DNA from: a virus | DNA: 64,000 nt | Strand: one strand, 5' to 3' | Virus record (IMG/VR): IMGVR_UViG_3300020057_000496 | Coordinates: 32,001 to 96,000 of that record | Shown: positions 1-64,000 of the stretch, in pieces | How positions within the stretch are numbered: the stretch's first letter is position 1 | Layout: each line of letters begins with the position of its first letter | Notes under the pieces: model-generated | Seen by the model: only the letters and a program-made list of their open reading frames with translations | What the model was told of the DNA's origin: nothing | Database searches by the model: none | Program-made: the position numbers and the translations under genes

Positions 1-779
1 AGACGGGCTTCTTTGGTCAAAAAGGGAAGGGCAAGGGCAAGGGCAAGGGCAAGGGCAGTCAAGACCCCGGCGGTCCGAACACTGACCCAGGTGGTTGTGG
101 CGTAATCTTCGATAACTCACCAGGAGAGGCCGAACGCACGAAGCTGTCACTGGACTGGGACGTTGCGATCAAGCAGGCTGCGCAAGTGGCGAAGGATACA
201 CAGGAACGCAGTCGCGGGACTATGCCTGGTTACTTCTCGAAGCTACTAGAGAAACTCCTGAAGCCACCTAAAATTCCCTGGTACTCCGAACTGCGTCAAT
301 TCTTTACAGTCACGGCCAGGGATGACTATTCATGGGCATCACCTAATCGGCGCCATGTCGCGTCCGGGGTTTATCTGCCATCACTACGCTCCCAGCGCCT
401 TGGCGAAATCTGTATGTTCGTTGATCTGTCTGGTTCGATGATGGGCGGAGATGACCTAGCACGTTGCGCAACCGAGATGACTGCCATTCTCGAAAACTAT
501 CCGTCGAAGGTATGGATCGTATATCACGATACCCACGTTCGGACGGTACAGGAATGGACGCCGCTTGACGGTCCGATCGAATTCAAGGGGGACGGCGGCG
601 GTGGAACCGACCACGTCCCTTGCTTTACTTGGATGGTGGAGCAGGGAATAGACCCGTGTGTCTCGATCTTCTTCACGGATCTCCAGACTAGGTTTCCGGT
701 AGATCCACCGAGCCACCCGGTATTCTGGGTAACTGTCTCCGGTGGTAGTGCCCCATTCGGGCGTGTACTTGAGATTTGA
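1..779 (+). CDS. VWA-like domain protein (DUF2201 / putative metallopeptidase-VWA), 5' end outside window
   Basis: PNRR..GVYLPSL, MIDAS-like DLSGS and GGGGTD motifs; the Gly/Lys-rich linker (ggcaag repeats, ~29-57) is in frame upstream of the called start. Confidence 0.8.
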   Translation, partial: TGFFGQKGKGKGKGKGKGSQDPGGPNTDPGGCGVIFDNSPGEAERTKLSLDWDVAIKQAAQVAKDTQERSRGTMPGYFSKLLEKLLKPPKIPWYSELRQFFTVTARDDYSWASPNRRHVASGVYLPSLRSQRLGEICMFVDLSGSMMGGDDLARCATEMTAILENYPSKVWIVYHDTHVRTVQEWTPLDGPIEFKGDGGGGTDHVPCFTWMVEQGIDPCVSIFFTDLQTRFPVDPPSHPVFWVTVSGGSAPFGRVLEI

Positions 780-1210
780 TGGGTTATACCCAGCGCACAG
801 CAACGCTGTTCGTAAGGGACGCCAGGGATGTCCCTCACCTCAACGCGCGAGAAGTTGTATTTACCTACGACATTAGGTCCGGTACGGCAAGCTCTAGGCT
901 ATGCCTAGAGCGCTCGGTGTACGGTGTCCTTGAAAACCCCGGCTTACTCAAACCTATCACTGATAGGTTTGAGGCATTCTGTCGTAGTATCAATCTCGGC
1001 GGAATGATCGAAAAGCGCATCATTGTTGTCCTTCGGTTCGTAGTATTCTTTGATGAAGAATTCTTTATCGAACAGTGCTACAGGAGTGGGCAAAGTAGTT
1101 TTTTCAATCGGATCTACGACAAGGCGTCCTTGGCTGTCGACAAGATGAACGAAGAAGCGGTCATCATGTGCGCGTCGAGCTTAGCTACCCATTATACGCT
1201 GTTTAAATAG
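776..1210 (+). CDS. hypothetical protein (shared C-terminal motif)
   Basis: 144 aa ORF overlapping the upstream stop. Confidence 0.6.
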   Translation: MMGYTQRTATLFVRDARDVPHLNAREVVFTYDIRSGTASSRLCLERSVYGVLENPGLLKPITDRFEAFCRSINLGGMIEKRIIVVLRFVVFFDEEFFIEQCYRSGQSSFFNRIYDKASLAVDKMNEEAVIMCASSLATHYTLFK

Positions 1211-1263
1211 GAGCACGAAATGGTAAACGAAACCCCTCCGAGCACTGAATCGGCACGTAGAAG

Positions 1264-1596
1264 GTGGGAACCGTGAGTAGCACGGGGCTCGCTGACATCA
1301 CCGCAGGCGAAGAGGTAGTCGAGGGGATCATTATCCTTCACTTCGGCCGACGTAGCGTGCTGATCATTGACGGGTACGGGTCGCTTGATAAGGTCAAACA
1401 AGAAGAGTTCTACACGCGAATGTACTCGGAATTAGGTACATTTGGGATCGACAAGATAGATGCGTTCGTCGTCGAGGTAAGGTGGACCTCCGCGGGGGAG
1501 GTCGTGAAAGAGGCGTATCACTTCATGGAGAAGTGTACGATGACGGACATCTACGCAGTCCACAACAAACTTTATGAGTCCATCTTTCTCGAATGA
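1264..1596 (+). CDS. hypothetical protein
   Basis: 110 aa ORF in co-directional gene run. Confidence 0.5.
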   Translation: MGTVSSTGLADITAGEEVVEGIIILHFGRRSVLIIDGYGSLDKVKQEEFYTRMYSELGTFGIDKIDAFVVEVRWTSAGEVVKEAYHFMEKCTMTDIYAVHNKLYESIFLE

Positions 1597-2095
1597 GCGT
1601 CACTTGAAGAACTACTCAATCGAAACTGACCTATATTCCGGAGTCGGCCAGGCAGTCCAGGATCACTGCCGTATGGCTGGCTTGACTTGTGCGGGGATTG
1701 TAATTGCTACCTACCGGGTTGATTTTGGATTGATCCCCGCAAGTATGCATGTACGGAAGGTATGGCACGGGAATACCCGTGAGGACGTACACCGTTCAAT
1801 ACTCTCCAGGTCAAACCTACTACTTATTCCCTATATTGGCCAACTCACCTCGGATCTTGACCTGTTGTACAATACGGCAAGAAAGGGGCGCCGCGTCGTG
1901 TTCAAGTGCGACATGTCGATCGAAACTGGCGAGGAACACGGCGGGCTTCTGTCTCCGATCAGAACAGTGCCGTGGGGGAGCTATAAGGATTATTCTAATT
2001 ACGGAGCAATTATAGCAGTTATGGGTAATACCGAAACCGAACGTCCCGGCATCTATCAGGTAGCAAGAACATGGCTGAGCAGGGTATTCTCTTAG
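1574..2095 (+). CDS. hypothetical protein
   Basis: 173 aa ORF overlapping neighbours. Confidence 0.55.
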   Translation: MSPSFSNERHLKNYSIETDLYSGVGQAVQDHCRMAGLTCAGIVIATYRVDFGLIPASMHVRKVWHGNTREDVHRSILSRSNLLLIPYIGQLTSDLDLLYNTARKGRRVVFKCDMSIETGEEHGGLLSPIRTVPWGSYKDYSNYGAIIAVMGNTETERPGIYQVARTWLSRVFS

Positions 2096-2463
2096 ATCAC
2101 CCGAGGATTTTGTTCGCTGTCGTCGCCAGTAGCTTTGCGGATATAGTGGAAGCATGTCCGGGTGACATATTAAACTATGCGGTGATTGAGTTTGACGAAA
2201 CGGGCGTAGTTAAGTTGCGGACCCCACTAAGGGGGTTTCCGATAACGACCAGGGCGCGCGGGGTCCCGTTGTGGTTCGTGGCTCAACTACTAACTGAAGG
2301 TAAGATCTGGCCCTTTAAGTGCCGGACGGAAGTTGCGGTTCGGATCAAGGACAGGATATTAATAGATGACTTGATGGAATATCTTTACTCGAACCTCACG
2401 GAAGAGGTCGTGATCATGATGTCGTCCGGCCTGACGAAGACCGTTACCCTGAAGGACGATTAG
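2071..2463 (+). CDS. hypothetical protein (shared C-terminal motif)
   Basis: 130 aa ORF overlapping upstream gene. Confidence 0.6.
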   Translation: MAEQGILLDHPRILFAVVASSFADIVEACPGDILNYAVIEFDETGVVKLRTPLRGFPITTRARGVPLWFVAQLLTEGKIWPFKCRTEVAVRIKDRILIDDLMEYLYSNLTEEVVIMMSSGLTKTVTLKDD

Positions 2464-2888
2464 TCCTGGACGGTCCGCCTGGTTTGTGCTACTGTGGGGC
2501 GTGACCTGAGTTGCGTCTTGCTAATCAAGAAGGGGACACAATGGCGCTCCTGCTAGTCGCGGCCTGTTCGTATCTGTTCGGTCGGTTCCAGTCCAAGATA
2601 GATGGCTACATAAAGCAGAAGTGGTCCGAGATCTAGTGCGTACGGGCTGGTTCGTTAAAGGGTTCGTTGTTTGGTGATCTTTGTTGACTATTGGCGACCA
2701 CTTGAGTTATTTTTTCGCTGAGGTCTCTTCCATTACTGTAAATATTTACGGCGCAGATCCTGCGTGGCGGATTGTTGGCATAAATTTCCGGGACGGAGAA
2801 AAATATGTCACCACCATTACCAACCCTAGGCCCCGCAAAAGCAAACGGCTTTACCTGATTTAGTGCGTGTCTGAAGGATAACCGTCAA

Positions 2889-3686
2889 ATGATAACCGTC
2901 AATGGTACACCAGTCCGTGCGGACATCTTCCCAGACAAGACTTCGCAAGTCTGGAAACTCCCGCCGGAACTTACGCAAGCTCGGACGTGCGAGGTGGTCT
3001 GGAGGTTCGAAGAGGAACGAGAGGTCATTGACCTGCTCAGTCTGCGGAAGCTCCTCGACACCCAGGACTGGCTACTGTCCATTCCTTACTTCCCTTACGC
3101 CAGACAGGACAAGCCAGTATCGAACAACGAGACGTTCAGTCGCTCTGTTATTCTCGGGCTGCTCAAAACACTAGGATGTCGGCTAATCACGACCGTAGAT
3201 GTTCATTCCGGGTTCGACAAGGAATCTATCTACATCTTCAATCGCGAAGTGTCAGACTTCCACCGATTTGTTTTGGACGCGACCGAGCCGAACGTCGTCG
3301 TCTTTCCGGACAAGGGGGCCAGGTTACGTTATCCATATTTGGTTGAGCTTCCGTACGTCCAGTACGTCTACGAGAAGACACGCAATCCACTGACTGGCGA
3401 AATTACCGGACACGGCCTAGAGGGCCAACTGGCCATGATCAGCCCGGCCCATGTTCAGTTAGCACCGAAGACACGTTTTTTGATTGTAGACGACCTATGT
3501 GACGGCGGCGCGACGTTTCTTTCGATCAAGAACGATCTCGACCGGAGGTGTCAGGGTGCGGACGTAAGTCTTGCGGTGACACACGGGGTATTCTCGAAAG
3601 GGAAGACGCTTCTAACGAATGCCGGGATTGAACTCTTCTATACGAACAGCCTGCTCGCTAACCCAGAAGGATTCAAGGTATGCTAG
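2889..3686 (+). CDS. prs: ribose-phosphate pyrophosphokinase-like protein (probable Adps of NARP1)
   Basis: IPYFPYARQDK, TVDVHS, VFPDKGA and PRT motif IVDDLCDGGATF, VTHGVFS. Confidence 0.9.
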   Translation: MITVNGTPVRADIFPDKTSQVWKLPPELTQARTCEVVWRFEEEREVIDLLSLRKLLDTQDWLLSIPYFPYARQDKPVSNNETFSRSVILGLLKTLGCRLITTVDVHSGFDKESIYIFNREVSDFHRFVLDATEPNVVVFPDKGARLRYPYLVELPYVQYVYEKTRNPLTGEITGHGLEGQLAMISPAHVQLAPKTRFLIVDDLCDGGATFLSIKNDLDRRCQGADVSLAVTHGVFSKGKTLLTNAGIELFYTNSLLANPEGFKVC

Positions 3687-5143
3687 TCATTCCACCAGAA
3701 TTCAAGATAGACATCTACAAGGCCGGACATCTTTTTCAGATGCCTCCGGGGACAACTGAGGTTTATTCGAACTTCACCCCGCGCGCATCGCGCTTGCCTG
3801 GCGTTGATAAGGTTGTCGTCTGGGGCCTGCAGCCGTTCTTTGTGCGCGACCTAATCGACGCCTGGGACGACGAGTTCTTCGGCAAGCCCCTCGATAAGAT
3901 CCTGGCTCGCTACCAGGCCCGCATGGACCGCATGATTGGTCCGGGTACGATCACCGTAGGCCACATCGCGGCACTACATAAGCTGGGATATCTGCCGGTG
4001 CGGATCAAGGCACTGCCGGAAGGTTCGCTTTGTCCGATGCGTGTGCCGTTTATGACTTGGCGGAACACGCACCAGGACTTCGCGTGGGTTACGAACTACA
4101 TCGAGACTCACATGTCGTGCTCAATCTGGCACCCGATAACGTCGGCGACCACATGCTGGGAGTTTTATAAGGAATTCTACCGATCGGCGAAGCGGTCGGC
4201 CCCTGACAAGCTGGACTTCGCCTCAGTCCAGGGGCACGACTTCTCTATGCGCGGGCAAACTTCCCTGGAATCAGCAACGGCGGCTAGTGCTGCGCACCTC
4301 CTTTCGTTCATTGGTACCGACACGGTTCCGGCGCTGGACTACCTGGAAGAGCACTACGGCCCGGACGACAAGATTACCGGCGTAAGTGTGCGTGCGTCGG
4401 AGCACATGGTGATGCAGATGGGTGGTAAAGATACTGAGCTGGAGACGTACCGACGACTGATCTCTGACGTAGCGCCAAGTGGTATCATATCGATCGTTTC
4501 AGATACATGGGACTACTGGAACGTAATCGACAATATCCTCCCAGCACTCAAGGACGTTATCATGGCACGCGACGGGCGGGTCGTGGTCAGGCCAGATTCC
4601 GGCAGTCCCGTCAAGATACTTTGTGGAGACGAAGAGCAGTCGGCGGGGTCGTCGGCACACAAGGGCACTATCGAGGCTCTGTATGATTCGTTCGGTGGTT
4701 CACTAAATAACGTGAACTGCAAGGAGCTTGACCCACACATCGGAGTAATATACGGTGACAGCATTACTCGCGAGCGCCAGAAGGAGATCAACGAACGCCT
4801 CTGGCAGAAGCGTTTCGCATCAGTCAACTGGGTCGCCGGTGTCGGTTCGTTTGCATTACAGCATGTCACTCGTGACACATTCGGCTTCGCTATCAAGACC
4901 ACGCACGGAGTTATCGACGGCGTTCCGGTAGATCTCTTCAAGGACCCCAAGACAGACGACGGAACTAAGCGTTCAGCACGCGGGTACCTGCGCGTGAACG
5001 AAGACTACACACTGAAGGAGTGCTGCACTCCGGAAGAAGAGGAAGGGGGGCTACTGGAAGTAGTGTTCGAAAATTCGATGCTAGTTCGGAAGCACAGTTT
5101 CAGTGAGGTCAGAGAGAGACTTCACTCGAACCTCGAAAAGTAA
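3680..5143 (+). CDS. nadV: nicotinamide phosphoribosyltransferase-like protein (probable Namat of NARP1)
   Basis: DIYKAGH, HDFSMRG, ASEH, SIVSDTWD, VRPDSG, IYGDSIT, KDPKTDDGTKRSARG. Confidence 0.92.
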   Translation: MLVIPPEFKIDIYKAGHLFQMPPGTTEVYSNFTPRASRLPGVDKVVVWGLQPFFVRDLIDAWDDEFFGKPLDKILARYQARMDRMIGPGTITVGHIAALHKLGYLPVRIKALPEGSLCPMRVPFMTWRNTHQDFAWVTNYIETHMSCSIWHPITSATTCWEFYKEFYRSAKRSAPDKLDFASVQGHDFSMRGQTSLESATAASAAHLLSFIGTDTVPALDYLEEHYGPDDKITGVSVRASEHMVMQMGGKDTELETYRRLISDVAPSGIISIVSDTWDYWNVIDNILPALKDVIMARDGRVVVRPDSGSPVKILCGDEEQSAGSSAHKGTIEALYDSFGGSLNNVNCKELDPHIGVIYGDSITRERQKEINERLWQKRFASVNWVAGVGSFALQHVTRDTFGFAIKTTHGVIDGVPVDLFKDPKTDDGTKRSARGYLRVNEDYTLKECCTPEEEEGGLLEVVFENSMLVRKHSFSEVRERLHSNLEK

Positions 5144-5157
5144 GAAGGAGATACGCC

Positions 5158-5259
5158 ATGGCCGACGATCGCGCTATTAGAGATCTCGTCATCCCGCCGT
5201 CTTCGTATGTCTATATCCAGGACAAGCAGACTGGGCAGATCAATACCATCGCAAGCTAG
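5158..5259 (+). pseudogene. 33-codon gene stub resembling the N-terminus of bacterial major-vault-protein-like proteins
   Basis: strong SD aaggag, then MADDRAIRDLVIPPSSYVYIQDKQTGQINTIAS*; similarity recalled from memory only. Confidence 0.3.
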
Positions 5260-5414
5260 TACGAATACGGGGTCCCCGATCCAACGAAAGGGACCCCGTA
5301 TTTGTTCGAATGGAGAAAAAGTGCCTAGTGGCCGGATGTTCTTGTTGAACGCATTGCGGGTGACTGCTGCGTTTGCGTGTCCGTACGTGTATTTAAAACT
5401 AGAGCGAGCTTGAG

Positions 5415-5633
5415 GTGGAGGTCGCTACGCTACGGATGTTACGCGAGAAGCTAGGGCTGAATCAGGCGTCGCTAGCGGCCAAGCTCGGCAAGAGTCAGGG
5501 ACAGGTATCCCGGACGGAGGCAAACGACGACCCGCGCATTTCGACGATCAAAGAATACGTGGAGGCATTAGGTGGCAAACTCGAAGTTACGGTCAGGTGT
5601 GGTACGACAGAAATCAAGCTCGCGTTCGATTAG
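5415..5633 (+). CDS. XRE-family HTH protein, HigA-like orphan antitoxin/regulator
   Basis: LNQASLAAKLGKSQGQVSRTE..DPRISTIKEYVEALGG. Confidence 0.8.
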   Translation: MEVATLRMLREKLGLNQASLAAKLGKSQGQVSRTEANDDPRISTIKEYVEALGGKLEVTVRCGTTEIKLAFD

Positions 5634-5644
5634 TACGGGCTTAT

Positions 5645-7222
5645 ATGTCAGTTGATTTCGTAACCTCAGACGTTCACTTTCTACATGCGAACATCATCAA
5701 GTACTGTAACCGGCCGTTCAGTAGTGTCGAAGAACAAACTGAGTACTTGATAGAGAACTGGAATAGAGTAGTCGGCAAAGACCACGTCGTCATGAATCTC
5801 GGCGACTTCATTTGGACCAAGGACCCCGACGCTTGGGTAGGAATCGTCAACCGACTGAACGGCAAGCAGCAGATCGTCGTCGGAAACCACGACCACTTGC
5901 TTACCGAAAAGGACGGCACGCCAAAGAACTACGCCGACCTGGCGCCACAGATCCAGGAATTGATCAAAACCGGGAAGATCATTTCAATCAAGTCGATGTG
6001 TGAGATCAAACTCGCCGGACGCTGGTTTCACTACGTACACTTCCCGTTGGGGGCCTGGCATCGGTCGCTCTACGGAAGTGCGATGATCCACGGACACTGC
6101 GTTGATGAAGAAACAGAGATCATGACAACGAGCGGATGGAGGGGTATTCGTAATATTGCAATTGGTGACGGAATATATTCATTCGATCCAAGTAGGTGCG
6201 AATTTGTACTAGATACTATCAGTCAGATTGTGAAACAAAACTACCATGGTGACGTGTATGAATTAGACACTAGGAACATATCGTTTCGCGTTACTAGTGA
6301 GCATACCATGGTACATTTTAGTCGGGGTGGTAAGTTTTTGGAATCCCCAGCTAGTGTGCTGCTAAAGCAAAATACCATGAGGCTACTTAAGGCTGGAGTG
6401 CGTAGCGGAACTCGACTGAATTTATCCGACGATCTACTTGCCCTACTTATTCTTATTGCTGCCGATGGTTCAATTAAAACAGAAACGCAACTTGCACGGA
6501 TCAAGGTTAAGCGCCCACATAAGATTGCTTATATTAAGCAGGTTTTATGTAACTTACAATTGCAATATAGTAAATACAAGCAAAAGGATGCCTCTTGGTC
6601 GTTTAATTTTTATATTCCACCAGAGCTGTTGTCATTTACTATAAAGGGACTAGATAGAAAATTAATGAGTTGTAGCCCCGATCAATTTAAGGTCATACTA
6701 GGGGCCTATGCAAATTCGGATGGTTCAGTAAATGGTAATGGCGTTATTATCTATTCCGCAAAAGAAGCAGAGATAGACCTTCTCCAGGAACTTGCTGTAA
6801 TCTCTGGTTTTAGCGCAACTAAATTCACAAGGAGACATGGGTTCTCTGGTGGATTACGACATCAATTATCAGTTTATCCTAATGCAATAAGTCGCGTGCA
6901 GTCGATTCGTAGTAAACTCAAGGTCGAAAGAGTATATGGAGAGTTATTTTGGTGTATAAAATGTAAGAATCAGAATTTCATAATGCGTCGCAATGGCAAG
7001 GTTCATCTTACTGGTAATTCGCATGGTAAGTATCGGCTTTCTTGGCCACAGTCGGTTACTGACGGCAAGGCAATGGATGCCGGGGTTGACAGTCGTTCGA
7101 TCGCAACCAATACCCTTGACGACAAGGGACTATATCGCCCATTCTGCATGCGGACGGAAGTGGCCCCACTAATTGCCAGTATCAAGTCCCGCAACCAGAA
7201 CGACTTCAACGGCGACGCGTAA
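5645..7222 (+). CDS. calcineurin-like metallophosphoesterase containing an intein
   Basis: SDVHF, NLGDF, GNHD, HFP and GH[S]H motif split by the intein; probable start ATG 5645. Confidence 0.85.
   Translation: MSVDFVTSDVHFLHANIIKYCNRPFSSVEEQTEYLIENWNRVVGKDHVVMNLGDFIWTKDPDAWVGIVNRLNGKQQIVVGNHDHLLTEKDGTPKNYADLAPQIQELIKTGKIISIKSMCEIKLAGRWFHYVHFPLGAWHRSLYGSAMIHGHCVDEETEIMTTSGWRGIRNIAIGDGIYSFDPSRCEFVLDTISQIVKQNYHGDVYELDTRNISFRVTSEHTMVHFSRGGKFLESPASVLLKQNTMRLLKAGVRSGTRLNLSDDLLALLILIAADGSIKTETQLARIKVKRPHKIAYIKQVLCNLQLQYSKYKQKDASWSFNFYIPPELLSFTIKGLDRKLMSCSPDQFKVILGAYANSDGSVNGNGVIIYSAKEAEIDLLQELAVISGFSATKFTRRHGFSGGLRHQLSVYPNAISRVQSIRSKLKVERVYGELFWCIKCKNQNFIMRRNGKVHLTGNSHGKYRLSWPQSVTDGKAMDAGVDSRSIATNTLDDKGLYRPFCMRTEVAPLIASIKSRNQNDFNGDA
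6098..7018 (+). mobile_element. intein (307 aa) with LAGLIDADG-type homing endonuclease
   Basis: begins CVDEETEIMT, block B VTSEH, LIAADGS and AYANSDGS motifs, ends HLTGN followed by Ser; markedly AT-rich relative to flanks. Confidence 0.9.
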
Positions 7223-7540
7223 TTGGCGAGTGAAGTAGTGGTAAAGGACAAGAAAGAACACGACCGGCGTAAGCTTACGAAGGAAGAAGGCGCAGCGATT
7301 TATCGGTGGCTGACGGAACGCTGGGGCCTTAGCCCGAAAGCGGGTTCGCAATTCCTGGACGAGGTGCGAGACAAACTTCCGTATCGGACAGTCGGGGAGG
7401 CATTCATGGAAGTCTGGACCTTCGCCAGGCGAGAGTACATGCTTCAGTTACTTGTCCACGTCAAGTCTGACAAGTACGATGAGCGACAGAAGGAATTGTT
7501 CATGTTCAAGACTGGTGGCTTGGATAAAGAAGATAGTTAG
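7223..7540 (+). CDS. hypothetical protein
   Basis: 105 aa ORF abutting upstream stop. Confidence 0.6.
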   Translation: MASEVVVKDKKEHDRRKLTKEEGAAIYRWLTERWGLSPKAGSQFLDEVRDKLPYRTVGEAFMEVWTFARREYMLQLLVHVKSDKYDERQKELFMFKTGGLDKEDS

Positions 7541-7552
7541 CCCGCTAAAATT

Positions 7553-8071
7553 GTGATCCACGTCTTTAAGCACCCCTGGTCGCTTGACTACACGCAGCTA
7601 CTCAATAGCTACGAGCTTGCCGTTAAGTACACCAGTGAGAATCACTACGTCTTCTACATAAGAATACGTGAGGGTCGCATACGCTCCTCGGATGGGCTAT
7701 CAAGGCCACTAACGGAGTACAGACTGACGCAACCCTCAAGGCTAAGCGCCGTTATGCGTGGCTGTCGCATGAGTAGCTTCAAGCCCGAATTACTAGTAAC
7801 GGAAGGCGAAGGCACGACTTGTGCCTGGATAAAGAAACTGACCGAGCTATCTCAAATGATTAGAATTTGCACCGCTGATTTTCAGAAGGGGCCTAGTCTC
7901 GTAGTTCAGTACCACAATAACGATGTCCATACTTGGAATTCGACTGCATTCAGGCTCGTGATAATAACGGACCGTCCGATCAAGAGAGCTGAAGTGTTGA
8001 GTCAGGTACTCACTGAGCATAATCTAATTTGCCTTACTTCAGGACTGGCTGGTGTCATTGCTTTAGGTTAG
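7553..8071 (+). CDS. hypothetical protein (shared C-terminal motif)
   Basis: 172 aa ORF. Confidence 0.55.
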   Translation: MIHVFKHPWSLDYTQLLNSYELAVKYTSENHYVFYIRIREGRIRSSDGLSRPLTEYRLTQPSRLSAVMRGCRMSSFKPELLVTEGEGTTCAWIKKLTELSQMIRICTADFQKGPSLVVQYHNNDVHTWNSTAFRLVIITDRPIKRAEVLSQVLTEHNLICLTSGLAGVIALG

Positions 8072-8295
8072 TCGTTACAGAGCGCATTAGCACTGCGTAC
8101 CGCACGGGCCTTCCGAACATTCTCGCGGCATGACTGTAGCTTTTTGATTGAGCGTGCCACTCCACCTGACGCGCCGCCCTTTAGTCCGTTGCAACTCGGG
8201 CAATGTAGCTTAGTTCCGGGGTGAATGTCGCAGTCGTAGTGGTTGACTTGTAGTTCCAAGAGGTTCTCGATCGCATTGTCTATTTCTTTTTTCAT
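8068..8295 (-). CDS. small Cys/His basic protein
   Basis: 75 aa; extended -10 TGCTATAAT 7 nt before ATG (leaderless). Confidence 0.6.
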   Translation of the reverse strand: MKKEIDNAIENLLELQVNHYDCDIHPGTKLHCPSCNGLKGGASGGVARSIKKLQSCRENVRKARAVRSANALCND

Positions 8296-8398
8296 CGAAC
8301 ATATTATAGCACGACCCCAGATGGATAAACGACCCCTTGACCGACTGTTGAATCAGTGATAGGTTCGCCGCAGGCGGCGACCGCAACTTGCGAGGTAG

Positions 8399-8851
8399 GT
8401 GAGGATGAAAGCAAAAAGGCTCCTGAAGCTGGCCGACTTCCTTGAAAAGCTCCCCGAGAAGAAACGTAAGGGGAAGTTCGACATGGACACCTTCGGGAAA
8501 CATGTCGGCCCACACCACCCCAAGAAGTACAACTACTGCGGCACGTCGGCATGTGCTCTTGGTTGGGCAACAACAAGCCCTTACTTCCGCCGACTTGGGC
8601 TAAAGGCCGGCTGGCGCAAAATGGGTCGGAAGGGAAGTCCAGGATATCGCTGGAGAATGGACATGAGTTACCGTAAGCTCCACGAATTCGCCGCAGCCGG
8701 GAGGTTGTTCGACATCCCAGAAATGGAAGCTTACTTCCTGTTCGGAGGTGGGGAACTAACGAGTAGGCGGAAAGTAATTCGGAGTCTGCGAAAACTAGCC
8801 AGGCTAGGAGTTACTAAGTTTAGGTTGGCACACGGGGCTAGCTATCAATGA
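8399..8851 (+). CDS. hypothetical phage protein
   Basis: LADFLE..FDM..CGTSACALGWA pattern. Confidence 0.7.
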   Translation: MRMKAKRLLKLADFLEKLPEKKRKGKFDMDTFGKHVGPHHPKKYNYCGTSACALGWATTSPYFRRLGLKAGWRKMGRKGSPGYRWRMDMSYRKLHEFAAAGRLFDIPEMEAYFLFGGGELTSRRKVIRSLRKLARLGVTKFRLAHGASYQ

Positions 8852-8855
8852 ACGG

Positions 8856-9131
8856 ATGAAAAATCCATACTGGTTCGTAAGGAAATATGCGAAGTACGCG
8901 TTGCAGTCACTGCAACTCGCAGGCAGCTTGGTTGAGTTCTGTAAGAAGTGTGGTCGGAAACAACCGTTGGTCTGGACTGCTCCAAATAATCTATGGCTTG
9001 AGATTAACGGGAAATCTGGCGGGGTACTTTGCCCCGAATGCTTCCAATCTTGCTGTGACGCACGCGGAATCCCTGTTTGCTGGGAACCAAAAGTTAGAAC
9101 CAGGGCACGCGGAAGTCAGCCAGGAAGGTAG
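8856..9131 (+). CDS. Zn-finger hypothetical protein
   Basis: CKKC and CPEC pairs. Confidence 0.55.
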   Translation: MKNPYWFVRKYAKYALQSLQLAGSLVEFCKKCGRKQPLVWTAPNNLWLEINGKSGGVLCPECFQSCCDARGIPVCWEPKVRTRARGSQPGR

Positions 9132-9271
9132 GGTAAATTCGAATATGCCCGGTGTGTATTCCTATGCCGCGTGCCTCGCCCGTATTTGGTGCGTGCGTAG
9201 AGTACGTTACCTGTCGCCGTTGTCTCGCAATAAGAAGTCAACAGAGTCAGCGGACTGAAGGGAGATAGTCC

Positions 9272-9607
9272 ATGGATGCGTTACCACCGAATCCACCGGC
9301 CGTAGTCAGTGCGGTATGCCCAGAACTACAGGTGCGGTCAGTTGAACTAGGGAAGCGCTTCTTTATTGTCGAGTACTGTGTTTACCGAGGGTCGGGATTT
9401 TACGCCCCGGCTACCGTAGACAGCCAACCTCACTACCCGGCACAGGCAACTGTCTATGAACTCAAGGGGGGTGTCCGGGTACGGCTCGGTCGTACATTCC
9501 CGGCTTCATGGATAGACCGAGGCTGCTTCGAAGACGATCCGGCGACACTCGTGTCTGAGGCGACAAGGAACTTCGGGAAGAAGTCCGGGAAGGTTCGAAA
9601 GAAGTAA
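9272..9607 (+). CDS. hypothetical protein
   Basis: SD ggag before ATG, 111 aa. Confidence 0.55.
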   Translation: MDALPPNPPAVVSAVCPELQVRSVELGKRFFIVEYCVYRGSGFYAPATVDSQPHYPAQATVYELKGGVRVRLGRTFPASWIDRGCFEDDPATLVSEATRNFGKKSGKVRKK

Positions 9608-9680
9608 TTAGGGAGTGTGACGTAACGCAGTTTCGCTGGTCCTTTAAGCCAGAGTCGGCCAGATTAGCCGCGTCCAACTT

Positions 9681-9753
9681 GGTCCCATAGTTTAACAGGT
9701 TAAAACGGGCTCCTTATAAGAGCTTGACGTACGTTCAAGTCGTACTGGGACCA
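9681..9753 (+). tRNA. tRNA-Ile (anticodon UAU), CCA not encoded
   Basis: acceptor GGTCCCA/TGGGACC, D arm GTTT/AAAC, anticodon arm GGCTC-CTTATAA-GAGCT, T arm GTACG-TTCAAGT-CGTAC; followed by CCT. Confidence 0.9.
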
Positions 9754-10030
9754 CCTACCTATTAACGAAGGACTTAACTGTGGCGATTTCTAAACGTAGA
9801 CTTGGTTGTAAGTGCACCTGCCATACCAATAATTGGCGGCTGTCGGGGTACAGGAGCCATGCTGACTGCTTGAACTGTACGAGCTTCCTGCGCTTCGAAC
9901 CTAAAGTGCGGAAATTCCTTGAGCGAACCTTCAAGCCGAGCGTCGCCCCGATCCTTGGTCGCTCAACACTCCCGACCTTCAAACGGTCCCGAACGGTCCC
10001 GAACTCCTGCGCTTAGCCACGCATTCCTCC

Positions 10031-10059
10031 TTGCTGGAGGTTCGAAAAGGTGATAGCAT
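10031..10059 (+). promoter_or_regulatory. sigma70-like promoter
   Basis: TTGCTG-N17-TAGCAT. Confidence 0.45.
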
Positions 10060-10190
10060 GAGACGTTCCGTGGGACTGCGGCTCGGTCAACGAGCCGGGT
10101 CTCCTGGATCGATCGGGAGGTCGCTGCGTCCGTAATTATGCTGGCGTGGTACGGCCGGGCTGCTCACTCGCACGCCCGGTCGTCTCCTTT
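10060..10190 (+). ncRNA. candidate small structured RNA
   Basis: hairpins cggctcg/cgagccg, ctcctg/cgggag and acggccgggc/gcccggtcgt, followed by a T tract. Confidence 0.35.
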
Positions 10191-10219
10191 TCTGGACTAT
10201 AACTGAATCGGGGTGTGGT

Positions 10220-10456
10220 GTGGGCGCAATTTTAGTCGCTTCGTGTCTCTGTCAGAATGCGTACCAGGACGGCCTTTATGGTCGCGGGAAGCGGCTGTTC
10301 AATCTCAAGTTCGACAAGGCCAAGGGGTCACTGTGTACCGTCTGCGGCAAGTCCGGGCCAGGCGTGGCCGTCCGTGAGGTTGCCACGAAAATCAAGCAGG
10401 CGAAGAAGGAAGAGCCGAAGGACAAGTCCGGTAAGAAGGGCAAGAAGGCAAAGTAA
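10220..10456 (+). CDS. small Zn-ribbon protein with Lys-rich tail
   Basis: CxC...CTVC; basic C-terminus. Confidence 0.6.
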   Translation: MGAILVASCLCQNAYQDGLYGRGKRLFNLKFDKAKGSLCTVCGKSGPGVAVREVATKIKQAKKEEPKDKSGKKGKKAK

Positions 10457-10528
10457 GCCAGTTCCTTCGTCGTCAATGCTCTATACTTTTTCCTTTTACT
10501 TCAACGACGAGTCCAGGCGGGCTATTCG

Positions 10529-10835
10529 TTCAAGTCGGAACTAGCCGGTGTTGAGCTGATCGAAGTCAACCCGGCGTACACGTCGCAACGCTGCTACTCC
10601 TGTGGCCACACGTGCGCATCGAATCGCGAGAACCAAGCGGAATTTCGTTGCGTGTCGTGCGGCCACGAAGCGAACGCGGACATCAACGCGGCGAAGAATA
10701 TCCTTGCGGCAGGACATGCCGTCAATGCGCGTGGAGGCACACGGGTGCCGTTGAAGCGCGAACCTACTCGGGAGGTACGCCGTGCCGCGTAACTTCCGAG
10801 GAATCCTCGTCCCTTCAGGGCGGGGAGGATGTCAA
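10529..10835 (+). mobile_element. tnpB: 5'-truncated tnpB (C-terminal ~88 codons) plus IS605 right end / omegaRNA region
   Basis: frame reads FKSELAGVELIEVNPAYTSQRCYSCGH...CVSCGHEANADINAAKNIL...* (stop 10790-10792), no start codon; followed by GGAATCCTCGTCCCTTCAGGGCGGGGAGGATGTCAA. Confidence 0.85.
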
Positions 10836-10859
10836 AACGTAGCCAGGCTGGCTAGCCTA

Positions 10860-11690
10860 GGGACAGGACAGAGCGCGGCGACGCCGCTCGTCTTAGGGTG
10901 GGGGGACCTTACGTCCGGGTTCCCCCACCCCACCCCGGCCGTTGCCGGGCACCGACCAAGGCAGGCCCGAAAAGCCTACTGTTTCGGGCACGGTGCAAGT
11001 TACCACACTCTCTTGCATTTACAGGGACGCCAGAACCAAGATCTTACCCCTCCCGAGAGGGGGACCAGCCGCTTCCTGCCCGACTTCCACCCCACCGTCG
11101 GGTATCGTCGGTCCCGGACAGCGCAAAAAGCCTAGTGTTTACGGGTGCGAGCTTAGTTACCACACTCTCTTGCATTCCCCTCTTGCAAGGTAGTGTGGTA
11201 ACTTTGCTCTCCCCTTATTCTAGGGCTCAACCGACCAAAGCGGGGAGTCCGAGGAGTCGAACCTGAGGCACCCCAGCCGCTCGGTTAGCCCGGCAGTCAC
11301 AAGGTGCCATGGGACGGGGAGCCCGGTACCCCAGCCTTGAACTATACCGAGGTAGCCGGGGTGCGTGACGGTCTCTCTCCATCCCGGCCCCACGCGCAAA
11401 GGAACCCAGAAGATTCGCGTCATCGTTTTCTCCGTAACGCTTGGCTGTGTCTCGGTCTGATCACGGGGCCAGTTCTGGCATAACACGGGTCGGTATAAGC
11501 AAGGCCCCGCTTGCCTGATTTTACCAGCCGATGGTTATGCTGCCTTAACAGTGAAGCTACTTCGCGACGGCAATCTACACAGATGTTTCCATAGACCTGT
11601 CCCCGTCCGAACGGCGTCGTAAAGACAGGGGTCAGAGGTCCACGTATTTTCTAACGGGCCAGATGGACGTGCAGTTGATAGACGACGTGT
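10860..11690. ncRNA. long hairpin-dense non-coding tract (candidate large structured RNA)
   Basis: more than 12 visible stems and no credible ORF. Confidence 0.4.
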
Positions 11691-11707
11691 CGCCCAGTGC
11701 GTAACTC

Positions 11708-11736
11708 TTGACTCTTCCGCATAGACCAAGTACCCT
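11708..11736 (+). promoter_or_regulatory. sigma70-like promoter of tnpB
   Basis: TTGACT-N17-TACCCT, 9 nt before the GTG start. Confidence 0.5.
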
Positions 11737-11745
11737 CGGCCTGTC

Positions 11746-12792
11746 GTGGTACTTACGTTTCGCTACCGTGTCAAGAAGCCCGGTGTGCTCCCCGCGAAAG
11801 CGCGCGCCGTCAACTTCGTCTGGAACTACTGCGGCGACGTGCAGAATCAGGCACGACGCTGGGCGCGACGCTGGCCCAGCGGCTTTGACCTCTGCAAGCT
11901 CGCCGCTGGATCGACGCGACTGCTCGAACTGCACTCCGACACCGTGCAGGACATCGCCAGGCACTTCGCTCGCTCGCGCGACACGAAGCGCCGTCGGCCA
12001 CGATGGCGCGCCTCGCAGGGGTCTAAGCGTGCGCTCGGCTGGGTTCCCTTCCAGTCCGCGCGTGCCATCCATCTCGACCAAAGCGGCGTGACCTACCTCG
12101 GGACTCGCTACCGACTCTGGATGCATCGCCCAGTCGAGGGCCGCGTGCTCTCTGGGTCGTTCAGTGAAGATGCGCGCGGTCGGTGGTACCTGAACCTGCA
12201 GTGCGAAGTCGAGCCCGCTGCCGCGCGCGCTGGCGAAAGTGTCGGCATCGACCTCGGGCTGAAGACGTTCGCCACGATGTCCAACGGCGAGACGATCGAG
12301 AACCCCCGACACTACCGTCGCGAGGAAGCCGCACTCGCCATCGCGCAGCGGGCTGGTCACAAGCAGCGAGCGAAGGCGATCAACGCCAAGATTTCCAATC
12401 GAAGGAAGCACGACCTGCATGTCGCCTCGCGGCGACTGGTCGATCGCTTCGCCACTATCGTTGTCGGCAACGTGAACGCCGCCAGTCTCGCCAGGACTCC
12501 GCTCGCAAAGAGCGTGCTCGACGCTGGCTGGTCGATGTTCCGTGGGATGCTCCGCTACAAAGCCAACAGGCACGGCGTGACCTACGTAGAGGCTGACGAG
12601 CGATTTTCGACGCAGACCTGTTCCGAGTGCGGAAGCCTCGGCGGCCCGAGAGGGCTGGAGGGTCTCGCAGTAAGGGAATGGGTGTGCGAGCACTGCGCTG
12701 CGGTCCACGACCGCGACGTCAATGCCGCTCGAAATATCCTGTTCTCGGGGCAGAACGTTGTCCTCCACTTGACGGAAAGCCCCAGCCTTTAG
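11746..12792 (+). CDS. tnpB: TnpB RNA-guided nuclease (IS200/IS605), rearranged RuvC-II
   Basis: VGIDLGLK, IVVGNV, ADERFSTQTCSEC, CEHC, HDRDVNAARNI; no tnpA adjacent. Confidence 0.95.
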   Translation: MVLTFRYRVKKPGVLPAKARAVNFVWNYCGDVQNQARRWARRWPSGFDLCKLAAGSTRLLELHSDTVQDIARHFARSRDTKRRRPRWRASQGSKRALGWVPFQSARAIHLDQSGVTYLGTRYRLWMHRPVEGRVLSGSFSEDARGRWYLNLQCEVEPAAARAGESVGIDLGLKTFATMSNGETIENPRHYRREEAALAIAQRAGHKQRAKAINAKISNRRKHDLHVASRRLVDRFATIVVGNVNAASLARTPLAKSVLDAGWSMFRGMLRYKANRHGVTYVEADERFSTQTCSECGSLGGPRGLEGLAVREWVCEHCAAVHDRDVNAARNILFSGQNVVLHLTESPSL

Positions 12793-12809
12793 GCCGGGGA
12801 AGACGTTAC
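12750..12809 (+). mobile_element. IS605-type right end hairpin (omegaRNA 3' end)
   Basis: GGAAAGCCCCAGCCTTTAGGCCGGGGAAGACGTTAC. Confidence 0.8.
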
Positions 12810-13252
12810 CTGGGCATCCTTCGCGAAACATCTGCCGTTGCCTCAGGTAACAATGGCGGACTGAAACTCGTATCTAACTGGGTACTCAGCGCGCTTGCTG
12901 TGTCGCCGATATTAACGGCATAGTCCTTTATTAACTGACATAGGCAAGAATTCGAAGGCAGAGGCCAGCGATCGGCCAGCCAGCTAAGGATTTCGAAACG
13001 AATATCTAAACGGACATCACGCAGCCGTTTCATTCGTCAGGCCACGTTCGCTGGTCAGTATAATTACGCCAGAACGTACGCCGACAGTGATCGACGAGTT
13101 CGCCTAGTTCTTGACAGACGCACCCTTCCTGGATTAACTCCTGACCCCTGAGGAATTCGTTACAGTCCTCTCTTAAGAGAATGGTGATTTCCTTAGTTTT
13201 CTGCATAGTTTACCACTCGGACTCCATAGGCCCTTCATGTTTGAGCGAATAG

Positions 13253-14131
13253 TTAGGCTTCGTACCAGTAGGAAAGAACGGGGTCCGCCTCGCATTCCGC
13301 CGGAGTGTTAAGTACGGCCTGCCACTTCCGAGCCGCCTGGGCGGTCCGTAAGTCCTCGTGGACCGGCTCGATATAGAGTGGCTGTTCCCCGGTCTGGAGC
13401 TTTGGGGACTGCTTCCGTAGCCATTTTAGGTCAACCCCGGCTATTGCCGACTTCAGAAGTTCGTAGGTGAGGGAAGTCGAAGGATCAGTCCAGACATTGA
13501 CGGTGACAGCGCCCAGAAGGTTGACAACGTGGTCCCAGCCGACGATCTCGCCGAAGGCGCGGCGGACTTCTGTGTCGGTGATCGCGGCGTAGTCCTCCTT
13601 GGTATACGACTTGGCGTCTTCCGCCATACGCTTCGAGATCCAGGTGCCGTGCCAAGCGTAGGCCATTTCCCCGTTCTCCCAGAGCACGGCGGGACCCCCG
13701 GCGGCGTGCGCGCGGCCTTCGTCGTCCATGCTTAACTTGGGCATCTTGATCACGATCGCCGCCTCGTCCAGCAGGATCATGCCCCACGCACACCGGATGA
13801 ATTCACGTAGGTTCCGGACGTGTTCGACATTGGGTCCCAGGTCAGTGCCGATGCGTTCAAGGAAGTCGTAGCAGGCGACCCACCCCGAATCGGGGATACC
13901 ACACCAGTCTATGCTGACCTGTTTCGCGCCGGTCAATTCGGTCGCTAGGTCTAGCGCGACCTGAGTGGACGGCACTACCTCGATACGCTCAGGGCAAGTA
14001 GCGCCGTACAGCGAATACGCGGACACTAGCCACGCCTTGACAGTATCCATGTCGAAGGGGTTAGGGTTGCGAATGAAATGGTGGTATTCCTGTACCATCT
14101 CGCCTATGAGGGCCTTGTGCTCGTCAGTCAT
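13253..14131 (-). CDS. DUF6745-domain protein
   Basis: GRAHAAGGPAVLWENG..YAWHG, DTEVRR, YIEPVH..TAQAA motifs. Confidence 0.75.
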   Translation of the reverse strand: MTDEHKALIGEMVQEYHHFIRNPNPFDMDTVKAWLVSAYSLYGATCPERIEVVPSTQVALDLATELTGAKQVSIDWCGIPDSGWVACYDFLERIGTDLGPNVEHVRNLREFIRCAWGMILLDEAAIVIKMPKLSMDDEGRAHAAGGPAVLWENGEMAYAWHGTWISKRMAEDAKSYTKEDYAAITDTEVRRAFGEIVGWDHVVNLLGAVTVNVWTDPSTSLTYELLKSAIAGVDLKWLRKQSPKLQTGEQPLYIEPVHEDLRTAQAARKWQAVLNTPAECEADPVLSYWYEA

Positions 14132-14154
14132 TTTTTGATCCTCTCTCCGTCTAT

Positions 14155-14445
14155 TCAGTCTTCGACTGCGCGGTCCTGGCCATCGCCGCGCTCTCGTAAC
14201 GGGCGGACGGCGTAATCGCCGGGCTCCAGCGGAACGGCGTCGTGCCTACCGGCGTGCGCGAGGGAGGTTGGTACCGCGACGCGGAAGGAAGTAACCTCGC
14301 TGTCCTTCCGGAACTCACAGGCCCCAACGACCGTATGCGGCGCAGAAAGATGACCGGCGACCACCAGGTCAACGGCCGGCGTTAGATCGCCCGTGATCCT
14401 ACGACGCTCAACGACACAGTCGCCCTGTCGTGCGTAAACTTCCAT
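14155..14445 (-). CDS. small partner protein of DUF6745 gene
   Basis: RQGD start, H..HTV, H..H..L.PG.Y pattern; SD aaggag. Confidence 0.7.
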   Translation of the reverse strand: MEVYARQGDCVVERRRITGDLTPAVDLVVAGHLSAPHTVVGACEFRKDSEVTSFRVAVPTSLAHAGRHDAVPLEPGDYAVRPLRERGDGQDRAVED

Positions 14446-15069
14446 TTTACTCTCCTTTAGGGAACCTGTCTAGGCCAATAGTGGTGGTTCGGCGTTACTT
14501 ACTTCATGCCCTGCCTTCATTACATGTATCGAAGTACGACACTTTATCAAGTGACCACCGTATAGGTCGGTAATGTCGCGGTAGCTCAAGTGGTTATAAA
14601 AGATGCGGTGTAGACACCTAGTCCCTTTGCTAGATGGTTATAGACTTCTAGATACACCCTTGCCGTCAATTGGTAGTGGCCGTACTGTACGGACATTTTT
14701 CTACTAACCGAGATAGCTGGAGTGATGAGCCGTCGCATTCAATTCGGATAACCCCGCAAAGGATAACCTTGTAAAAAAACGCGGGTGTCGTAACTGCCGA
14801 TTAAATTCATATAGATAGGCGGGCGCTACTAATGACGTTGCTTCGGTGAGTTTATGACGTATTTCAAGGGGAAAATCCGGAAAGTTCTCTACGGCAGATA
14901 GTCTATTCATGGTGGCACCTGCCCCATCTTAGGTATCGAAAGATGTCCAAGATAGTGATGGTTGCTTGCGAGAATAGGTGGTCCGTGTAAAATGGGGACT
15001 CGATTCCGTTGCCCGTAAGTATCTCCTTGAACCATGGTTTGCACCTGCTCCGATGCGTAAGGCGTTGCA

Positions 15070-15285
15070 CTACCCGGCCTCGTTGTTGTCTCGCCAGTAT
15101 ATCTTCCGTATCGCCACGGACGCCTCCTCGCACGTGGTGATCGTGTTCTCGATGATTAAACGGTCGGCCGCCGTGTGAGTCCCTGACAGGGCGTGGTGTA
15201 GTGCGCTTGTTAGAACAGTCGCATTCCGGGCGAGGAGTGAGAATGCTTTCAGCAAGTCCTCGGACACAACAATAGGTTCAGACAT
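15070..15285 (-). CDS. hypothetical protein
   Basis: 71 aa ORF overlapping upstream gene. Confidence 0.5.
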   Translation of the reverse strand: MSEPIVVSEDLLKAFSLLARNATVLTSALHHALSGTHTAADRLIIENTITTCEEASVAIRKIYWRDNNEAG

Positions 15286-15640
15286 TGCGGCAGTTCCCCC
15301 ATTGCTCTATTGAGCCGTCTATGCCGAGACGTAAGTACTCGACACGTAGAGATTGAGACACCTGCGCCGGTGTCCACTTATAGTTCGGTATCGAAGCACC
15401 GACACGGTATCGAAGCATCGACACCTCACCCTTGGCCGGCTCGTGTTCTAGAAATGTTCCTTCAACCAGTACGCGTCCATTACGCGGACGTAGCTTGGCG
15501 TCACGTAAGAGGACGACCGGAACACTGCCCAGTAACTCGTCCTTAACGTAGTCGGTGAGTACCCACAACTCACCCTTACGGCGGACCTTCACCCGTTGTC
15601 CCAGTAGCAAGTACGCACCCCTAGCTAATTGGCTCAGCAT
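15278..15640 (-). CDS. hypothetical protein
   Basis: 120 aa ORF. Confidence 0.55.
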   Translation of the reverse strand: MLSQLARGAYLLLGQRVKVRRKGELWVLTDYVKDELLGSVPVVLLRDAKLRPRNGRVLVEGTFLEHEPAKGEVSMLRYRVGASIPNYKWTPAQVSQSLRVEYLRLGIDGSIEQWGNCRNV

Positions 15641-15751
15641 ACCCTATACCCCCCCATGAAAACAGTCAAGGAGAATCTGTTTTTTCTGTAAAGACATGGA
15701 CTTACGCCGGTCGGAAAATGGACTGCCTGTTCTGGCGACCCCTGTGTACGA

Positions 15752-15991
15752 CTAACGCCGCGAACCCCGGCGGCGTGGTCGCCGGTGGACAGGTCGTCCC
15801 GGCGCGCCGGACGCGAATTTAGACATCTTCCCGCCGCGCCCGTGGCCGACATGGAAGCGCCCGCATTCCCGGCAGTGGTATGCTCGGACGTTTGTCTCGC
15901 CGGTCTGGCTACGCTTGAGTCGCATCGCAAGTACGTGCGCGTCGTCACGCGTGAGGAAAATTCGCTTACCGTCACAAATCAAGGTGTCCAT
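15752..15991 (-). CDS. small Zn-binding basic phage protein
   Basis: C.GK..F...RAYHCRECGRFHV; SD aagga. Confidence 0.65.
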   Translation of the reverse strand: MDTLICDGKRIFLTRDDAHVLAMRLKRSQTGETNVRAYHCRECGRFHVGHGRGGKMSKFASGAPGRPVHRRPRRRGSRR

Positions 15992-16074
15992 CCTTTTCGT
16001 GTACGGCGAGAAACATATCCGTGTACGTCAAGCTCCTAGAGCATCGCGAGCATTATTATTGAATATAGAACTCA

Positions 16075-16392
16075 TTACTGGCGGGAATAATGGTTCGTCC
16101 GCATCTCTTTAATTAGGCAATCGAAAGTACAAAGTTCAGAGACCTTACCAGTATCAACAAGTAGTCGATCAGACTTGAATTCAGTATCTTCAATGAATGG
16201 CGACTCGCCATACGCGACACAAATAGTAACATCACAGTCATAGTTAGAGAAGTACAGTGATTCAATGTCAGCTAGTTTACCAACGATCATTGGTCCATTC
16301 AAATACTTCCTGAGGGCAAACCATGAAACAAGTTGATTATCTGTCTCAGTTCTACCGCAACTATCGCACTTGTGAGCATCAATTTTAGCCAC
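16075..16392 (-). CDS. Zn-binding hypothetical protein in AT-rich insert
   Basis: CDSC ... CTFDC; SD aaggag. Confidence 0.65.
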   Translation of the reverse strand: MAKIDAHKCDSCGRTETDNQLVSWFALRKYLNGPMIVGKLADIESLYFSNYDCDVTICVAYGESPFIEDTEFKSDRLLVDTGKVSELCTFDCLIKEMRTNHYSRQ

Positions 16393-16686
16393 TAAGATTC
16401 TCCTTAAGTGGTTCAGTCAAAGGCTCAATACCATACAAATTACGGAGGACGTTCTCTGGCGAACCACCTGCTTCATTAAGAATATTCTTAGAAGCAGCTT
16501 TCTTAGTTTTATTACGGTTTACATCTCTAAGATCGTCCAAAAGAACCAACCACTTACCCTCTGAGCTATGGTATTAATGAGCCGAAAAATGGTCTGGATT
16601 ATCATAGTAAAAATCTAGTTTTTTGACTCCTGGTATCTCAAGTCTATCTACATACTCCTTGAACTTAAGATATCTCCGATCTTTAC

Positions 16687-17772
16687 CTACTCCGAACGGA
16701 AGATACTCCTTAGCTCTGCTTGGTACCTCACCTCGACATCTTCGCGGATAGGGTGTCCTTCGAACTTGACGGCCGACAGTCTAGGCAGGGCGGTTCGAAG
16801 AAAGGATGTCAATTGATTGTCGAGTACATATTCGTGTACGGCGAGAAACATATCCGTGTACGTCCTGGTTTGTTTCCAGCATGACAATAAATCGACTTCA
16901 GTGAAGTTCTCGGCGTGCTGGACCCATTCGGCAATAGTCTTGTAGCGCCCGATGTCCGACTTAGAATACCCCAGCCTAGTACCGAACGCCTCGATTGCCG
17001 CCCGATCCAGGAGAGACAAGAGGCAACCGATACGTACGTCGAGCGGTACCAGTGCTGCTGCGGCGACGGCCAGGAGCGGCAGTGCCCCATGAGTAACTTC
17101 CGGAAACCACCAACTCAGACAGTCGGCGTCATGAAGGGACAAGAAGAATTCACTTGCCCCACGCGCCGTCATCGCCCGGTGGAATTCTTCACGCACTCGT
17201 TCGTGCGACAACAGCGGCAACTCCGGCGATGTCCGGCGCATCATCCGGACAGTATCCGGGTGAATCCGGTAGCCGAACGACGCAGCGAACCTGGCGGCGC
17301 GAATGGTCCGGAGTGGGTCCTCCGCGAATGCGTCCGACGTATGCCGGATTAGTCGAGCCTTGATGTCAAGCTCCGCATTGTGTGGGTCAATCAGTCCGTC
17401 ACTCGGGTGATATGCCGCCGAGTTTATGGTCAGGTCGCGTCGGAAGAGATCGGTTCCGAGATCCGCCGCCGGATACCACGCAAAGCCGTGATAGCCTTGG
17501 CCCTGCTTCTTCTCCCCCCGCGCAAGTGCGATCTGGACGCCAGGGAAGCGAGGGTGTTCGAATACGGGGAAATCCGCCTTGATCGGCGTACACCCGGCAG
17601 CCAGTAGATGGTCCAGTCCTCCGACAACCACAGTGTCAATGTCTTTTATCGAACCAACTTCTTCGCCGTTAAGTGCCCGGACAGTATCCCGGACCGCGCC
17701 GCCGACTACGTATACCTTGAGACGGAGGAATACCTCAAGGTCGCGGATGAGTGAATCGAATTGAGTGAACAG
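16687..17772 (-). CDS. cca: tRNA nucleotidyltransferase (CCA-adding / poly(A) polymerase family)
   Basis: YVVGGAVRD..KDID upstream of the called ORF start, DLFRRDLTINS, FAEDPLRTIRAARFAA, ERVREE; probable CTG start at 17772. Confidence 0.9.
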   Translation of the reverse strand: MFTQFDSLIRDLEVFLRLKVYVVGGAVRDTVRALNGEEVGSIKDIDTVVVGGLDHLLAAGCTPIKADFPVFEHPRFPGVQIALARGEKKQGQGYHGFAWYPAADLGTDLFRRDLTINSAAYHPSDGLIDPHNAELDIKARLIRHTSDAFAEDPLRTIRAARFAASFGYRIHPDTVRMMRRTSPELPLLSHERVREEFHRAMTARGASEFFLSLHDADCLSWWFPEVTHGALPLLAVAAAALVPLDVRIGCLLSLLDRAAIEAFGTRLGYSKSDIGRYKTIAEWVQHAENFTEVDLLSCWKQTRTYTDMFLAVHEYVLDNQLTSFLRTALPRLSAVKFEGHPIREDVEVRYQAELRSIFRSE

Positions 17773-17793
17773 CTTAGCCCCCTGTCTCGCGGA

Positions 17794-18030
17794 CTATCTC
17801 CGTAGAGAATGGTCAGTAAGGTACTGGCTAAACAGGTCGTGATGCGTACCCCTGGACCTGCATCTCAGGCAAATCGCACTTACGCCCGTACCGATTAGGG
17901 TTGTGCGGACTTCGTACGCGATTCCATTACCGTAAGACTCCTCGCCGTCGTGGTGGTCCTTGAGGTGTCTCTTGTTCCATTCAACGAAGACGGCCTGCTC
18001 GTGTTTACTTAAATCGAACGTCACTGGCAC
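17794..18030 (-). CDS. hypothetical protein
   Basis: 78 aa ORF. Confidence 0.55.
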   Translation of the reverse strand: MPVTFDLSKHEQAVFVEWNKRHLKDHHDGEESYGNGIAYEVRTTLIGTGVSAICLRCRSRGTHHDLFSQYLTDHSLRR

Positions 18031-18481
18031 TCCGGGCTTGTTCGGCGAGTCGTTCGCAGCTCCGGTGGACGTACGCCAGGTCCTTGTAACCGGCCTCCGG
18101 AAACACGCTCAGGGCGGGCATGCCCGGTGCAAAATCTCCGCCATGGGCTGTGTCGAACCCTAGCCACCAAAAATCGTCGGACTCGCCAGGTTCGGGGACG
18201 TGACAGACGCCGATGTCGGGCCGACACTTATCGGTGTACGTGACCCCTCCATGGACACTTGCGTCAAGACTGTCCTGTTCGTCTTCGCCGTACGCGCCGC
18301 GCCCGTGCCAGGGGTGCAGCGGGGGGACCCCGACGTACCCACACCACGCCCCGATGCCATTCCGGCGTGCGATACAAGGGTAGCCAGTCGGGCTACGCCA
18401 TACCTCGTAGTCTGGCTCCTTGTCCCACTGTCCGGACGGCCATCCGGTGCGGTCAATCACTGGTCGCTTAATTTCTTCCAT
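18005..18481 (-). CDS. conserved hypothetical phage protein
   Basis: WCGYVGVP..HP, VHGGVTY, WWLGFDTAH. Confidence 0.75.
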   Translation of the reverse strand: MEEIKRPVIDRTGWPSGQWDKEPDYEVWRSPTGYPCIARRNGIGAWCGYVGVPPLHPWHGRGAYGEDEQDSLDASVHGGVTYTDKCRPDIGVCHVPEPGESDDFWWLGFDTAHGGDFAPGMPALSVFPEAGYKDLAYVHRSCERLAEQARSASDVRFK

Positions 18482-18492
18482 TGCGTTTGTCC

Positions 18493-18735
18493 CTATGCTT
18501 CCAGGGCGGCGTCGAGGTTGACGTAGTCAATGTCTATTTCTTCACTCAGTGAGTCAATCAATTCAAGTACGGCCTGGCCGGCGTCACCCTCTTGCCATGT
18601 TTCCGACTTGTCGTCGTGCTGCGACTGTAAGTCTTCAGCCAGGGCTGTACAGAACTTGTTCGCCGCACTAATGGCAGTGCGGAGTGCGTCTTTGAGGTTT
18701 TGCGCTTCGTCCTTCTGGCTCTTCGTGATCTTCAT
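18493..18735 (-). CDS. acidic hypothetical protein
   Basis: 80 aa, SD aaggag. Confidence 0.7.
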   Translation of the reverse strand: MKITKSQKDEAQNLKDALRTAISAANKFCTALAEDLQSQHDDKSETWQEGDAGQAVLELIDSLSEEIDIDYVNLDAALEA

Positions 18736-18789
18736 GTTTTCTCCTTTTGCTCCGGTGATTCGGAGCGGCCTCGATTACCTTAGACCAGA

Positions 18790-19992
18790 TTACTGATTAA
18801 CCCAGTGGTTGACTAGTCGGCTCGTTAGCTCTGGCGTTACGAAGGGTCCCTGTGCGCGGAACTCCTGCTCGCCGTCCTGGAACATCAAGTCTCCCTTACC
18901 CATGAGGTTTTCCGCGCCGGTCCTGTCCAGGATGACCCCACTTGCAGATGTGGTTCGTACTCTGAAAGCGATCTGCGCCGGGAAGTTCGACGTGATCGTG
19001 GTGCTGATCACTTCCGCCTTCGGGTGCTGTGTGCATAGCACCAGGTGAATCCCGGCTGCTCTCGCCTTCTGGCCTAGCCGTGCGACGTGTACCTTCGCAC
19101 GCTTGTCTTGCGCGACTAGGTCGGCGTACTCGTCGATGAACACGACGATAGGGTAAATGCGTTCCCTTGCTTGCTGTGGCGACACGTCAACTACTGACGG
19201 TGCCTTCGCCTGGTTCCACTGCTCGACCGACTGGTAGCCAGCTTTCTGTAGCCAGGCGTACCGATGGTCCATGAGCTTACACATGCCCTCAAGTACGGCG
19301 ACGGCCTGTGGGATTTCGTCCACTACCGGATGAAGCAAGAACGGCAGCTTCTTGTACTGGCCGTACTCCACTCGTTTCGGATCGATCATTACTAACTTCG
19401 TCACGCTCGGGTTATGCGCTGCCATGAGGCAGGCAATCATGTTATTTACCCAGACCGACTTGCCGCTGCCCGTTTGGCCTGCAACCAAGATGTGCGGGTG
19501 CTTAGTCAAGTCGGCAATTCGTACCTGTCCGTGTGAATCCAGTCCAACGATGTACGGCACCTGGAGCTTGCTGTATGCGGCTTCCAGCGCCGGCAGGCAT
19601 GCCGCGAAGTCTACGGATGTGCGTTCCTTGTTCGGGATGATTAGTTCGTCGTTGTCTACCAGTACGTTGAACGGCACTCCGAGTCGCACGGCAATGTCCG
19701 TTGCGCGAGACGGAAGCAGGCTAATTCGCGTGCTGCCGAGAGGGCTCAGCTTATAGCTAGTAGTCACCGGGCCGTTACTGACTGACGTGACGGTACACGG
19801 TAGTCGTAGCTCTGCTAGTGTCGCCTCGACAAGTGCTGTCGGGAGTGAGCCGATACACTGCGGAAGATGGACGAACTCGAATTCCGGCGCTCGCCATTGC
19901 TTGATATGCTCACGGTCGAGCAAGCCAGTGAACGCGGCCTTGATTTTTGAAAACACACCCTCTCCTTTGCTCGGGATTACGAGAACAGCCAT
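18790..19992 (-). CDS. ftsK: FtsK/SpoIIIE DNA translocase
   Basis: PHILVAGQTGSGKS, MIDPKRVE, FIDEYADL, KARAAGIHLVLCTQ, GAENLMGKGD. Confidence 0.93.
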   Translation of the reverse strand: MAVLVIPSKGEGVFSKIKAAFTGLLDREHIKQWRAPEFEFVHLPQCIGSLPTALVEATLAELRLPCTVTSVSNGPVTTSYKLSPLGSTRISLLPSRATDIAVRLGVPFNVLVDNDELIIPNKERTSVDFAACLPALEAAYSKLQVPYIVGLDSHGQVRIADLTKHPHILVAGQTGSGKSVWVNNMIACLMAAHNPSVTKLVMIDPKRVEYGQYKKLPFLLHPVVDEIPQAVAVLEGMCKLMDHRYAWLQKAGYQSVEQWNQAKAPSVVDVSPQQARERIYPIVVFIDEYADLVAQDKRAKVHVARLGQKARAAGIHLVLCTQHPKAEVISTTITSNFPAQIAFRVRTTSASGVILDRTGAENLMGKGDLMFQDGEQEFRAQGPFVTPELTSRLVNHWVNQ

Positions 19993-20347
19993 GCGAGAAA
20001 GAGAACTATGACGACAAACGACAGCCAGGGGGTACCCTTGCCATCGTCGTCACCGGGTCCGAGCCATGCTGGATTCATCACGGTAACAGTGAGACCAGCA
20101 GTAGCACGAGTGCTACGGCAATCGCGCCGTAACAGAATCCATTCAGTATCTTTTCGAACCGTTCCTGGTTCACGTTCCCCCCTTACAGAACTTGTTATGT
20201 TGCCAAAGCGAGTGACAGCCCGTGACATAGGCTAGACACTTTTGGCACAGGTATTTCCTTGCGTGCTCGGGTATCTCCCGTATCGGTTCGTCCGAGTGGC
20301 GCTGTCTGACAGGAAAGTCGTGACGTAGCGACTCTAGTTTGTCCGAG

Positions 20348-20848
20348 TTAGGCACGGGGGTCACCTATGTCAGTTACGATCGACGAGTACTTAGGCCGCA
20401 CGAACGTGCCGTGCGGGAGAACTGGTGTCTGGTACGTATCAGCCCCCATCCGTGCAATCCAGGTTACCCCGTCCGTACCGATCGAGACAATCACCTGGTC
20501 AGGCTCGCATGTCATCATCGGATACATGTCGGAATGAATCAACACCGGCGTGTCCGTGAGTTGCCTCAGTAGATCCCTTGACACCGGGTCACTTGCCCCC
20601 GTTACGGTCTCGATGTCCGTGTCTAGGTAGTATACCAGATCCAGCGCCGGGTCGTCCGTGCGGTCCGCAAGGTACTTGTCCATGCGCTTGAGTAGCCGCC
20701 CTTCCGTCGTCAAGTCTACTCCGAGTTGGAAAGCGACGGGGTTACGAATGCGCGGGCTTGCCCCGCGTGTATACTGGTCCGCCCGGAGTAGGAGCGAACA
20801 GAATTCCTCCCGTCTGTCCGGCGGGTGGACCCTGATGATGTCTGCCAT
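20348..20848 (-). CDS. hypothetical protein
   Basis: 166 aa ORF. Confidence 0.6.
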   Translation of the reverse strand: MADIIRVHPPDRREEFCSLLLRADQYTRGASPRIRNPVAFQLGVDLTTEGRLLKRMDKYLADRTDDPALDLVYYLDTDIETVTGASDPVSRDLLRQLTDTPVLIHSDMYPMMTCEPDQVIVSIGTDGVTWIARMGADTYQTPVLPHGTFVRPKYSSIVTDIGDPRA

Positions 20849-20876
20849 TGTCGAACCTTTCCTGGCTTGGGTGGTC

Positions 20877-21944
20877 CTAGTTAGCGACGATCGCCAGGAG
20901 CTTCCCGGCGCGCTCTTCTAGGTTGTTACGTGAGTCGAGGTGAACGTAGTCTCGTGCCGATGCCGTGAGCCCCTGGATGAGATCCCAGAGAGTGGCGCAC
21001 TTGCCTTCTTCGTTCAGCGCGTAAGTGACGGCCTCTCGCGATTCCCCTTTCGTGAACTTGCCGTGTTCGTTCAAGAACATAAGTACGGCGTCGGAGTCGT
21101 CGGCCTTCGGCAGTACGTACTGCTGCGCCCGCCTGACGGTATCCGCCATCGTAGAGTCCTGTTGCTCGGCGATCCGCAGTAGCCCGTCTAGCGCTTCCCG
21201 CTGGAAGCGCTTGGGGCCGTACTTCGAATGACGGATCAAGACGGACTGGACATGCTGTGCCCCCCAGACAATGTGGTTCCCGCACACCGAGTTGAAGTAG
21301 AAGATAGTACAGCCGAACATGCGTGCCCCCGTCTCGGAGTTCCAGGTGAAGAAACCGCGATTCAGTTCGGCACGTGGGCCGACATCAAGTTGGGACCCAC
21401 CGTCGATCATGAAGATGAACACGTCGTGGTCGGAAGCGTAAAGGCCGTTACGGTTGTCGTCGTATGACTTTGGATTGTAGAACTTTCCGTCCGATCGCTT
21501 GACGGCCGTCTCGGCAAGCTCGACTACCTCGGCATCCCAGATACGTCCGTAGTTCGGGCCGTTGAACGAACGGATCTCGGTGTGGTCGTCGTACGCGCAG
21601 GAAAGAACCTGCACGTCCTGTTCGACAATTTCATTGGTTCGAAGAGAGTAATTAAGGTTCCGTGCGGCCAGTTCTGGGGGGAGCTTCCGCAAGTAACTGG
21701 CCGGGGCTCCCACCTGAGTGCAGAGTTGTCCGAAGGCGCTGAACGTCGGCACGGCGTGTCCGGCCTTGTTGGCGATAGTCAGTCCGCCGTGCTCGGGGAC
21801 CACCGAGAGGTTCCCGAAGGAACGAACGCTCTCGCGGGAGATCGCACGGCGGGAGGTGACGGCCGACTTGAGTGCGTCGAGCGTCGCGTAGCACTCGTCG
21901 TCCGGGCGGTTCGCCCAGTTCTTGTTGGCTTGCATCAGTTCCAT
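20877..21944 (-). CDS. DUF932-family protein
   Basis: WANRPDDE, YGRIWDAE, LYASDHDVFIF, RGFFTWNSETG, VCGNHIVWG; start ATG 21944 with SD aagga. Confidence 0.8.
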   Translation of the reverse strand: MELMQANKNWANRPDDECYATLDALKSAVTSRRAISRESVRSFGNLSVVPEHGGLTIANKAGHAVPTFSAFGQLCTQVGAPASYLRKLPPELAARNLNYSLRTNEIVEQDVQVLSCAYDDHTEIRSFNGPNYGRIWDAEVVELAETAVKRSDGKFYNPKSYDDNRNGLYASDHDVFIFMIDGGSQLDVGPRAELNRGFFTWNSETGARMFGCTIFYFNSVCGNHIVWGAQHVQSVLIRHSKYGPKRFQREALDGLLRIAEQQDSTMADTVRRAQQYVLPKADDSDAVLMFLNEHGKFTKGESREAVTYALNEEGKCATLWDLIQGLTASARDYVHLDSRNNLEERAGKLLAIVAN

Positions 21945-22014
21945 TGCGTTTTCCTTTCTTGATTGAGTCTTACTCAATCTTCTAGTTACGAACTTAGATT
22001 GACGCGTACTCGAA

Positions 22015-22734
22015 TTAGTCGCGTCGTCCCTTGCCGTTGTGGTCGCGGGTATAGCCACCCCAGCCTGCTTTCTTGAGCAAGGCAAATGCACGTCCCGCAG
22101 CGCTGCCTGCCTTTTGTCCCCCGTGAATAAGCAGGGCAAAATCGTGGTCCGCTGCGGCGGCGTGCGTGTCGTCGTGGTCGATCGGTAGGGCGGATTTCGT
22201 GTCGAGTACCACCCATGCGATGCTATAGCCGAGCTTACGTGCGCGGTCCGTTCCGTAGCGCGTGCCGTCCGACACGGTGATGCGGAGGTTATCGGGTAAT
22301 TTTGCTCGCTCGGGCAGCAGATGTACTGATTTGGTGTACGCATAGAACGTGACGGTCGGCCTAGCATGGGCGACGGCAATCCAGGCCGCAAGATAGGCAG
22401 GCGAGAAGAAATCGCCCGAGACGTGTAGGCGAATGCGCGTTGTTTTGTTCGGAATAGAGGCCAAGATAAGTCCCGTCATCGCATCGGTAGTCTTGGCTGA
22501 GCGGAGTAAGTTGAAATTGTTCCATCGTGAGTTTCTGACGGAAGGGTACATTTCCGCCGAGGCAGCAAAGCAGCGATAGGTTTGCGATGTCCCGTCCGTA
22601 ATCTTGCCAGTGTCCGGATCTGCCTTGGCAAGACATTCCAGCGCACCTGGGCAACTATGCCCAGCCGGAAGGGAGAAGGTGTAGGTCCGCTTGTCCAGCT
22701 TGGCATTACCCTTTCCGAATGTCAGCTTGTGCAT
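22015..22734 (-). CDS. gp88-like (radical-SAM-related) protein
   Basis: LPAGHSCPGA.EC...CFA, RLHVSGDFFS, FYAYTKS. Confidence 0.75.
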   Translation of the reverse strand: MHKLTFGKGNAKLDKRTYTFSLPAGHSCPGALECLAKADPDTGKITDGTSQTYRCFAASAEMYPSVRNSRWNNFNLLRSAKTTDAMTGLILASIPNKTTRIRLHVSGDFFSPAYLAAWIAVAHARPTVTFYAYTKSVHLLPERAKLPDNLRITVSDGTRYGTDRARKLGYSIAWVVLDTKSALPIDHDDTHAAAADHDFALLIHGGQKAGSAAGRAFALLKKAGWGGYTRDHNGKGRRD

Positions 22735-22761
22735 GTTCCTCTCCTCCTATCACCGATAAGG

Positions 22762-23142
22762 CTATAGGGTCAAGGGGTCTTTCTTCCCCCCGGCTGGGGC
22801 CTTTTGGGGCCGAGAAATCCCTGACAATCCGCCTCCTTCCGGGTGTATTACTAGCCCGGTCGAGAGCGGAAGCTGGCTTACGAAGCGTACCTCTACTCGG
22901 TCGCCTTTTTGGTTTTCGAACAGGACCGTCCCGTCCGGTGCTACTTTCATCTGCCGAGCCGTGACGCGCCTCCATGCCCCGATCAAGGTTCGTATCGCCG
23001 CAACGGGTGTTACCACGAACACTTCTTTGGCGGCGGCGATCTTGCCGTGACGGTAGTGCGTGACATGCCACCGCGACGCAACTCCGGCGCTGGCCGTATT
23101 GCGTTTGCGGTATCGAGGTATCGATACCGTTCGTTCGTTCAT
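22762..23142 (-). CDS. hypothetical protein
   Basis: 126 aa ORF coupled to upstream gene. Confidence 0.5.
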   Translation of the reverse strand: MNERTVSIPRYRKRNTASAGVASRWHVTHYRHGKIAAAKEVFVVTPVAAIRTLIGAWRRVTARQMKVAPDGTVLFENQKGDRVEVRFVSQLPLSTGLVIHPEGGGLSGISRPQKAPAGGKKDPLTL

Positions 23143-23675
23143 TGGATACTAACCCGGTATTCCTCGCCACCTAGCTTGATTGAAAGCAGGCTAGTGAGCG
23201 CGTAGTCCCGCAGGATAATTTCCTTGTCCGTCTCCTGTGTCAGGGCCTGTTTCTTTTTGACAAGGTAAGACTTGATCTCGTCGAGCCTTTCTTCGTTCTC
23301 GACCAACTCGCCGTCCAGGTAGTAAAGCGGGGCCTCGACAGAACGCTCTACTTTTAGTTCGAGGTAGTACAGTTCCTTGTTCCGTACCAGTGGCGACCCC
23401 GGAATGCGCTCACCCCACTTGCGCGGCTGCGCGGCGAACGTCTCGGTGTGGCCTTCGCGTTCGCGCTGGTTATTGACCGAGTTCTGGTAAGACCAGCCGA
23501 TCATCCCGTTGACCCACGACCGCTTCTTGACCCGGAAGCATTTCTTGATTTTGTCGTAGAACGGATTGTCCGTCTTGTTCATGCTGGGGACCGTCTCGGT
23601 ACAAAGCGTGACGGGTTGCGCGCCGCGCCGCTCGTGTACCAGTTCCATGAATTCCGGTAGATTGACGACTCTCAT
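23139..23675 (-). CDS. conserved hypothetical phage protein
   Basis: start MRVVNL with SD gaggag; YQNSVNNQRERE. Confidence 0.7.
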   Translation of the reverse strand: MRVVNLPEFMELVHERRGAQPVTLCTETVPSMNKTDNPFYDKIKKCFRVKKRSWVNGMIGWSYQNSVNNQREREGHTETFAAQPRKWGERIPGSPLVRNKELYYLELKVERSVEAPLYYLDGELVENEERLDEIKSYLVKKKQALTQETDKEIILRDYALTSLLSIKLGGEEYRVSIQ

Positions 23676-23721
23676 CTTACTCTCCTCTTTCTTAATGGTC
23701 CATGTTCGATTGCATGTTCGA

Positions 23722-24087
23722 TCATCGGGAGCGGGAAGTCCAACGAGTCTTGTACGTACGATTATTATTCTTGCCGGGGACAACAACTGTCGTGGTTGAC
23801 GTGCCACTACTATAGTTAGTGCCACTACTGCTTGTTCCCTCGGCATTAGCAGCACTGTCAATGACGGCCCCAAGGAAGAGGAACGGAACGACGACGGCAG
23901 TTAGCACGACACGACCGGCAGTCTTGATAACATGGTAGTCCTCGCCCTCAACGTACCCAAGTCCGCCCCAAGCAGACGGGACTGGTTCAGTAAGAGCGTA
24001 GCTGTCAGTATCACTAGTTACCCTTGCTGCACACCCAGAAGTTACGAGTAAAAGTAAAAAGACAATTACTCTCATCAATCTCTCCAT
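23722..24087 (-). CDS. putative lipoprotein
   Basis: hydrophobic signal with lipobox-like TSGC. Confidence 0.55.
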   Translation of the reverse strand: MERLMRVIVFLLLLVTSGCAARVTSDTDSYALTEPVPSAWGGLGYVEGEDYHVIKTAGRVVLTAVVVPFLFLGAVIDSAANAEGTSSSGTNYSSGTSTTTVVVPGKNNNRTYKTRWTSRSR

Positions 24088-24112
24088 TTCAGTAGGTGAC
24101 GACGCCTACGGC

Positions 24113-24397
24113 TTAGGCGGTGACACGCGGGATTAGGCGGACCCGCAAGTCGAACCCTAGTGCGTCCGCCGTCCTCGCGAAGGTCCGAATCGTCAGGTTA
24201 CGCTGCGGGTCAAATAGGGTGCTGACGGCCGGCAGGGTCACTCCGAGCCGGCGCGCTAGTGCTGACTTGCTGATGTCCGCCCGCTTAAGTCCGGACTCAA
24301 GTGCGCCGACCGCCTGTGCCAATGCCTCGTTCTCGCGCGCCGTCTTGACTCGACCGACCGCTACCCGCTCGCCGGGCTTTCTGTTCTGCTTGCTCAT
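24113..24397 (-). CDS. XRE-family HTH protein
   Basis: SKSALARRLGVTLPAVS...NLTIRTFARTADALG. Confidence 0.8.
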   Translation of the reverse strand: MSKQNRKPGERVAVGRVKTARENEALAQAVGALESGLKRADISKSALARRLGVTLPAVSTLFDPQRNLTIRTFARTADALGFDLRVRLIPRVTA

Positions 24398-24521
24398 CTT
24401 TTTCCCCCTTGCTGTTCGGGAAGCCGTGCTTCCGGGTTAATTGCCTTACGCCCTTCTAGGCGAGGTAGGGACTCTAGTCAACTTCTTTTCTTTATTTAAT
24501 TCTCGTCAAATTCAGAAAGAC

Positions 24522-24821
24522 CTAGCTCTCAGCAAGCCCGTGCAGGCCGCGAATTAGTAACTGCTCTGCGCCGAACACCAGTAGATTCCCGCAGTTCTCG
24601 CACTTGTAACGCTCGGCATCTGGCTCGACTCCGCCGACCTGAATGCCGCAACCTAGACAGAACCCGTAGTTATCGTCTATTTCGAGGGCTTGAACCAGGG
24701 CGGAAAAAGTCGGCTTATAGCGGCGCTTGCCGCTCTTCGAGATGTAGGCGATAGAATCGCTACTTGCAGTGTGATTTCCTGGCGTCATCGTGACGGCACC
24801 GCGTCCAGTATGGCTGCCCAT
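24522..24821 (-). CDS. Zn-ribbon hypothetical protein
   Basis: GFCLGCG..VEPDAERYKCENCG. Confidence 0.7.
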   Translation of the reverse strand: MGSHTGRGAVTMTPGNHTASSDSIAYISKSGKRRYKPTFSALVQALEIDDNYGFCLGCGIQVGGVEPDAERYKCENCGNLLVFGAEQLLIRGLHGLAES

Positions 24822-25050
24822 GGGGCGTCCCGGCCCTCACTACGGCAAGGCCAGTCGAGCGCCGTCAGTCGTCCGTCCGTCGAGCGCTCAACCACAACGT
24901 CCGCCCTCAGTGCGTCGGCCAACACAGGGTTGTCCCGGAGGGCGCGTGCGTTCCGGCGTGCGTCCGCCGGAGCCGAAAGCGCGTACCTCGTACCGCCATC
25001 GGCCTGTGGCCATTGTCCCCACACCTGCAGTGCCTTGCTGTCGTTGGTCG

Positions 25051-25305
25051 TCACCGTCTGTCCTCCTGCGCGCGTGCATCGTTAATCGCTGCGGCGCAAG
25101 CGGCGAAAGCCTCATCGCGCGACATGTCCCCTAGCCTGATTAGGGCTGCTCGATTGAGGGTCGAGTAGTCGTATGTATTGATCTGGCCATCTAGCGCCAG
25201 GTCGCAGACCGCGCCCAGGAAGTCGTCCCCGTGCTCGTATGCTGCGTGGCGCAGTGTGCTGATCTGACCGAAGCTGATATTGTGCTTGGTTGTCTCGGTA
25301 CTCAT
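25051..25305 (-). CDS. hypothetical protein; near-identical to an internal segment of 30003..30644
   Basis: ~210 bp duplication 25087-25297 / 30250-30459. Confidence 0.65.
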   Translation of the reverse strand: MSTETTKHNISFGQISTLRHAAYEHGDDFLGAVCDLALDGQINTYDYSTLNRAALIRLGDMSRDEAFAACAAAINDARAQEDRR

Positions 25306-25399
25306 ACCCTATGCCCCCTTCTGTTTACTCTTTATCGAACAAAATCAAAACGGAATCGCCGCGTTGTGCGCGACGGATTTTGGGACTTGGTTGGGTTGG

Positions 25400-26158
25400 C
25401 TACCCCACGGCCTCTGACTCGTATACTGCGTTGTACTTGTCGGTCACAGAAACCGAATCAGGCTTGACATCTCGGCAAGACTTGCAGTGCGGACATTGGA
25501 CTACCTTCCGTTCCGTGTACTTCGCGGACAGCCTGAACAAGTTCCCTTCCGGACTGCCGTCGTCCGGAATCAAGAGGTCGAGAATGTCACCCCAGAAATA
25601 CTGGTCCAGGGGTTGACTCCAGGCAAGGGCATTTCTGGTCCGCGCGACCAACTCCGGTGTTGCAAAACCAACGGTGGCCTGGAAAGTATTGTCATTGCTG
25701 TCGTGACGAACAGCAAGAACCCCCTGTTGGATCGTCAGTTTCGTCCCTGGCCGGTAGTCTGCGCGCCGGACCCCGCACCGCTCCCGGAGGATCTGGTCCG
25801 CGTAATTCGCGAATTCCCAGGATGCGCCACCAGACTTTACGCCCCGTTCCGGGACGCCGCCGGGCATGAGGTGGCCGTAAAAGTAGATAATATTAGCGGC
25901 GCGAGCCAGCGAGTACGAAATGACTTCCTCGAATAGCTCCCGGAGTGAACCCGTCCAGTCGTTAGACTGGTCAATGCGTATGTACCTGTCTACGTCGGTG
26001 GACGTGGGCCAGATACAGTCAAGCGTGCTTCTGTCCTGCCCGAGTGCATCGGTCTTGAGGCGGGCGTACAGGTGCGAGATTTGTGCTGACTTCATAAGTG
26101 TGTCGAACTGTGGCTTGACACACTCATGCCAGGCTCGGCCGTAATTAAATTCGAGCAT
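25400..26158 (-). CDS. hypothetical protein
   Basis: 252 aa, SD aaggag, C-terminal CPHC. Confidence 0.7.
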   Translation of the reverse strand: MLEFNYGRAWHECVKPQFDTLMKSAQISHLYARLKTDALGQDRSTLDCIWPTSTDVDRYIRIDQSNDWTGSLRELFEEVISYSLARAANIIYFYGHLMPGGVPERGVKSGGASWEFANYADQILRERCGVRRADYRPGTKLTIQQGVLAVRHDSNDNTFQATVGFATPELVARTRNALAWSQPLDQYFWGDILDLLIPDDGSPEGNLFRLSAKYTERKVVQCPHCKSCRDVKPDSVSVTDKYNAVYESEAVG

Positions 26159-26245
26159 CAGAATTTCTCCTTATTTACCCTATTGTCCTCTTGCCGCCTC
26201 GATAGCTTCGAGTGCGTCTAGAATCGCCAGCGTTTCGCAGGATGG

Positions 26246-26563
26246 TTAGCCCCTTCGTTTGAGCTTGGCCAAGCTGCGCTCAAGCTCCGGGAAGTCGTCG
26301 GCGAGAATGCTTACGTCGCGGACTTCGTAAGGACCCCGGAGTGCTGCGATGGCGTCCGCAGCTTGATCGGCGGGGACCATGAATCGGAAGCTGTGGCACC
26401 GAACGAGAACCCTTACCCCGCCCCCACATGCGGCCGCCAGTGATGCCAAGCTGGCAAAGTCGAGGAAACCTAAGCAGTCAACGATCTTCTCGGCATCGTC
26501 GAGTTTCAGTTGATCGAACCGACAAAGCTCGACTAATGACTTGTCGGAAGTTTTGCCCCTCAT
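26246..26563 (-). CDS. hypothetical protein
   Basis: 105 aa, SD aagga. Confidence 0.6.
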   Translation of the reverse strand: MRGKTSDKSLVELCRFDQLKLDDAEKIVDCLGFLDFASLASLAAACGGGVRVLVRCHSFRFMVPADQAADAIAALRGPYEVRDVSILADDFPELERSLAKLKRRG

Positions 26564-26662
26564 TTAGGTTGTCCTTTCTTAGTTCAGAACTGTTTTCCAA
26601 GTGCTGTTAGCGCCGAAAACGGGTCCCGGAAAGCGGTGGCGATTTCGGAGGCGGGTTTTTCG

Positions 26663-27340
26663 CTATCCCTCTGCGTCGGCTACCAGTAATCGGATAATGG
26701 CGGGAAGTGTACTTTCCGAGATCCTGACGCAGCTAATGCATGAGCGGTTGTTCGGACTAATTTCGACATCGTGCCAGATGTCCCCGATCTTGACGGAGCC
26801 CTTCCAAAGATAGGTCGCGGTGTCCTCGTTGCGGGAGTCATCCGACACGCGGATGCCGGCCGGAAGGTTCGATTTGAACCTCTCTACTAGTTGGGCCACG
26901 CTGGCGGTGCCGGCGTCGTCTGCGTCGACACGCGCCTTTGCTAGGCCGTATGCTTTTTCGGCGCTGTCTAAGAGACGACGCGCGATGTCTTTTGCGACTT
27001 GCTCGGCGGATTTCTTTGCCGAGCAAAAGATAGAAAGCGTCAACTGGTCCTGCTCGCGTTGCGTGGTGCCGCTGAAATATGCCCTGTGGTATCGCTGGAA
27101 TTCCAGCCGATTGCGCAAGTCCCCCGGACGTGCCGACACGCCATACCTCTCGCGGTCCCGCCTGATGTAGAGAGTAGTGCGGCCGTTTGTGATGTCGCAA
27201 GTCTTGTCGTTCCCGACGAAGTCCTCCGTATCAACCCATTTGGCTACCGGGACGAAGCCCGGAAGGTACGTTGCGATTTCGCGCGCCGTTGCGGCGTTCG
27301 CCTTTACGAGGTTGATTCGCTGCTGCATGTAGTCATTCAT
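26663..27340 (-). CDS. hypothetical protein
   Basis: start MNDYM with SD aaggaggg. Confidence 0.7.
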   Translation of the reverse strand: MNDYMQQRINLVKANAATAREIATYLPGFVPVAKWVDTEDFVGNDKTCDITNGRTTLYIRRDRERYGVSARPGDLRNRLEFQRYHRAYFSGTTQREQDQLTLSIFCSAKKSAEQVAKDIARRLLDSAEKAYGLAKARVDADDAGTASVAQLVERFKSNLPAGIRVSDDSRNEDTATYLWKGSVKIGDIWHDVEISPNNRSCISCVRISESTLPAIIRLLVADAEG

Positions 27341-27350
27341 GGCTCCCTCC

Positions 27351-27986
27351 TTACGCTCGGTTGCCGAGCACGTCATATTCGTATTCGTTCATCCGGATAT
27401 TGTCGTCTACTATTTCGTCCGACTGTGAATACTCGTAGCCAGCTTTAAGCTGACGGTACATCCAGCGCATGAGGTCCCGGAATGCTTCCGGCAGGACTTC
27501 GGAGTCTACAACGTCGGCTGCTCCCGTGTCGTCGGGAAGCTCAACGACTACACTCACCGTGTACTCGTGACTGTAGAAATAACTACTTTTTGCAATCACG
27601 GCCGACAATACATTACCGTTACGCGCCTGCTCGTCGGCGAGTACGTCGGCGATTCTGGCGAGTTCCGAGTCCCCCGGTGCGTGCTGCCGGATCAATTTTT
27701 GCGCATGGGCCGCGAAAGTGTAGGTGGCCTCGAAACATGCGCCGTCACCCTGTGAGTAGAATCCGCTGAAAAAGATACAAGAGTCCTGCCGCGTGTTGCC
27801 GGACATTAGCTTGACGGCGAAAGTCTTGAGCTTGATTCCGAGAATCGCACAGACCGTCTCGAAATCGTCACTGCAGGCATTTAGCGGGGATTCATTTGCC
27901 CCCTCGCGATACCAGTCCCGCGCCTTCTCTTTCGCCTTATCCCCCAACTCGTCGAATTGATAGAGGTTGATTTCGACTGTACGCAT
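27351..27986 (-). CDS. family often annotated 'antitoxin of toxin-antitoxin stability system'
   Basis: YQFDEL.DKAKEKARDWYRE, FSGFYSQGDGACFE, RWMYRQL..YEY..SDE. Confidence 0.7.
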   Translation of the reverse strand: MRTVEINLYQFDELGDKAKEKARDWYREGANESPLNACSDDFETVCAILGIKLKTFAVKLMSGNTRQDSCIFFSGFYSQGDGACFEATYTFAAHAQKLIRQHAPGDSELARIADVLADEQARNGNVLSAVIAKSSYFYSHEYTVSVVVELPDDTGAADVVDSEVLPEAFRDLMRWMYRQLKAGYEYSQSDEIVDDNIRMNEYEYDVLGNRA

Positions 27987-28276
27987 TACCCTTTCCCCCA
28001 TTGCTGTTTTGCGATATTGAGAGACGAGGAATAAAGCTCCCCGTCGTTCGACAAACATCCGTAGCAGAAGATCACGTCGGGTCCTGCCATGTCGTATTCT
28101 ATGGCCATGGCCGTATTCGCAGAATTATGGGTCCCGCACGGGCCGCGCGGGTCCGGGTCGCCGCCGTCTACTCGGTACACCCTGGCGCGACACCTTGCAC
28201 ACTTCCCGACGTAAGTGAGAATCTCGCCGGCCGACGTGACTTGTGGCGCATTGGTTCGAAAGGACAGATTACTCAT
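27986..28276 (-). CDS. Cys-containing hypothetical protein
   Basis: 96 aa in coupled gene run. Confidence 0.55.
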   Translation of the reverse strand: MSNLSFRTNAPQVTSAGEILTYVGKCARCRARVYRVDGGDPDPRGPCGTHNSANTAMAIEYDMAGPDVIFCYGCLSNDGELYSSSLNIAKQQWGKG

Positions 28277-28473
28277 GGATAACCTCGACCTTTTCGGCTA
28301 GAAACACACTCCCTATGTATCCGGGCTTATCCCGGCAGTCGTCAAGGATTACTGACACCCTGAATGGCTTGGCGGTCGTGGAACCTGCATACCACGAGCG
28401 TTTATAAAATTTTGGCGTGTCGTTAATGACGTAATTCACGGTGCCAAGCCTTCCGTCCTGTAGCTTCACCCGA

Positions 28474-28707
28474 TCACCCCGCGTCATATTCAACCTCGAT
28501 TTCTTCGTCGTCGAACCCGCAGCATGGGTCCCCTACGTCGAGCGTTTGCCCACATTCGTCGCAGTCGTATTGCTTGACCCATCGGTCAAGATCACGGTCG
28601 AAACGGGCGTTTGTGTTCGGGCATCCGCGCTCATGGCACGGCACGCCACAGATTGAGAGAAGCTCGCACTGGTCACATGACAGTCGGTAAGCTCTTATGC
28701 GCGGCAC
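28474..28707 (-). CDS. Cys-rich Zn-binding small protein
   Basis: CDQC..CHERGCPN..CDECG. Confidence 0.6.
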   Translation of the reverse strand: MPRIRAYRLSCDQCELLSICGVPCHERGCPNTNARFDRDLDRWVKQYDCDECGQTLDVGDPCCGFDDEEIEVEYDAG

Positions 28708-28826
28708 GGGTCCCCCTATTCGTCAGTTTTAATCTCAATCCCAAGTGCGATCAATTCCGACAAATTCATCGGCGGATTGTTCAATTACTGTTGGCATATC
28801 CGCCCCTTACGTCGTCCATGGGTCCC

Positions 28827-29009
28827 TCAATAATCCTCGGCGTCGATCGGTTCGTCTACGTCGGACTGATTGTAGCCGGACAGAATTTCCGGACGAAATT
28901 GTCCGAGCTTTTCCTTTTCGCACTTGTCACACACGCGACAAAGGTAAACCCCCTGCGCGTCAAATTCCTCCCACGACTCGTCGCGGGAATGTTGGCAGTA
29001 GTTACTCAT
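28827..29009 (-). CDS. small Cys protein
   Basis: DAQGVYLCRVCDKC. Confidence 0.6.
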   Translation of the reverse strand: MSNYCQHSRDESWEEFDAQGVYLCRVCDKCEKEKLGQFRPEILSGYNQSDVDEPIDAEDY

Positions 29010-29284
29010 AGTGAGCCTAATCCCTGCCCCTGTGGTACTTGTTGTCGTCCGAGGATAACTTGCCACACATGGCGATTGGCGATCGTATAAGTAAATCCTT
29101 CATTTCGGGACCCTCGACAGTATTCGTCCTGGTAGGGGCGTGGCGTGAAGTAGTTAGCGTGAGTGACGACGGCCTTCGGGTCGCGATCCAGAATTTCCTG
29201 AGCGACGGGTGCCCATTTATCCAGAATCTCCTGCGGCCACCCACCGGGGATGTTCTCCCCGTTGAGTTGTTCGATTATGGTCAT
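29006..29284 (-). CDS. hypothetical protein
   Basis: 92 aa, coupled to downstream gene. Confidence 0.5.
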   Translation of the reverse strand: MTIIEQLNGENIPGGWPQEILDKWAPVAQEILDRDPKAVVTHANYFTPRPYQDEYCRGSRNEGFTYTIANRHVWQVILGRQQVPQGQGLGSL

Positions 29285-29346
29285 TTACTTACTCTCGGAG
29301 TAGGTGTTTTCATTGCGAAAGCCTTTCTGCGTTGTCCTGTCGCCTT

Positions 29347-29625
29347 CTAGTTACAGGGGACTAGCTCGTAATCGTGTACCCAGCTATAGCCGTACGGTCG
29401 GCCAGCGGCAAATTCCCGCTGGACAAGAAACTTCGTGGCGGGGCCCTCCGGCGTTCCGGGTATAACGTCAATTACGTATCCGGACAGGCTAACCTCGTCG
29501 TCGAGGTCGACTAGCGCGGTTCGACCCATTTGCATTTCGCAAAGGTCGTTCCGCGTGTTGCGGTAAAGATATACCGCCGCCTGCACCTTGAGCTTGACTC
29601 GATCACCGAGGCGAACAGTCGTCAT
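29347..29625 (-). CDS. hypothetical protein
   Basis: start MTTVRL with SD aggag. Confidence 0.55.
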   Translation of the reverse strand: MTTVRLGDRVKLKVQAAVYLYRNTRNDLCEMQMGRTALVDLDDEVSLSGYVIDVIPGTPEGPATKFLVQREFAAGRPYGYSWVHDYELVPCN

Positions 29626-30002
29626 TCTCCTATCTCCTTGGCGCTTCTCCCGAGCGCCGGTGTCCGTCACGACCTGCACCCGCAAGCCGCGCGGCGGTCG
29701 CCGCAATCGGAGCAGACGCCACCCGCGTGGCGCGTGGCTACTGCGGGCGGGGCAGGGTACCGCTCGCGATACGCGGCGGTAGCGGCGCAGTCCCGCTCCG
29801 CGCACACCTGGCATGGTGCCCAGTATCCGTCTGCGCCCACGACTCGTGGTGTGCGGCACCGAAGGCAGGCCTCTTCGCTGCTCGTCATTGGTCCTTCCCC
29901 CTGGCACTCTCCAGAGCGCCCATCCTGCGAAAGTGCAGGCGGAAAGGCTCGCCATGGGCGCAAGCCTGACCGTCTAGGCTCTACGCGGGACCGATCGTAT
30001 GG

Positions 30003-30644
30003 TCAAACATCAATTTCGGCGCCCCTGTGGTAGCTCAGGGCAGCCCGTCTCCTGGCCCTGACGGCCAGGCGGAGGTCTTCGGCCTGCTTGGCCCCGTCGT
30101 TGTCACTCCACAAATAGGCGGCGCGAACGACGGCGTAGCTGGCTTCGAGGAGAACGTCGGCTCGTCTCTCTTCCTGCTCTTCCTCCTCGCAGACTGCGCA
30201 CGAGCACCCGGGCTGCGGGGCTGGGTCGTCGCCCACCAGCTCGTTGACCGCTGCGGCGCAAGCGGCGTAAGCCTCATCGCGCGACATATCCCCTAGCCTG
30301 ATTAGGGCTGCTCGATTGAGGGTCGAGTAGTCGTATGTATTGATCTTGCCATCTAGCGCCAGGTCGCAGACCGCGCCCAGGAAGTCGTCCCCGTGCTCGT
30401 ATGACGCATGGCGCAGCGCGCTGATCGTCGCGAAGCTAATATTGTACTTGGTTGTCTCCTCGCAGACCGCGCACGTGGCGTCCTCGCTGTGCGCGTCCAT
30501 GACGTGTGCAGCCGGGCACCAGGCCTTGCCGTAGCAGCACGGGCCGATGCTCGTGCCGTCCTTCAAGCGGGGGATCGGCCAGCCCTGCGCGGCAGCCTCG
30601 GCCGTGATCGCCTCGCCACAGCCGTCGCACTTCTCGATGCTCAT
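30003..30644 (-). CDS. mosaic Cys-rich hypothetical protein
   Basis: 213 aa; contains duplicated module; ends EIDV* like 31490..31903. Confidence 0.65.
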   Translation of the reverse strand: MSIEKCDGCGEAITAEAAAQGWPIPRLKDGTSIGPCCYGKAWCPAAHVMDAHSEDATCAVCEETTKYNISFATISALRHASYEHGDDFLGAVCDLALDGKINTYDYSTLNRAALIRLGDMSRDEAYAACAAAVNELVGDDPAPQPGCSCAVCEEEEQEERRADVLLEASYAVVRAAYLWSDNDGAKQAEDLRLAVRARRRAALSYHRGAEIDV

Positions 30645-30786
30645 GACGTCACCTCTGTTGCTGCGTCAGCTTGATCGTCTTTGCGAATCATGGTCTCTTC
30701 CCCCTGGCACTCGTTCCTGAGCGCCCATCCTGCGAAAGCGCAGGCGGAAAGGCTCGCCATGGGCGCAAGCCTGACCGTCCGGACTC

Positions 30787-31371
30787 TCAGGTACGCATGG
30801 GCATAAGCAGCGCCTTGCGCCCGGTATTAGGGCACGCAAGTTCGATAGGATGATCCCCGACCTCTGCCGCATTGTCACCGCGGAGCGTAAGCGTGATGGC
30901 TACGCCGTGGCCGTTTCGGGCACCGCCCTCGTCTCCCGCCAGTGCCTTGGCTAGCTCCGCGATGTAGCGCGCCGAGAAGCGCACTGTCGCGAAAATCGGG
31001 TGCGCCGTTGCGTCATTCAAGACACTCCGGTAGTCGAAAAACTTGTCGCCATCGGTCTCGCGCTTGAGCACGAGCTTCGTACCATCCGCCGAGCAAATGG
31101 CGACATGCCCATTAGCCAGCGTTTCGGCAAGGTTTATCTCAAGCTTGACCCCCTTGCCTACGCCCTTGGCCACCTGCGCTGCCTCGGTCGCGGAAAAGAG
31201 AATCTCCGCATCCCCCAGCTCGGCCGCGCCATCAAGCGGGATAACAAGCAGTCGGTGCCCATCGGTCGAGACAAGTCCGTCGCGATTCAGGCAGACCCGC
31301 CGATACGTTCCGCGCTTAGGGTCAGTGCTGGCCACGTTCGTTGCTAGGTCATTCTTCGTGATGTTGATCAT
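30787..31371 (-). CDS. DNA polymerase sliding-clamp (beta)-like partial-domain protein
   Basis: LVSTDGHRLL, FFDYRSVL, FSARYI, LLMPMR C-terminus. Confidence 0.6.
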   Translation of the reverse strand: MINITKNDLATNVASTDPKRGTYRRVCLNRDGLVSTDGHRLLVIPLDGAAELGDAEILFSATEAAQVAKGVGKGVKLEINLAETLANGHVAICSADGTKLVLKRETDGDKFFDYRSVLNDATAHPIFATVRFSARYIAELAKALAGDEGGARNGHGVAITLTLRGDNAAEVGDHPIELACPNTGRKALLMPMRT

Positions 31372-31489
31372 GGTCTCTTTCTCCCCTGGCGCTCGTTCCA
31401 GAGCGCCCATCCTGCGAAAGCGCAGGCGGAAAGGCTCGCCATGGGCGCGAACCTGACCGTCTAGGCTCTACGCGGGACCGATCGTATGG

Positions 31490-31903
31490 TCAAACATCAA
31501 TTTCGGTTCTCAGTGCTTCTTGGAAGCACTCGCTAATGTGATCCTTGATCTCGTTCCGGTTTTCTCCGGATATCGAAACATCAATTTCGGCCGCAAGCGA
31601 AGCCTTGACTTTGACCTCGTGAGAGGTCCATCCATCATAGCTCCCATTATCGTCCATGTGATGGAACGACACACGGAAGACCAGAAGTTCCCCGGTGCTG
31701 GCGTCGGGCATAAGGGTGGTTCCGTCGTCGAACCCACCCCCGCTAGGCATGTACTCGCGAGTTAGCGCGCGAGCGGCTATGCCGTGATCAATCGCCCATT
31801 GCGCCGCGAGAACATTGCTAACATCGCGGGCGAGGCGATCCTCGCAGGTACGCCTTGCGTCGCACATACCGGCCAGGACGCGATACAGCTTTGCTTTTCT
31901 CAT
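31490..31903 (-). CDS. hypothetical phage protein
   Basis: MPSGGGFD.G, FHHMD.NG.YDGW. Confidence 0.7.
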   Translation of the reverse strand: MRKAKLYRVLAGMCDARRTCEDRLARDVSNVLAAQWAIDHGIAARALTREYMPSGGGFDDGTTLMPDASTGELLVFRVSFHHMDDNGSYDGWTSHEVKVKASLAAEIDVSISGENRNEIKDHISECFQEALRTEIDV

Positions 31904-32036
31904 GTTATTCTCCGTATGTCGCGACTAGCGCGCGCAGGCGGAAAGGCTCGCCGTGGGCGCAAGCCTGACCGTCCGGACTCTACCTGCCATTCCTTTTGCC
32001 GGCACTAGTGCTCCAATCGAGACCAGCGGGCTCATG

Positions 32037-32242
32037 CCGGATACTCGCGGCGAGAAAAGGCGTCGTATACCGGCAGCACGCTATAGATGTGGCAAGCGCG
32101 CCAGATTGCCTCCTCTTTAGGCAACTGCCCAAAATCTGCCCGGATACTCGCGGCGAGAAAAGGCGTCGTATACCGGCAGCACGCTATAGATGTGGCAAGC
32201 GCGCCAGATTGCCTCCTCTTTAGGCAACTGCCCAAAATCTGC
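32037..32242. repeat. 103 bp exact tandem duplication
   Basis: ccggatactcgcggcgag...cccaaaatctgc twice. Confidence 0.9.
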
Positions 32243-32437
32243 AGTGAGCGATTCCATTGCGACGCGCAACGTCTCTACGAAGCCGAGCAGGTCGCTCGCG
32301 ACCTGCTGCACATCTGCACATCCGCAACAGACTACCCGGTCCCCCGACCAAAATTCTGCCCCTCCATCGCAGCCTGGAGTTTCGCACGAACCCTCGAACT
32401 CGACTGGGTGAGCGTCGTACTCCTCAAACATTCTCAT
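32117..32437 (-). CDS. hypothetical protein, 3' end altered by duplication
   Basis: SD gggagg; 106 aa. Confidence 0.55.
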   Translation of the reverse strand: MRMFEEYDAHPVEFEGSCETPGCDGGAEFWSGDRVVCCGCADVQQVASDLLGFVETLRVAMESLTADFGQLPKEEAIWRACHIYSVLPVYDAFSRREYPGRFWAVA

Positions 32438-32504
32438 GTTCCATCCTCCCCCTTACTTTGACCTAAAAGCATCGTTGGCGCTAGATAGCGCTATCAATGC
32501 GTAC

Positions 32505-33092
32505 ACACTTAGCCGGTCTCACTAGCGGATCGTGCTAACTATTGAACCTTACTACGTTTCTTGTCGAGCCGTCGAGCTATCGCGCTATCGCGTCGATCGG
32601 CGAGCCTTACATACTTAGCCGATCCCGCGAGCAATCGTGCTAAGTACTGAATTTTACTACGTTTCTTGTCGAGCCGTCGAGCCGTCGAGCTATCGCGCTA
32701 TCGCGTCGATCGGCGAGCCTTACATACTTAGCCGATCCCGCGAGCAATCGTGCTAACTATTGAATTTTACTACGTTTCTTGTCGAGCCGTCGAGCTATCG
32801 CGCTATCGCGCTATCGCGTCGATCGGCGAGTCTTACATACTTAGCCGATCCCGCGAGCAATCGTGCTAAGTACTGAATTTTACTACGTTTCTTGTCGAGC
32901 CGTCGGTCGAGCCGTCGGTCGATCCGTCTAACCTTAGTCGTTTGTGCAGGCGAATCGGCGCAAGTATTGAACCTTGCACGACTTTCGATCCGTCGGTCGA
33001 GCCGTCGGTCGTTTCGATCCGTCGGTCGAGCCGTCGGTCGATCCGTCTAACCTTAGTCGTTTGTGCAGGCGAATCGGCGCAAGTATTGAACA
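32505..33092. repeat. complex non-coding tandem repeats (~100-115 bp unit x~4, then ~120 bp unit x2)
   Basis: repeated ttactacgtttcttgtcgagccgtcg, acttagccgatcccgcgagcaatcgtgctaa and gatccgtctaaccttagtcgtttgtgcaggcgaatcggcgcaagtattgaa. Confidence 0.9.
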
Positions 33093-33210
33093 ACACTAAG
33101 GAAATAACACGTTAATTTTAAGCTAAACGCTTGACTTGCCCAGTATGGGGCTGATAGACGTGTTCTCGCCTCGCATGTCGCGGTGCGCGAAACCGAAGGG
33201 GAAGACCATC

Positions 33211-34407
33211 ATGGCAAAATTACTAACGACGCTAGAATCGGACGTGGCCAGAGTGGCGGAGACTGCTGCGGACCTGGCCGGCCGCATGGCGGCCGCCCGA
33301 ACGGCCGGCCAGCAGCGGACAAGACTAGCGCGGAGTGAAACGCGGCAAATTGCCGCGTACAAAGCGGAATCGGCTTATTTGGATACGCTTCGCGCCGATA
33401 CGGCCGAGCGTATCATGCGTGATGCTGCGGCTTACGGCTTGCCACATCCTGACGTCGCATTGGGAGGGCAATGGGAAGCAGCGATGGAGCGCGGGATTTT
33501 CGACCTATCGCGCCCCCGCGCAACGTCAGAGAACGTGCCGTATTCGCGGCTGTATCACGCCGAGTGTGAAGGGTACGTAGCGAACGATTACGGCAGCGTG
33601 TCGGCGGAGCGCGTGCATGCGCTAGCGCATGTCCGCGCGTCCGATTCTGCCCGCCATGTGGCAGGCGTAGCCTATTTGGTGCTGCGCACGGAGCAGGCAT
33701 GCCCTGAAGGCGATCGCCTTCGCGTTGTCTTTGCCGCGCACGTCGACCGCGTCACACTTGAAAGTCTGCTGCTCCAGCTTCGCGAGCACGTTGCCGTCGA
33801 CGGCGCATTGCCAGCTAAAATCAAGGTATTCGATGGGGTGAACCCTAGTGGTCGGGCACTGTGGATCGACTGGAACCGAGCGAAAGAAGAGGCGAGAAGG
33901 GAAGGGATAACGGGTACGCGCGCTGCCATGGTGCGCGCGGAAGCGCTTGTCGCCACGATCGTGGCAGAAATCGACGACGTGCCGCGTCCCCCTAGCGGCC
34001 CAGACGCACTGCGTCTCGACCGCCTGCACGCGCGCCTGCAGTCCACACAGGCGCTGCTTGTGGCCGCGCAGGCTGCTGCGGACGAAGACGTAGCTCCAGA
34101 TCGTAGCGCAGCGCAGGCTGCGCTTGAGCGTTGGACGGACGCTCAAGAGCGAGACAGCCTGCCGACCGAACCCAAGCCGCGCAAGCGGACGCGCAAAATC
34201 AAGACGTGCGCGGCGCTTCGTTCCAGTGATCCTGCGAGCAGCTATGAGACGCTACGCGCCCACCAGGCGCTTGTGGCCTCGCTCGCGCCGATGCCAGTAC
34301 GCGCAGTGTCACGACCTGCACGTCCCCCGGTTTCGACTGGGGTGCACGATCGCGCAGGGAGACCCGTGCCTGCTTGGGTACTGGCGGATCGTTCAAAATC
34401 AATGTAA
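33211..34407 (+). CDS. Ala/Arg-rich hypothetical protein
   Basis: ~398 aa from ATG 33211; the only long + strand ORF in the repeat region. Confidence 0.6.
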   Translation: MAKLLTTLESDVARVAETAADLAGRMAAARTAGQQRTRLARSETRQIAAYKAESAYLDTLRADTAERIMRDAAAYGLPHPDVALGGQWEAAMERGIFDLSRPRATSENVPYSRLYHAECEGYVANDYGSVSAERVHALAHVRASDSARHVAGVAYLVLRTEQACPEGDRLRVVFAAHVDRVTLESLLLQLREHVAVDGALPAKIKVFDGVNPSGRALWIDWNRAKEEARREGITGTRAAMVRAEALVATIVAEIDDVPRPPSGPDALRLDRLHARLQSTQALLVAAQAAADEDVAPDRSAAQAALERWTDAQERDSLPTEPKPRKRTRKIKTCAALRSSDPASSYETLRAHQALVASLAPMPVRAVSRPARPPVSTGVHDRAGRPVPAWVLADRSKSM

Positions 34408-34943
34408 CAGTACGCACGCTTCGCAAGACTGGCGATGGTCGCTCGACCATCGCCAGTCTTGCGTTCAAAGCTTGACTTCGATTTTCCGCAAGCTAGAGTG
34501 AGACCTATGGGAATCCTTGAGCTTGCGTTGACTGCATTTGGTTTCGCTTTCGCTTTCGCCTCGATCTGTTTCTTGAGCCTGCAGGAATAAGTGAGCCTGC
34601 AGGAATAAGACGCTTCGCTTAAATGGGCGATGGTTCCTCGACCATCGCCCATTTTCTTGCGATCCTGCCCACAGTAGAACGTTGTTCTAGAATCCAGAAT
34701 CAAACGACGTTTGCGGAAATGCCCCAAACGGCGTAGCTGCGTTTGTTTGAGCTAGGTAAGGGTAGGCTATCACCTGCCCTTGCCGTGCTCGCCAGCAAGC
34801 TCCTAGCGCTATCTAGGGCATGGCGAAAGAAAAGCGTAACCACAACCTGTGGTGTAGGTAGGCGCTTGCTACCGCTACTAATGGTGGTCGCCATATAAGC
34901 AAAGGTCGTTGCATAAGTCGCGCAGCATAAGCTAGGCTTCTCA

Positions 34944-35033
34944 AAAGCTGAAAGCTCGAAAGCTGAAAGCTCGAAAGCTGAAAGCTCGAAAGCTGAAAGC
35001 TCGAAAGCTGAAAGCTCGAAAGCTGAAAGCTCG
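34944..35033. repeat. 15 bp tandem repeat x6
   Basis: (aaagctgaaagctcg)6. Confidence 0.95.
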
Positions 35034-35110
35034 GGACTTGGCTTGTTCGCTCGCTGAATTCTTTGCTTGTCTCTTGCCTGCTCATCTCGCTCTGTCAAGT
35101 AAGAATTCAA

Positions 35111-35230
35111 ATGACGTCAGTATAAAAATACGAATTGACGTCAGTATAAAAATACGAATTGACGTCAACTAAGAATACGAATTGACGTCAACTAAGAATA
35201 CGATGTCGAAGTACGACATCTTACGTCAAC
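35111..35230. repeat. 23-24 bp tandem repeats with TGACGTCA palindromes, ending in the GATGTCG-AAGTA-CGACATC hairpin
   Basis: TGACGTCA at 35112, 35136, 35160 and 35183; perfect inverted repeat 35202-35220. Confidence 0.9.
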
Positions 35231-36015
35231 TACAAAAAGAAGTGCCGTCAAGCACAAAGTTGGTTCCTTCGCTCGCTCAATTCTTTGCTTGTCTCCTGCC
35301 TGCTTCGCTCGCTCTGTTTTTTTTGATTGACAAGTGCCGTTCGGCCATATCTGTGCTTGACACCAACTTTTTACTTGACATGACTCTAGAATGAGCGAAT
35401 GAGCGGCGTTCGGCCATAACTGTGCTTGAACTTGTTGCTTGACACAAACTTTATTCTTGACATCTGTCAACATAACAATTTGCACTGTGAGTGTCAATAC
35501 AAAAGATGGGACCCTATGCCGGTCCAATTTTCTGTTTGACAGGGTGGGGGGGTAGTGCTAGTGATAGTCGTGAAGATGATTCAAAATGACACGTAACCCT
35601 ATGCGGGTGGTTAGAAGTATTTCCGGGTAAGGTTATGTGGTTTATATATGTATATTTGCGTACTAAAAGACGCCAAAGTTCCAAAACAGAGCGAATAAGG
35701 GAAGGTAAGAGAGAAGAATGAATTGAATTGAGCGAATGAACCAAGTTCGAGCTTAATGAGGGGGCCTAGGTAGTCCGGGCGCCACGTCGGTGTCTCAATT
35801 TGAGTGATAATGGGTTACACTTCGACCCTGGCGGCTGCATCCGCATGCCAGGTGACGTAGACAGGGTGGTCTGAGCGTCGGAGGGGTTCTTGTTTGGGGA
35901 GGTTGTCCTTAACGCGTAACCGGCAGTGGGTGGTATTAAGTAGACATACGCGTTAAGTTTTCGCTTGATGTTAGACAAGGAATAGGTAGCTTTTTATTTA
36001 AGTTACGTAGTTAGA

Positions 36016-36062
36016 CCACAACATGTAGTGGTCGAAGGTAGTGGAACCACAATATGTAGTGG
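36016..36062. promoter_or_regulatory. tandem NrdR boxes
   Basis: CCACAACATGTAGTGG (36016) and CCACAATATGTAGTGG (36047), 31 bp apart; match acaCwAtATaTwGtg. Confidence 0.75.
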
Positions 36063-36117
36063 TTTTAGGGCAAGAAGACAGCGTGAAAAGGATTAATCGA
36101 TAACGACACTTCGGCGG

Positions 36118-36321
36118 TTAGAAGTATTTCCAGGTAAGGTTATGCGGTTTTCGTGTACGTTCTGGTTGCCAGCCCCAAGCTGCGCTCAGGTAATGACCGT
36201 GGGCTGTACAGTTCGGAAAGTCCACACACAGATAGACAGGCAAGACGGGCTCGCGAATGATGCAACTAAATCCAGAGACCAGGTACTTACCGAAGTAGCC
36301 GGTACGAATTGTATATAACAA
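36118..36321 (-). CDS. array micro-ORF (MLYTIRTGY; Cys/His type)
   Basis: TTG start at 36321. Confidence 0.75.
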   Translation of the reverse strand: MLYTIRTGYFGKYLVSGFSCIIREPVLPVYLCVDFPNCTAHGHYLSAAWGWQPERTRKPHNLTWKYF

Positions 36322-36349
36322 GAGGTCCCCTTTTAGATACTGAACGGCG

Positions 36350-36523
36350 TTACTCCCCGGTACTAACCTGCACTGTATGCCAGGATTTACCATCTTTACT
36401 TTTCAGTAAGTAAACTTTATACTCCCTTGAGTAAGAGGCGTGTTCCTCTCCGCTAGCGTCGAAGCAGGCATCGTCAAGGACATCCCCGTACCGCCAGTAG
36501 TCTGTTTTAATGTGATACAACAT
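36350..36523 (-). CDS. array micro-ORF (MLYHIKTDY; DAxFD type)
   Basis: ATG 36523 after hairpin motif. Confidence 0.8.
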   Translation of the reverse strand: MLYHIKTDYWRYGDVLDDACFDASGEEHASYSREYKVYLLKSKDGKSWHTVQVSTGE

Positions 36524-36557
36524 AAGATGTTGATACCTCGACATCGAGACTAGTATA

Positions 36558-36731
36558 TTACCTTAATTGAGTCCAGCGCAGACTGCCGCCCAGCATCACT
36601 AGAATGATATAGTGTTTAGTCCTTTTATTGTGGGCCACATGTTCAATTTCGTATTCGTCGAAAAAAGCATCCATAAACACACCTCCGCCCCATGCCGGCC
36701 GGAAGTAATCTGTTCGAATGTGATATAGCAT
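36558..36731 (-). CDS. array micro-ORF (MLYHIRTDYF..MDAFFDE..WTQLR), not in ORF track
   Basis: 57 aa, translated by hand. Confidence 0.8.
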   Translation of the reverse strand: MLYHIRTDYFRPAWGGGVFMDAFFDEYEIEHVAHNKRTKHYIILVMLGGSLRWTQLR

Positions 36732-36860
36732 ACGTACGCGAAGGGGACGGAAGCATTACGTACGCGAAGGGGACGGAAGCATTACGTACGCGAAGGGGAC
36801 GGAAGCATTACGTACGCGAAGGGGACGGAAGCATTACGTACGCGAAGGGGACGGAAGCAT
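36731..36860. repeat. 26 bp tandem repeat x5
   Basis: (tacgtacgcgaaggggacggaagcat)5. Confidence 0.95.
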
Positions 36861-37054
36861 TACGCCATAACTCGACTTACCACCTTACCTGTCGCGCCAC
36901 TCCAAATATAGACCTTATTTGGGTTTTTAATATAAAAGTAAACATAGCTCCCCGACTGAAACTGTACATCGAAACCGGGTTCTTCTCGCTCGGTCTGGAT
37001 ATTTTCATAGTCATTAAACCTTTCCCAGTAACTTGTATTTAAAGTATACAGCAA
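36860..37054 (-). CDS. array micro-ORF (MLYTLNTSYWERF type)
   Basis: 64 aa. Confidence 0.8.
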   Translation of the reverse strand: MLYTLNTSYWERFNDYENIQTEREEPGFDVQFQSGSYVYFYIKNPNKVYIWSGATGKVVSRVMA

Positions 37055-37159
37055 AATGTCACCCGACTGAGAGGTGTCGATACTTCGACATCCAGGGCCA
37101 CGCGGACACGCCCGGCAGCGCTAAGATGAGGTGTCGTACTTCGATATCGGATTAGTATA

Positions 37160-37336
37160 TTACCTTAATTTGACCCAATTTAAGTCCCCGCACAGCATAA
37201 CGAGGACGATATGGTGTTTAGTTATCTTATTATAGGCAACATGTTCAAGTCCGTGTTCGTCGAGAAACGCGTCCAGGAACATGCCTCCGCCGCCAGCCCC
37301 TGGCCGGAAGTAGTCTGTTCGAATATAATAAAGCAC
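37160..37336 (-). CDS. array micro-ORF (MLYYIRTDY; LDAF type)
   Basis: GTG start 37336. Confidence 0.8.
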   Translation of the reverse strand: MLYYIRTDYFRPGAGGGGMFLDAFLDEHGLEHVAYNKITKHHIVLVMLCGDLNWVKLR

Positions 37337-37411
37337 GAGGTGTCCTAAGATGCCGTATATGGCATCTTGAGATGTCGCATACAACATCATATTGGTATTT
37401 TAAATGATCAA

Positions 37412-37627
37412 CTAACGGAAGTTAATAACACTATATTCTCTATTACTCCCAGCTTTTTTACGATGCCAAGACCAAGCCGGAAACTTATTATGGGCCGGAG
37501 TGCCTTCACAGAACGGCTCGACGCACGTCAGAATAGTGCCGGGTTCTTGATCAAAGAATACAATCCGCAGGCACGGAACGAAGCTCCGTGGCTGCGTCCA
37601 GTAGTCTGTTCGAATATGATACAACAC
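37412..37627 (-). CDS. array micro-ORF (MLYHIRTDYW; Cys/His type)
   Basis: 71 aa. Confidence 0.8.
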   Translation of the reverse strand: MLYHIRTDYWTQPRSFVPCLRIVFFDQEPGTILTCVEPFCEGTPAHNKFPAWSWHRKKAGSNREYSVINFR

Positions 37628-37813
37628 TTACCGTCTCAACCGAGTCGGTCCATTATGGACGCGAAGCGGACAGAAAGCATTGAGCCACATAAAGACCTTG
37701 TCTGGGTCGCTAACGTAGAAGAAAGCGTACTGAGCGGCGAACTGCACCTCAAAGCCGTCCAGTTCACCGCTCCGAAACCTTTCCCAGTAACTAGTCTTTA
37801 AAGTATACAGCAC
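37628..37813 (-). CDS. array micro-ORF (MLYTLKTSYWERF type)
   Basis: GTG start 37813. Confidence 0.8.
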   Translation of the reverse strand: MLYTLKTSYWERFRSGELDGFEVQFAAQYAFFYVSDPDKVFMWLNAFCPLRVHNGPTRLRR

Positions 37814-37848
37814 GTTACGTGAGATGTCGATACTTCGGCATCGAGGTC

Positions 37849-38031
37849 CTATTTTACCCGAACCCATTGTAGACTCCCTCTCAGTATAACAAGGACGATA
37901 CAGTGCCCAGTCTTTTGATGATAGGTCACATGTGCAAGTCCGCCCTCGTCGAAAAATGTAAGATTAATACGATTAATGTCAGTCTGGTGTGGATAAACGT
38001 CCCAGTAGTCTGTTCGAATATGATATAGCAT
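37849..38031 (-). CDS. array micro-ORF (chimera, LDAF-type C-terminus)
   Basis: first 24 codons identical to next ORF apart from the start codon. Confidence 0.8.
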   Translation of the reverse strand: MLYHIRTDYWDVYPHQTDINRINLTFFDEGGLAHVTYHQKTGHCIVLVILRGSLQWVRVK

Positions 38032-38073
38032 CACATACACTTAGTGGACGGAAGAATTACTTAAGTGATGAAA

Positions 38074-38289
38074 TTAGCGGAAACATACCTCTCGCCAACT
38101 ACGCCAGGCCCAGACTGGGTACTCATTATGAATCGAGATCCTCGCACAAGGCAAGTTGGAGCACATCCCGACACAGTGTCCGTCGGCGTCCTCCATGAAC
38201 GCGAAACGCGCGCACTTAAGATTAATACGATTAATGTCAGTCTGGTGTGGATAAACGTCCCAGTAGTCTGTTCGAATATGATATAGCAC
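38074..38289 (-). CDS. array micro-ORF (Cys/His type)
   Basis: 71 aa. Confidence 0.8.
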   Translation of the reverse strand: MLYHIRTDYWDVYPHQTDINRINLKCARFAFMEDADGHCVGMCSNLPCARISIHNEYPVWAWRSWREVCFR

Positions 38290-38333
38290 GAGATGAGATG
38301 CCTTTCTCTAATCTTGCTTGATACCGAAGGGGT

Positions 38334-38522
38334 CTACCTAACCCGAAGCCAGTCTCTCTGGGTCCAGGAGTACCACATGGAACTACCTTTTAGTATCTTA
38401 TCTCTTAAACTATCGACATTCATAAGGAAGTCCGGGGTCCCTAAGTAGTCCGAGAACGCCTGAAGCTCAGCACCGAAGTTCGAAGCCGGAACTAAATAGT
38501 CTGTTCGAATGTGATATAGCAA
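38334..38522 (-). CDS. array micro-ORF (ELQAF..GTPDF..MWYSW type)
   Basis: 62 aa. Confidence 0.8.
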   Translation of the reverse strand: MLYHIRTDYLVPASNFGAELQAFSDYLGTPDFLMNVDSLRDKILKGSSMWYSWTQRDWLRVR

Positions 38523-38567
38523 GGTGTCGTCCTCGGATACCGAGAGATGTCGTACTTCGACTTCGTG

Positions 38568-38804
38568 CTACCTTACCCGAACCCACTGCAGACGACCGCC
38601 CAGCATAACGAGGACGATATAGTGCTCAGTTCTTTTACGATAGGCCACATGTTCAAGTCCGCCTTCGTCAATGAATGCGTCCAGGAATAGCCCACCGTCA
38701 TAGGCCACATGTTCAAGTCCGCCTTCGTCAATGAATGCGTCCAGGAATAGCCCACCGTCATTTTGGTCTGGCTGGAAGTAATCTGTTCGAATACGATACA
38801 ACAT
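38568..38804 (-). CDS. array micro-ORF (LDAF type) with in-frame 60 bp duplication
   Basis: 38641-38700 identical to 38701-38760. Confidence 0.8.
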   Translation of the reverse strand: MLYRIRTDYFQPDQNDGGLFLDAFIDEGGLEHVAYDGGLFLDAFIDEGGLEHVAYRKRTEHYIVLVMLGGRLQWVRVR

Positions 38805-38829
38805 TATGGTTACGATGGAGTATGATTTA

Positions 38830-39015
38830 TCAACATAGGTTAAGGAACTTAATGTCGTAAATCCAGGAACCATTAGATATCCGTGGTGGTAGATGGTACG
38901 GGCAGTACGGGTAATCATTACACCTAAAATACAACCCACTCCCTACCTTACAGTAAACCACGCACTTAGCACGACCATATGGGGTTACGTGCCCTGTAAA
39001 TATTCTATATAACAT
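38830..39015 (-). CDS. array micro-ORF (MLYRIFTGH; Cys/His type)
   Basis: 61 aa. Confidence 0.75.
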   Translation of the reverse strand: MLYRIFTGHVTPYGRAKCVVYCKVGSGLYFRCNDYPYCPYHLPPRISNGSWIYDIKFLNLC

Positions 39016-39553
39016 TTAGGACACGAAGGACGAAGGTTCGGATCCTAGCTAGAACGAAGTCACGGTCCGAGAACTCCTCTTCTGAGATTTCAAGGAGACT
39101 TATTCTACGTTCCAGCAGGAAGAGTCTCTTATTCGAACCACTCCGGATACTGCCCTTGGTGGCGTGCCAGAAGGACCCGTTGGCCTCTATGGCTAGATGG
39201 AGGGCTGGGAGCCAGCAATCCACTACGTACTTCTCGCCAACCAGGGCCTGCTCTTCGTATTCGAACCCCAGTTCCTGCTGAAGTTCGAGCAGGACGTCGT
39301 TAAGGGCATCTTCGATCCAAGTCCGTGGCATGCTACGGACGGCACAGAGGTGCGAGCAATACCGGTCCCTTCCGCGTCTCATATTGCCAGCCTTACGGTA
39401 TAGCGGAAGGCCGCATTCGAGGCAAGTGGAGAGTCCGCCGCCGCGACGTCCGGCGTCCCACTGCTCCCATATCTTGCGGCAGACCTGGCCGCAGAAGGTG
39501 GTCAGCCTCCGTGACGACAAGAAGGGGTAGCTACAGGAAAGACAGAACCGCAT
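39005..39553 (-). CDS. Zn-finger + Vsr/DUF559-like PD-(D/E)XK endonuclease (homing-endonuclease-like)
   Basis: CxxC..FCxxxC repeats, IEDAL..YEEQ..YVVDCW..LAIEANGSFWH. Confidence 0.75.
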   Translation of the reverse strand: MRFCLSCSYPFLSSRRLTTFCGQVCRKIWEQWDAGRRGGGLSTCLECGLPLYRKAGNMRRGRDRYCSHLCAVRSMPRTWIEDALNDVLLELQQELGFEYEEQALVGEKYVVDCWLPALHLAIEANGSFWHATKGSIRSGSNKRLFLLERRISLLEISEEEFSDRDFVLARIRTFVLRVLNVI

Positions 39554-39730
39554 TGGTGCATCCTTGTTGAGTCGTACTTCGACTTACTTACGACGGAAGA
39601 ATTAGTGCAATCGATATTTGATTCGCCCAAGTCCACCATTAGGATACCTGACTAAGGTCAAGGCCCCCAGAACACCGAGATTCAGCCTGGGCACGGTCCG
39701 CTAACCCAGTAAGCTGTTTTAATATTAGAA

Positions 39731-39943
39731 TTACCAAACGAAGTAGTGCTGTTTTCCTTCAACATATCGCCAAGCCTGGAAGCTTCTGGGGGACCTCGTG
39801 AAGTGATTCCGGCATTTCGGGTGTTCTGTGCACAGATATGTCCCTTCCCCTGGATGCCCCTCAACACGCGGGCCGATCTTCAGCACGCATGGATAAAACC
39901 CTGGGTCAGCGTACAGGTAGTCTGTTTTTATGTGATATAGCAT
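39731..39943 (-). CDS. array micro-ORF (Cys/His type)
   Basis: 70 aa MLYHIKTDY. Confidence 0.8.
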   Translation of the reverse strand: MLYHIKTDYLYADPGFYPCVLKIGPRVEGHPGEGTYLCTEHPKCRNHFTRSPRSFQAWRYVEGKQHYFVW

Positions 39944-40070
39944 TATGGACCCGAAGGGGACAGAAGCATTATGGACCCGAAGGGGACAGAAGCATTATGG
40001 ACCCGAAGGGGACAGAAGCATTATGGACCCGAAGGGGACAGAAGCATTATGGACCCGAAGGGGACAGAAG
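39941..40070. repeat. 26 bp tandem repeat x5
   Basis: (cattatggacccgaaggggacagaag)5; 2 more copies at 41444-41495. Confidence 0.95.
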
Positions 40071-40089
40071 GATTATTAAGACCGGCTAA

Positions 40090-40524
40090 TTACACAACTC
40101 TGATCCAGTCCTTTTTAACCCAAGAGTACCAATTGCGTCAAGCTCCGTCACCAGAAGTCATCGCTTCTTGCCCCCTGGCGCCCGATTCCGGCAACTGTTG
40201 CCGGAATCGTTGCCGGAATGGGCGGCCGGAAACCGGGGAAGCGGTACGAGTCGGAGAGATGACGGCGAGGTCTCGGCAATGGCATCGCGCAATCATGCCG
40301 AGTTTTCGCAGCGGCTCAACCCCTCCCTGAGCCGCTTCCGGAGCGGGTTTTCTCCTTCTCAACCCTGCTCGGCTACCCACTCAAACCCCCGAAGAGCCAA
40401 TATTAAGAAAGAGGTCCGAAGTATTCAGACAGTCGAGGTCCGAAGTATGCAGACAGCCACTGAACGCACAAAGCCAGGAGCCGACAGCCAAAACTAGATA
40501 ATCTGTTCGAATAGTATATAACAT
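40090..40524 (-). pseudogene. array micro-ORF interrupted by ~240 bp GC-rich insert
   Basis: MLYTIRTDYL...DLFLNIGSSGV* (40381-40524) and separated tail RNWYSWVKKDWIRVV* (40090-40137). Confidence 0.7.
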
Positions 40525-40549
40525 GAGATGTCGTACTTCGACTCATGAA

Positions 40550-40747
40550 TCATGCGTTCATTATTAGGAAGTTCCCGTTAACCGTACAGACCCACTTATT
40601 TTTATGCAGACGGCACGCGCCGTCGAGACATGTTATATATATAAATGGGTCCCAGCCTTGCTTTCCCGGAAAATAGACCAACCGTATACAGCTTGCTGCG
40701 CCGTTACCAGCAGTGCCTAGCCAATTTGTTTTGATAGTATACAACAT
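40550..40747 (-). CDS. array micro-ORF (MLYTIKTNW; Cys/His type)
   Basis: ATG 40747. Confidence 0.75.
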   Translation of the reverse strand: MLYTIKTNWLGTAGNGAASCIRLVYFPGKQGWDPFIYITCLDGACRLHKNKWVCTVNGNFLIMNA

Positions 40748-40794
40748 GGGTAGTTTAAGTAACAACCACGTGTCGCACCTGACACCGAAGGGGC

Positions 40795-40989
40795 CTACTT
40801 AACCCGAAGCCAGCCCCCCCGGGTCCAGGAGTACCACATAGAACTACCTTTTGGTATCGAAGGTCTGAGAAAAGGCCTGTTGATATTCATAAAGAAATCC
40901 GGTGTCCCCCAGTACTCCGAGAACGCCTGAAGCTCGGCACCGAAGTCCGAAGCCGGAACTAAATAGTCTGTTTTAATGTGATATAACAT
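40795..40989 (-). CDS. array micro-ORF (ELQAF type)
   Basis: 64 aa. Confidence 0.8.
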   Translation of the reverse strand: MLYHIKTDYLVPASDFGAELQAFSEYWGTPDFFMNINRPFLRPSIPKGSSMWYSWTRGGWLRVK

Positions 40990-41011
40990 GCGGCACCTAC
41001 GTTAAGGGGCC

Positions 41012-41209
41012 TTACCGGACGCGAACCCAGGTCTTCCTAGCCCAGGAGTACCACATCGAACCACCTTCTGGTATCGGATATTCGCATTTAATGGACCTTT
41101 CAATATTAATAAAGAAGTCCGGTGTCCCCCAGTAATCCGGGAACGCCTGAAGCTCGGCTTTAAGACTCATAGCCGGAATTAAATGGTCTGTTCGAATATG
41201 ATACAGCAC
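41012..41209 (-). CDS. array micro-ORF (ELQAF type)
   Basis: 65 aa. Confidence 0.8.
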   Translation of the reverse strand: MLYHIRTDHLIPAMSLKAELQAFPDYWGTPDFFINIERSIKCEYPIPEGGSMWYSWARKTWVRVR

Positions 41210-41215
41210 GGCGCA

Positions 41216-41446
41216 TCACACTAGTGGCTTAAAATCCAGGATATACGTCTTATTTCTACTACACCGGACCCACTGGTTCGGCTTCATGATCCTTTTTTTC
41301 CTAACTACGCACAGAGTAGTCCGAAGACTAATTCGATAATACAGTATATTGAGCGGCGCATTTTCTAGCTCAATATCGAACACGCATTTTTCTAACCCGT
41401 ATACCCCGGACACGACCAGGTAGCTCGTTCTGAGTTTATATAGCAT
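41216..41446 (-). CDS. array micro-ORF (MLYKLRTSY)
   Basis: 76 aa. Confidence 0.75.
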   Translation of the reverse strand: MLYKLRTSYLVVSGVYGLEKCVFDIELENAPLNILYYRISLRTTLCVVRKKRIMKPNQWVRCSRNKTYILDFKPLV

Positions 41447-41618
41447 TATGGACCCGAAGGGGACAGAAGCATTATGGACCCGAAGGGGACAGAAGGATTA
41501 CGGACACGAAGCGGCCGGAAGGATTATTAAGACCGGCTAGTTACACAACTCTGATCCAATCCTTTTTAGCCCAAGAGTACCAATTGCGTCAAGCTCCGTC
41601 AAGCTCCGTCAAGCTCCG

Positions 41619-41900
41619 TCAAGCTAGCAGGTAGAGGGACGGCAGCATGGTTGTGAGGATCTTGAGTCGCAGGTACTCCTCATCACGTAGGCCGCCGAAT
41701 TCTATATAGATCCTATTGATACAACCGGCCCCATGTTTATGCCTGACCAGACAAAGACGGAGCCTAAAGCGAGAGAGGCTATTTTCTTGATAGGGCAAAG
41801 CTAAGCTGAAACGGAACGCAAATCCATAATTCGAATAGTACATAACAAATAAAGGGTTATTTGGCATATGCAGGTAGTCTGTTTTAATGTGATACAACAT
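41619..41900 (-). CDS. array micro-ORF (MLYHIKTDY)
   Basis: 93 aa; ends in gtcaagctcc repeats. Confidence 0.75.
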   Translation of the reverse strand: MLYHIKTDYLHMPNNPLFVMYYSNYGFAFRFSLALPYQENSLSRFRLRLCLVRHKHGAGCINRIYIEFGGLRDEEYLRLKILTTMLPSLYLLA

Positions 41901-41925
41901 GAGATGTTAATACTTCGACATCGAG

Positions 41926-42111
41926 CTATCTTACTCGAACCCACACAGGTCGGCCGTTTACCGTTGCCAGAATGCAATGCTTCTTAGTTATCTTATTATA
42001 GGCCAGATGTTCAAGTCCGTGTTCATCCCGGAACGCATCAAGAAACGCTGACATCACCCTGGACACGCTATACGTGGGCGTGAAGTAGTCTGTTCGAATA
42101 TGATATAACAC
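41926..42111 (-). CDS. array micro-ORF (LDAF type)
   Basis: GTG start 42111. Confidence 0.8.
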   Translation of the reverse strand: MLYHIRTDYFTPTYSVSRVMSAFLDAFRDEHGLEHLAYNKITKKHCILATVNGRPVWVRVR

Positions 42112-42189
42112 ATAGACACAAATAAGGAAAAGTTCACACGAAATAGTAACATTTTCCATTCATATTTCGCCAGGCCATAAGCGGGAGCA

Positions 42190-42229
42190 TTGACATCCTC
42201 CCCGCCCTAAAGGACGAGGATTCCTACTG
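42190..42229 (-). mobile_element. IS605 right end of second tnpB
   Basis: minus strand GGAATCCTCGTCCTTTAGGGCGGGGAGGATGTCAA. Confidence 0.85.
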
Positions 42230-43262
42230 CTAGCGTCGCATGCCCGCGACGGAGAATGTTCTTGGCGGCATTCACATCACGATCGTGACGTGTGCCGCAC
42301 TCCGAACAAGTCCATTCCCTTATTCCAAGACATGTAATACCTTTCGGCCTCGACTCGGGGAGTGATCCGCAAGACGAGCATGTTTGGGTGGAGTACGCTT
42401 CGTTGACCTCAACGAACAACACGCCAGCGTTTTCGCTTTTGTAATGCAGCATTGTTCGGAACGACGACCAGCCTGCATCTAAGACGGACTTTGCCATTTT
42501 AGTTTTTGCAAGGCCGGAGGCGTTCACATTACCAACGAAGATCGCACCATTCTCACTCACGAGATTGGTGCTCAGTTTGTGCAGGAAGTCTTTCCTGCGG
42601 TTTGCTATTTGAGCGTGAATCGTTTTGACTTGTTTCGTCTTGTTAGCACGCTGCGCCGTTGCCAGCTTGACCTCTGCACCACGGTAAAGGCGCTGCGCTT
42701 CGATTTTCACGCCATTAGACATTGTAGCGAAGTCTTTCAAACCAAGATCAATGCCAACGGATGCAACGCCGGTCGATTTTGCTACAGCAACTTCGACGCA
42801 GATATTGGCGTACCAACGGCCACGAGTATCTTGGCTGAAACTGCCGGAACCTAATTTGTATTGGTCTAGTCCGTAACTATCCCATAACCCAAAGCACTGA
42901 CCCGCATAGCGTATCTGACCGCCTTTGTAGGCGATGCAGTCATGTCGGAATGGAATCCAGCCCAAGGACTTGCGCGCACCAAATGACGTGCGCCAGCGCA
43001 GCTTGGCTTTCTTGAACTGCTTGCGACGCGTAACTAGTTCAGCACCGATCATTTGTACCGATGCTGAATTGATTGACAATCCTTCCTTCGTTGCTCCTGC
43101 AGTATATTTTTGCAGGTCGTAACTACTGAAGAATTTACCAGTGCGTCGGAGGTGTTTATAGGATAGTTCATTGCAGTAATTCCACACCGTATTGACATCC
43201 AACGCCAAGGCATCGAGTGCCTTAGCGTGTTTGTCTTTGATACGGACTCGCAATGTTTTCAT
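42207..43262 (-). CDS. tnpB: TnpB RNA-guided nuclease, rearranged RuvC-II
   Basis: VGIDLGLK, IFVGNV, VNEAYSTQTCSSC, CSEC, HDRDVNAAKNI. Confidence 0.95.
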   Translation of the reverse strand: MKTLRVRIKDKHAKALDALALDVNTVWNYCNELSYKHLRRTGKFFSSYDLQKYTAGATKEGLSINSASVQMIGAELVTRRKQFKKAKLRWRTSFGARKSLGWIPFRHDCIAYKGGQIRYAGQCFGLWDSYGLDQYKLGSGSFSQDTRGRWYANICVEVAVAKSTGVASVGIDLGLKDFATMSNGVKIEAQRLYRGAEVKLATAQRANKTKQVKTIHAQIANRRKDFLHKLSTNLVSENGAIFVGNVNASGLAKTKMAKSVLDAGWSSFRTMLHYKSENAGVLFVEVNEAYSTQTCSSCGSLPESRPKGITCLGIREWTCSECGTRHDRDVNAAKNILRRGHATLAVGILVL

Positions 43263-43264
43263 GT

Positions 43265-43486
43265 TTAAACTAGGCGGACAATTGCATTAGCTTGAAGCAA
43301 CCAGGGAACACCACGCGACTGTTCTGGATGAATCAAGCAGTGGTCGTTATGACACTGATATAGCCCCTGGCGACTGTCGTCAGCCGAGAGGGGTTCTGCC
43401 CTTAACGCCGAGGTGAAGCTCGCCGAGATACAGGGAACGTAGTTCCGGTGCTTAGTCCAGTAGTCTGTTCGAATAGAATACAACAT
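43265..43486 (-). CDS. array micro-ORF (MLYSIRTDYW; Cys/His type)
   Basis: ATG 43486. Confidence 0.8.
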   Translation of the reverse strand: MLYSIRTDYWTKHRNYVPCISASFTSALRAEPLSADDSRQGLYQCHNDHCLIHPEQSRGVPWLLQANAIVRLV

Positions 43487-43526
43487 CAATATCTCTCCAC
43501 GGAGGTGTGGATCACCATCGTCGTTT

Positions 43527-43709
43527 TCAAACGAGAACGACATAATCGTGGTTTTTATACGAGAACGATATACAGGCGCTCGTATCTCCCTGCCAATAAG
43601 TAAATAGCCTCAAGTTATACTCGCCAGTGTAATCTCGCATGGCACATAAGTTCTTTGTTGGGTCAAGGCCCACTGCCACAAAGTGGTCGGTTCTAATTTT
43701 ACACAGCAA
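43527..43709 (-). CDS. array micro-ORF (MLCKIRTDH)
   Basis: TTG 43709. Confidence 0.7.
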   Translation of the reverse strand: MLCKIRTDHFVAVGLDPTKNLCAMRDYTGEYNLRLFTYWQGDTSACISFSYKNHDYVVLV

Positions 43710-43710
43710 G

Positions 43711-43804
43711 GTGAGGTGTCGATACTTCGATACCGTGAGGTGTCGATACTTCGATACCGTGAGGTGTCGATACTTCGATACCGTGAGTGTCGCACTTCGA
43801 TACC
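43711..43804. repeat. 24 bp tandem expansion of the intergenic hairpin motif (x3 + 1 degenerate)
   Basis: (gtgaggtgtcgatacttcgatacc)3. Confidence 0.9.
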
Positions 43805-43813
43805 GAGGTGAGA

Positions 43814-44041
43814 TCACCTAAAATAAACAGTAATATCTAAATCACTATTGATGATTCTAAATCTAGTTTTATGATATATACTGGAGTGCGTAGCGCTACT
43901 GGAGTGCGTAGCGCAACTGTCATTACGGCAGAACCTCATCTCGTACCGCAGGGGCCTCCCGGAATCAAAGGCCATCTCTAGACAATGAAGAAATGACGGA
44001 ACGTTCGCCACGAGATAGTCCGTTCTTATTATGTACAGCAC
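43814..44041 (-). CDS. array micro-ORF (MLYIIRTDY; Cys/His type)
   Basis: 75 aa. Confidence 0.8.
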   Translation of the reverse strand: MLYIIRTDYLVANVPSFLHCLEMAFDSGRPLRYEMRFCRNDSCATHSSSATHSSIYHKTRFRIINSDLDITVYFR

Positions 44042-44043
44042 GG

Positions 44044-44253
44044 CTATCTTAACTCAACCCAGGCACTTAGTCTCCACGAAAACCACACAGAGCGGCGGGG
44101 CTTGAGCCCGCCCGGACGTCCACTGAAATCATGCGCGGAATCCACATTTAGGAACAAGTCTCCGGTGCCGTTCATGTCGGCAAAGGCTCGCAGATTGATT
44201 CCTGGCACGTCAGATGTCGTGCTTAAATAATCCGTTCTGATGTGGTACAACAT
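44044..44253 (-). CDS. array micro-ORF (LRAF..GTGDL..WFSW type)
   Basis: 69 aa; motif encoded by wholly synonymous codons. Confidence 0.8.
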   Translation of the reverse strand: MLYHIRTDYLSTTSDVPGINLRAFADMNGTGDLFLNVDSAHDFSGRPGGLKPRRSVWFSWRLSAWVELR

Positions 44254-44360
44254 ACCCTAAATAAAATATAACATTACGGATACGGAGTAGACGTAAGGAC
44301 CACGAACACTCAGCGTCGAGTCGTACTTCGATTCATCGGAAATCCTCTCGGCGGAGACCG

Positions 44361-44421
44361 GGGCAGAACGTTGTCATCACTTGGCGGAAAGCCCCAGCCT
44401 TCAGGCCGGGGAAGACGTTAC
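44361..44421 (+). mobile_element. orphan copy of the first tnpB's right end
   Basis: gggcagaacgttgtc..cactt..cggaaagccccagcctt.aggccggggaagacgttac, near-identical to 12748-12809. Confidence 0.85.
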
Positions 44422-44989
44422 CAGCGCGACGAAGCCGGTCCCACTCGGCTTGCACCTCCGGCAGCGATGACGTTGCCGCGTCCGCGTCGCCGAGCGGCTC
44501 GAGCGCGCGCCGACGAACGCTGTACGTCTTTCCGGTCCCGGGCGGCCCGTACAGGATGATGTTCGACGCCGGGCCAGTCGGCGTGTAGGTCTTCGCGGGC
44601 GTAGCGGTGGCGACCGTGTTGGTCTGCACGTCGCGCAGGATGGCGTCGATGCCGATCTTGAACTGCTGTGCCTCGGCCTCCGTGATCTCGCGCAGCTCCG
44701 GCGCCGCCGACAACTCCGGCGCCTGCATCATCGGTAGCCGGCGCCAGTAGAGTTGCGTCTCCTTCCCGCCGTCGAGCGCCAGCACGCGGGCGAGCGCGAC
44801 GACGCTATCGCCATCATGCAGAGCGATCACGTGGCCCGCGCGGATGCCCTCTTGAAAGAGCTTCGACGGTACGGCGTACGACGCGGGCAAGTCGCTCACG
44901 CGCACCTCGTCCTTCGCGGCGAGTTGGGCCCGCTGCTCGGCGGGCGCGATGTCCTTTAGAGGTACGAACCAGAAGCGGGCGTTACTCAT
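44422..44989 (-). pseudogene. mcrB: 3'-truncated McrB-like AAA+ GTPase
   Basis: NIILYGPPGTGKTY, then cut by the IS end. Confidence 0.7.
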
Positions 44990-47963
44990 CGCTCGCCCTC
45001 TCACTGCCAAACAGGCTCGACCAGCCGCCTGCGCGTTCAATGCATTGATCGATCTCGCTCGAGACCTCAACGAGTCGACCGCAGGCCTCAACGATCGAGC
45101 GGAAGGTGGCGATCTCCTCGTCAGACAGCGAACGCTCGTTCTTGCGCCGATCGTCGAGCCACTTATGACAGACCTGATAGGCCCCGATGGTAAACTCCCA
45201 CGAGGCAACGGGAACGGCGTCGAAGTAGCTCGTCGCGTTGATGAACAGACGCCCCTGCGACGCGCTGGGTGCCGTGAGTCGCATGGTCTTACCCCCCTCG
45301 CCGACCTTGGTTACTTCGCGGTCCGCGCCGTTGAACTTCGCCAACGCCCTAGGCGCCGCTACCTCCAACAAGTATGCGGACGCGAGCTGTCCTCCAAGCT
45401 CGCTCAGCTCGTGAAACGCGACCAACGTCGGGGGGACCGGAATCTTCGGGAAGTCCACCTGCAGCATGTCCAGGTACCGTTTCCGGTACTCAGGCGAGTG
45501 CAGGATCGCGACGATGTAGTCGAAGAGCAGTTCCGGCCACGAAGTCACTCCGCGAGAGGTCGGCCACTTGCTGCGTGGGCCAAGCGTCTGCTCGAAGCGC
45601 GCCACAGCACTCTCCGCGAAGTTGGCGACGCGGAGTGCTCCATCGGCCTCCGGGCTCAAGTACAGAGGGAACGCGTAGCCACGCTCCCTGCTCCTATTGG
45701 AGACGCAACTGTCATCGACGATGCGGTCGGCTACCAGCACATGGCTCCAAGTTGGGCTGACGATCTGGCGACAGACCATGAGGCAGCGATTGGTGGCCAC
45801 GGGGCGAAGATGAACAAAGACATCTTCCCGCGGCCAGTCGACCATCCAAGGCGCGTAGTAGACGTGCCGCGTGTCGAAGGGCCTGTAGAGGCACGGCTCG
45901 GGGCGAGTGCGCCACTGCCGGTCAGCCGCCACCTTCTTTCGAGCCTCGGAGAGTTTCCATCCCCTGGTATCGCCCGGCGGATATTTGCCTTCGCTTCGTT
46001 CTCCGAAAAAGCGGGAGCGAACTGCCGCATCGCTGACGGACGCGTCGCGAAAATCCTCGATGCGGTCGAGAAGGCTTTCGGCATCGAAGTCGACCACCAA
46101 ACCGTCGCGCGCGGTGATGAGCCCAGTCGTCGAGGTGGCCATCAGGTCGGTCACTTTGATGAACGTGGCAAAGTCTGCGCTTCCTCCCGCCTGCCACGGG
46201 AAGAAGAAGTAGTAGGGAGTGGAGGGCGCAAGCGCTGCGAGCCGGCCAGCGCCGGCCTCCAGCAGCGCCAGCTTCTCTTTCCTCACTCCCCAGACGTCTC
46301 GATGAAGCACGACAGACGTCGGAGCGGTGGACGAGGAAGGCGTCGCGCTGCGGACCATGATGGCGATCGCAACGCCCTGCTGAATCTGGAAGACGTTCTC
46401 GTCGGTGACCCCTTTCGGCATGCGTCGGCGATTCTTCGTGCTCCCATTCAGATCGATCACCTTAATTCGAGGGAACGTGCGCATGAGTTGCTGACGCATT
46501 CCTCGGAACGTCGGGTTGGAGAGGTAGCCGTTGTTCGTGACCATTCCCACGACGCCGAGCCCGGAGCACTCGATCCGCCACTGCGCCATACGGATGAACT
46601 TTACGTAGTCATCGTTCAGCCAGAGCTTCTTCTCGCCAAGCGACTGCCCATCGACCTCGTAGTAGCTGCCCGTCGCTTGGTCGGACGGCGACACGCCCTT
46701 CAACAGCCCGACGATCCATCCTCCGTTGTTCTGTGAGACGGCAGCGTACGGCGGGTTGCCGACGACCACGGTGATGGCCGCGCGAACCTTGGTTTCCTCC
46801 GCTAGGCGGGACTCGTCGGCCACATTCGCGCCCAGCATTTCGAGTTGCTTGCCGGTGTGCGGTTCGAGCGAGTTCGTAAGGAACACCCGCAGTCGATCGT
46901 TCTTCGCGAACGTGAAGCCGGTCTCCTGCAGCGCGAGGCCGAGCCGCAGGTGGCTTACGATGTATGGCGCCATCATCAGCTCGAAGCCGTTGATGCGCGG
47001 GAGCAGATCACGGCGGACGTAGCCGACCCACGCCTTCTTTGCGGCCTCCTCGTCGAGTCCCTGCTTCTTGAACTCGGCCTGCATCGTTTCGTGGATGACC
47101 TCGATGACGCGCAGGAGGAACGTGCCCGTGCCGAGCGCCGGGTCGAGCACCTGGACGAACGCAGCCTTCGGGTCGACGCCCTCGGGCACGCTGAGGTTCT
47201 TCGCCTTGGCGAAGGCCGCCCACGTCGTCGTGTCGGCGAGGCCGAGCGGAAGACCGAAGTCGCTCCGCAACGACGCGTGCGCCGTGCGCACGATGTAGCT
47301 GACCACCTCGTCGGGCGTGTAGTAGACGCCCTGGTCCCTGCGGAGCTGAGGGTCGTAGGCGTCGAGGAAGTCTTCGTAGAAGTGGATCGACGGGTCGCGC
47401 TTCTGGTCGCGGAAGACCTGCGCCACCGAGGTCCGCGCGAGCAGGCTCGTGATGTCGTCGAGCAGCCACGAGAGGTTCTTGTCGAAGTTGGAGTTGACCA
47501 GCTTGTCGAACAGGTCCTTGAGGAACGCGCTCGTCTCGGGGAGCAGATCCTTCAGGTTCTTGCGCGTGAACAGCGGGCTCTCGCTCCTCGAGATCCAGCG
47601 CGCGGCCAACATGCCGTAGGTGACGGTTTGCGCGTAGGCGTCGGCGAACTTCTCGACGCTGAGGGTCGCGAGCGCCTGATTGCAAATGTCGAAGAGCTGT
47701 TTCAGTGGGCCACCCCCGCGCGCGATCTCGCGCTCCAGCTCCTCGATCGCGATCGCCTTCAAATGGCGGGCACGCCAGGCGAGTTCGGTGGCGAGCTGGG
47801 CAGGCTTCTCAACCGCGCGCGGCACCGAAGCCGTGCCGTCGCTATCACTGCCGAAGACGTCGTCGCCGCTGAACGCAGCGCTCGAGGCCTTCTTCTGCGC
47901 TCGTTTTGGGGCAGCCGGTGCACCGTCGAGAATGCGGCGGACGAACTCTTCTTTGCTCAGCAT
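44982..47963 (-). CDS. type ISP/IIG-like N6-adenine methyltransferase + specificity domain (GC-rich, host-derived)
   Basis: FADAYAQTVTYG, HFYEDFL..YD, GVYYTP, LDPALGTGTF, GNPPY, LYRPFD, IGAYQVCHKWL; no N-terminal nuclease/helicase evident. Confidence 0.88.
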   Translation of the reverse strand: MLSKEEFVRRILDGAPAAPKRAQKKASSAAFSGDDVFGSDSDGTASVPRAVEKPAQLATELAWRARHLKAIAIEELEREIARGGGPLKQLFDICNQALATLSVEKFADAYAQTVTYGMLAARWISRSESPLFTRKNLKDLLPETSAFLKDLFDKLVNSNFDKNLSWLLDDITSLLARTSVAQVFRDQKRDPSIHFYEDFLDAYDPQLRRDQGVYYTPDEVVSYIVRTAHASLRSDFGLPLGLADTTTWAAFAKAKNLSVPEGVDPKAAFVQVLDPALGTGTFLLRVIEVIHETMQAEFKKQGLDEEAAKKAWVGYVRRDLLPRINGFELMMAPYIVSHLRLGLALQETGFTFAKNDRLRVFLTNSLEPHTGKQLEMLGANVADESRLAEETKVRAAITVVVGNPPYAAVSQNNGGWIVGLLKGVSPSDQATGSYYEVDGQSLGEKKLWLNDDYVKFIRMAQWRIECSGLGVVGMVTNNGYLSNPTFRGMRQQLMRTFPRIKVIDLNGSTKNRRRMPKGVTDENVFQIQQGVAIAIMVRSATPSSSTAPTSVVLHRDVWGVRKEKLALLEAGAGRLAALAPSTPYYFFFPWQAGGSADFATFIKVTDLMATSTTGLITARDGLVVDFDAESLLDRIEDFRDASVSDAAVRSRFFGERSEGKYPPGDTRGWKLSEARKKVAADRQWRTRPEPCLYRPFDTRHVYYAPWMVDWPREDVFVHLRPVATNRCLMVCRQIVSPTWSHVLVADRIVDDSCVSNRSRERGYAFPLYLSPEADGALRVANFAESAVARFEQTLGPRSKWPTSRGVTSWPELLFDYIVAILHSPEYRKRYLDMLQVDFPKIPVPPTLVAFHELSELGGQLASAYLLEVAAPRALAKFNGADREVTKVGEGGKTMRLTAPSASQGRLFINATSYFDAVPVASWEFTIGAYQVCHKWLDDRRKNERSLSDEEIATFRSIVEACGRLVEVSSEIDQCIERAGGWSSLFGSERASDE

Positions 47964-48045
47964 GCTTCCTCACTCGGTCTCACGGGCACAGTCTCGTCGA
48001 GGCGACGAAGCTGAAGGATTCGAAAGCCACTGACTAACAAATACC

Positions 48046-48255
48046 CTATCTGAGGTATATATAGCATGCCGGGCTTACCTTTTTCCGATCGTAGAGCCAA
48101 TTAGCATGCGGCAGCCCACTGTGCGCCCAGCCGTTACATAATTTAAGCGACGGACAGTGACTAAATACCCTGTCTGTGTCGACGAACGCCCCGACGGTAC
48201 AGGACCCCTGATAGGAGAGCGCCACGATATAGTCTGTTCGAATGTGATATAGCAT
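48046..48255 (-). CDS. array micro-ORF (MLYHIRTDY)
   Basis: 69 aa. Confidence 0.8.
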   Translation of the reverse strand: MLYHIRTDYIVALSYQGSCTVGAFVDTDRVFSHCPSLKLCNGWAHSGLPHANWLYDRKKVSPACYIYLR

Positions 48256-48312
48256 TACTAGACAAATTTCTATAAAACGAGCTTCCGTACATCTGCACAG
48301 CAGACAGAAGGA

Positions 48313-48549
48313 CTAGCGCATCCTGAACCAGTACCTACCTCCACAACCCAATACGTCCCCGATACTAGGGACAATAGTCTCGTCCGTATCGTTATGTATG
48401 CCGAATTTCGTTTTTATCGAACCTAATATAAGGGTATACCCTACGGTCATGTTCGAGTAGCTGTCGGCAGTAAATGCTAACTGACGGTTCCCGTCCGCCC
48501 TGATGTTACGAAACTGAGTCCAGTAGTCAGTTCTGAGACGGTATAGCAC
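48313..48549 (-). CDS. array micro-ORF (MLYRLRTDYW..WFRMR)
   Basis: 78 aa. Confidence 0.8.
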   Translation of the reverse strand: MLYRLRTDYWTQFRNIRADGNRQLAFTADSYSNMTVGYTLILGSIKTKFGIHNDTDETIVPSIGDVLGCGGRYWFRMR

Positions 48550-49006
48550 TGGCGTTCAATTCTCCGATTAACCGTAGGGCCTTCTGTGGAACGAAGTAAG
48601 CCTCCTCGCGACCGCCGTACTCCTGCAGGAACGCCCCGTCCTTGGCTTGGTCTGAATGAATCCAGCCGCGCACGACATAGCCTGGGGCTTGGCCTGTTAC
48701 AAGGACATAGACACCGGAAGGATCACCTTTTCGAACAATGAGTTCATAGGAGTGCCGGGACCGTGTTCGGACATAAACCGGGCCAACGTCCGGGCGCTTG
48801 AAGGTATCCACGCTGGAGTCATAGTACCACCCGACCGCCTTCGCAAAGGCCATCTCGCCGCACGCGCCTTCGAGGTGATACTGCCACGCCATGTCCCCCT
48901 TGCCGCCGTGTTTATCTTCTACCTGCCTGGACAGCGCCGAGACGTGTCGCATCACGCCGACGAGTGCACCGGCCATTACCTCGCTACTTGTTAATTTGAC
49001 GTTCAC
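48527..49006 (-). CDS. hypothetical phage protein (possible PD-(D/E)XK-like)
   Basis: GACGEMAFAK..PDVG..VRT. Confidence 0.65.
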   Translation of the reverse strand: MNVKLTSSEVMAGALVGVMRHVSALSRQVEDKHGGKGDMAWQYHLEGACGEMAFAKAVGWYYDSSVDTFKRPDVGPVYVRTRSRHSYELIVRKGDPSGVYVLVTGQAPGYVVRGWIHSDQAKDGAFLQEYGGREEAYFVPQKALRLIGELNASAIPSQN

Positions 49007-49226
49007 GCTTGTTCAGGTGCTTGCCGTAACCAACTGGTACTCTAAATATAACAGTAAGCCCGCCCGGCTTCCAGGCATAAAGACGCCCACGCTTCAGGCT
49101 GTCCACATAGATAGTTTTTGTATGTGCGTCTATGTCGTCGCCGTGAGGGTCGGTATGAACCGGATACCATACCGCCAGGAAGACTGCCGAATCTCTTTTA
49201 TAATAACAGGACAAAGAATACAGCAT
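48984..49226 (-). CDS. divergent first array member (MLYSLSCYY)
   Basis: preceded by the gtcgatacttcg motif at ~49234. Confidence 0.5.
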   Translation of the reverse strand: MLYSLSCYYKRDSAVFLAVWYPVHTDPHGDDIDAHTKTIYVDSLKRGRLYAWKPGGLTVIFRVPVGYGKHLNKRERQINK

Positions 49227-49272
49227 AAACAAGTCGATACTTCGGCCAGGGCGTACTCAGCAGTAAGTTATA

Positions 49273-50055
49273 CTAGATTTTGCCGTAGTCAGTAGTCCAT
49301 TCGTCGATACCGTTGACGGACTCTTGCCGGTAGTCATCGAAGAGTGCCGGCCATGTCTTGACACAGATCTTGGCGACTTCGTTGAAGACGAGCCGGATTT
49401 CTTCTTCGGCGTGGCGACTTGTCCGCATCTCGATCACATGCCGGAGTGTTCGAATATTAGCAGACCACCCGACGGTAGTAGCCAGGCCCTCGGGCGCGAT
49501 CCGGCGCATAGCCGAAGTAATTTCCTTCTTGAGAGAGAAGTTCTTCATGTTATCCAGGTCAAAGATCTGGGCAAGCTCGATCTGCATGTCTTCACATAAG
49601 GCTGCGATCTTTTCGAACCTTTCCATAGCTTGTACGTTCTGCTCGATGACAGTCGGAATGAACATCCTTAACTTATCAAGTCGAACATACCGGAGGCTCT
49701 CTTGAGATATCGCGGTGCCGACACGATGACGCACCAGCTCATGGGTGGTGACCCTAGAGATGTTATGTAGGACGAAGTTCCCCGTAACGTGTTCTGTCAG
49801 ACTCCCGTGCTTGCTTGATTTGATGTTTGAAAGATAGTCGTTAATATCAGTACGAACCCGCGTTACGTTTGGATTTAGTCCGACCAAAAACGAGCGATAG
49901 CAAACGCGCCCGTAGAATTCGACTAGTTCTTCGCCGTCAGTCAAGGCAGACGACTCGTAATCAGCAGCGTCGATTTCGGCCAGGAATCTGTTTATTTCAT
50001 CATGGTCAATTGTGGTCTGGCCGACGAGAAATACGGAAGGAGTAACATGTTTCAT
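49273..50055 (-). CDS. thyX: flavin-dependent thymidylate synthase
   Basis: H.S..EH, SRVTTHELVRHRVG..SQESLRY, NIRTLRH...R...HAEEEIR. Confidence 0.95.
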   Translation of the reverse strand: MKHVTPSVFLVGQTTIDHDEINRFLAEIDAADYESSALTDGEELVEFYGRVCYRSFLVGLNPNVTRVRTDINDYLSNIKSSKHGSLTEHVTGNFVLHNISRVTTHELVRHRVGTAISQESLRYVRLDKLRMFIPTVIEQNVQAMERFEKIAALCEDMQIELAQIFDLDNMKNFSLKKEITSAMRRIAPEGLATTVGWSANIRTLRHVIEMRTSRHAEEEIRLVFNEVAKICVKTWPALFDDYRQESVNGIDEWTTDYGKI

Positions 50056-50415
50056 TTAATCGTCCGTCCTTGGCTTCCGCCCGAACTTCTTCTTCAGCTT
50101 ACGGTACAGCTCTACTTCGGCCTGGCGCTTATCACGGGCACGTTTTGCGCGCAGGTCCAGGGCATCCTTACGTTTGACTACATCTTCGTCCAGGCGGGCC
50201 TGGATTTCTGACTCGGTTAAATCCCGGTGGTACGAGCAGACAACGTCGGCGTGATCCACGTCATAGCTGTAGATTTTCACTGAGGCGTCAGCACATACGT
50301 AGCCGTCCATCTCTCGCTTAAGACTGGAGACCATTTCCAGGAGGTAGGACAGTGGGTGCCTCCCGCGCAACGTAAGTGTTCTGGACACCTCGACGCTTGT
50401 GTCCTTAGCTTTCAT
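50056..50415 (-). CDS. hypothetical protein
   Basis: 119 aa. Confidence 0.6.
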   Translation of the reverse strand: MKAKDTSVEVSRTLTLRGRHPLSYLLEMVSSLKREMDGYVCADASVKIYSYDVDHADVVCSYHRDLTESEIQARLDEDVVKRKDALDLRAKRARDKRQAEVELYRKLKKKFGRKPRTDD

Positions 50416-50624
50416 CTAATTCCCCTATTATATCGTCTATGTGTTCTCGAACGTACGCAATGAATTCCCTGTCCACTGCCGTTAGTTGCGCGGCGACGTG
50501 TGACGGCGGCAAATAGTTACGTATGAAGTGGTATTCTATGTCCCCCCACGGGCCAGGAGTAATCTTGCCACGGAATTCAAGTAACGCCAGGCGTAGGCTT
50601 GTTGTCGAGTCCGTACCGGACTCC

Positions 50625-51653
50625 TTAGCGCTGCACGAGCATGAAATCCGGCGTTACCTTCTTCGGGAACATCACGGCAACGAGCACGTTGTCAAGATAA
50701 ATAGAAACGACCCCGCCTTCCGGGACAATCGGGAGGTCGGTATAGGACCCAACGATTCTGGTTGCCAGCGTTGACTGCTTGACTATGCCCACAAGCGAAC
50801 CCTCAATCACCCTGTTCGAGCCATAGACGATCCGGACCACCTGTGGATTCTGGCCCGGAAGAGTCTCCAGGTTGAATTTTAACTTGCCATTTTTATTTAG
50901 ATTAATTCGAACCTTTGTCAGGAGTGTGGCGGGTTCGGGGCAGAGTGGGCCAATCATGAGTGGCCATTTGGGGTTCGGGAACGTCATAGTGGCATCGGAG
51001 TTCCGGAGCGTGAAACGGACTTCGGTGCAGCCTTGAGGTTCGGGGACAGCGGCGCGGAAGACCCCGTAGGTCGGTGTACCTTCGTACAGGGCGAGTGTCA
51101 GGCGGTGGGTCCCGACGTCAACATAGGCGGACTGTGGTTTGGTTGTTCCTTGGTAAGTCAGCCAGGCATAGCCGTCATATATGGCCCCGGAGATAACTGG
51201 AGTGCCTACCGGGTACATGTAGCGAAACCCGAAATCTACGATCCCTTCGTTGAAGTAGCCGTAGGCGGTCGGTCGTGGGATATTGCTCTCGCCGAATTCG
51301 AGATATCCGCCGAGCATAGTCGCACGATGGCTGGGACTGTCAAGCCAGGCATCAACCATATCCTGAACACCGAACCCAAGAGCCCAGATCTCGCCGCCGC
51401 CGAAGTAGCCGGGGTAGAAGCGGTCAAATCGCCGCTTGAGTGTTTCGCCTTGGCAGGACTCGTGTGCCTCGAAGCAGCCGAAATGTTGGTGGTTCTGGCC
51501 CAGCACGGCAGCGGCTTGCTGTAGGTCGTGATTGACCCGCAGCGAACCCGGCACGCCGAGCTTGATCCGTTGACGGTTGATCTCCGTCAAGAGGGAATAA
51601 GCCCCGGCCTGAACCGGCAAAGCGAGCAGCAAGAGTAAGATAACATACTTCAT
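50625..51653 (-). CDS. secreted CAP/SCP-domain protein
   Basis: signal peptide; INRQR..L..AA..H..GE..WLDSPSHRATML. Confidence 0.8.
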   Translation of the reverse strand: MKYVILLLLLALPVQAGAYSLLTEINRQRIKLGVPGSLRVNHDLQQAAAVLGQNHQHFGCFEAHESCQGETLKRRFDRFYPGYFGGGEIWALGFGVQDMVDAWLDSPSHRATMLGGYLEFGESNIPRPTAYGYFNEGIVDFGFRYMYPVGTPVISGAIYDGYAWLTYQGTTKPQSAYVDVGTHRLTLALYEGTPTYGVFRAAVPEPQGCTEVRFTLRNSDATMTFPNPKWPLMIGPLCPEPATLLTKVRINLNKNGKLKFNLETLPGQNPQVVRIVYGSNRVIEGSLVGIVKQSTLATRIVGSYTDLPIVPEGGVVSIYLDNVLVAVMFPKKVTPDFMLVQR

Positions 51654-51753
51654 AGGGTTCCCTCAGATTGTTCCGTAACCGTCTTGATTTTGGAATCATA
51701 CTCTTTAAGTGACGGAAAGTAAAGAGAAAAAGGCGTGGCCGTGCATAAAACAC

Positions 51754-51782
51754 TTGACAGAGACGAGTCCTGGTGGTAGGTT
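51754..51782 (+). promoter_or_regulatory. sigma70 promoter driving leaderless mRNA
   Basis: TTGACA-N17-TAGGTT, ATG 5 nt downstream (51788). Confidence 0.65.
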
Positions 51783-51787
51783 CCGGC

Positions 51788-52081
51788 ATGGCACAATTAC
51801 AACGGGCAGCGGAACACCGGAACGCCAGGCTGGAGCGGAAGGTGCGTGAGCTTGCCAAGGTAATCGGCATGCGCAGCAGCTACGGCGTGATGCGGTTCGG
51901 CGGCTTCGAGGGGCACAAGTTCCCGACCTACCGGTCGTTCGGCGATTTCCTGGTCCGCCAGGGCTTCTTACGGGAAGAGGGGCGGGAATTCGTCCTGGCG
52001 TACACGCTGCCGACGCCTGCTCCTCCGCAGGCGCCGTCTACCAAGACGGTCGGCTGGCATCCGGCCCAGTTGCGGCCTTAG
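51788..52081 (+). CDS. hypothetical protein
   Basis: ATG directly after promoter. Confidence 0.55.
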   Translation: MAQLQRAAEHRNARLERKVRELAKVIGMRSSYGVMRFGGFEGHKFPTYRSFGDFLVRQGFLREEGREFVLAYTLPTPAPPQAPSTKTVGWHPAQLRP

Positions 52082-52128
52082 TAGCTCCAAAGTGCAAATG
52101 TCCGGTTTCTCCAATTTAGAAATGTCCT
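52081..52128 (+). mobile_element. possible isolated IS (ISNCY/IS1202-like) end
   Basis: two ctccaa..aaatgtcc direct repeats 23 bp apart at the border of the GC-rich mosaic. Confidence 0.3.
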
Positions 52129-52282
52129 GTTCCGGGCCACACGGGTGGCATGACGGAGCACGTGACATTGAGGTCGCCGCTCGCATCATGCACCTCACCT
52201 GGAACCCAGTCACCCTGCCCGAGGCAGAGGATGTTCATGCGCGTGTCGGACAGGCTCCACGCCCCGTCGGGAGGGCGGTCTG

Positions 52283-52858
52283 ATGGCCCTGGCACCGTCC
52301 AGCAGGCACCATGAAGGGCTCAAGGCCGCCCGGCTGCTGATGGTGCTCAGCAGCATCTCGCCGCTCTTCATCCTGTGGGCGCTCCGCGGGAACAGCCTCA
52401 TCCCGGACCGCTGGTTCATTGGCTTCTGCGGGCTGATGGTTGTCGTCCCGAACGCCTTCCTTTGGCTGCGAATTCGAACGGCGAAGAAGCAGGCCGACAA
52501 GCGCGATCTCACGGTGGGCACGGCCGACGACCGCCGCGACCACATCCTCGGGTACCTGTTCGCGATGTTGCTGCCGTTCTACTCCGAGGACCTCGGCACC
52601 TGGCGCGACCTCGGCGCGACGGTCGCCGCGCTGGCGTTCATCGTGTTCCTGTTCTGGCACCTGAACCTGCACTACATGAACCTGATCTTCGCAGCGCGTG
52701 GGCTCCGGGTCTTCACGGTGTACCCGCCGGCCGATGGGAACGCGCTCACCGGGAAGACCCGTTACGCCCTTATCACGCGCCGGGTCAGCCTGGCATCCGG
52801 CGAGCGGCTCGTCGCCTACCGGTTGAGCGATACCGTGTATCTGGAGGCCGACGCATGA
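52283..52858 (+). CDS. kwaA: Kiwa KwaA-like membrane protein
   Basis: 4 TM segments, GYLFAMLLPF, HYMNLIF..G.RVF; coupled to a DUF4868-like start. Confidence 0.6.
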   Translation: MALAPSSRHHEGLKAARLLMVLSSISPLFILWALRGNSLIPDRWFIGFCGLMVVVPNAFLWLRIRTAKKQADKRDLTVGTADDRRDHILGYLFAMLLPFYSEDLGTWRDLGATVAALAFIVFLFWHLNLHYMNLIFAARGLRVFTVYPPADGNALTGKTRYALITRRVSLASGERLVAYRLSDTVYLEADA

Positions 52859-53004
52859 AGTTGGAGTTCGACCTCGGGAACGTGACGGTCACGGAGTTCG
52901 GCGTCGGGCGCGACGAAGGCAACGGGCAATCCTTCGTCGCGGTGCCGGTGGATCTGATGGCGTCCCACAAGTCGGCGCTGGACACGGCGAGGGGGCCCTG
53001 GTAG
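52855..53004 (+). pseudogene. truncated Kiwa KwaB (DUF4868) N-terminus
   Basis: MKLEFDLGNVTVTEFGVGRDEGNGQSFVAVPVD, then unrelated sequence. Confidence 0.5.
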
Positions 53005-53123
53005 ACGGGATGCGTGGCTGGGGGGCCGCATCAGGGGCCGATTTACATAATCTGGATGTATCGGACAGCAGCGCCGCTTGTAGTTCGGTCGTCGTCATGT
53101 TCGCCACTCCTTCTGCCAATGCC

Positions 53124-53440
53124 CTACGCAGCAAACACTTCCTCAAGCTCAAGCTGCAGTGCTGGTGTTTTCTTGCCCAGGCCGACCACAGCGGCCAGCT
53201 CATCGGCGGGGACGTTGGCCAGTTCCTTCGGTTCGAGCTTGTGCATTCCGCCGCCGTACACGCGGCCATTGCCGAGCAGCGTTTCCCTATCTACCGCGTT
53301 GAGAGCCTTCCACAGTGGGCGCAGCGCCGCAGGGTCGCGGGCAAGTTCCTTCGCCAGCAGTGGCTTCGGGTAGAGGCACAAATAGACGTTCGTGGCTGTC
53401 GCTTTGCTGTTGTTGAGCAGGAAGCGGAACGGTCGCCTCA
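53124..53440 (-). pseudogene. C-terminal fragment of XamI/Eco57I-like DNA methyltransferase
   Basis: RPFRFLLN.S.ATATNVYL.LYPK...GRVYGGGMHKLEPKEL. Confidence 0.65.
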
Positions 53441-53542
53441 CGACAACACGGCGTGCACGGAAGGCAACAACATCGAGGACAAGTACCGCCGCGCAGGGAC
53501 CGACAACCGGCGACGGTGCCATTCCTGTACTGACCTGGCTCG

Positions 53543-53954
53543 CTAAGCCCGCTGTCGGCGCCTGACGTCGCCGAGCTGACCTGACCTCTCCGCCTGCTGC
53601 TGGAGCCTCTTGAGGCGCCACAGCGGGCGGAAGGTCAGGTACCAGTCGGGACCAGTCAGTTCGCCATCCTCGACGCTCCAAGCTCTTCGAAGCTCGGCAA
53701 CAGGTAGGGCATGCTCCATGGCGACGTTAAACGCCCGGAACCCCTCGGTCGCCGTTCCGGCAAACCGAATAGTCGGCTCGCGATACGCGTGCCCCGCGCC
53801 CCCCTGGCAAGACTCGATCGTGCACACTCCGGCATCACGAAGAACTTTCACCGCGTAGCCGATCCACCGATCTAGCGGGAGATCGACGCCAACCTCGCGA
53901 TGGTAGGACGGAGCGTCCGTCAGTTCTGCAACCTGCTTCGGCGTCACGGTCGGT
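53543..53954 (-). CDS. hypothetical protein (GC-rich)
   Basis: LD..I..AV.VLRDAGV.TIESCQGG.GH.Y.EP pattern. Confidence 0.5.
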
Positions 53955-53957
53955 TCA

Positions 53958-54098
53958 TCGGCCGGCAGCCGATTTCGCCTCGAAGAACAGCGGGAAGTCA
54001 CCGGCCTTGCCTGCCTTCGGCATGACGACCGCATCAATAGGGATGTTGACTGACTTCAGGCCGCCTTCCAGCTTCACCGGCACATTCTTACGAAAGCT
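53958..54098 (-). pseudogene. internal fragment of XamI-family restriction endonuclease
   Basis: SFRKNVPV....VNIPIDAVVMP......PLFFEAKSA. Confidence 0.6.
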
Positions 54099-54130
54099 GG
54101 CAGGAGGCCTTCCACTTTGCGTTGACAGCC

Positions 54131-55006
54131 TTAGTGCCAGTTTGCGGACAGCCACGCCTCGGCCGATTCAAGGCTGAGGTCGTCGGCGTGTTCGACTAGC
54201 TCGGGGACGGCCCGCGTGTCGTCTATCGCAATTTGGCGTGGTAAAACTGGATCGAGGCGGAAGTAGTGTTCTCTCAGGACGCGTGAGCACTGGTAGTGCG
54301 CAACGTCCACCGTCCCTTCCATTGCCATGTTGGTGGCATAACGCATCCAGCGCGCAAGCCCCCAGTCCAACGCATCCCCGACAAGCCCCTGACTTAGTCT
54401 GCCGGTAGACAGGGACAGTAACCTGATCTGGTCAAAGCTACAGCCGATCGTCCCTTGGTCGAGTGCTTGGGCCAGGGCACACATAGCCGGGTTGTTCGCC
54501 ACAATGCCGCCGTCGATGAAGCCCTGGTAGGAAGGGAAGTAAGACGGCGCTGCCGTGGTGCGCAACAAGACATCGACAATCTTTTCGTCCAGGTTCGAAT
54601 TGTCCAAATTATGGAAGAACTTAGGTTTCCATGTTTGGCCGTCGTCGGACATCAAGTCAAACGTCGGAATAAGCACACGTCGTTCTAGGTCGCGAAGGGT
54701 ATGCTCCCCGAAGATGTTCCTCATCTCGACAATGAGGTTCCTGTTGTCGTACTGTGAAGAGAACAGTCCGCCGATCACGCGGTGTACTACGGTCGGCTGG
54801 TAGAACACCTTATTACTGAGACTCCAGTAGAAGTTAACCAGGTCACTGGCCCGGAGGCCGAACGCCAGCCCGACTACTACGATAGCGCCGGTAGATGTTC
54901 CGGCATACAAGTCAGCGGCTGGTGAACCAAGTCGGTCGATCAATCTTGCGGGCAGCACGCCACGTACGCCGCCGCCGTCTATGGAAAGAATCTTAAACTT
55001 GTTCAT
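54131..55006 (-). CDS. patatin-like phospholipase
   Basis: DGGGVRG, GTSTG, AAPSYF, DGG..ANNP. Confidence 0.92.
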   Translation of the reverse strand: MNKFKILSIDGGGVRGVLPARLIDRLGSPAADLYAGTSTGAIVVVGLAFGLRASDLVNFYWSLSNKVFYQPTVVHRVIGGLFSSQYDNRNLIVEMRNIFGEHTLRDLERRVLIPTFDLMSDDGQTWKPKFFHNLDNSNLDEKIVDVLLRTTAAPSYFPSYQGFIDGGIVANNPAMCALAQALDQGTIGCSFDQIRLLSLSTGRLSQGLVGDALDWGLARWMRYATNMAMEGTVDVAHYQCSRVLREHYFRLDPVLPRQIAIDDTRAVPELVEHADDLSLESAEAWLSANWH

Positions 55007-55631
55007 TCCCCGATTGTATCACTGGAGGGGAAGAAGTCTCCCACAGCTTCGTTACGGTTGCGAATGCATCTTTCCCGTAACGTTTAATGAACCACGGATG
55101 CCAGAATACATTCTGTGGGTCCAGTGACTCAACAAACTTCGCCCGACCTTCGGCCCATTGTTCGTCGGTTAGGTGTCGGTACTCCTGCCGGATCTTAGCC
55201 GTTGTTTCCAGTACAGACTCGTATGAAGCTGCGAAGTACACATGGTTCAGGTCGTGGTTGATTTTTCCGGCAATTGTTCGACCGACATACCCCGGCTGGG
55301 TACTCAAGATAGGATCTACCGCTATCATGTCCCCAAGAATGGCAATCGATATTCCGGCCGACAGGGCCTCGTTACCGGAGAACTCCGCGTCGTAGTAGCA
55401 GTTGTGAAGCATCCAGGAGATACGCTGCACGGGGAGAACGGGAGTTTCACGTTCCATCTCCAGTAGGGTATCCAGCCCGACAAAGATGCGTTCCTTGTTG
55501 TGGTACTCTCGGCCTGGCTCGTCGTACATGTCCCCAACGGTAGTCGCCAGGCTATGTGCCCATTCCGGGAGATCGCAGTACTTCTCCATATCCTTCAGTG
55601 CGCGCGTTAATTCAAAGTCCCAACTTCTCAC
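54993..55631 (-). CDS. HD-superfamily-like phosphohydrolase (degenerate)
   Basis: REYHN, LHNCYYD..NEA.SA, IRQEY.HL...W..GR. Confidence 0.6.
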   Translation of the reverse strand: MRSWDFELTRALKDMEKYCDLPEWAHSLATTVGDMYDEPGREYHNKERIFVGLDTLLEMERETPVLPVQRISWMLHNCYYDAEFSGNEALSAGISIAILGDMIAVDPILSTQPGYVGRTIAGKINHDLNHVYFAASYESVLETTAKIRQEYRHLTDEQWAEGRAKFVESLDPQNVFWHPWFIKRYGKDAFATVTKLWETSSPPVIQSGNEQV

Positions 55632-55660
55632 TATTTACTCCAGGTATGCTATAGTAAATC

Positions 55661-56143
55661 ATGGGCACGACGCTCCACATACTGATCTGGGTCTTTTTTC
55701 ACCCCGGATGGACGGACCTGGACCGAGACAAGCTAAACACGCGCCATGAGGCACTGGTTGAGTTTTCTTTAGTCGAACCAGTTATCGCCTGTCGCGAGAC
55801 ATGTTCAGTTACGGGCGGACTCTGGCTTGATCCCTATTCGAACCAACTCTTCACTGACCCGCGCCTGCTGGACATTGACCATGTCGTGCCGCTCAAGGAG
55901 GCATACCGGTCCGGCGGCAACCTATGGACGCGCCGGAAGTTCGCACAGTTCGCGAATGACCCCGACAATCTACTCGCAGTATCTGCGTCGCTGAACCGAG
56001 CCAAGGGGGACAGGGAACCCGGAGCCTGGCCCTCACCGGCCATCAAGCAGCAGTCCCCATACTGGTGCGGAGAATACGTCGATCTCTACTTACGTATCAA
56101 AAAGAAATGGGGACTACGAGCCGACGCTCGCGATCGTTGCTGA
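55661..56143 (+). CDS. HNH endonuclease (DUF1524-like)
   Basis: DIDHVVPLKEA..GG..W..FAND..NLLAVS..NRAKGD; extended -10 TGCTATAGT 5 nt before ATG. Confidence 0.85.
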   Translation: MGTTLHILIWVFFHPGWTDLDRDKLNTRHEALVEFSLVEPVIACRETCSVTGGLWLDPYSNQLFTDPRLLDIDHVVPLKEAYRSGGNLWTRRKFAQFANDPDNLLAVSASLNRAKGDREPGAWPSPAIKQQSPYWCGEYVDLYLRIKKKWGLRADARDRC

Positions 56144-56156
56144 GTCGATACCTCGA

Positions 56157-56654
56157 CTAGAGAATACTTCCGAGACGAACCGCGCCTCGCAAGTCGAGAA
56201 CACAAAATTGTCCACCCCAGTCGGTGTAGACAATTCGCTTGATTCCGGCCGCTTGTGCGGCACGGAAACAAGCGGAGCACGGCCGACTGACCCCGAGCGT
56301 CTGGTCGGCCAGCTTCCTGACGACGACCAACGTTGCGCCGACCGTACCAACGCCGGTTCTCCTGGCCCGATCCAGCGCGTGAGCTTCCGCATGCACTTGC
56401 CGAAACGGGCCGTGACTCCGTGAGTGTGTCTTGGTGTAGTTACGACCACTGCCGATGACTGTCCGATTCTGGACGACAGCCGCACCCATCTTCGCAGTCC
56501 GATGCTTGGCGCCCTCAGATGCAAGTAAAGCCGCCCGAAGAATCCGCTTGATCGCATTGTGCCCCCACCCGATGCCAGCCAACTGGCCTAGTTGCAGTTG
56601 CGAGAAACGCAACTGATTCGTCGCGGAAAACAACTTCTTCTGTTCCGAGTTCAA
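56157..56654 (-). CDS. zinc-dependent cytidine/dCMP-type deaminase
   Basis: HAE, SRPCSAC, GIKRIVYT. Confidence 0.85.
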   Translation of the reverse strand: MNSEQKKLFSATNQLRFSQLQLGQLAGIGWGHNAIKRILRAALLASEGAKHRTAKMGAAVVQNRTVIGSGRNYTKTHSRSHGPFRQVHAEAHALDRARRTGVGTVGATLVVVRKLADQTLGVSRPCSACFRAAQAAGIKRIVYTDWGGQFCVLDLRGAVRLGSIL

Positions 56655-56795
56655 GGTAGTAGACCCTTGGCGCCCCCCTGGCGTGACACCCGGATGCTTG
56701 TAGCTGGGCGTGAATGTGACTTTCTGCCAGGAGGGACCCCGGCGGAATTATTTCCAGGCTCAATCGAGTACCAAAGAATAAAATCACGGGGCTCC

Positions 56796-57179
56796 TTAGA
56801 TTTGTCTGCGGGACGCATGCAGCACGACTGCTCGACCGCCCCTAGCCGCGCGGCGCGCGACCCTACGGAGTTGTTCGATATTGAAGTCAAACAGCTCACA
56901 GACCGACACGAAGGTAAACGTACTCGCTCGACTAGCTGAGTCGAACCACGCCAGTGCCTCGCGTCGGCACCTAGCGGCGGCGGCTGGCTCCTTCCTACTC
57001 TGTACCGTCAGCGCGTCGAACGCTTCTTCGAGCACCGCAAGATACAGCTTGAACTGCGGGTACTCGTCTCGAAGCGACAGCGCGACCAGCTCCTCGCGAG
57101 GACAGAAGCACTCAAAGAAAGGCAAATCCTCGCCTTCAACCGGAGCCCTTACTGGTTCCACAACCACAAACACAACCAC
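56796..57179 (-). CDS. hypothetical protein
   Basis: LAVLEEA...EA..WF...FTF.SVCE pattern. Confidence 0.55.
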   Translation of the reverse strand: MVVFVVVEPVRAPVEGEDLPFFECFCPREELVALSLRDEYPQFKLYLAVLEEAFDALTVQSRKEPAAAARCRREALAWFDSASRASTFTFVSVCELFDFNIEQLRRVARRAARGGRAVVLHASRRQI

Positions 57180-57215
57180 CCCCTGCCAGGCTATGCCTGG
57201 CTATCCGGGACCTAG

Positions 57216-57485
57216 CTGACATCCTCCCCTCCCTAAAGGACGGGGCCTGCGCTCGCTGTCGGTCACCCCCCTGGTTTCCACAACCGAAATTGCCGAAACC
57301 TCAACCGTCCTATCACGAGAATTTGAGCCGCGCAAGCGGTATTTGGGCCAACCGGAAACTGCGGGTTTGCCTTTTAATGCAAACCCCCTGACCGGCCGGT
57401 TAGCTTACCGCAAGTTTCGCTCGCCGGCTACCGCTGACGAATATCTTCGCCCTGAAGAACGGGGCTACGCTCGCAAGCAGACCAG
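57216..57485 (-). mobile_element. non-autonomous IS200/IS605 derivative (ends only)
   Basis: hairpin ends ctgacatcctcccctccctaaaggacggggcctgcgctcgc (57216) and atcttcgccctgaagaacggggctacgctcgc (57443) around a structured core. Confidence 0.55.
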
Positions 57486-57489
57486 TTAC

Positions 57490-57900
57490 CTACGCAGCGA
57501 CATGCTCCTCTGGTTCCCACACGAACGCCGCAGTGCCCAGGTCTAGTTCCTCGGTGTCGGTCTGGAGAGTTACGTAAAGACGCCGCAAGCCTTCCGGCGT
57601 GACACAGCCACCGAACGGAGTAAGTAGGTCGGCGCGTGGGCGTGCAATTTGCGCCAGCGCGCGGTCTACCGCTTCAAGTGGCCGCATGCCGTTCGCAAGC
57701 TTGACTTCGTTCAGGACTGGCGTAAATATCTTGATCCAGTCTTTCCCACGAATTGCCATATAGATCAAGAAGTGCGCGGCGGTCAGACTGTTGCGCCATT
57801 CTTCATCTTGCCAGGCACGTCGCCAGTGCGCCTCTAGCTTATCGAAGCCGTCCGGTTGTTCGAAAAACGTAACTGTGATTTGTTTTCCTAATGTAAACAC
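57490..57900 (-). CDS. hypothetical protein
   Basis: GTG start near 57900 with SD aggag. Confidence 0.6.
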   Translation of the reverse strand: MFTLGKQITVTFFEQPDGFDKLEAHWRRAWQDEEWRNSLTAAHFLIYMAIRGKDWIKIFTPVLNEVKLANGMRPLEAVDRALAQIARPRADLLTPFGGCVTPEGLRRLYVTLQTDTEELDLGTAAFVWEPEEHVAA

Positions 57901-57901
57901 A

Positions 57902-58249
57902 TTATCTCCTATGGTTAGGTGTCCCGCCAAGATAGTCCTGTCGCAACTTGGCCCGCCTCGCCCGACTGGTCGCGCGTGACTCGATAAACTCCGCACTCCG
58001 GCGGGTCCGTTTTGTATTCCTTGCGAGCAATACGGTGACTGTGGCAAATCCGGCAATACCGCCCAAGAACAGTGCGATAATTCCCGGACTCGGCACGTCG
58101 CCATGTTTTGGTGCCACTGGGCTAGGAGCGGCAGCCGACGCAACGACCGTTTGTTCTTGAGCAACGGGGACGTGCGGTGCTTCGTCGCTTGCTGAGGCTA
58201 GTGCTCCATGCAGCAAGAGAAACATGGCGAAAGAGAGAAGAAAACTCAC
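57902..58249 (-). CDS. membrane protein
   Basis: signal peptide + TM helix + basic tail. Confidence 0.6.
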   Translation of the reverse strand: MSFLLSFAMFLLLHGALASASDEAPHVPVAQEQTVVASAAAPSPVAPKHGDVPSPGIIALFLGGIAGFATVTVLLARNTKRTRRSAEFIESRATSRARRAKLRQDYLGGTPNHRR

Positions 58250-58287
58250 GCAACCTCCTGAATCTACTGGTTGGTCGTACTAGTTAT

Positions 58288-58575
58288 TTACGTATCGAGG
58301 CCGTACGTGGCAGATACAACTCTTCCTATAACAATATCGCCCCTTTCGAACTTTTGGCACTTCTCTAGCTCGCTCGGGAGTTGAGCGGCAATACTCTTCA
58401 GCCAGTCGGCAAGCTCTCCCAACACGGAGATCGGAATGGTAATACTATTGTCCCCTTGTTTGAAAGCCAGGCCGCCAATAACTGGATACAGGACGTGGTA
58501 TTCCCTGTTATTGACGACGAGATAGAAATCTAATACCGGACTACGTATAATTCCACCGTCTACTGCTACCATCAA
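58288..58575 (-). CDS. hypothetical protein
   Basis: 95 aa. Confidence 0.5.
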   Translation of the reverse strand: MMVAVDGGIIRSPVLDFYLVVNNREYHVLYPVIGGLAFKQGDNSITIPISVLGELADWLKSIAAQLPSELEKCQKFERGDIVIGRVVSATYGLDT

Positions 58576-59501
58576 TCGAACCCCATCCTTCCGCTCTCTT
58601 CGTCCGAAGAGGGCTTGCCCTTTTCTAGTTTACGCAGTACTGTACGCGCCTCGTCTAGCGGGATATCCATGATCTCTGTACTGATAATCAACTCAGTCAT
58701 CGCCGAAAAGCTCAGGCCATCCGACGCCTCCAGGAGTCCGTTGATCTTCTTTTCATTCACTTCCCCTATAAGTCCGAGCTTGATCTCGATATACTGCCGT
58801 CGCATAGCCGCATCCGGCTTCTTGACCTTGATTACTCTATCGAAGCGACGCGGTCTATTTACTATGCGTTTGTTTAACTTTTCGGGAAAATTAGTAGTTG
58901 CCACAATGAATGTACCATCAACCTGAGATTCGCCATCAAGTAGGCTAAGAATGCTCTGTTCGCCGAACTTGTCGATCAGTGCGTCGATGTCTTCCATGAA
59001 GACAAGACAGATACGACCAGGTTCAAGTGCGCGGAACATACGCAGCCCAGAAACGAACACTTCCGGGTTCGTGTCAGCCTGGAACGCCGGATAGCCCATC
59101 TCGACCGCACGAGCGATGGTCCGCATAACCGTACTTGTCTTACCGGCCCCCTGTGGCCCGTACAGCAGTATGTTCCGGCGGTGCGACAGTTTTAATTGCC
59201 GATACCGGTCGGCAACGCCACAGAATTTCGCGAATTCATTCGAGACGAGTTCCGCGACGGAGTCCGGCAATGCATAAAGCTCGTCGGCGTACATCAGCTC
59301 GGGCTTGATCACGACCGTCTCGCGAACTACTCGAAAACAGTACACGCCAGGAACAAGTGCTCGCGTAGAATCACGCGTTGGCGAAAAGTACCCACGGTCC
59401 ACTTGTGCCCAGGCGTCATGCGTTCCACTCGCATATGGCTTGTTAAGTGACCGGGATGGAATATAGGTATCCTCTTCGACATCGTAGTTAGTGATCGCCA
59501 T
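58572..59501 (-). CDS. AAA+ ATPase
   Basis: ILLYGPQGAGKT, FMEDID, TTNFPE, RPRRFD. Confidence 0.9.
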   Translation of the reverse strand: MAITNYDVEEDTYIPSRSLNKPYASGTHDAWAQVDRGYFSPTRDSTRALVPGVYCFRVVRETVVIKPELMYADELYALPDSVAELVSNEFAKFCGVADRYRQLKLSHRRNILLYGPQGAGKTSTVMRTIARAVEMGYPAFQADTNPEVFVSGLRMFRALEPGRICLVFMEDIDALIDKFGEQSILSLLDGESQVDGTFIVATTNFPEKLNKRIVNRPRRFDRVIKVKKPDAAMRRQYIEIKLGLIGEVNEKKINGLLEASDGLSFSAMTELIISTEIMDIPLDEARTVLRKLEKGKPSSDEESGRMGFD

Positions 59502-59551
59502 GCCGCTACGTCCACCTCGTATTGTTCCAGTAACTCTTTATTGACAAGAAA

Positions 59552-59593
59552 TTGACACCCCCCCTCCCTAAAGGAAGGGGATTCCTACGGCGC
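59552..59593 (-). mobile_element. orphan IS605 right end
   Basis: minus strand GCGCCGTAGGAATCCCCTTCCTTTAGGGAGGGGGGGTGTCAA; no tnpB. Confidence 0.7.
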
Positions 59594-59655
59594 TAAACGG
59601 GCGAAGTAACTGGGCGTGCCCCGCCCCTATAACAATCAACGACCTACGCCGTGAT

Positions 59656-60387
59656 TCAACAACTGCGAGCACCACGGACGGCGGAAACTAAGTCGTACTT
59701 CCGCTTACCTAAATCAAATTCGTGATCCTCCTGAAGCGGCGAGAACTGGTACGTATATTCATTGGCATAATTAGTAGCAAAGTCGAACATAGGTTTCGAC
59801 TTGATAACTGGACCAATGATTTGGTACGTAACTTCGATTGGCTCCTTGCCGGACTTCCGGTGTCGCCGGAATAGCTCACTTACTGTGTCCTCGTGATATC
59901 CGATAATCTTTATCGCGAAGGCGGTATCACCTTCCAGGCATGATTCTGAATACTGAATAAACAGTAGTTTTCCCCGCTCCCTCGGCGAGAACAAATTGTG
60001 AATCAAGCTTGACCGGTCCTCGACACAAGCTACGGAAGTGTTGTTCGTGACTCCAATTTGACTTACGTCAATGATTCTAAAACTGCCGTCATGGCTACGC
60101 CACCTCCGGTCGTGCATTAATCTATGACGAACCCGAAGATGCCTGGCAATCATGACGGAGGCCAGAATTCCCCTTTCGAGAGGATTAAGTCGGACGGACG
60201 GACGGCCCAAGCCGTACTGCCTCATAATCCCGGCGGTAATCAACAGCTCTTCCGGGGTAGCGTTGAGTCGTATGCCTGATCGAGATACGCCCGTTGTGGC
60301 GGGGTTATGTGTCCCCGTGCCTTCACCAGGAGAAGCACGTTCCGTTGTAGGTAGCCAAGGCTGCGCTTGGATTGCGTGAGAGTCCAT
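59656..60387 (-). CDS. hypothetical protein
   Basis: 243 aa ORF. Confidence 0.5.
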   Translation of the reverse strand: MDSHAIQAQPWLPTTERASPGEGTGTHNPATTGVSRSGIRLNATPEELLITAGIMRQYGLGRPSVRLNPLERGILASVMIARHLRVRHRLMHDRRWRSHDGSFRIIDVSQIGVTNNTSVACVEDRSSLIHNLFSPRERGKLLFIQYSESCLEGDTAFAIKIIGYHEDTVSELFRRHRKSGKEPIEVTYQIIGPVIKSKPMFDFATNYANEYTYQFSPLQEDHEFDLGKRKYDLVSAVRGARSC

Positions 60388-60465
60388 TCCTCTAGTATCT
60401 CGTCCCAGTCGCAGTTATAGCACACAATAGTGCTCCATGTCTCACTCGTGATATAATCATCATCA

Positions 60466-60816
60466 ATGGGTAGTTTAGTAGCGAAGATTGCTTTCCTCGC
60501 GGAAGGGCTTGGAATGAAACCCAAGTCGGTCACGCGGCTCTGCGGACTTAGCCTGTCTCGCCTTGGCAAAGAGAGGGCAACGTTTACGGGGCCGAACTTG
60601 AAGTACTTGTCCGAATTACTTTCGGTCCCCGAAGAGGAGCTTTACGTCACGGGGGAGTTCCTTCCGCGAGAACTCCATGACCTGGTGTATTCCGAACCGG
60701 TCGTCAAGTTTCTGCTTTGGCTCAATGCAAAGCCGGAGAAGGAGCGTCGGGAGATTTTCCTTCTGCTTCTGGCGCTTCAGAAATCAAACTTTGAAGAACC
60801 GAGACAGCCTGGCTAA
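60466..60816 (+). CDS. HTH-like protein
   Basis: XRE-like helical pattern. Confidence 0.45.
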   Translation: MGSLVAKIAFLAEGLGMKPKSVTRLCGLSLSRLGKERATFTGPNLKYLSELLSVPEEELYVTGEFLPRELHDLVYSEPVVKFLLWLNAKPEKERREIFLLLLALQKSNFEEPRQPG

Positions 60817-61381
60817 CGTCCGACCCGGCCTCGCGCTGGATCGCTGGCTTCATCCCGTCCAGCTCGGACTCTTCGCAAGCGGAGATGGTTCGAATACAAC
60901 GGAGTAGCTTTTTGACAGGGTCGTCCACGACGAGCCCGAGATCCTCCCGCGCCTGCGCGACTGAGTACTTGCCCAGCTCGCTGCACCGTTCATTGAAGTA
61001 CTCGATCAATTCGAACGCAGACTTCCCGAGCGCGCCGTCGTGCTTGACGGCTAGGTTGAAGTAGCCCTGCTCATACATATTCAGGTCGGCGTACTTGACC
61101 TCGCCGTGCGCGAGGATCTTGTCGTTGATGTCGGCGTACTTCCGAACAGCCAACGGGCGCTCGCCAAGGATCTCGGCGGCGTTAGCAGCCGCCTGCTTAC
61201 GGGTCCGCCCGGCGGCAACCTCGTCGTCCATGAGATGTACGGCCATCCCAGTCTTGACCTGCCAGGCCCGGGCCTCAAACAGGCCGACCTGTACGTACAT
61301 GTCACGAACGTCGTCCCGCGCCGTCGGGTATGTATAGGTGTCTCCGTTCAGCGCCCGTAGGGCCTCTTTCAAATTGGTCAT
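60722..61381 (-). CDS. hypothetical protein
   Basis: 219 aa ORF. Confidence 0.65.
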   Translation of the reverse strand: MTNLKEALRALNGDTYTYPTARDDVRDMYVQVGLFEARAWQVKTGMAVHLMDDEVAAGRTRKQAAANAAEILGERPLAVRKYADINDKILAHGEVKYADLNMYEQGYFNLAVKHDGALGKSAFELIEYFNERCSELGKYSVAQAREDLGLVVDDPVKKLLRCIRTISACEESELDGMKPAIQREAGSDVSQAVSVLQSLISEAPEAEGKSPDAPSPALH

Positions 61382-61486
61382 GGCCTTTACTTACGATTCC
61401 CACAACAGAAAGGGAAGCGATTTCTTCCGCCGAGCTTACTCTCGACCATAAACCACTTGCCTTTCTGCTCGAAAGGCTTCATACTC

Positions 61487-62617
61487 ATGGAGTTGGATAT
61501 CAAATCAAATAGACCTCAACTTGGACACATCATTAGCAATGTCGCTAAGGGTGCCGAGCAGAAACGATATAGGCCCCGCGTCTCGAACTCGGGCTCCTGC
61601 CCGCGTGCCTTGACCTACGCGGCCCTTGGGACGCAAGGGTCTGGGGGCGGAAACCCCGTTCTCCTTTTCGACGGCTCGCTCCACGAGGACGCCACTGTCC
61701 ATTGGCTTAAGCAGGGAGGGTGCGAGGTCATTTTACGTCAGCAGGGCCTGGACATCGGGGTGATCGAGGGGGAAGACTCGCCGCCCTGGTTCTGTGAATT
61801 TTGCGAAAAGGAGATTGCCGGTAACATCCTACATGGACACATCGATGGGGTAATCGATGACGGCAATCACTACTATCTTTTCGAACACAAAGGGTTAGGT
61901 GATTTTGGCTTTGACAATTTAAGTCGGGAATTTCCGGTCGGGTACATCACGCAGTCCTGTGCCTACATCAAGGGACTCCAGAATGCCGGGTTCGAGATCA
62001 GCTCGGGGCTTTTGTTCGTCAAGAACAAGAACAACTCGGACTACCGGCAGATCTATATCGAATACGACAGCGAGACGGACATCGCCAGAGTAGAGAACGA
62101 ATGGAACGGCCATGTCGATCTCTTCGCGTCGGTAGTAAGGGACCTGATAGACTTACACCAGGTAGTCGCCGTAGCAAAGCAGCCGGGAGCAAACTTACCG
62201 GCGAGACCGTATGACCAGGACCACTGGAAGTGCATATACTGCGATTTTAGAGAGCCTTGTTGGTCTACCCATGCCCAGGAGGTAAGTAATTTTGTCTCCA
62301 AGGAAAAGATGTCACGGGACAGTAAGCTTGGCCGGGCGGTCGCCGAACTTATGCGGGTACGTGGCGAGAAGGCCACGGTAAGTGAGCAAGAGAAAGTAGC
62401 CAAGCGTGCGATTCATTCCCTACTTGGCGAGTTACAGATAAGGAGTGGAGAGACGGAAGACTTCAAGTTCTGGCTCAGTCCGTTTGAAAAGAAAACGCTT
62501 GACGAGAACAGGATTCCGGCGGACATTGTACAGGCAGCAACAAGAAGGATGACGTTCCAGTCGATCAAAATAAAGACGAACGAGACAGGCGCACGTTCGT
62601 CGGAACACGAACAATAA
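61487..62617 (+). CDS. PD-(D/E)XK Cas4-like exonuclease
   Basis: SCPR, G..HE, GHIDG, FEHK, Q...Y, CIYCDFREPC. Confidence 0.85.
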   Translation: MELDIKSNRPQLGHIISNVAKGAEQKRYRPRVSNSGSCPRALTYAALGTQGSGGGNPVLLFDGSLHEDATVHWLKQGGCEVILRQQGLDIGVIEGEDSPPWFCEFCEKEIAGNILHGHIDGVIDDGNHYYLFEHKGLGDFGFDNLSREFPVGYITQSCAYIKGLQNAGFEISSGLLFVKNKNNSDYRQIYIEYDSETDIARVENEWNGHVDLFASVVRDLIDLHQVVAVAKQPGANLPARPYDQDHWKCIYCDFREPCWSTHAQEVSNFVSKEKMSRDSKLGRAVAELMRVRGEKATVSEQEKVAKRAIHSLLGELQIRSGETEDFKFWLSPFEKKTLDENRIPADIVQAATRRMTFQSIKIKTNETGARSSEHEQ

Positions 62618-62627
62618 GGATAAGACG

Positions 62628-63533
62628 ATGGGTTTCAAAACAGCAAAAAGGGAAAAGCTACTCGGGAGAGTCGGCATCTGTGCACCGTCTGGTGCCGGCA
62701 AGACTTACGGCGGACTACTACTGGCGGACGGGCTCGCCGGTGAGGGCGGGAAGATTCTCGTCATCGATTCAGAAAAGGGCAAGTCCCGCATGCACGTCGG
62801 GAAGCCTGGCATTCCGGCCTATCAGGTCCAGGACATCAACAAACCGTACACGCCACAACGTTACATGGATTTGATGGACGAGGCGGCACGAGAAAAGCCA
62901 GACGTACTACTAATCGACAGCATCTCGCACGCCTGGGCAGGCGAGGGCGGCGTACTTGAGATGGTAGACCGCGCGAAGACCGGCGGTAATAATTTCGTGG
63001 CATGGCGGACACTTACGCCGATACACAATAAGTTTGTTGACCACATTCTAGAGCTTCCGTGTCACGTTATTGTCACGATGCGCACGAGGACGGAATGGAT
63101 TACGGAAAAGAACGACCAAGGAAAGGTCGCGCCACGCAAGATTGGTCTAGCACCAATCCAGCGTGACGGCATGGAGTACGAGTTCGATCTCGTTCTGGAT
63201 ATCGACCGAGAGCGACACATGGCGACTGCCAGCAAGGACCGGACTTCACTGTTCGACGAAATTCCTTTCTTTCTTTCGAAGGAGCACGGAGTAATGCTCC
63301 GGAAGTACCTTAATTCCGGAGAAGACGCCGCGCCGATACAGCCGGCCCCACCGGTAGCTCCACCTGTGGAGAGCGACCTAACCCCGGCGATGCGCAATCG
63401 CCTTAACGCCCTGGCACAGGAGGCTGGATTCGAGAATCTCGTCACGGCACTTGAAGCACTAGAGTTTCCACTTAAGACAAAGGAAGACGGCGCGGCGCTA
63501 GCCGAACTTCTAAAGCAACGGAAAGCGTCCTAA
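62628..63533 (+). CDS. Sak4-like AAA_24 ATPase / recombinase
   Basis: APSGAGKT, IDSE, IDSISHAW.GEGG, QRDGMEYEFD, KDRT. Confidence 0.88.
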   Translation: MGFKTAKREKLLGRVGICAPSGAGKTYGGLLLADGLAGEGGKILVIDSEKGKSRMHVGKPGIPAYQVQDINKPYTPQRYMDLMDEAAREKPDVLLIDSISHAWAGEGGVLEMVDRAKTGGNNFVAWRTLTPIHNKFVDHILELPCHVIVTMRTRTEWITEKNDQGKVAPRKIGLAPIQRDGMEYEFDLVLDIDRERHMATASKDRTSLFDEIPFFLSKEHGVMLRKYLNSGEDAAPIQPAPPVAPPVESDLTPAMRNRLNALAQEAGFENLVTALEALEFPLKTKEDGAALAELLKQRKAS

Positions 63534-63571
63534 GCTGAGTCTTACCAGACTCAATGAGGAGTGTATAGAAA

Positions 63572-63955
63572 ATGCGATCGATCAATAAAATCACCATCGT
63601 GGGAAACGTCGGCAGCGACCCCAAGAAGATTGAAACCAAGAAGGGGGATATGGCGTCCTTCTCTGTCGCGACTTCACGGAAGTGGAAGGACGGCGACGGC
63701 GGCGACCACGAGGAGACACAGTGGCATCGCTGCATTGCGTTCGGTCCGGTTGCCAAGATTGCGCTGGACTACGTAAAGAAGGGTTCGCCACTTTACGTCG
63801 AGGGCGAGATGCGGTACAGTAAGTACCAGAACGACGACGGCGTCGAGGTTCCGACGGCCGATGTCCGCATCCGTGACCTTGTTCTCCTGCCTTCCGGCAA
63901 GGGCAAGGCCCCAGAGGGCGGCAGCTATGATGGCGAGGACGTAGTTCCGTTCTAA
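63572..63955 (+). CDS. ssb: single-stranded DNA-binding protein
   Basis: INK..IVGNVG.DP, FSVATS, TQWHR, KGS.LYVEG; acidic tail EDVVPF. Confidence 0.95.
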   Translation: MRSINKITIVGNVGSDPKKIETKKGDMASFSVATSRKWKDGDGGDHEETQWHRCIAFGPVAKIALDYVKKGSPLYVEGEMRYSKYQNDDGVEVPTADVRIRDLVLLPSGKGKAPEGGSYDGEDVVPF

Positions 63956-63992
63956 GAATAAGGGGCTCTTCGAAAGGGGAGCCCCTTATTCT
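63955..63992 (+). terminator. intrinsic terminator-like hairpin
   Basis: 14 bp stem AGAATAAGGGGCTC / GAGCCCCTTATTCT. Confidence 0.7.
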
Positions 63993-64000
63993 GGTTCAAG

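What the first reader, a model, noticed from the sequence alone, without database searches (positions are those of the whole stretch)
36118..49226. Array of ~26 hypervariable micro-proteins sharing an MLYHIRTDY N-terminal tag: best candidate for a new system
Seen: 25 intact and 1 interrupted co-oriented ORFs of 57-93 aa start M-L-Y-[HTRYSKI]-[IL]-[RK]-T-[DS]-[YH]. Remnants lie at ~35611-35780, ~39682-39730 and ~41540-41600. About ten end W-x-[RKQE]-[VLM]-[RK]*. Interiors fall into at least four subfamilies: LDAFxDExGLEH, ELQAFxxYxGTPDF..WYSW, YWERF, and Cys/His. Conservation is at the protein level: 44253 uses atg ttg tac cac atc aga acg gat tat versus the common atg cta tat cat att cga aca gac tac, so all 8 post-start codons differ synonymously. 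Established analogy: T-even internal proteins share a ~10 aa capsid-targeting N-terminus and form a variable locus of injected restriction inhibitors. Inference: a library of tagged effectors (anti-defence proteins or adaptor variants) addressed to one partner such as the capsid, a protease or a scaffold.
Basis: partly seen in the sequence, partly recalled or inferred. Interest (0 to 1): 0.93.

Follow-up and report, generated by a model that had tools for sequence, protein, structure and literature searches.

The report
Phage array of N-terminally tagged mini-proteins
An uncultured phage of about 190 kb, seen in Antarctic lake mats, carries some 27 tandem genes for 47-93-residue proteins that all begin with nearly the same nine amino acids; the family is real and previously undescribed, but it looks like one fast-diverging protein scaffold rather than unrelated cargoes on an address tag, and its function is untested.

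Summary
Twenty-five minus-strand ORFs (47-93 aa, window 36118-48549) begin with the motif M-L-Y-x-[IL]-[RK]-T-[DS]-[YH], loosely applied. There are also two degenerate members, one dispersed member beside nrdJ outside the window, and several remnants.

- **Real start, protein-level tag:** Codon 1 is always ATG, GTG or TTG. Tag codons show pN/pS of 0.24, and 0.08 for the five most conserved. There are 22 distinct DNA versions among the 25 tags.
- **Bodies are coding:** Within subfamilies, dN/dS is 0.16-0.78.
- **Orphan family:** Pfam, PHROGs, 5.8 billion clustered proteins, 1.84 billion representatives and IMG/VR returned only this phage and near-identical strain variants.
- **Bodies are related:** 23 of 25 have an x-F dipeptide at residues about 20-31, against a shuffle mean of 6.3. 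Twenty-two have a Trp within about 20 residues of the C-terminus. Nine share a Cys3-His motif.
- **Plastic locus:** It holds an identical 72-nt tract shared by two otherwise unrelated members, tandem repeats, a polymorphic TnpB element, a homing-endonuclease-like gene and a GC-rich methylase island.
- **Head module:** It is HK97-type (S78 protease), not T4-type.

Best reading: a lineage-specific multigene family of small scaffolded binders, probably for counter-defence or host takeover. The tag is the invariant strand or docking edge. A capsid-address role is not excluded. The scan has noted similar tagged arrays in other phages.

The parts
36118..36321 (-). member, 67 aa, TTG start, Cys/His type
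36350..36523 (-). member, 57 aa, distant A type
36558..36731 (-). member, 57 aa, A type; AF2 model pLDDT 80; preceded by 5.3 copies of a 26-nt repeat
36860..37054 (-). member, 64 aa, C type (YWERF)
37160..37336 (-). member, 58 aa, A type, GTG start
37412..37627 (-). member, 71 aa, Cys3-His type; its GTG start directly follows the stop of the upstream member
37628..37813 (-). member, 61 aa, C type
37849..38031 (-). member, 60 aa, A type; shares an identical 72-nt 5' tract with the member at 38289
38074..38289 (-). member, 71 aa, Cys3-His type; mosaic partner of the member at 38031
38334..38522 (-). member, 62 aa, B type
38568..38804 (-). member, 78 aa, A type, with an internal 60-nt tandem duplication that a strain variant (P0005) lacks
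38830..39015 (-). member, 61 aa, Cys-rich, most degenerate tag; its start overlaps the end of the endonuclease-like gene
39005..39553 (-). homing-endonuclease-like gene (182 aa) inserted in the array
39731..39943 (-). member, 70 aa, Cys3-His type; preceded by 5.3 copies of the 26-nt repeat
40096..40524 (-). interrupted B-type member: N-terminal part at 40381-40524, GC-rich insert at about 40136-40385, C-terminal fragment at 40096-40131
40550..40747 (-). member, 65 aa, Cys3-His type
40795..40989 (-). member, 64 aa, B type
41012..41209 (-). member, 65 aa, B type, GTG start 6 nt after the upstream stop
41216..41446 (-). member, 76 aa, singleton
41547..41582 (-). C-terminal remnant of a B-type member
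41619..41900 (-). member, 93 aa, singleton
41926..42111 (-). member, 61 aa, A type
42192..43264 (-). TnpB (IS605-family) element inserted between two members; absent from a near-identical contig
43265..43486 (-). member, 73 aa, Cys3-His type
43527..43709 (-). degenerate member, 60 aa, TTG start, Y3C; preceded by 4 copies of a 24-nt repeat
43814..44041 (-). member, 75 aa, Cys/His type, GTG start 2 nt after the upstream stop
44044..44253 (-). member, 69 aa, divergent B type; all eight tag codons are synonymous variants of the common ones
44300..48000 (-). GC-rich (62-63%) island splitting the array: a methyltransferase plus Type ISP C-terminal specificity domain (44982-47963) and a truncated AAA-ATPase fragment
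48046..48255 (-). member, 69 aa, Cys/His type
48313..48549 (-). member, 78 aa, singleton; its GTG start overlaps the end of the 159-aa gene upstream
48984..49226 (-). probable divergent member, 80 aa, with a partial tag

Best explanation
The array is a lineage-specific multigene family of one small, fast-diverging protein scaffold. It expanded by tandem duplication to about 27 copies in a hyperplastic accessory region of the phage's leftward operon. Each protein has three fixed anchors. The first is the N-terminal nonapeptide, which has a beta-strand-like pattern with one invariant face (Y3, I5, T7, Y9, plus L2). The second is an x-F strand about 22-25 residues in. The third is a C-terminal Trp-containing strand that often ends in Arg or Lys. 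Between these anchors lies a hypervariable segment, which in about nine members carries a Cys3-His zinc-knuckle-like motif. I infer that the anchors form the constant scaffold or docking edge and that the variable segment is a specificity surface. On this reading the phage carries a battery of small binders or inhibitors aimed at variable host targets, most likely defence or takeover targets, translated largely by coupling within a polycistronic mRNA. Diversity arises from duplication, decay and recombination that can be primed within the conserved 5' end. Shown here: the genes are real, the tag is the true N-terminus and is conserved at protein level, the bodies share anchors, and the locus is mosaic and plastic. 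Inferred: the fold arrangement, the binder role and the targets.
For: Coding and start: codon 1 is ATG in 14, GTG in 8 and TTG in 3 members, and never another Val or Leu codon. Leu2 uses 5 codons and Thr7 uses 4. For the tag, pN is 0.186 against pS 0.761, and pN/pS is 0.08 for the five most conserved codons. There are 22 distinct DNA versions among 25 tags. Body dN/dS within subfamilies is 0.16-0.78. Four of the eight GTG starts lie 0-6 nt after, or overlap, the upstream stop. One scaffold: 23 of 25 have [AVTQSYC]-F at residues 19-33, against a shuffle mean of 6.3 and a maximum of 14 in 2000 shuffles. Twenty-two of 25 have a Trp 3-19 residues from the C-terminus. Nine members have three invariant Cys, a following His and a conserved Trp. 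The AF2 model of an A-type member is a five-strand beta meander at pLDDT 80 with no known-fold match. Plasticity: an identical 72-nt tract joins an A-type and a Cys/His-type body. There are remnants and an interrupted member, a strain-polymorphic internal duplication, a polymorphic TnpB element, an endonuclease-like gene and a methylase island. Accessory context: the array lies downstream of ThyX on the same strand and far from the head and tail genes. Published parallel: hyperplastic regions of T4-type phages shuffle small non-essential genes through short conserved cassettes (PMC2839356).
Against: Profile-profile comparison of subfamily bodies with the tag removed was not significant (best P 0.035, A versus B). 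Common descent of all bodies therefore rests on the three short anchors. Neither AF2 model placed residues 1-9 in a regular strand (pLDDT 64 in the A type, below 50 in the Cys/His type). This fits a free peptide at least as well as a scaffold strand, although the alignments were shallow. Shine-Dalgarno-like motifs upstream are near background: 5 of 25 members, against 38% for long ORFs and 14% at random positions. No expression data could be obtained. No target, partner or function was shown.
Confidence: 0.42

Rival explanations
1. Address-tag model. The nonapeptide is a portable targeting peptide that delivers all members to one partner. The most attractive version is the procapsid interior, so that the proteins are injected with the DNA as counter-defence factors, as with the T-even internal proteins.
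For: The tag is the most constrained part of every member and sits at the very N-terminus. AF2 leaves it outside the regular fold in both models. A tag-plus-15-residue module has been exchanged between two different body types. [quoted passage not shown] A methylase island sits in the same locus.
Against: The tag does not resemble the T4 sequence and has no Glu-type cleavage site. The head module is HK97-type with an S78 protease-scaffold fusion, not a T4 core. No other protein of the phage carries the tag. The genes lie in the leftward block with nucleotide-metabolism genes, not with late genes. The bodies share further anchors, so the tag is not the only common element. The proteins are not consistently basic (pI 4.1-9.8).
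Confidence: 0.22
2. Coordinate-control model. The N-terminal peptide acts on the proteins' own synthesis or lifetime. It could be a nascent-peptide or translational-ramp element that compensates for the weak ribosome-binding sites, or an N-terminal degron that gives all members a short, synchronised half-life through a host or phage protease.
For: Members have few Shine-Dalgarno-like motifs. The element is exactly at the N-terminus, rich in aromatic and aliphatic residues, and constrained at the amino-acid level. From my own knowledge, not checked here: residues 3-5 can strongly affect protein yield, and Lon/ClpXP degrons are short terminal peptides.
Against: Nine positions with three invariant residues is more constraint than known ramp effects need. 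There is no match to a described degron class. No phage protease or adaptor gene lies next to the array.
Confidence: 0.12
3. Selfish or neutral expansion. The copies are by-products of duplication, mobile elements and recombination in a junk-tolerant region. The shared 5' end is kept alike by gene conversion, not by function.
For: The locus contains remnants, tandem repeats, a TnpB element, an endonuclease-like gene and a perfectly identical 72-nt conversion tract.
Against: The tags differ at synonymous sites as much as the bodies do (pS 0.76; 22 DNA versions among 25), so homogenisation does not explain the conservation. The bodies are under purifying selection. Most ORFs are intact.
Confidence: 0.06
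4. RiPP-like precursor library: the tag is a leader recognised by a modifying enzyme and the bodies are cores.
For: A constant N-terminus with variable remainder in many tandem copies resembles prochlorosin-type precursor sets (own knowledge).
Against: The 'leader' is only 9 residues and the bodies are 40-85 residues. The bodies have predicted beta structure and conserved anchors. No modifying enzyme, protease or exporter lies in or beside the array.
Confidence: 0.03

Closest known systems
T-even phage internal proteins (IPI, IPII, IPIII and the hypervariable IP locus) with the capsid targeting sequence (PMC3012670)
   Same: A set of small, highly diverse phage proteins shares only a conserved N-terminal peptide of about 10 residues. 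The genes sit in a variable locus and are linked to counter-defence.
   Different: The tag sequence is unrelated and has no Glu cleavage site. This phage has an HK97-type head with an S78 protease-scaffold fusion, not the T4 gp21/gp22 core. There are about 27 copies instead of a few. The bodies share extra anchors (x-F, C-terminal Trp) and so appear to be paralogues. Virion location is untested.
Hyperplastic regions of T4-type phages with PeSL regulatory cassettes (Arbiol et al. 2010, PMC2839356)
   Same: Both are clusters of small non-essential ORFans that gain, lose and exchange genes by recombination between short conserved sequences. Here a recurrent intergenic motif, 24-26-nt tandem repeats and the tag DNA itself are available as homology, and one 72-nt exchange is documented.
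   Different: PeSLs are strong sigma70-like promoters plus terminator stem-loops between unrelated genes. Here promoter-like and terminator-like sites are not above chance, the recurrent motif folds no better than shuffles, and the genes belong to one family.
Multigene families of large DNA viruses (for example ASFV MGF110/360; own knowledge)
   Same: Both are tandem, variable-copy families of paralogues in plastic genome regions that evolve by birth and death and are thought to modulate host responses.
   Different: Those are eukaryotic viruses with larger proteins and no invariant N-terminal nonapeptide. The comparison is conceptual only.
Tagged small-protein arrays noted by this scan in other large phages (e1-5318640, e1-5407784, e1-5365294, e1-165037; AI notes, unpublished)
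   Same: They show the same general pattern: many fast-evolving small proteins with a short invariant terminal peptide, arranged in arrays.
   Different: The tags are different and unrelated, as are the phage lineages. Some of those are in T4-type phages with protease sites after the tag, which is not the case here.

Membership tests
T4-type internal proteins with capsid targeting sequence | N-terminal peptide similar to the T4 capsid targeting sequence | tested here: not met
   The tag consensus MLYHIRTDY does not resemble the T4 sequence. HMM searches found no relatives outside this phage.
T4-type internal proteins with capsid targeting sequence | Prohead-protease cleavage site (after Glu) at the end of the tag | tested here: not met
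   No Glu occurs in or directly after the tag. Positions 8-10 are D/S, Y/H and F/W/L.
T4-type internal proteins with capsid targeting sequence | T4-type head assembly (gp21-type protease and scaffolding core) | tested here: not met
   The head module has TerL, a portal, a 638-aa Peptidase_S78 protease-scaffold fusion and an HK97-fold capsid protein.
T4-type internal proteins with capsid targeting sequence | Proteins present inside the virion and injected | not testable with these tools
   This needs virion proteomics.
T4-type internal proteins with capsid targeting sequence | Hypervariable locus of diverse small proteins sharing only the tag | tested here: inconclusive
   The locus is hypervariable, but the bodies share further anchors.
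PeSL-type hyperplastic region | Repeated intergenic cassettes of a sigma70-like promoter plus terminator stem-loop | tested here: not met
   A recurrent intergenic motif exists. However, promoter-like and terminator-like sites are within 1.5-2 sd of shuffles and the motif's fold z-scores are 0 to -1.4.
Diversity-generating retroelement target | Reverse transcriptase and template repeat in the genome | tested here: not met
   No RVT_1 match was found in the 166,852-bp record, which is 87% complete.
RiPP precursor peptides | Adjacent modifying enzyme, and a leader of usual length with a short core | tested here: not met
   Genes inside and flanking the array are an endonuclease-like gene, TnpB, a methylase, a 159-aa PHROG of unknown function and ThyX. 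The bodies are 40-85 aa with predicted beta structure.
Any Pfam or PHROG family | Significant profile match | tested here: not met
   Ten representatives had no match below E = 0.04 in either library.

The most novel reading that the evidence does not exclude
The nonapeptide is a portable docking peptide that plugs some 27 interchangeable mini-binders into one common machine. That machine could be the procapsid or ejection apparatus of an HK97-type phage, or a host hub protein. This would be a natural tagged-effector library working in a non-T4 head system, with diversity renewed by recombination primed at the tag.
Probability: 0.25. Interest if true: 0.85.

Novelty: new variant of a known kind. 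Interest (0 to 1): 0.6.

Why it matters
Roughly 8 kb of coding sequence, about 4% of a roughly 190-kb phage, is spent on one undescribed family. Its only strictly constant part is a nine-residue N-terminus under strong amino-acid-level selection.

If the tag is a docking or address peptide, it would extend the T4 internal-protein principle to an unrelated head type. It would also provide a compact natural tag for loading proteins.

If the family is a scaffolded binder library, it is a natural example of a minimal beta or zinc scaffold that tolerates extreme loop variation. It would also be a likely source of new inhibitors of bacterial defence systems.

Either outcome can be tested with a few simple constructs. 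The uncultured host limits the work; weak hints point to a Comamonadaceae bacterium from Antarctic lake mats.

Tried and rejected
- **Family libraries:** Pfam and PHROGs on ten members gave nothing below E = 0.04.
- **IMG/VR tag scan:** A degenerate tag pattern gave ten single hits, about the number I would expect by chance from the pattern's information content, and no arrays.
- **Protein databases:** Word-indexed profile search of 5.8 billion proteins, at near and longer lengths, and exhaustive HMM search of 1.84 billion representatives returned only this phage and near-identical variants.
- **ESM Atlas feature search:** The best score was 0.79, below a useful level.
- **Fold searches on the A-type model:** Foldseek against PDB gave E of 0.9 or worse. 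VIA-align wide gave Z of 3.7 or less. Atlas shape search gave only generic beta-meander pieces.
- **AF2 on a Cys/His member:** pLDDT was 56, too low to use.
- **Complex prediction, homodimer of an A-type member:** No answer (score 0.01, controls not run). This is evidence neither for nor against binding.
- **hhalign of bodies between subfamilies without the tag:** Not significant.
- **ThyX-based search for syntenic relatives:** Three loci at 50-52% identity, not syntenic and without arrays.
- **DNA-level explanations:** A repeat, recombination site, promoter or tRNA-like element was considered and rejected as the reason for tag conservation, because synonymous sites vary freely.
- **CRISPR-like array:** Rejected, because the units are 200-280 bp coding genes.
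- **DGR:** No reverse transcriptase was found.
- **megablast against phage GenBank records:** No match.
Full report
**Setting.** The window is bases 32001-96000 of a 166,852-bp IMG/VR virus record estimated 87% complete. The phage has a terminase, a portal, a 638-aa Peptidase_S78 protease-scaffold fusion and an HK97-fold capsid protein. It also encodes NAMPT, ThyX, a tRNA nucleotidyltransferase and an FtsK-like ATPase. Most genes outside the window are on the + strand, whereas window positions of about 11,000-61,000 form a minus-strand block.

A near-identical phage occurs in JGI sample 3300022222 and in run SRR6448219. That run belongs to the metagenomes of benthic microbial mats from ice-covered Lake Vanda, Antarctica (PMC11080526, PMC10909832).

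A six-frame scan finds 25 ORFs of 47-93 aa that start with the motif. All are on the minus strand between 36118 and 48549. A strict back-translated pattern hits only this array in the whole record, 13 times against 0 for the reversed control. A weight-matrix scan adds three further items:
- a degenerate member at 43527-43709;
- a probable divergent member at 48984-49226;
- one dispersed member on the + strand just after nrdJ, outside the window.

**The tag is a real N-terminus conserved as protein.** Codon 1 is ATG in 14 members, GTG in 8 and TTG in 3. No other Val or Leu codon appears there, which is what a start codon predicts and an internal residue does not. Leu2 is invariant but uses five codons. 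Thr7 is invariant and uses four. Tyr3 is invariant.

Over codons 2-9, pN is 0.186 against pS 0.761. For the five most conserved codons the ratio is 0.08, while the next ten codons give 0.95. The 25 tags have 22 different DNA versions. Upstream sequences are not conserved. DNA-level explanations such as a repeat, a recombination site, a promoter or gene conversion therefore do not account for the conservation.

The conserved positions alternate: Y3, I5, T7 and Y9, plus L2. Positions 4, 6 and 8 vary. This is the pattern of a beta strand with one contacted face (inference).

**The bodies are coding and form subfamilies.** All-against-all BLASTP without the tag gives these groups:
- an A group of five members plus one distant member;
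- a B group of four plus the interrupted copy;
- a C pair;
- a Cys/His group;
- several singletons.

Within groups, dN/dS is 0.16-0.78. Nine Cys/His members align with three invariant Cys, a following His and a conserved Trp. This looks like a zinc-binding motif by inference.

**The bodies are not unrelated cargoes.** Profile-profile comparison of tag-less subfamily alignments is not significant. However, 23 of 25 members have an x-F dipeptide at residues 19-33, against a shuffle mean of 6.3 and a maximum of 14 in 2000 shuffles. Twenty-two have a Trp 3-19 residues from the C-terminus. Ten end in the W-x-R-V-R type strand. The family thus shares three short anchors with a hypervariable segment between them. 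I read this as one diverging scaffold.

**Structure.**
- AF2 on an A-type member, using the 25-row family alignment, gives a five-strand beta meander at mean pLDDT 80. Residues 1-9 have no regular structure, with pLDDT about 64.
- The Cys/His model is poor (pLDDT 56), with the tag below 50.
- No fold search found a convincing match.

These results weakly favour a tag that is not buried. The alignments are shallow, so this is not decisive.

**An orphan family.** Pfam and PHROGs gave nothing. A word-indexed profile search of 5.8 billion clustered proteins at near and longer lengths, and an exhaustive HMM search of 1.84 billion representatives, returned only this phage's members and near-identical strain variants. 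A pattern scan of IMG/VR gave only ten single hits, about the number I would expect by chance from the pattern's information content. Phages with ThyX at 50-52% identity are not syntenic and have no such array.

**A plastic locus.**
- Two neighbouring members, one A-type and one Cys/His-type, share a perfectly identical 72-nt tract. It runs from the second base of the start codon to codon 24, and the flanks are unrelated. This is a recent exchange that used the conserved 5' end.
- One member has a 60-nt internal tandem duplication that a strain variant lacks.
- Three 26-nt tandem-repeat blocks and one 24-nt block lie directly upstream of members.
- A recurrent intergenic motif occurs about ten times, mostly in the array. 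It folds no better than shuffles.
- A TnpB element at 42192-43264 is absent from a 98-99% identical contig.
- A homing-endonuclease-like gene ends inside the tag of the next member, and that member has the most degenerate tag of all.
- A 62-63% GC island splits the array. It carries a methyltransferase with a Type ISP specificity domain and a truncated ATPase fragment.

Promoter-like and terminator-like sites are not enriched. Shine-Dalgarno-like motifs are near background. Half of the GTG-start members begin 0-6 nt after, or overlap, the upstream stop. This suggests translation by coupling on a long transcript (inference).

**Interpretation.** The best-supported reading is a lineage-specific multigene family of small scaffolded proteins in a hyperplastic accessory region. 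The tag is the invariant strand or docking edge, and the variable segment is the specificity surface. The likely role is binding diverse host targets for counter-defence or takeover. This is committed at 0.42. The binder role and the targets are inferred, not shown.

The tag is terminal, is the most constrained element, is left out of the AF2 cores, and has been exchanged as a module. However, the testable T4 features fail: tag similarity, the Glu cleavage site and the T4-type head core. The genes also lie with nucleotide-metabolism genes rather than late genes.

Lesser rivals are coordinate control of synthesis or turnover through the N-terminus (0.12), neutral or selfish expansion (0.06) and RiPP precursors (0.03).

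**Comparison and novelty.** The closest published systems are the T-even internal proteins with their capsid targeting sequence (PMC3012670) and the hyperplastic regions of T4-type phages shuffled through short cassettes (PMC2839356). This scan has noted similar tagged arrays in other large phages. Those are unchecked AI notes. They suggest the pattern is recurrent, and this case is a large and clean one.

The family itself is new. The kind of system, an expanded and fast-evolving small-protein family in a plastic phage region, is known. I therefore class it as a new variant of a known kind, with interest 0.6.

**Not done.** The one co-folding job, a homodimer, gave no answer.

Noticed in passing
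window 42192-43264: The TnpB (IS605-family) element is an insertion polymorphism. A 98-99% identical contig (L019, SRR6448219) joins 43265 directly to 42191. The closest named TnpB homologues (74-75% identity) are from Polaromonas, and the genome holds 3-4 TnpB copies.
   Followed up: partly
window 44300-48000: A 62-63% GC island lies inside an array of 47-50% GC. It holds a 993-aa methyltransferase with a Type ISP C-terminal specificity domain but no detected nuclease or helicase part, followed by a truncated AAA-ATPase fragment (44333-45208). The closest homologues (about 50-52%) are in Xenophilus, Myxococcales MAGs and Rhodanobacter. This looks like an acquired self-protecting methylase. 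Together with the TnpB hits it is a weak hint of a Comamonadaceae-like host.
   Followed up: partly
window 39005-39553 and 38830-39015: The homing-endonuclease-like gene's stop codon lies inside the tag of the next member, and that tag is the most degenerate in the array. One possibility is that the conserved tag DNA is, or was, the endonuclease's target and the flanking copy is a resistant variant.
   Followed up: no
genome 114980-115189 (+), L024:18980-19189: A dispersed family member (69 aa, tag MLYHIITSY, with CxxC, CxH and a late Trp) lies on the + strand directly downstream of the class II ribonucleotide reductase gene, outside the array and outside the window.
   Followed up: partly
window 36727-36864, 39939-40076, 41442-41527, 43711-43805: Tandem repeats of 26 nt (three loci) and 24 nt (one locus) abut the start codons of members. 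The 26-nt unit ends in the ATG-CT that begins the tag. Two loci are preceded by the same B-type C-terminal remnant, which indicates a segmental duplication.
   Followed up: partly
window 36545, 37092, 37842, 41922, 43734-43782 (minus strand); also 15406 (+) and, outside the window, genome 96199 (-) and 103902 (+): A recurrent imperfect palindromic motif of about 22 nt (core TCGAAGTATCGAC) occurs about ten times, often ending right at a member's start codon. Predicted hairpins are no more stable than shuffles, so it may be a protein-binding or processing site rather than a structural hairpin.
   Followed up: partly
window 40136-40385: A GC-rich (59%) insert of about 250 bp with an internal palindrome interrupts a B-type member. 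There is no second copy in the genome and its nature is unknown.
   Followed up: partly
window 38640-38761: A perfect 60-nt tandem duplication inside one A-type member duplicates 20 residues. A strain variant in the protein databases (P0005) lacks it.
   Followed up: yes
genome 125708-127162 and 129225-131141: The terminase and the protease-scaffold ORFs hit each other in an all-against-all BLASTP at E < 1e-6, possibly through a shared inserted element.
   Followed up: no

What the first reader, a model, noticed from the sequence alone, without database searches (positions are those of the whole stretch)
44333..48030. TnpB right-end copy fused to 3.6 kb of captured host restriction locus
Seen: a ~60 bp copy of the first tnpB's right end abuts a GC-rich block holding an apparently intact type ISP-like MTase/TRD gene (no nuclease evident) and an McrB-like gene cut after Walker A. 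The flank in guide position (cagcgcgacgaagccggtcc) is mcrB sequence. Inference: IS605-end-mediated transduction of defence-island DNA. Possible benefits are a protective methylase, a dominant-negative McrB, or a guide directing TnpB to the host mcrB.
Basis: partly seen in the sequence, partly recalled or inferred. Interest (0 to 1): 0.7.

Follow-up and report, generated by a model that had tools for sequence, protein, structure and literature searches.

The report
Phage-captured methylase beside a mini-transposon
A large phage carries 3.7 kb of bacterial defence DNA next to an 85-bp remnant of an IS605-type transposon. It keeps the DNA-methylase part of a restriction enzyme and has lost the nuclease-like part, which is a familiar phage counter-defence trick, and sister strains have already deleted almost all of it.

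Summary
Window 44337-48034 is foreign, GC-rich DNA (62-68% against about 47%) in one intergenic spacer of a phage small-gene array.

- **The "TnpB right-end copy"** is an 85-bp non-autonomous IS200/IS605 derivative at 44337-44421. It consists of a left-end tip plus 65 nt of tnpB 3' end and right end, and it sits after a TCAT motif.
- **The RE junction.** The right-end tip abuts codon 189 of a McrB-like gene, just past Walker A.
- **The methylase.** The 993-aa gene is 87% identical to about 1355-aa bacterial proteins of a conserved SNF2/methylase/McrBC island. It has lost about 365 codons in frame, including a domain with the fold of the DrdV endonuclease domain. The methylase motifs and the specificity domain are intact.
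- **Not an assembly artefact.** Five related phage contigs from other assemblies carry the same three junctions. All five have deleted about 3.39 kb of the insert, so the methylase is dispensable.
- **Guide idea.** A TnpB guide aimed at host mcrB is poorly supported: 8 of 8 host homologues lack the TCAT motif beside the target.

My best reading is an IS-associated capture that gave an orphan, possibly protective, methylase that is now decaying. This is a new example of known kinds. Other first-stage notes on this same genome flagged the same stretch. I found no note on other DNA.

The parts
44254..44336 (-). Phage intergenic DNA on the left of the insert. It carries the phage's recurrent tcgaagtacgac hairpin motif (reverse complement at 44320-44331) and ends in TCAT (44333-44336), the transposon-adjacent motif.
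   Evidence: The motif recurs at 10 or more places in the phage. TCAT or GCAT flanks the LE at 5 independent sites.
44337..44421 (+). An 85-bp non-autonomous IS200/IS605 derivative. Positions 44337-44359 are the LE tip (cggaaatcctctcggcggagacc). From about 44357 to 44421 it is tnpB 3' end plus RE with the terminal hairpin, ending in gacgttac. The LE subterminal hairpin ccggacttcagtccgg is missing.
   Evidence: The RE part is 94% identical to the tnpB1 RE. The LE identity rests on L103, where the same tip plus hairpin lies next to the C-terminus of an antisense Y1 transposase. Sister mini-copies are in G000, L026/L101 and L104.
44422..44989 (-). The first 189 codons of a McrB-like AAA+ gene: N-terminal domain plus Walker A GPPGTGKT. 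The ORF then reads through the mini-IS for about 29 further codons to a stop at 44333-44335.
   Evidence: Residues 1-121 are 76% and residues 124-190 are 53% identical to the L007 McrB-like protein. Homology stops at AG|QIVFCTFH. It is contiguous with L025 at the DNA level.
44982..47963 (-). A 993-aa N6-adenine methylase plus Type ISP-type specificity domain, with motif I DPALGTGTF and motif IV GNPPYA. It derives from a roughly 1355-aa Type IIL/IIG-like protein by an in-frame loss of about 365 codons.
   Evidence: Pfam and PADLOC hits. It is 87% identical to P0002 over aa 50-993, matching 414-1358. The nearest relatives are 1352-1358 aa.
47815..47825 (-). Scar of the in-frame deletion, between codons 48 and 49 (ASVP|RAVEKP). 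Host residues about 51-415 are missing.
   Evidence: Alignments. The missing part has the DrdV endonuclease-domain fold over host residues about 239-411 (Z 10.6, rmsd 3.7 A, 137 aligned).
47964..48034 (-). 71 bp of host DNA upstream of the methylase start. This is the 3' end of the host SNF2-helicase gene with the native ribosome-binding site. It is the right edge of the insert.
   Evidence: blastn and alignment to L022, L024, L025 and L007.
48035..48045 (-). 11 nt of phage spacer between the insert and the stop codon of the small-gene paralogue at 48046-48255.
   Evidence: The same junction occurs in L111-L115.
44491..47882 (.). The segment of about 3.39 kb that is deleted in five related phage contigs. 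Methylase codon 27 is joined to about codon 167 of the McrB piece. There are two junction variants that differ by 2 nt.
11746..12809 (+). tnpB1 with its right end. It is the full-length relative of the RE part of the mini-element and the likely cognate TnpB.

Best explanation
Shown:
- A phage of about 167 kb carries 3.7 kb of bacterial defence-island DNA in one intergenic spacer of its small-gene array.
- The insert comes from a conserved island with the order WYL regulator - SNF2 helicase - fused restriction/methylase protein - McrB - McrC and further genes.
- It runs from 71 bp upstream of the methylase gene to codon 189 of the McrB-like gene.
- At the McrB end it is joined, to the base, to the right-end tip of an 85-bp miniature IS200/IS605 element. 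The left-end tip of that element abuts phage DNA at a TCAT motif.
- The methylase gene has lost about 365 N-terminal codons in frame, including a domain with a restriction-endonuclease fold. The AdoMet and NPPY motifs and the whole specificity domain are kept.

Inferred:
- The phage, or a phage ancestor, acquired the DNA through an event at the transposon's right end. Candidate routes are recombination with a host-borne copy of the same IS, repair of a break made at the RE cleavage site, or read-through transposition.
- The product is a nuclease-less orphan methylase, transcribed with the phage array. It marks phage DNA with the donor system's own specificity and so shields it from that system.
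- The McrB stub and the ωRNA-like remnant are by-products.
- The insert is now being eroded: sister strains keep only about 220 bp of host DNA plus the mini-element.
For: Host origin and edges. Both genes point the same way as the phage array.

Mini-IS identity: the RE part is 94% identical to the tnpB1 RE. The LE tip is shared with G000 120358-120434, L026/L101 and L104, and with L103, where it lies next to a Y1 transposase C-terminus. TCAT or GCAT flanks 5 independent LE sites.

Recombination at IS copies: the same left flank occurs with different right flanks, and the reverse, in L101, L104a and L104b.

IS pool composition: IS-bearing contigs have 63-66% GC, like the host-type contigs.

Methylase integrity: an open frame of 993 aa, 87% identical to P0002 across methylase and specificity domain, with motifs I and IV intact.

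Nuclease-fold domain removed: AF2 model with pLDDT 85.7; residues 199-371 align to DrdV residues 2-143 with Z 10.6. The domain is present in 77 clusters, nearly always at positions about 45-435 of roughly 1300-1390-aa proteins.

Real junctions: five other assemblies share them.

Precedent: lytic lactococcal phage phi-50 acquired a functional methylase domain from the LlaI system of plasmid pTR2030 (PMC4190342, citing Hill et al. 1991).
Against: - Five of six sampled strain-level contigs have deleted the methylase, so it is not needed in most settings.
- A random deletion is in frame one time in three, so the frame is weak evidence of selection.
- No promoter-like site lies inside the block, and expression is unknown.
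- Methylases of this family may need partners, and their activity alone is untested.
- The endonuclease-fold domain shows no obvious (D/E)xK motif in the family alignment. What was removed may therefore not be an active nuclease.
- IS involvement is circumstantial. The McrB site lacks TCAT in 8 of 8 homologues. No tnpA is in the contig. The LE/phage junction is ambiguous by up to about 5 nt.
- The phage holds another host scrap that lies 36 nt from an IS end rather than at it.
- No pre-capture site and no donor carrying the RE/McrB junction were found.
Confidence: 0.55

Rival explanations
1. Neutral scrap. The phage often picks up host DNA by illegitimate recombination. This piece is one such scrap caught part-way through decay, and the methylase is silent or useless.
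For: Five sister contigs have lost about 3.39 kb of it, with two junction variants. Another scrap of 441 bp (3' end of a metallophosphoesterase-GAAD gene plus 14 codons of the next gene, 96% identical to L109) lies elsewhere in the genome. Other first-stage notes report further defence-gene scraps at 52-54 kb (I did not check them). GC has not drifted toward the phage value, which suggests a recent arrival.
Against: The 2.98-kb frame is fully open with intact catalytic motifs. The internal deletion is in frame and removes exactly the non-methylase N-terminal domains. The orientation fits phage transcription, and the native ribosome-binding site is retained.
Confidence: 0.33
2. The IS is a bystander. 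The whole unit (mini-IS, McrB stub, methylase) was copied in one piece from a bacterial or prophage donor by illegitimate recombination at both ends. Alternatively, the mini-IS inserted later.
For: The LE/phage boundary cannot be placed more closely than 44331-44337. The mini-IS belongs to a high-GC gene pool. The McrB junction is not a canonical TCAT insertion.
Against: One insert edge falls within 0-5 nt of the LE tip and the host DNA starts at the exact RE tip. For random breakpoints in 3.7 kb that is unlikely. A later insertion would have needed a TCAT exactly at the phage/host joint.
Confidence: 0.3
3. Weapon or decoy. The remnant makes an ωRNA whose guide (cagcgcgacgaagccggtcc) directs phage TnpB to the host mcrB gene, or the McrB stub poisons the host McrBC complex.
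For: The guide-position sequence is McrB-like antisense. Three full tnpB genes are in the phage. Gene-less IS200/IS605 derivatives (PATEs) are known often to encode ωRNAs used in trans (PMC10055086). The stub keeps the N-terminal domain.
Against: 8 of 8 host homologues read TGCC or TGGC, not TCAT, 5' of the target. Only 65 nt of the tnpB1 scaffold are retained. The fold is no better than shuffled sequence (z +0.97). All five sister contigs carry a C-to-A change in the RE hairpin and have lost most of the stub.
Confidence: 0.05
4. Assembly chimera that joins phage and host reads.
For: This is a metagenome-derived contig. The full-length methylase protein is seen on this contig only. I could not obtain reads.
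Against: All three junctions recur in five assemblies from other samples. The insert returns to the same phage spacer. It carries a domain deletion that none of the full-length host relatives shows. The longest exact repeats shared with tnpB1 are under 20 nt.
Confidence: 0.02

Closest known systems
Phage orphan DNA methyltransferases taken from host restriction-modification systems (for example lactococcal phage phi-50 and the LlaI methylase domain of pTR2030; PMC4190342 citing Hill et al. 1991)
   Same: A virulent-type phage holds a methylase clearly derived from a host defence system, without a working nuclease partner.
   Different: The source here is a fused Type IIL/IIG-like protein of a multi-gene SNF2/McrBC island. 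The nuclease-fold domain was cut out in frame. A transposon end marks one junction. Activity is untested, and most sister strains have lost the gene.
PATEs: miniature, gene-less derivatives of IS200/IS605 elements (PMC10055086; PMC3119063)
   Same: Left-end and right-end sequences of an IS605-family element with no protein gene, lying after a conserved adjacent motif. The RE part carries the 3' end of the ωRNA region.
   Different: The window copy lacks the LE subterminal hairpin, so it is probably immobile. Its two flanks are not contiguous target DNA: one is phage and the other is host. In sister copies the LE supplies a ribosome-binding site to the neighbouring gene.
Type IIL/IIG enzymes MmeI and DrdV (PDB 7lo5)
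   Same: In the host parents the domain order is endonuclease-fold domain, then gamma-class N6-adenine methylase, then specificity domain. They hit PADLOC REase_MTase_IIG (1.7e-175).
   Different: The parents carry an extra domain of about 190 aa of unknown fold in front and sit with SNF2 and McrBC genes. The canonical (D/E)xK motif is not evident. The phage copy lacks both N-terminal domains.
Type ISP enzymes (LlaGI, LlaBIII)
   Same: The C-terminal specificity domain matches Pfam Type_ISP_C, with the same methylase class.
   Different: There is no Mrr nuclease and no helicase in the same polypeptide. In the host the helicase is a separate gene.
One-ended or read-through capture of flanking DNA by HUH-type transposons (IS91/ISCR; from my own knowledge)
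   Same: Captured DNA lies directly beyond the terminating end of the element.
   Different: I do not know of this being documented for Y1 IS200/IS605 elements. No surrogate right end is recognisable at 48034, and no transposase gene is present.

Membership tests
IS200/IS605 non-autonomous element (PATE-like) | Ends shared with an element that encodes TnpA (Y1) and/or TnpB | tested here: met
   The RE part is 94% identical to the tnpB1 RE. The LE tip is identical to the one in L103, which lies next to the TnpA C-terminus (...LWSASYFAASVGGAPLSVLKTYIEGQ).
IS200/IS605 non-autonomous element (PATE-like) | Subterminal hairpins at both ends | tested here: not met
   The RE hairpin is present. The LE hairpin ccggacttcagtccgg, present in sister copies, is absent from 44337-44421. 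This copy is a degenerate derivative.
IS200/IS605 non-autonomous element (PATE-like) | Insertion 3' of a conserved adjacent motif, without a target duplication | tested here: met
   TCAT flanks 4 independent LE sites and GCAT flanks 1. The window copy has TCAT at 44333-44336. No duplication is seen.
IS200/IS605 non-autonomous element (PATE-like) | Flanks form one contiguous target (a simple insertion) | tested here: not met
   The left flank is phage DNA and the right flank is host McrB-like DNA.
Functional TnpB ωRNA with a guide to host mcrB | TAM next to the matching target | tested here: not met
   8 of 8 host homologues have TGCC or TGGC at that place, not TCAT. The true donor is unknown.
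Functional TnpB ωRNA with a guide to host mcrB | Complete scaffold and expression | tested here: inconclusive
   Only 65 nt are shared with tnpB1. The terminal hairpin is kept. There is no Rfam hit. No RNA data were available.
Type IIL/IIG (MmeI/DrdV-like) restriction-modification enzyme | N6-adenine methylase motifs I and IV plus a specificity domain | tested here: met
   DPALGTGTF and GNPPYA are present. Type_ISP_C 2.6e-63. PADLOC REase_MTase_IIG 7e-179.
Type IIL/IIG (MmeI/DrdV-like) restriction-modification enzyme | N-terminal endonuclease domain in the same protein | tested here: not met
   It is deleted in the phage copy. The host parents have the fold (Z 10.6 to DrdV residues 2-143).
Type ISP enzyme | Mrr nuclease and SF2 helicase fused to the methylase and specificity domain | tested here: not met
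   Neither domain is in the 993-aa protein. In the hosts the SNF2 helicase is a separate gene.
McrB AAA+ GTPase | Complete AAA+ core (Walker A and B, lid) | tested here: not met
   Only the N-terminal domain and Walker A are present. Homology ends at codon 189 of about 600.
Phage orphan protective methylase | Methylates phage DNA and protects it from the cognate system | not testable with these tools
   This needs a methylome and plaque assays. Sister strains without the gene exist.

The most novel reading that the evidence does not exclude
The right end of an IS200/IS605 element is a recurrent entry point for host DNA into phage genomes, through transposase nicking or read-through at the RE. 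Here it delivered a self-disarmed restriction enzyme that the phage uses as a shield. The neighbouring ωRNA remnant, now carrying a McrB-matching guide, lets phage TnpB act on the host defence island.
Probability: 0.08. Interest if true: 0.75.

Novelty: new member of a known kind. Interest (0 to 1): 0.42.

Why it matters
This is a well-documented natural series. It runs from a bacterial fused restriction/methylase gene, to a phage copy with the nuclease-fold domain removed in frame, to near-complete loss in sister strains, so it shows a counter-defence gene being gained, trimmed and discarded. It also places an IS605-family end exactly at a phage/host DNA joint, which gives a concrete case for testing whether such ends promote gene capture by phages. 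Finally, the parental SNF2-methylase-McrBC island appears to be an uncharacterised defence system, and the phage methylase offers a handle on its specificity.

Tried and rejected
- **Phage database:** megablast of 43000-49500 against the phage database gave no match.
- **Methylase in viral contigs:** no relative found.
- **ThyX-based relatives:** about 50% identical and not syntenic, so useless for an empty site.
- **Phage right flank:** an exact 31-mer in viral contigs gave nothing.
- **RE 30-mer in metagenome contigs:** 8 loci were found, none with the McrB flank. The sister contigs escape this pattern because of a C-to-A change.
- **RE pattern in bacterial genomes:** not found with up to 3 mismatches in the five genomes holding methylase homologues, nor in 401 genomes of one phylum. 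That means only 'not found in those searched'.
- **N-terminal domain by sequence:** Pfam found nothing even at E 10, and the ESM Atlas had no usable hit.
- **N-terminal domain by structure:** the first AF2 model, from 8 sequences, had pLDDT 44.5 and I discarded it. In the good model the first half of the deleted region (residues about 25-190) found no convincing fold (Z at most 5.5).
- **Rfam:** only a tRNA over the whole window.
- **Rejected idea 1:** that the 27 nt left of the RE copy are a phage 5' UTR module. L103 shows they are the IS left end.
- **Rejected idea 2:** that host DNA always abuts the RE. At the second mini-IS the scrap lies 36 nt away.
Full report
**Setting.** The window is bases 32001-96000 of a 166,852-bp viral contig that is estimated 87% complete. 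Its GC content swings between 46% and 66% in 2-kb steps. The stretch 36-48.5 kb is an array of small minus-strand genes whose products start with MLYHIRTDY. The finding lies inside that array.

- GC jumps from about 0.47 to 0.62-0.68 between about 44300 and 48030.
- Window 44359-44422 matches 12746-12810 at 94% over 65 nt. That target is the 3' end and right end (RE) of tnpB1 (11746-12792 +; OrfB_IS605 and Cas12f1-like_TNB).
- Both copies end in ...gaagacgttac. The RE tip is 44421 and the flank begins at 44422.
- The 993-aa ORF 44982-47963 (-) hits Type_ISP_C (2.6e-63), N6_Mtase and PADLOC REase_MTase_IIG (7e-179).
- Seventeen bases past its stop codon an ORF starts at ATG 44989 with Walker A GPPGTGKT. 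It reads through the RE copy to a stop at 44333-44335.

**Where the block comes from.**
- In reference genomes the nearest methylase relatives are about 50% identical (Xenophilus, Myxococcota MAGs, Rhodanobacter).
- The large protein collection holds three relatives at 83-87% identity, all 1352-1358 aa long.
- Their contigs (L022-L025) share one gene order: SNF2 helicase (about 1480 aa), this methylase, a McrB-like AAA_5 protein, McrC, proteins of about 865 and 327 aa, a UvrD helicase and a further long gene. In L007 a WYL regulator lies upstream.
- blastn of the block against these loci shows homology from window 48034, which is 71 bp upstream of the methylase ATG and inside the 3' end of the SNF2 gene. 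Homology then runs to 44425/44421, contiguous in L025 apart from one gap of about 1.1 kb near the start of the methylase.
- At the right edge the phage reads ...ggtatttgtta|gtcagtgg... where the hosts read ...atcgcc|gtcagtgg....
- At the left edge homology stops at the RE tip. Phage RLRRAG is followed by RE sequence, whereas all eight host homologues continue with G-Q-(I/V)-VFCTFH.

**The methylase is a trimmed gene.**
- Residues 1-49 align to host residues 1-49, and residues 50-993 align to host 414-1358 at 87% identity. There is no frameshift, and motif I (DPALGTGTF) and motif IV (GNPPYA) are present.
- About 365 codons are missing in frame, at ASVP|RAVEKP.
- The missing region is a family hallmark. 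A profile search found it in 77 clusters, nearly always at positions about 45-435 of 1300-1390-aa proteins.
- With a 47-sequence alignment AlphaFold gave pLDDT 85.7.
- Model residues 199-371 align to residues 2-143 of the Type IIL enzyme DrdV, its N-terminal endonuclease domain, with Z 10.6, rmsd 3.7 A and 137 aligned residues. The next best match is a putative restriction-endonuclease domain at Z 6.8.
- The first half of the region has no clear match. I did not see a canonical (D/E)xK motif in the alignment, so the fold is shown but nuclease activity is not.
- The parents therefore have the layout: unknown domain, endonuclease fold, methylase, specificity domain. The phage copy keeps only the last two.

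**The "right-end copy" is a miniature IS.**
- A third copy lies outside the window at genome 120358-120434. It shares with the window copy a further 23-27 nt (tcatc-N-gaaatcctctcggcggagacc) that tnpB1 lacks.
- Exact-pattern scans found the same unit in another viral contig (L026/L101) and in seven more metagenome loci of one sampling series.
- In L103 this segment, followed by the hairpin ccggacttcagtccgg, lies beside the C-terminus of an antisense Y1 transposase (...LWSASYFAASVGGAPLSVLKTYIEGQ). The transposase stop codon sits in the hairpin loop. A 313-nt tnpB 3' fragment and the RE follow. The segment is therefore the left end (LE) of an IS605-type element with divergent tnpA and tnpB.
- The short copies (77-81 nt) are LE+RE derivatives of the kind called PATEs (PMC10055086). 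The window copy (44337-44421) has the LE tip and 65 nt of tnpB 3' end and RE, but it lacks the LE hairpin.
- The DNA left of the LE reads TCAT at four independent sites and GCAT at one. In four cases that motif is the reverse complement of the ATG(A/C) start of an unrelated ORF of 272, 167, 105 or 319 aa. The LE supplies a gagagga ribosome-binding site to that ORF.
- At the window site only an 8-codon frame follows.
- The contig has three full tnpB genes, one tnpB fragment and no tnpA.

**Is the IS responsible for the capture?**
- For:
  - The host DNA begins at the exact RE tip, and the LE tip abuts phage DNA at TCAT.
  - Among related contigs the same LE flank occurs with different RE flanks, and the reverse (L101, L104a, L104b). 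IS copies therefore do serve as recombination joints.
  - IS-bearing contigs have host-like GC of 63-66%.
- Against:
  - The captured DNA lies outside the element, 3' of the RE.
  - All eight intact McrB homologues read TGCC or TGGC, not TCAT, where a canonical insertion would need the motif.
  - The LE/phage joint is ambiguous by up to about 5 nt, because the phage motif is firmly recognisable only from 44331 leftwards.
  - At the second mini-IS a 441-bp host scrap, 96% identical to L109, lies 36 nt from the RE rather than at it. It holds the 3' end of a metallophosphoesterase-GAAD gene and 14 codons of the next gene of a GTPase conflict system.
- I conclude that some RE-specific joining event is needed in any scenario. 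Whether it was recombination with a host IS copy, repair of a transposase nick, or read-through transposition cannot be decided from these data.

**Population evidence.**
- Exact-protein look-ups of the two flanking small genes found five contigs from other assemblies (L111-L115). They are 96-99.7% identical to the window flanks.
- All five carry the same phage/SNF2 joint, the same McrB/RE joint and the same LE/TCAT joint.
- All five lack window 44491-47882. Methylase codon 27 is joined to about codon 167 of the McrB piece. There are two junction variants that differ by 2 nt, in four contigs and one contig respectively. All five also share a C-to-A change in the RE hairpin.
- This rules out a chimeric assembly of the junctions. 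It shows that the insert predates these strains and that the methylase is dispensable.
- The full-length allele is seen only on this contig.

**The guide and decoy ideas.**
- The guide-position sequence is McrB antisense. However, the TAM test fails in 8 of 8 homologues, and only 65 nt of scaffold remain.
- The region folds no better than shuffled sequence (z +0.97), and Rfam has no match.
- The sister strains have mutated the hairpin and lost most of the stub. I put these readings at about 5%.

**Verdict.**
- Shown: captured bacterial defence DNA, real junctions, a PATE-like mini-IS at one edge, a methylase with the endonuclease-fold domain cut out in frame, and decay in sister strains.
- Inferred: IS-associated acquisition (about 55-60%) and a protective orphan methylase that is active in this strain (about 50%).
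- Both parts have close precedents: phage orphan methylases such as that of phi-50 (PMC4190342) and PATEs (PMC10055086). This is therefore a new member of known kinds, of moderate interest.
- Other first-stage notes on this same genome described the same stretch and the second mini-IS. I found no note on other DNA.

Noticed in passing
window 42192-43264 (-); L114 1480-1570: The tnpB2 element is precisely absent from the related contig L114. The empty site reads ...ctagTTTAA|tgctcccgc..., so the adjacent motif is TTTAA. The element has only 2 nt before its ATG and ends in ...ggatgtcaa. This is a natural presence/absence polymorphism of a very compact tnpB element.
   Followed up: partly
L004 6359-6435 (genome 120358-120434); L101; L103; L104: The left end of this IS family carries an outward-facing ribosome-binding site (gagagga). 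It sits so that the TCAT motif is the ATG(A) start of four unrelated ORFs of 272, 167, 105 and 319 aa. Insertions seem to survive only where the LE can replace a gene's own translation start signals.
   Followed up: partly
L004 5882-6322 (genome about 119881-120321): A 441-bp scrap, 96% identical to a bacterial contig of the same sampling series (L109). It holds the last 380 nt of a metallophosphoesterase-GAAD gene plus 14 codons of the GASH gene of a GTPase-centred conflict system, and it lies 36 nt from the RE of the second mini-IS.
   Followed up: yes
L007, L008, L010, L022-L025 (host-type loci): A conserved island of 8 or more genes: WYL regulator, SNF2 helicase, Type IIL-like methylase with an endonuclease-fold domain, McrB, McrC, proteins of about 865 and 327 aa, UvrD, and a further long gene. 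The first 430 residues of the methylase are about 80-90% identical across distant phyla, while the specificity domain is far more diverged. It looks like an uncharacterised, widely exchanged defence system.
   Followed up: partly
window 36294-48261 (-): About 20 small paralogous genes whose products begin with MLYHIRTDY. Most are preceded by a GTCG-AAGTA-CGAC hairpin motif. The insert and tnpB2 both sit in spacers of this array.
   Followed up: no
L101 / L104 (two sites) / L102: The same gene left of the mini-IS occurs with two different right flanks, and one right flank occurs with two different left genes and two element lengths. This shows recombination between IS copies in this phage/prophage gene pool.
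   Followed up: partly
window 36731-36890, 39944-40077, 41447-41528: Tandem 26-nt repeats (tacgtacgcgaaggggacggaagcat and a variant) lie directly upstream of three of the small genes.
   Followed up: no
window 10511-10735 and genome 26647-27384: A tnpB C-terminal fragment of the tnpB2/tnpB3 type lies about 1 kb upstream of tnpB1. A third full tnpB lies outside the window. A tRNA gene is at 9681-9753.
   Followed up: no
window 52000-54100: A second GC-rich block (62-67%). Another first-stage note calls it a mosaic of defence-gene scraps. No copy of this IS end is near it.
   Followed up: no
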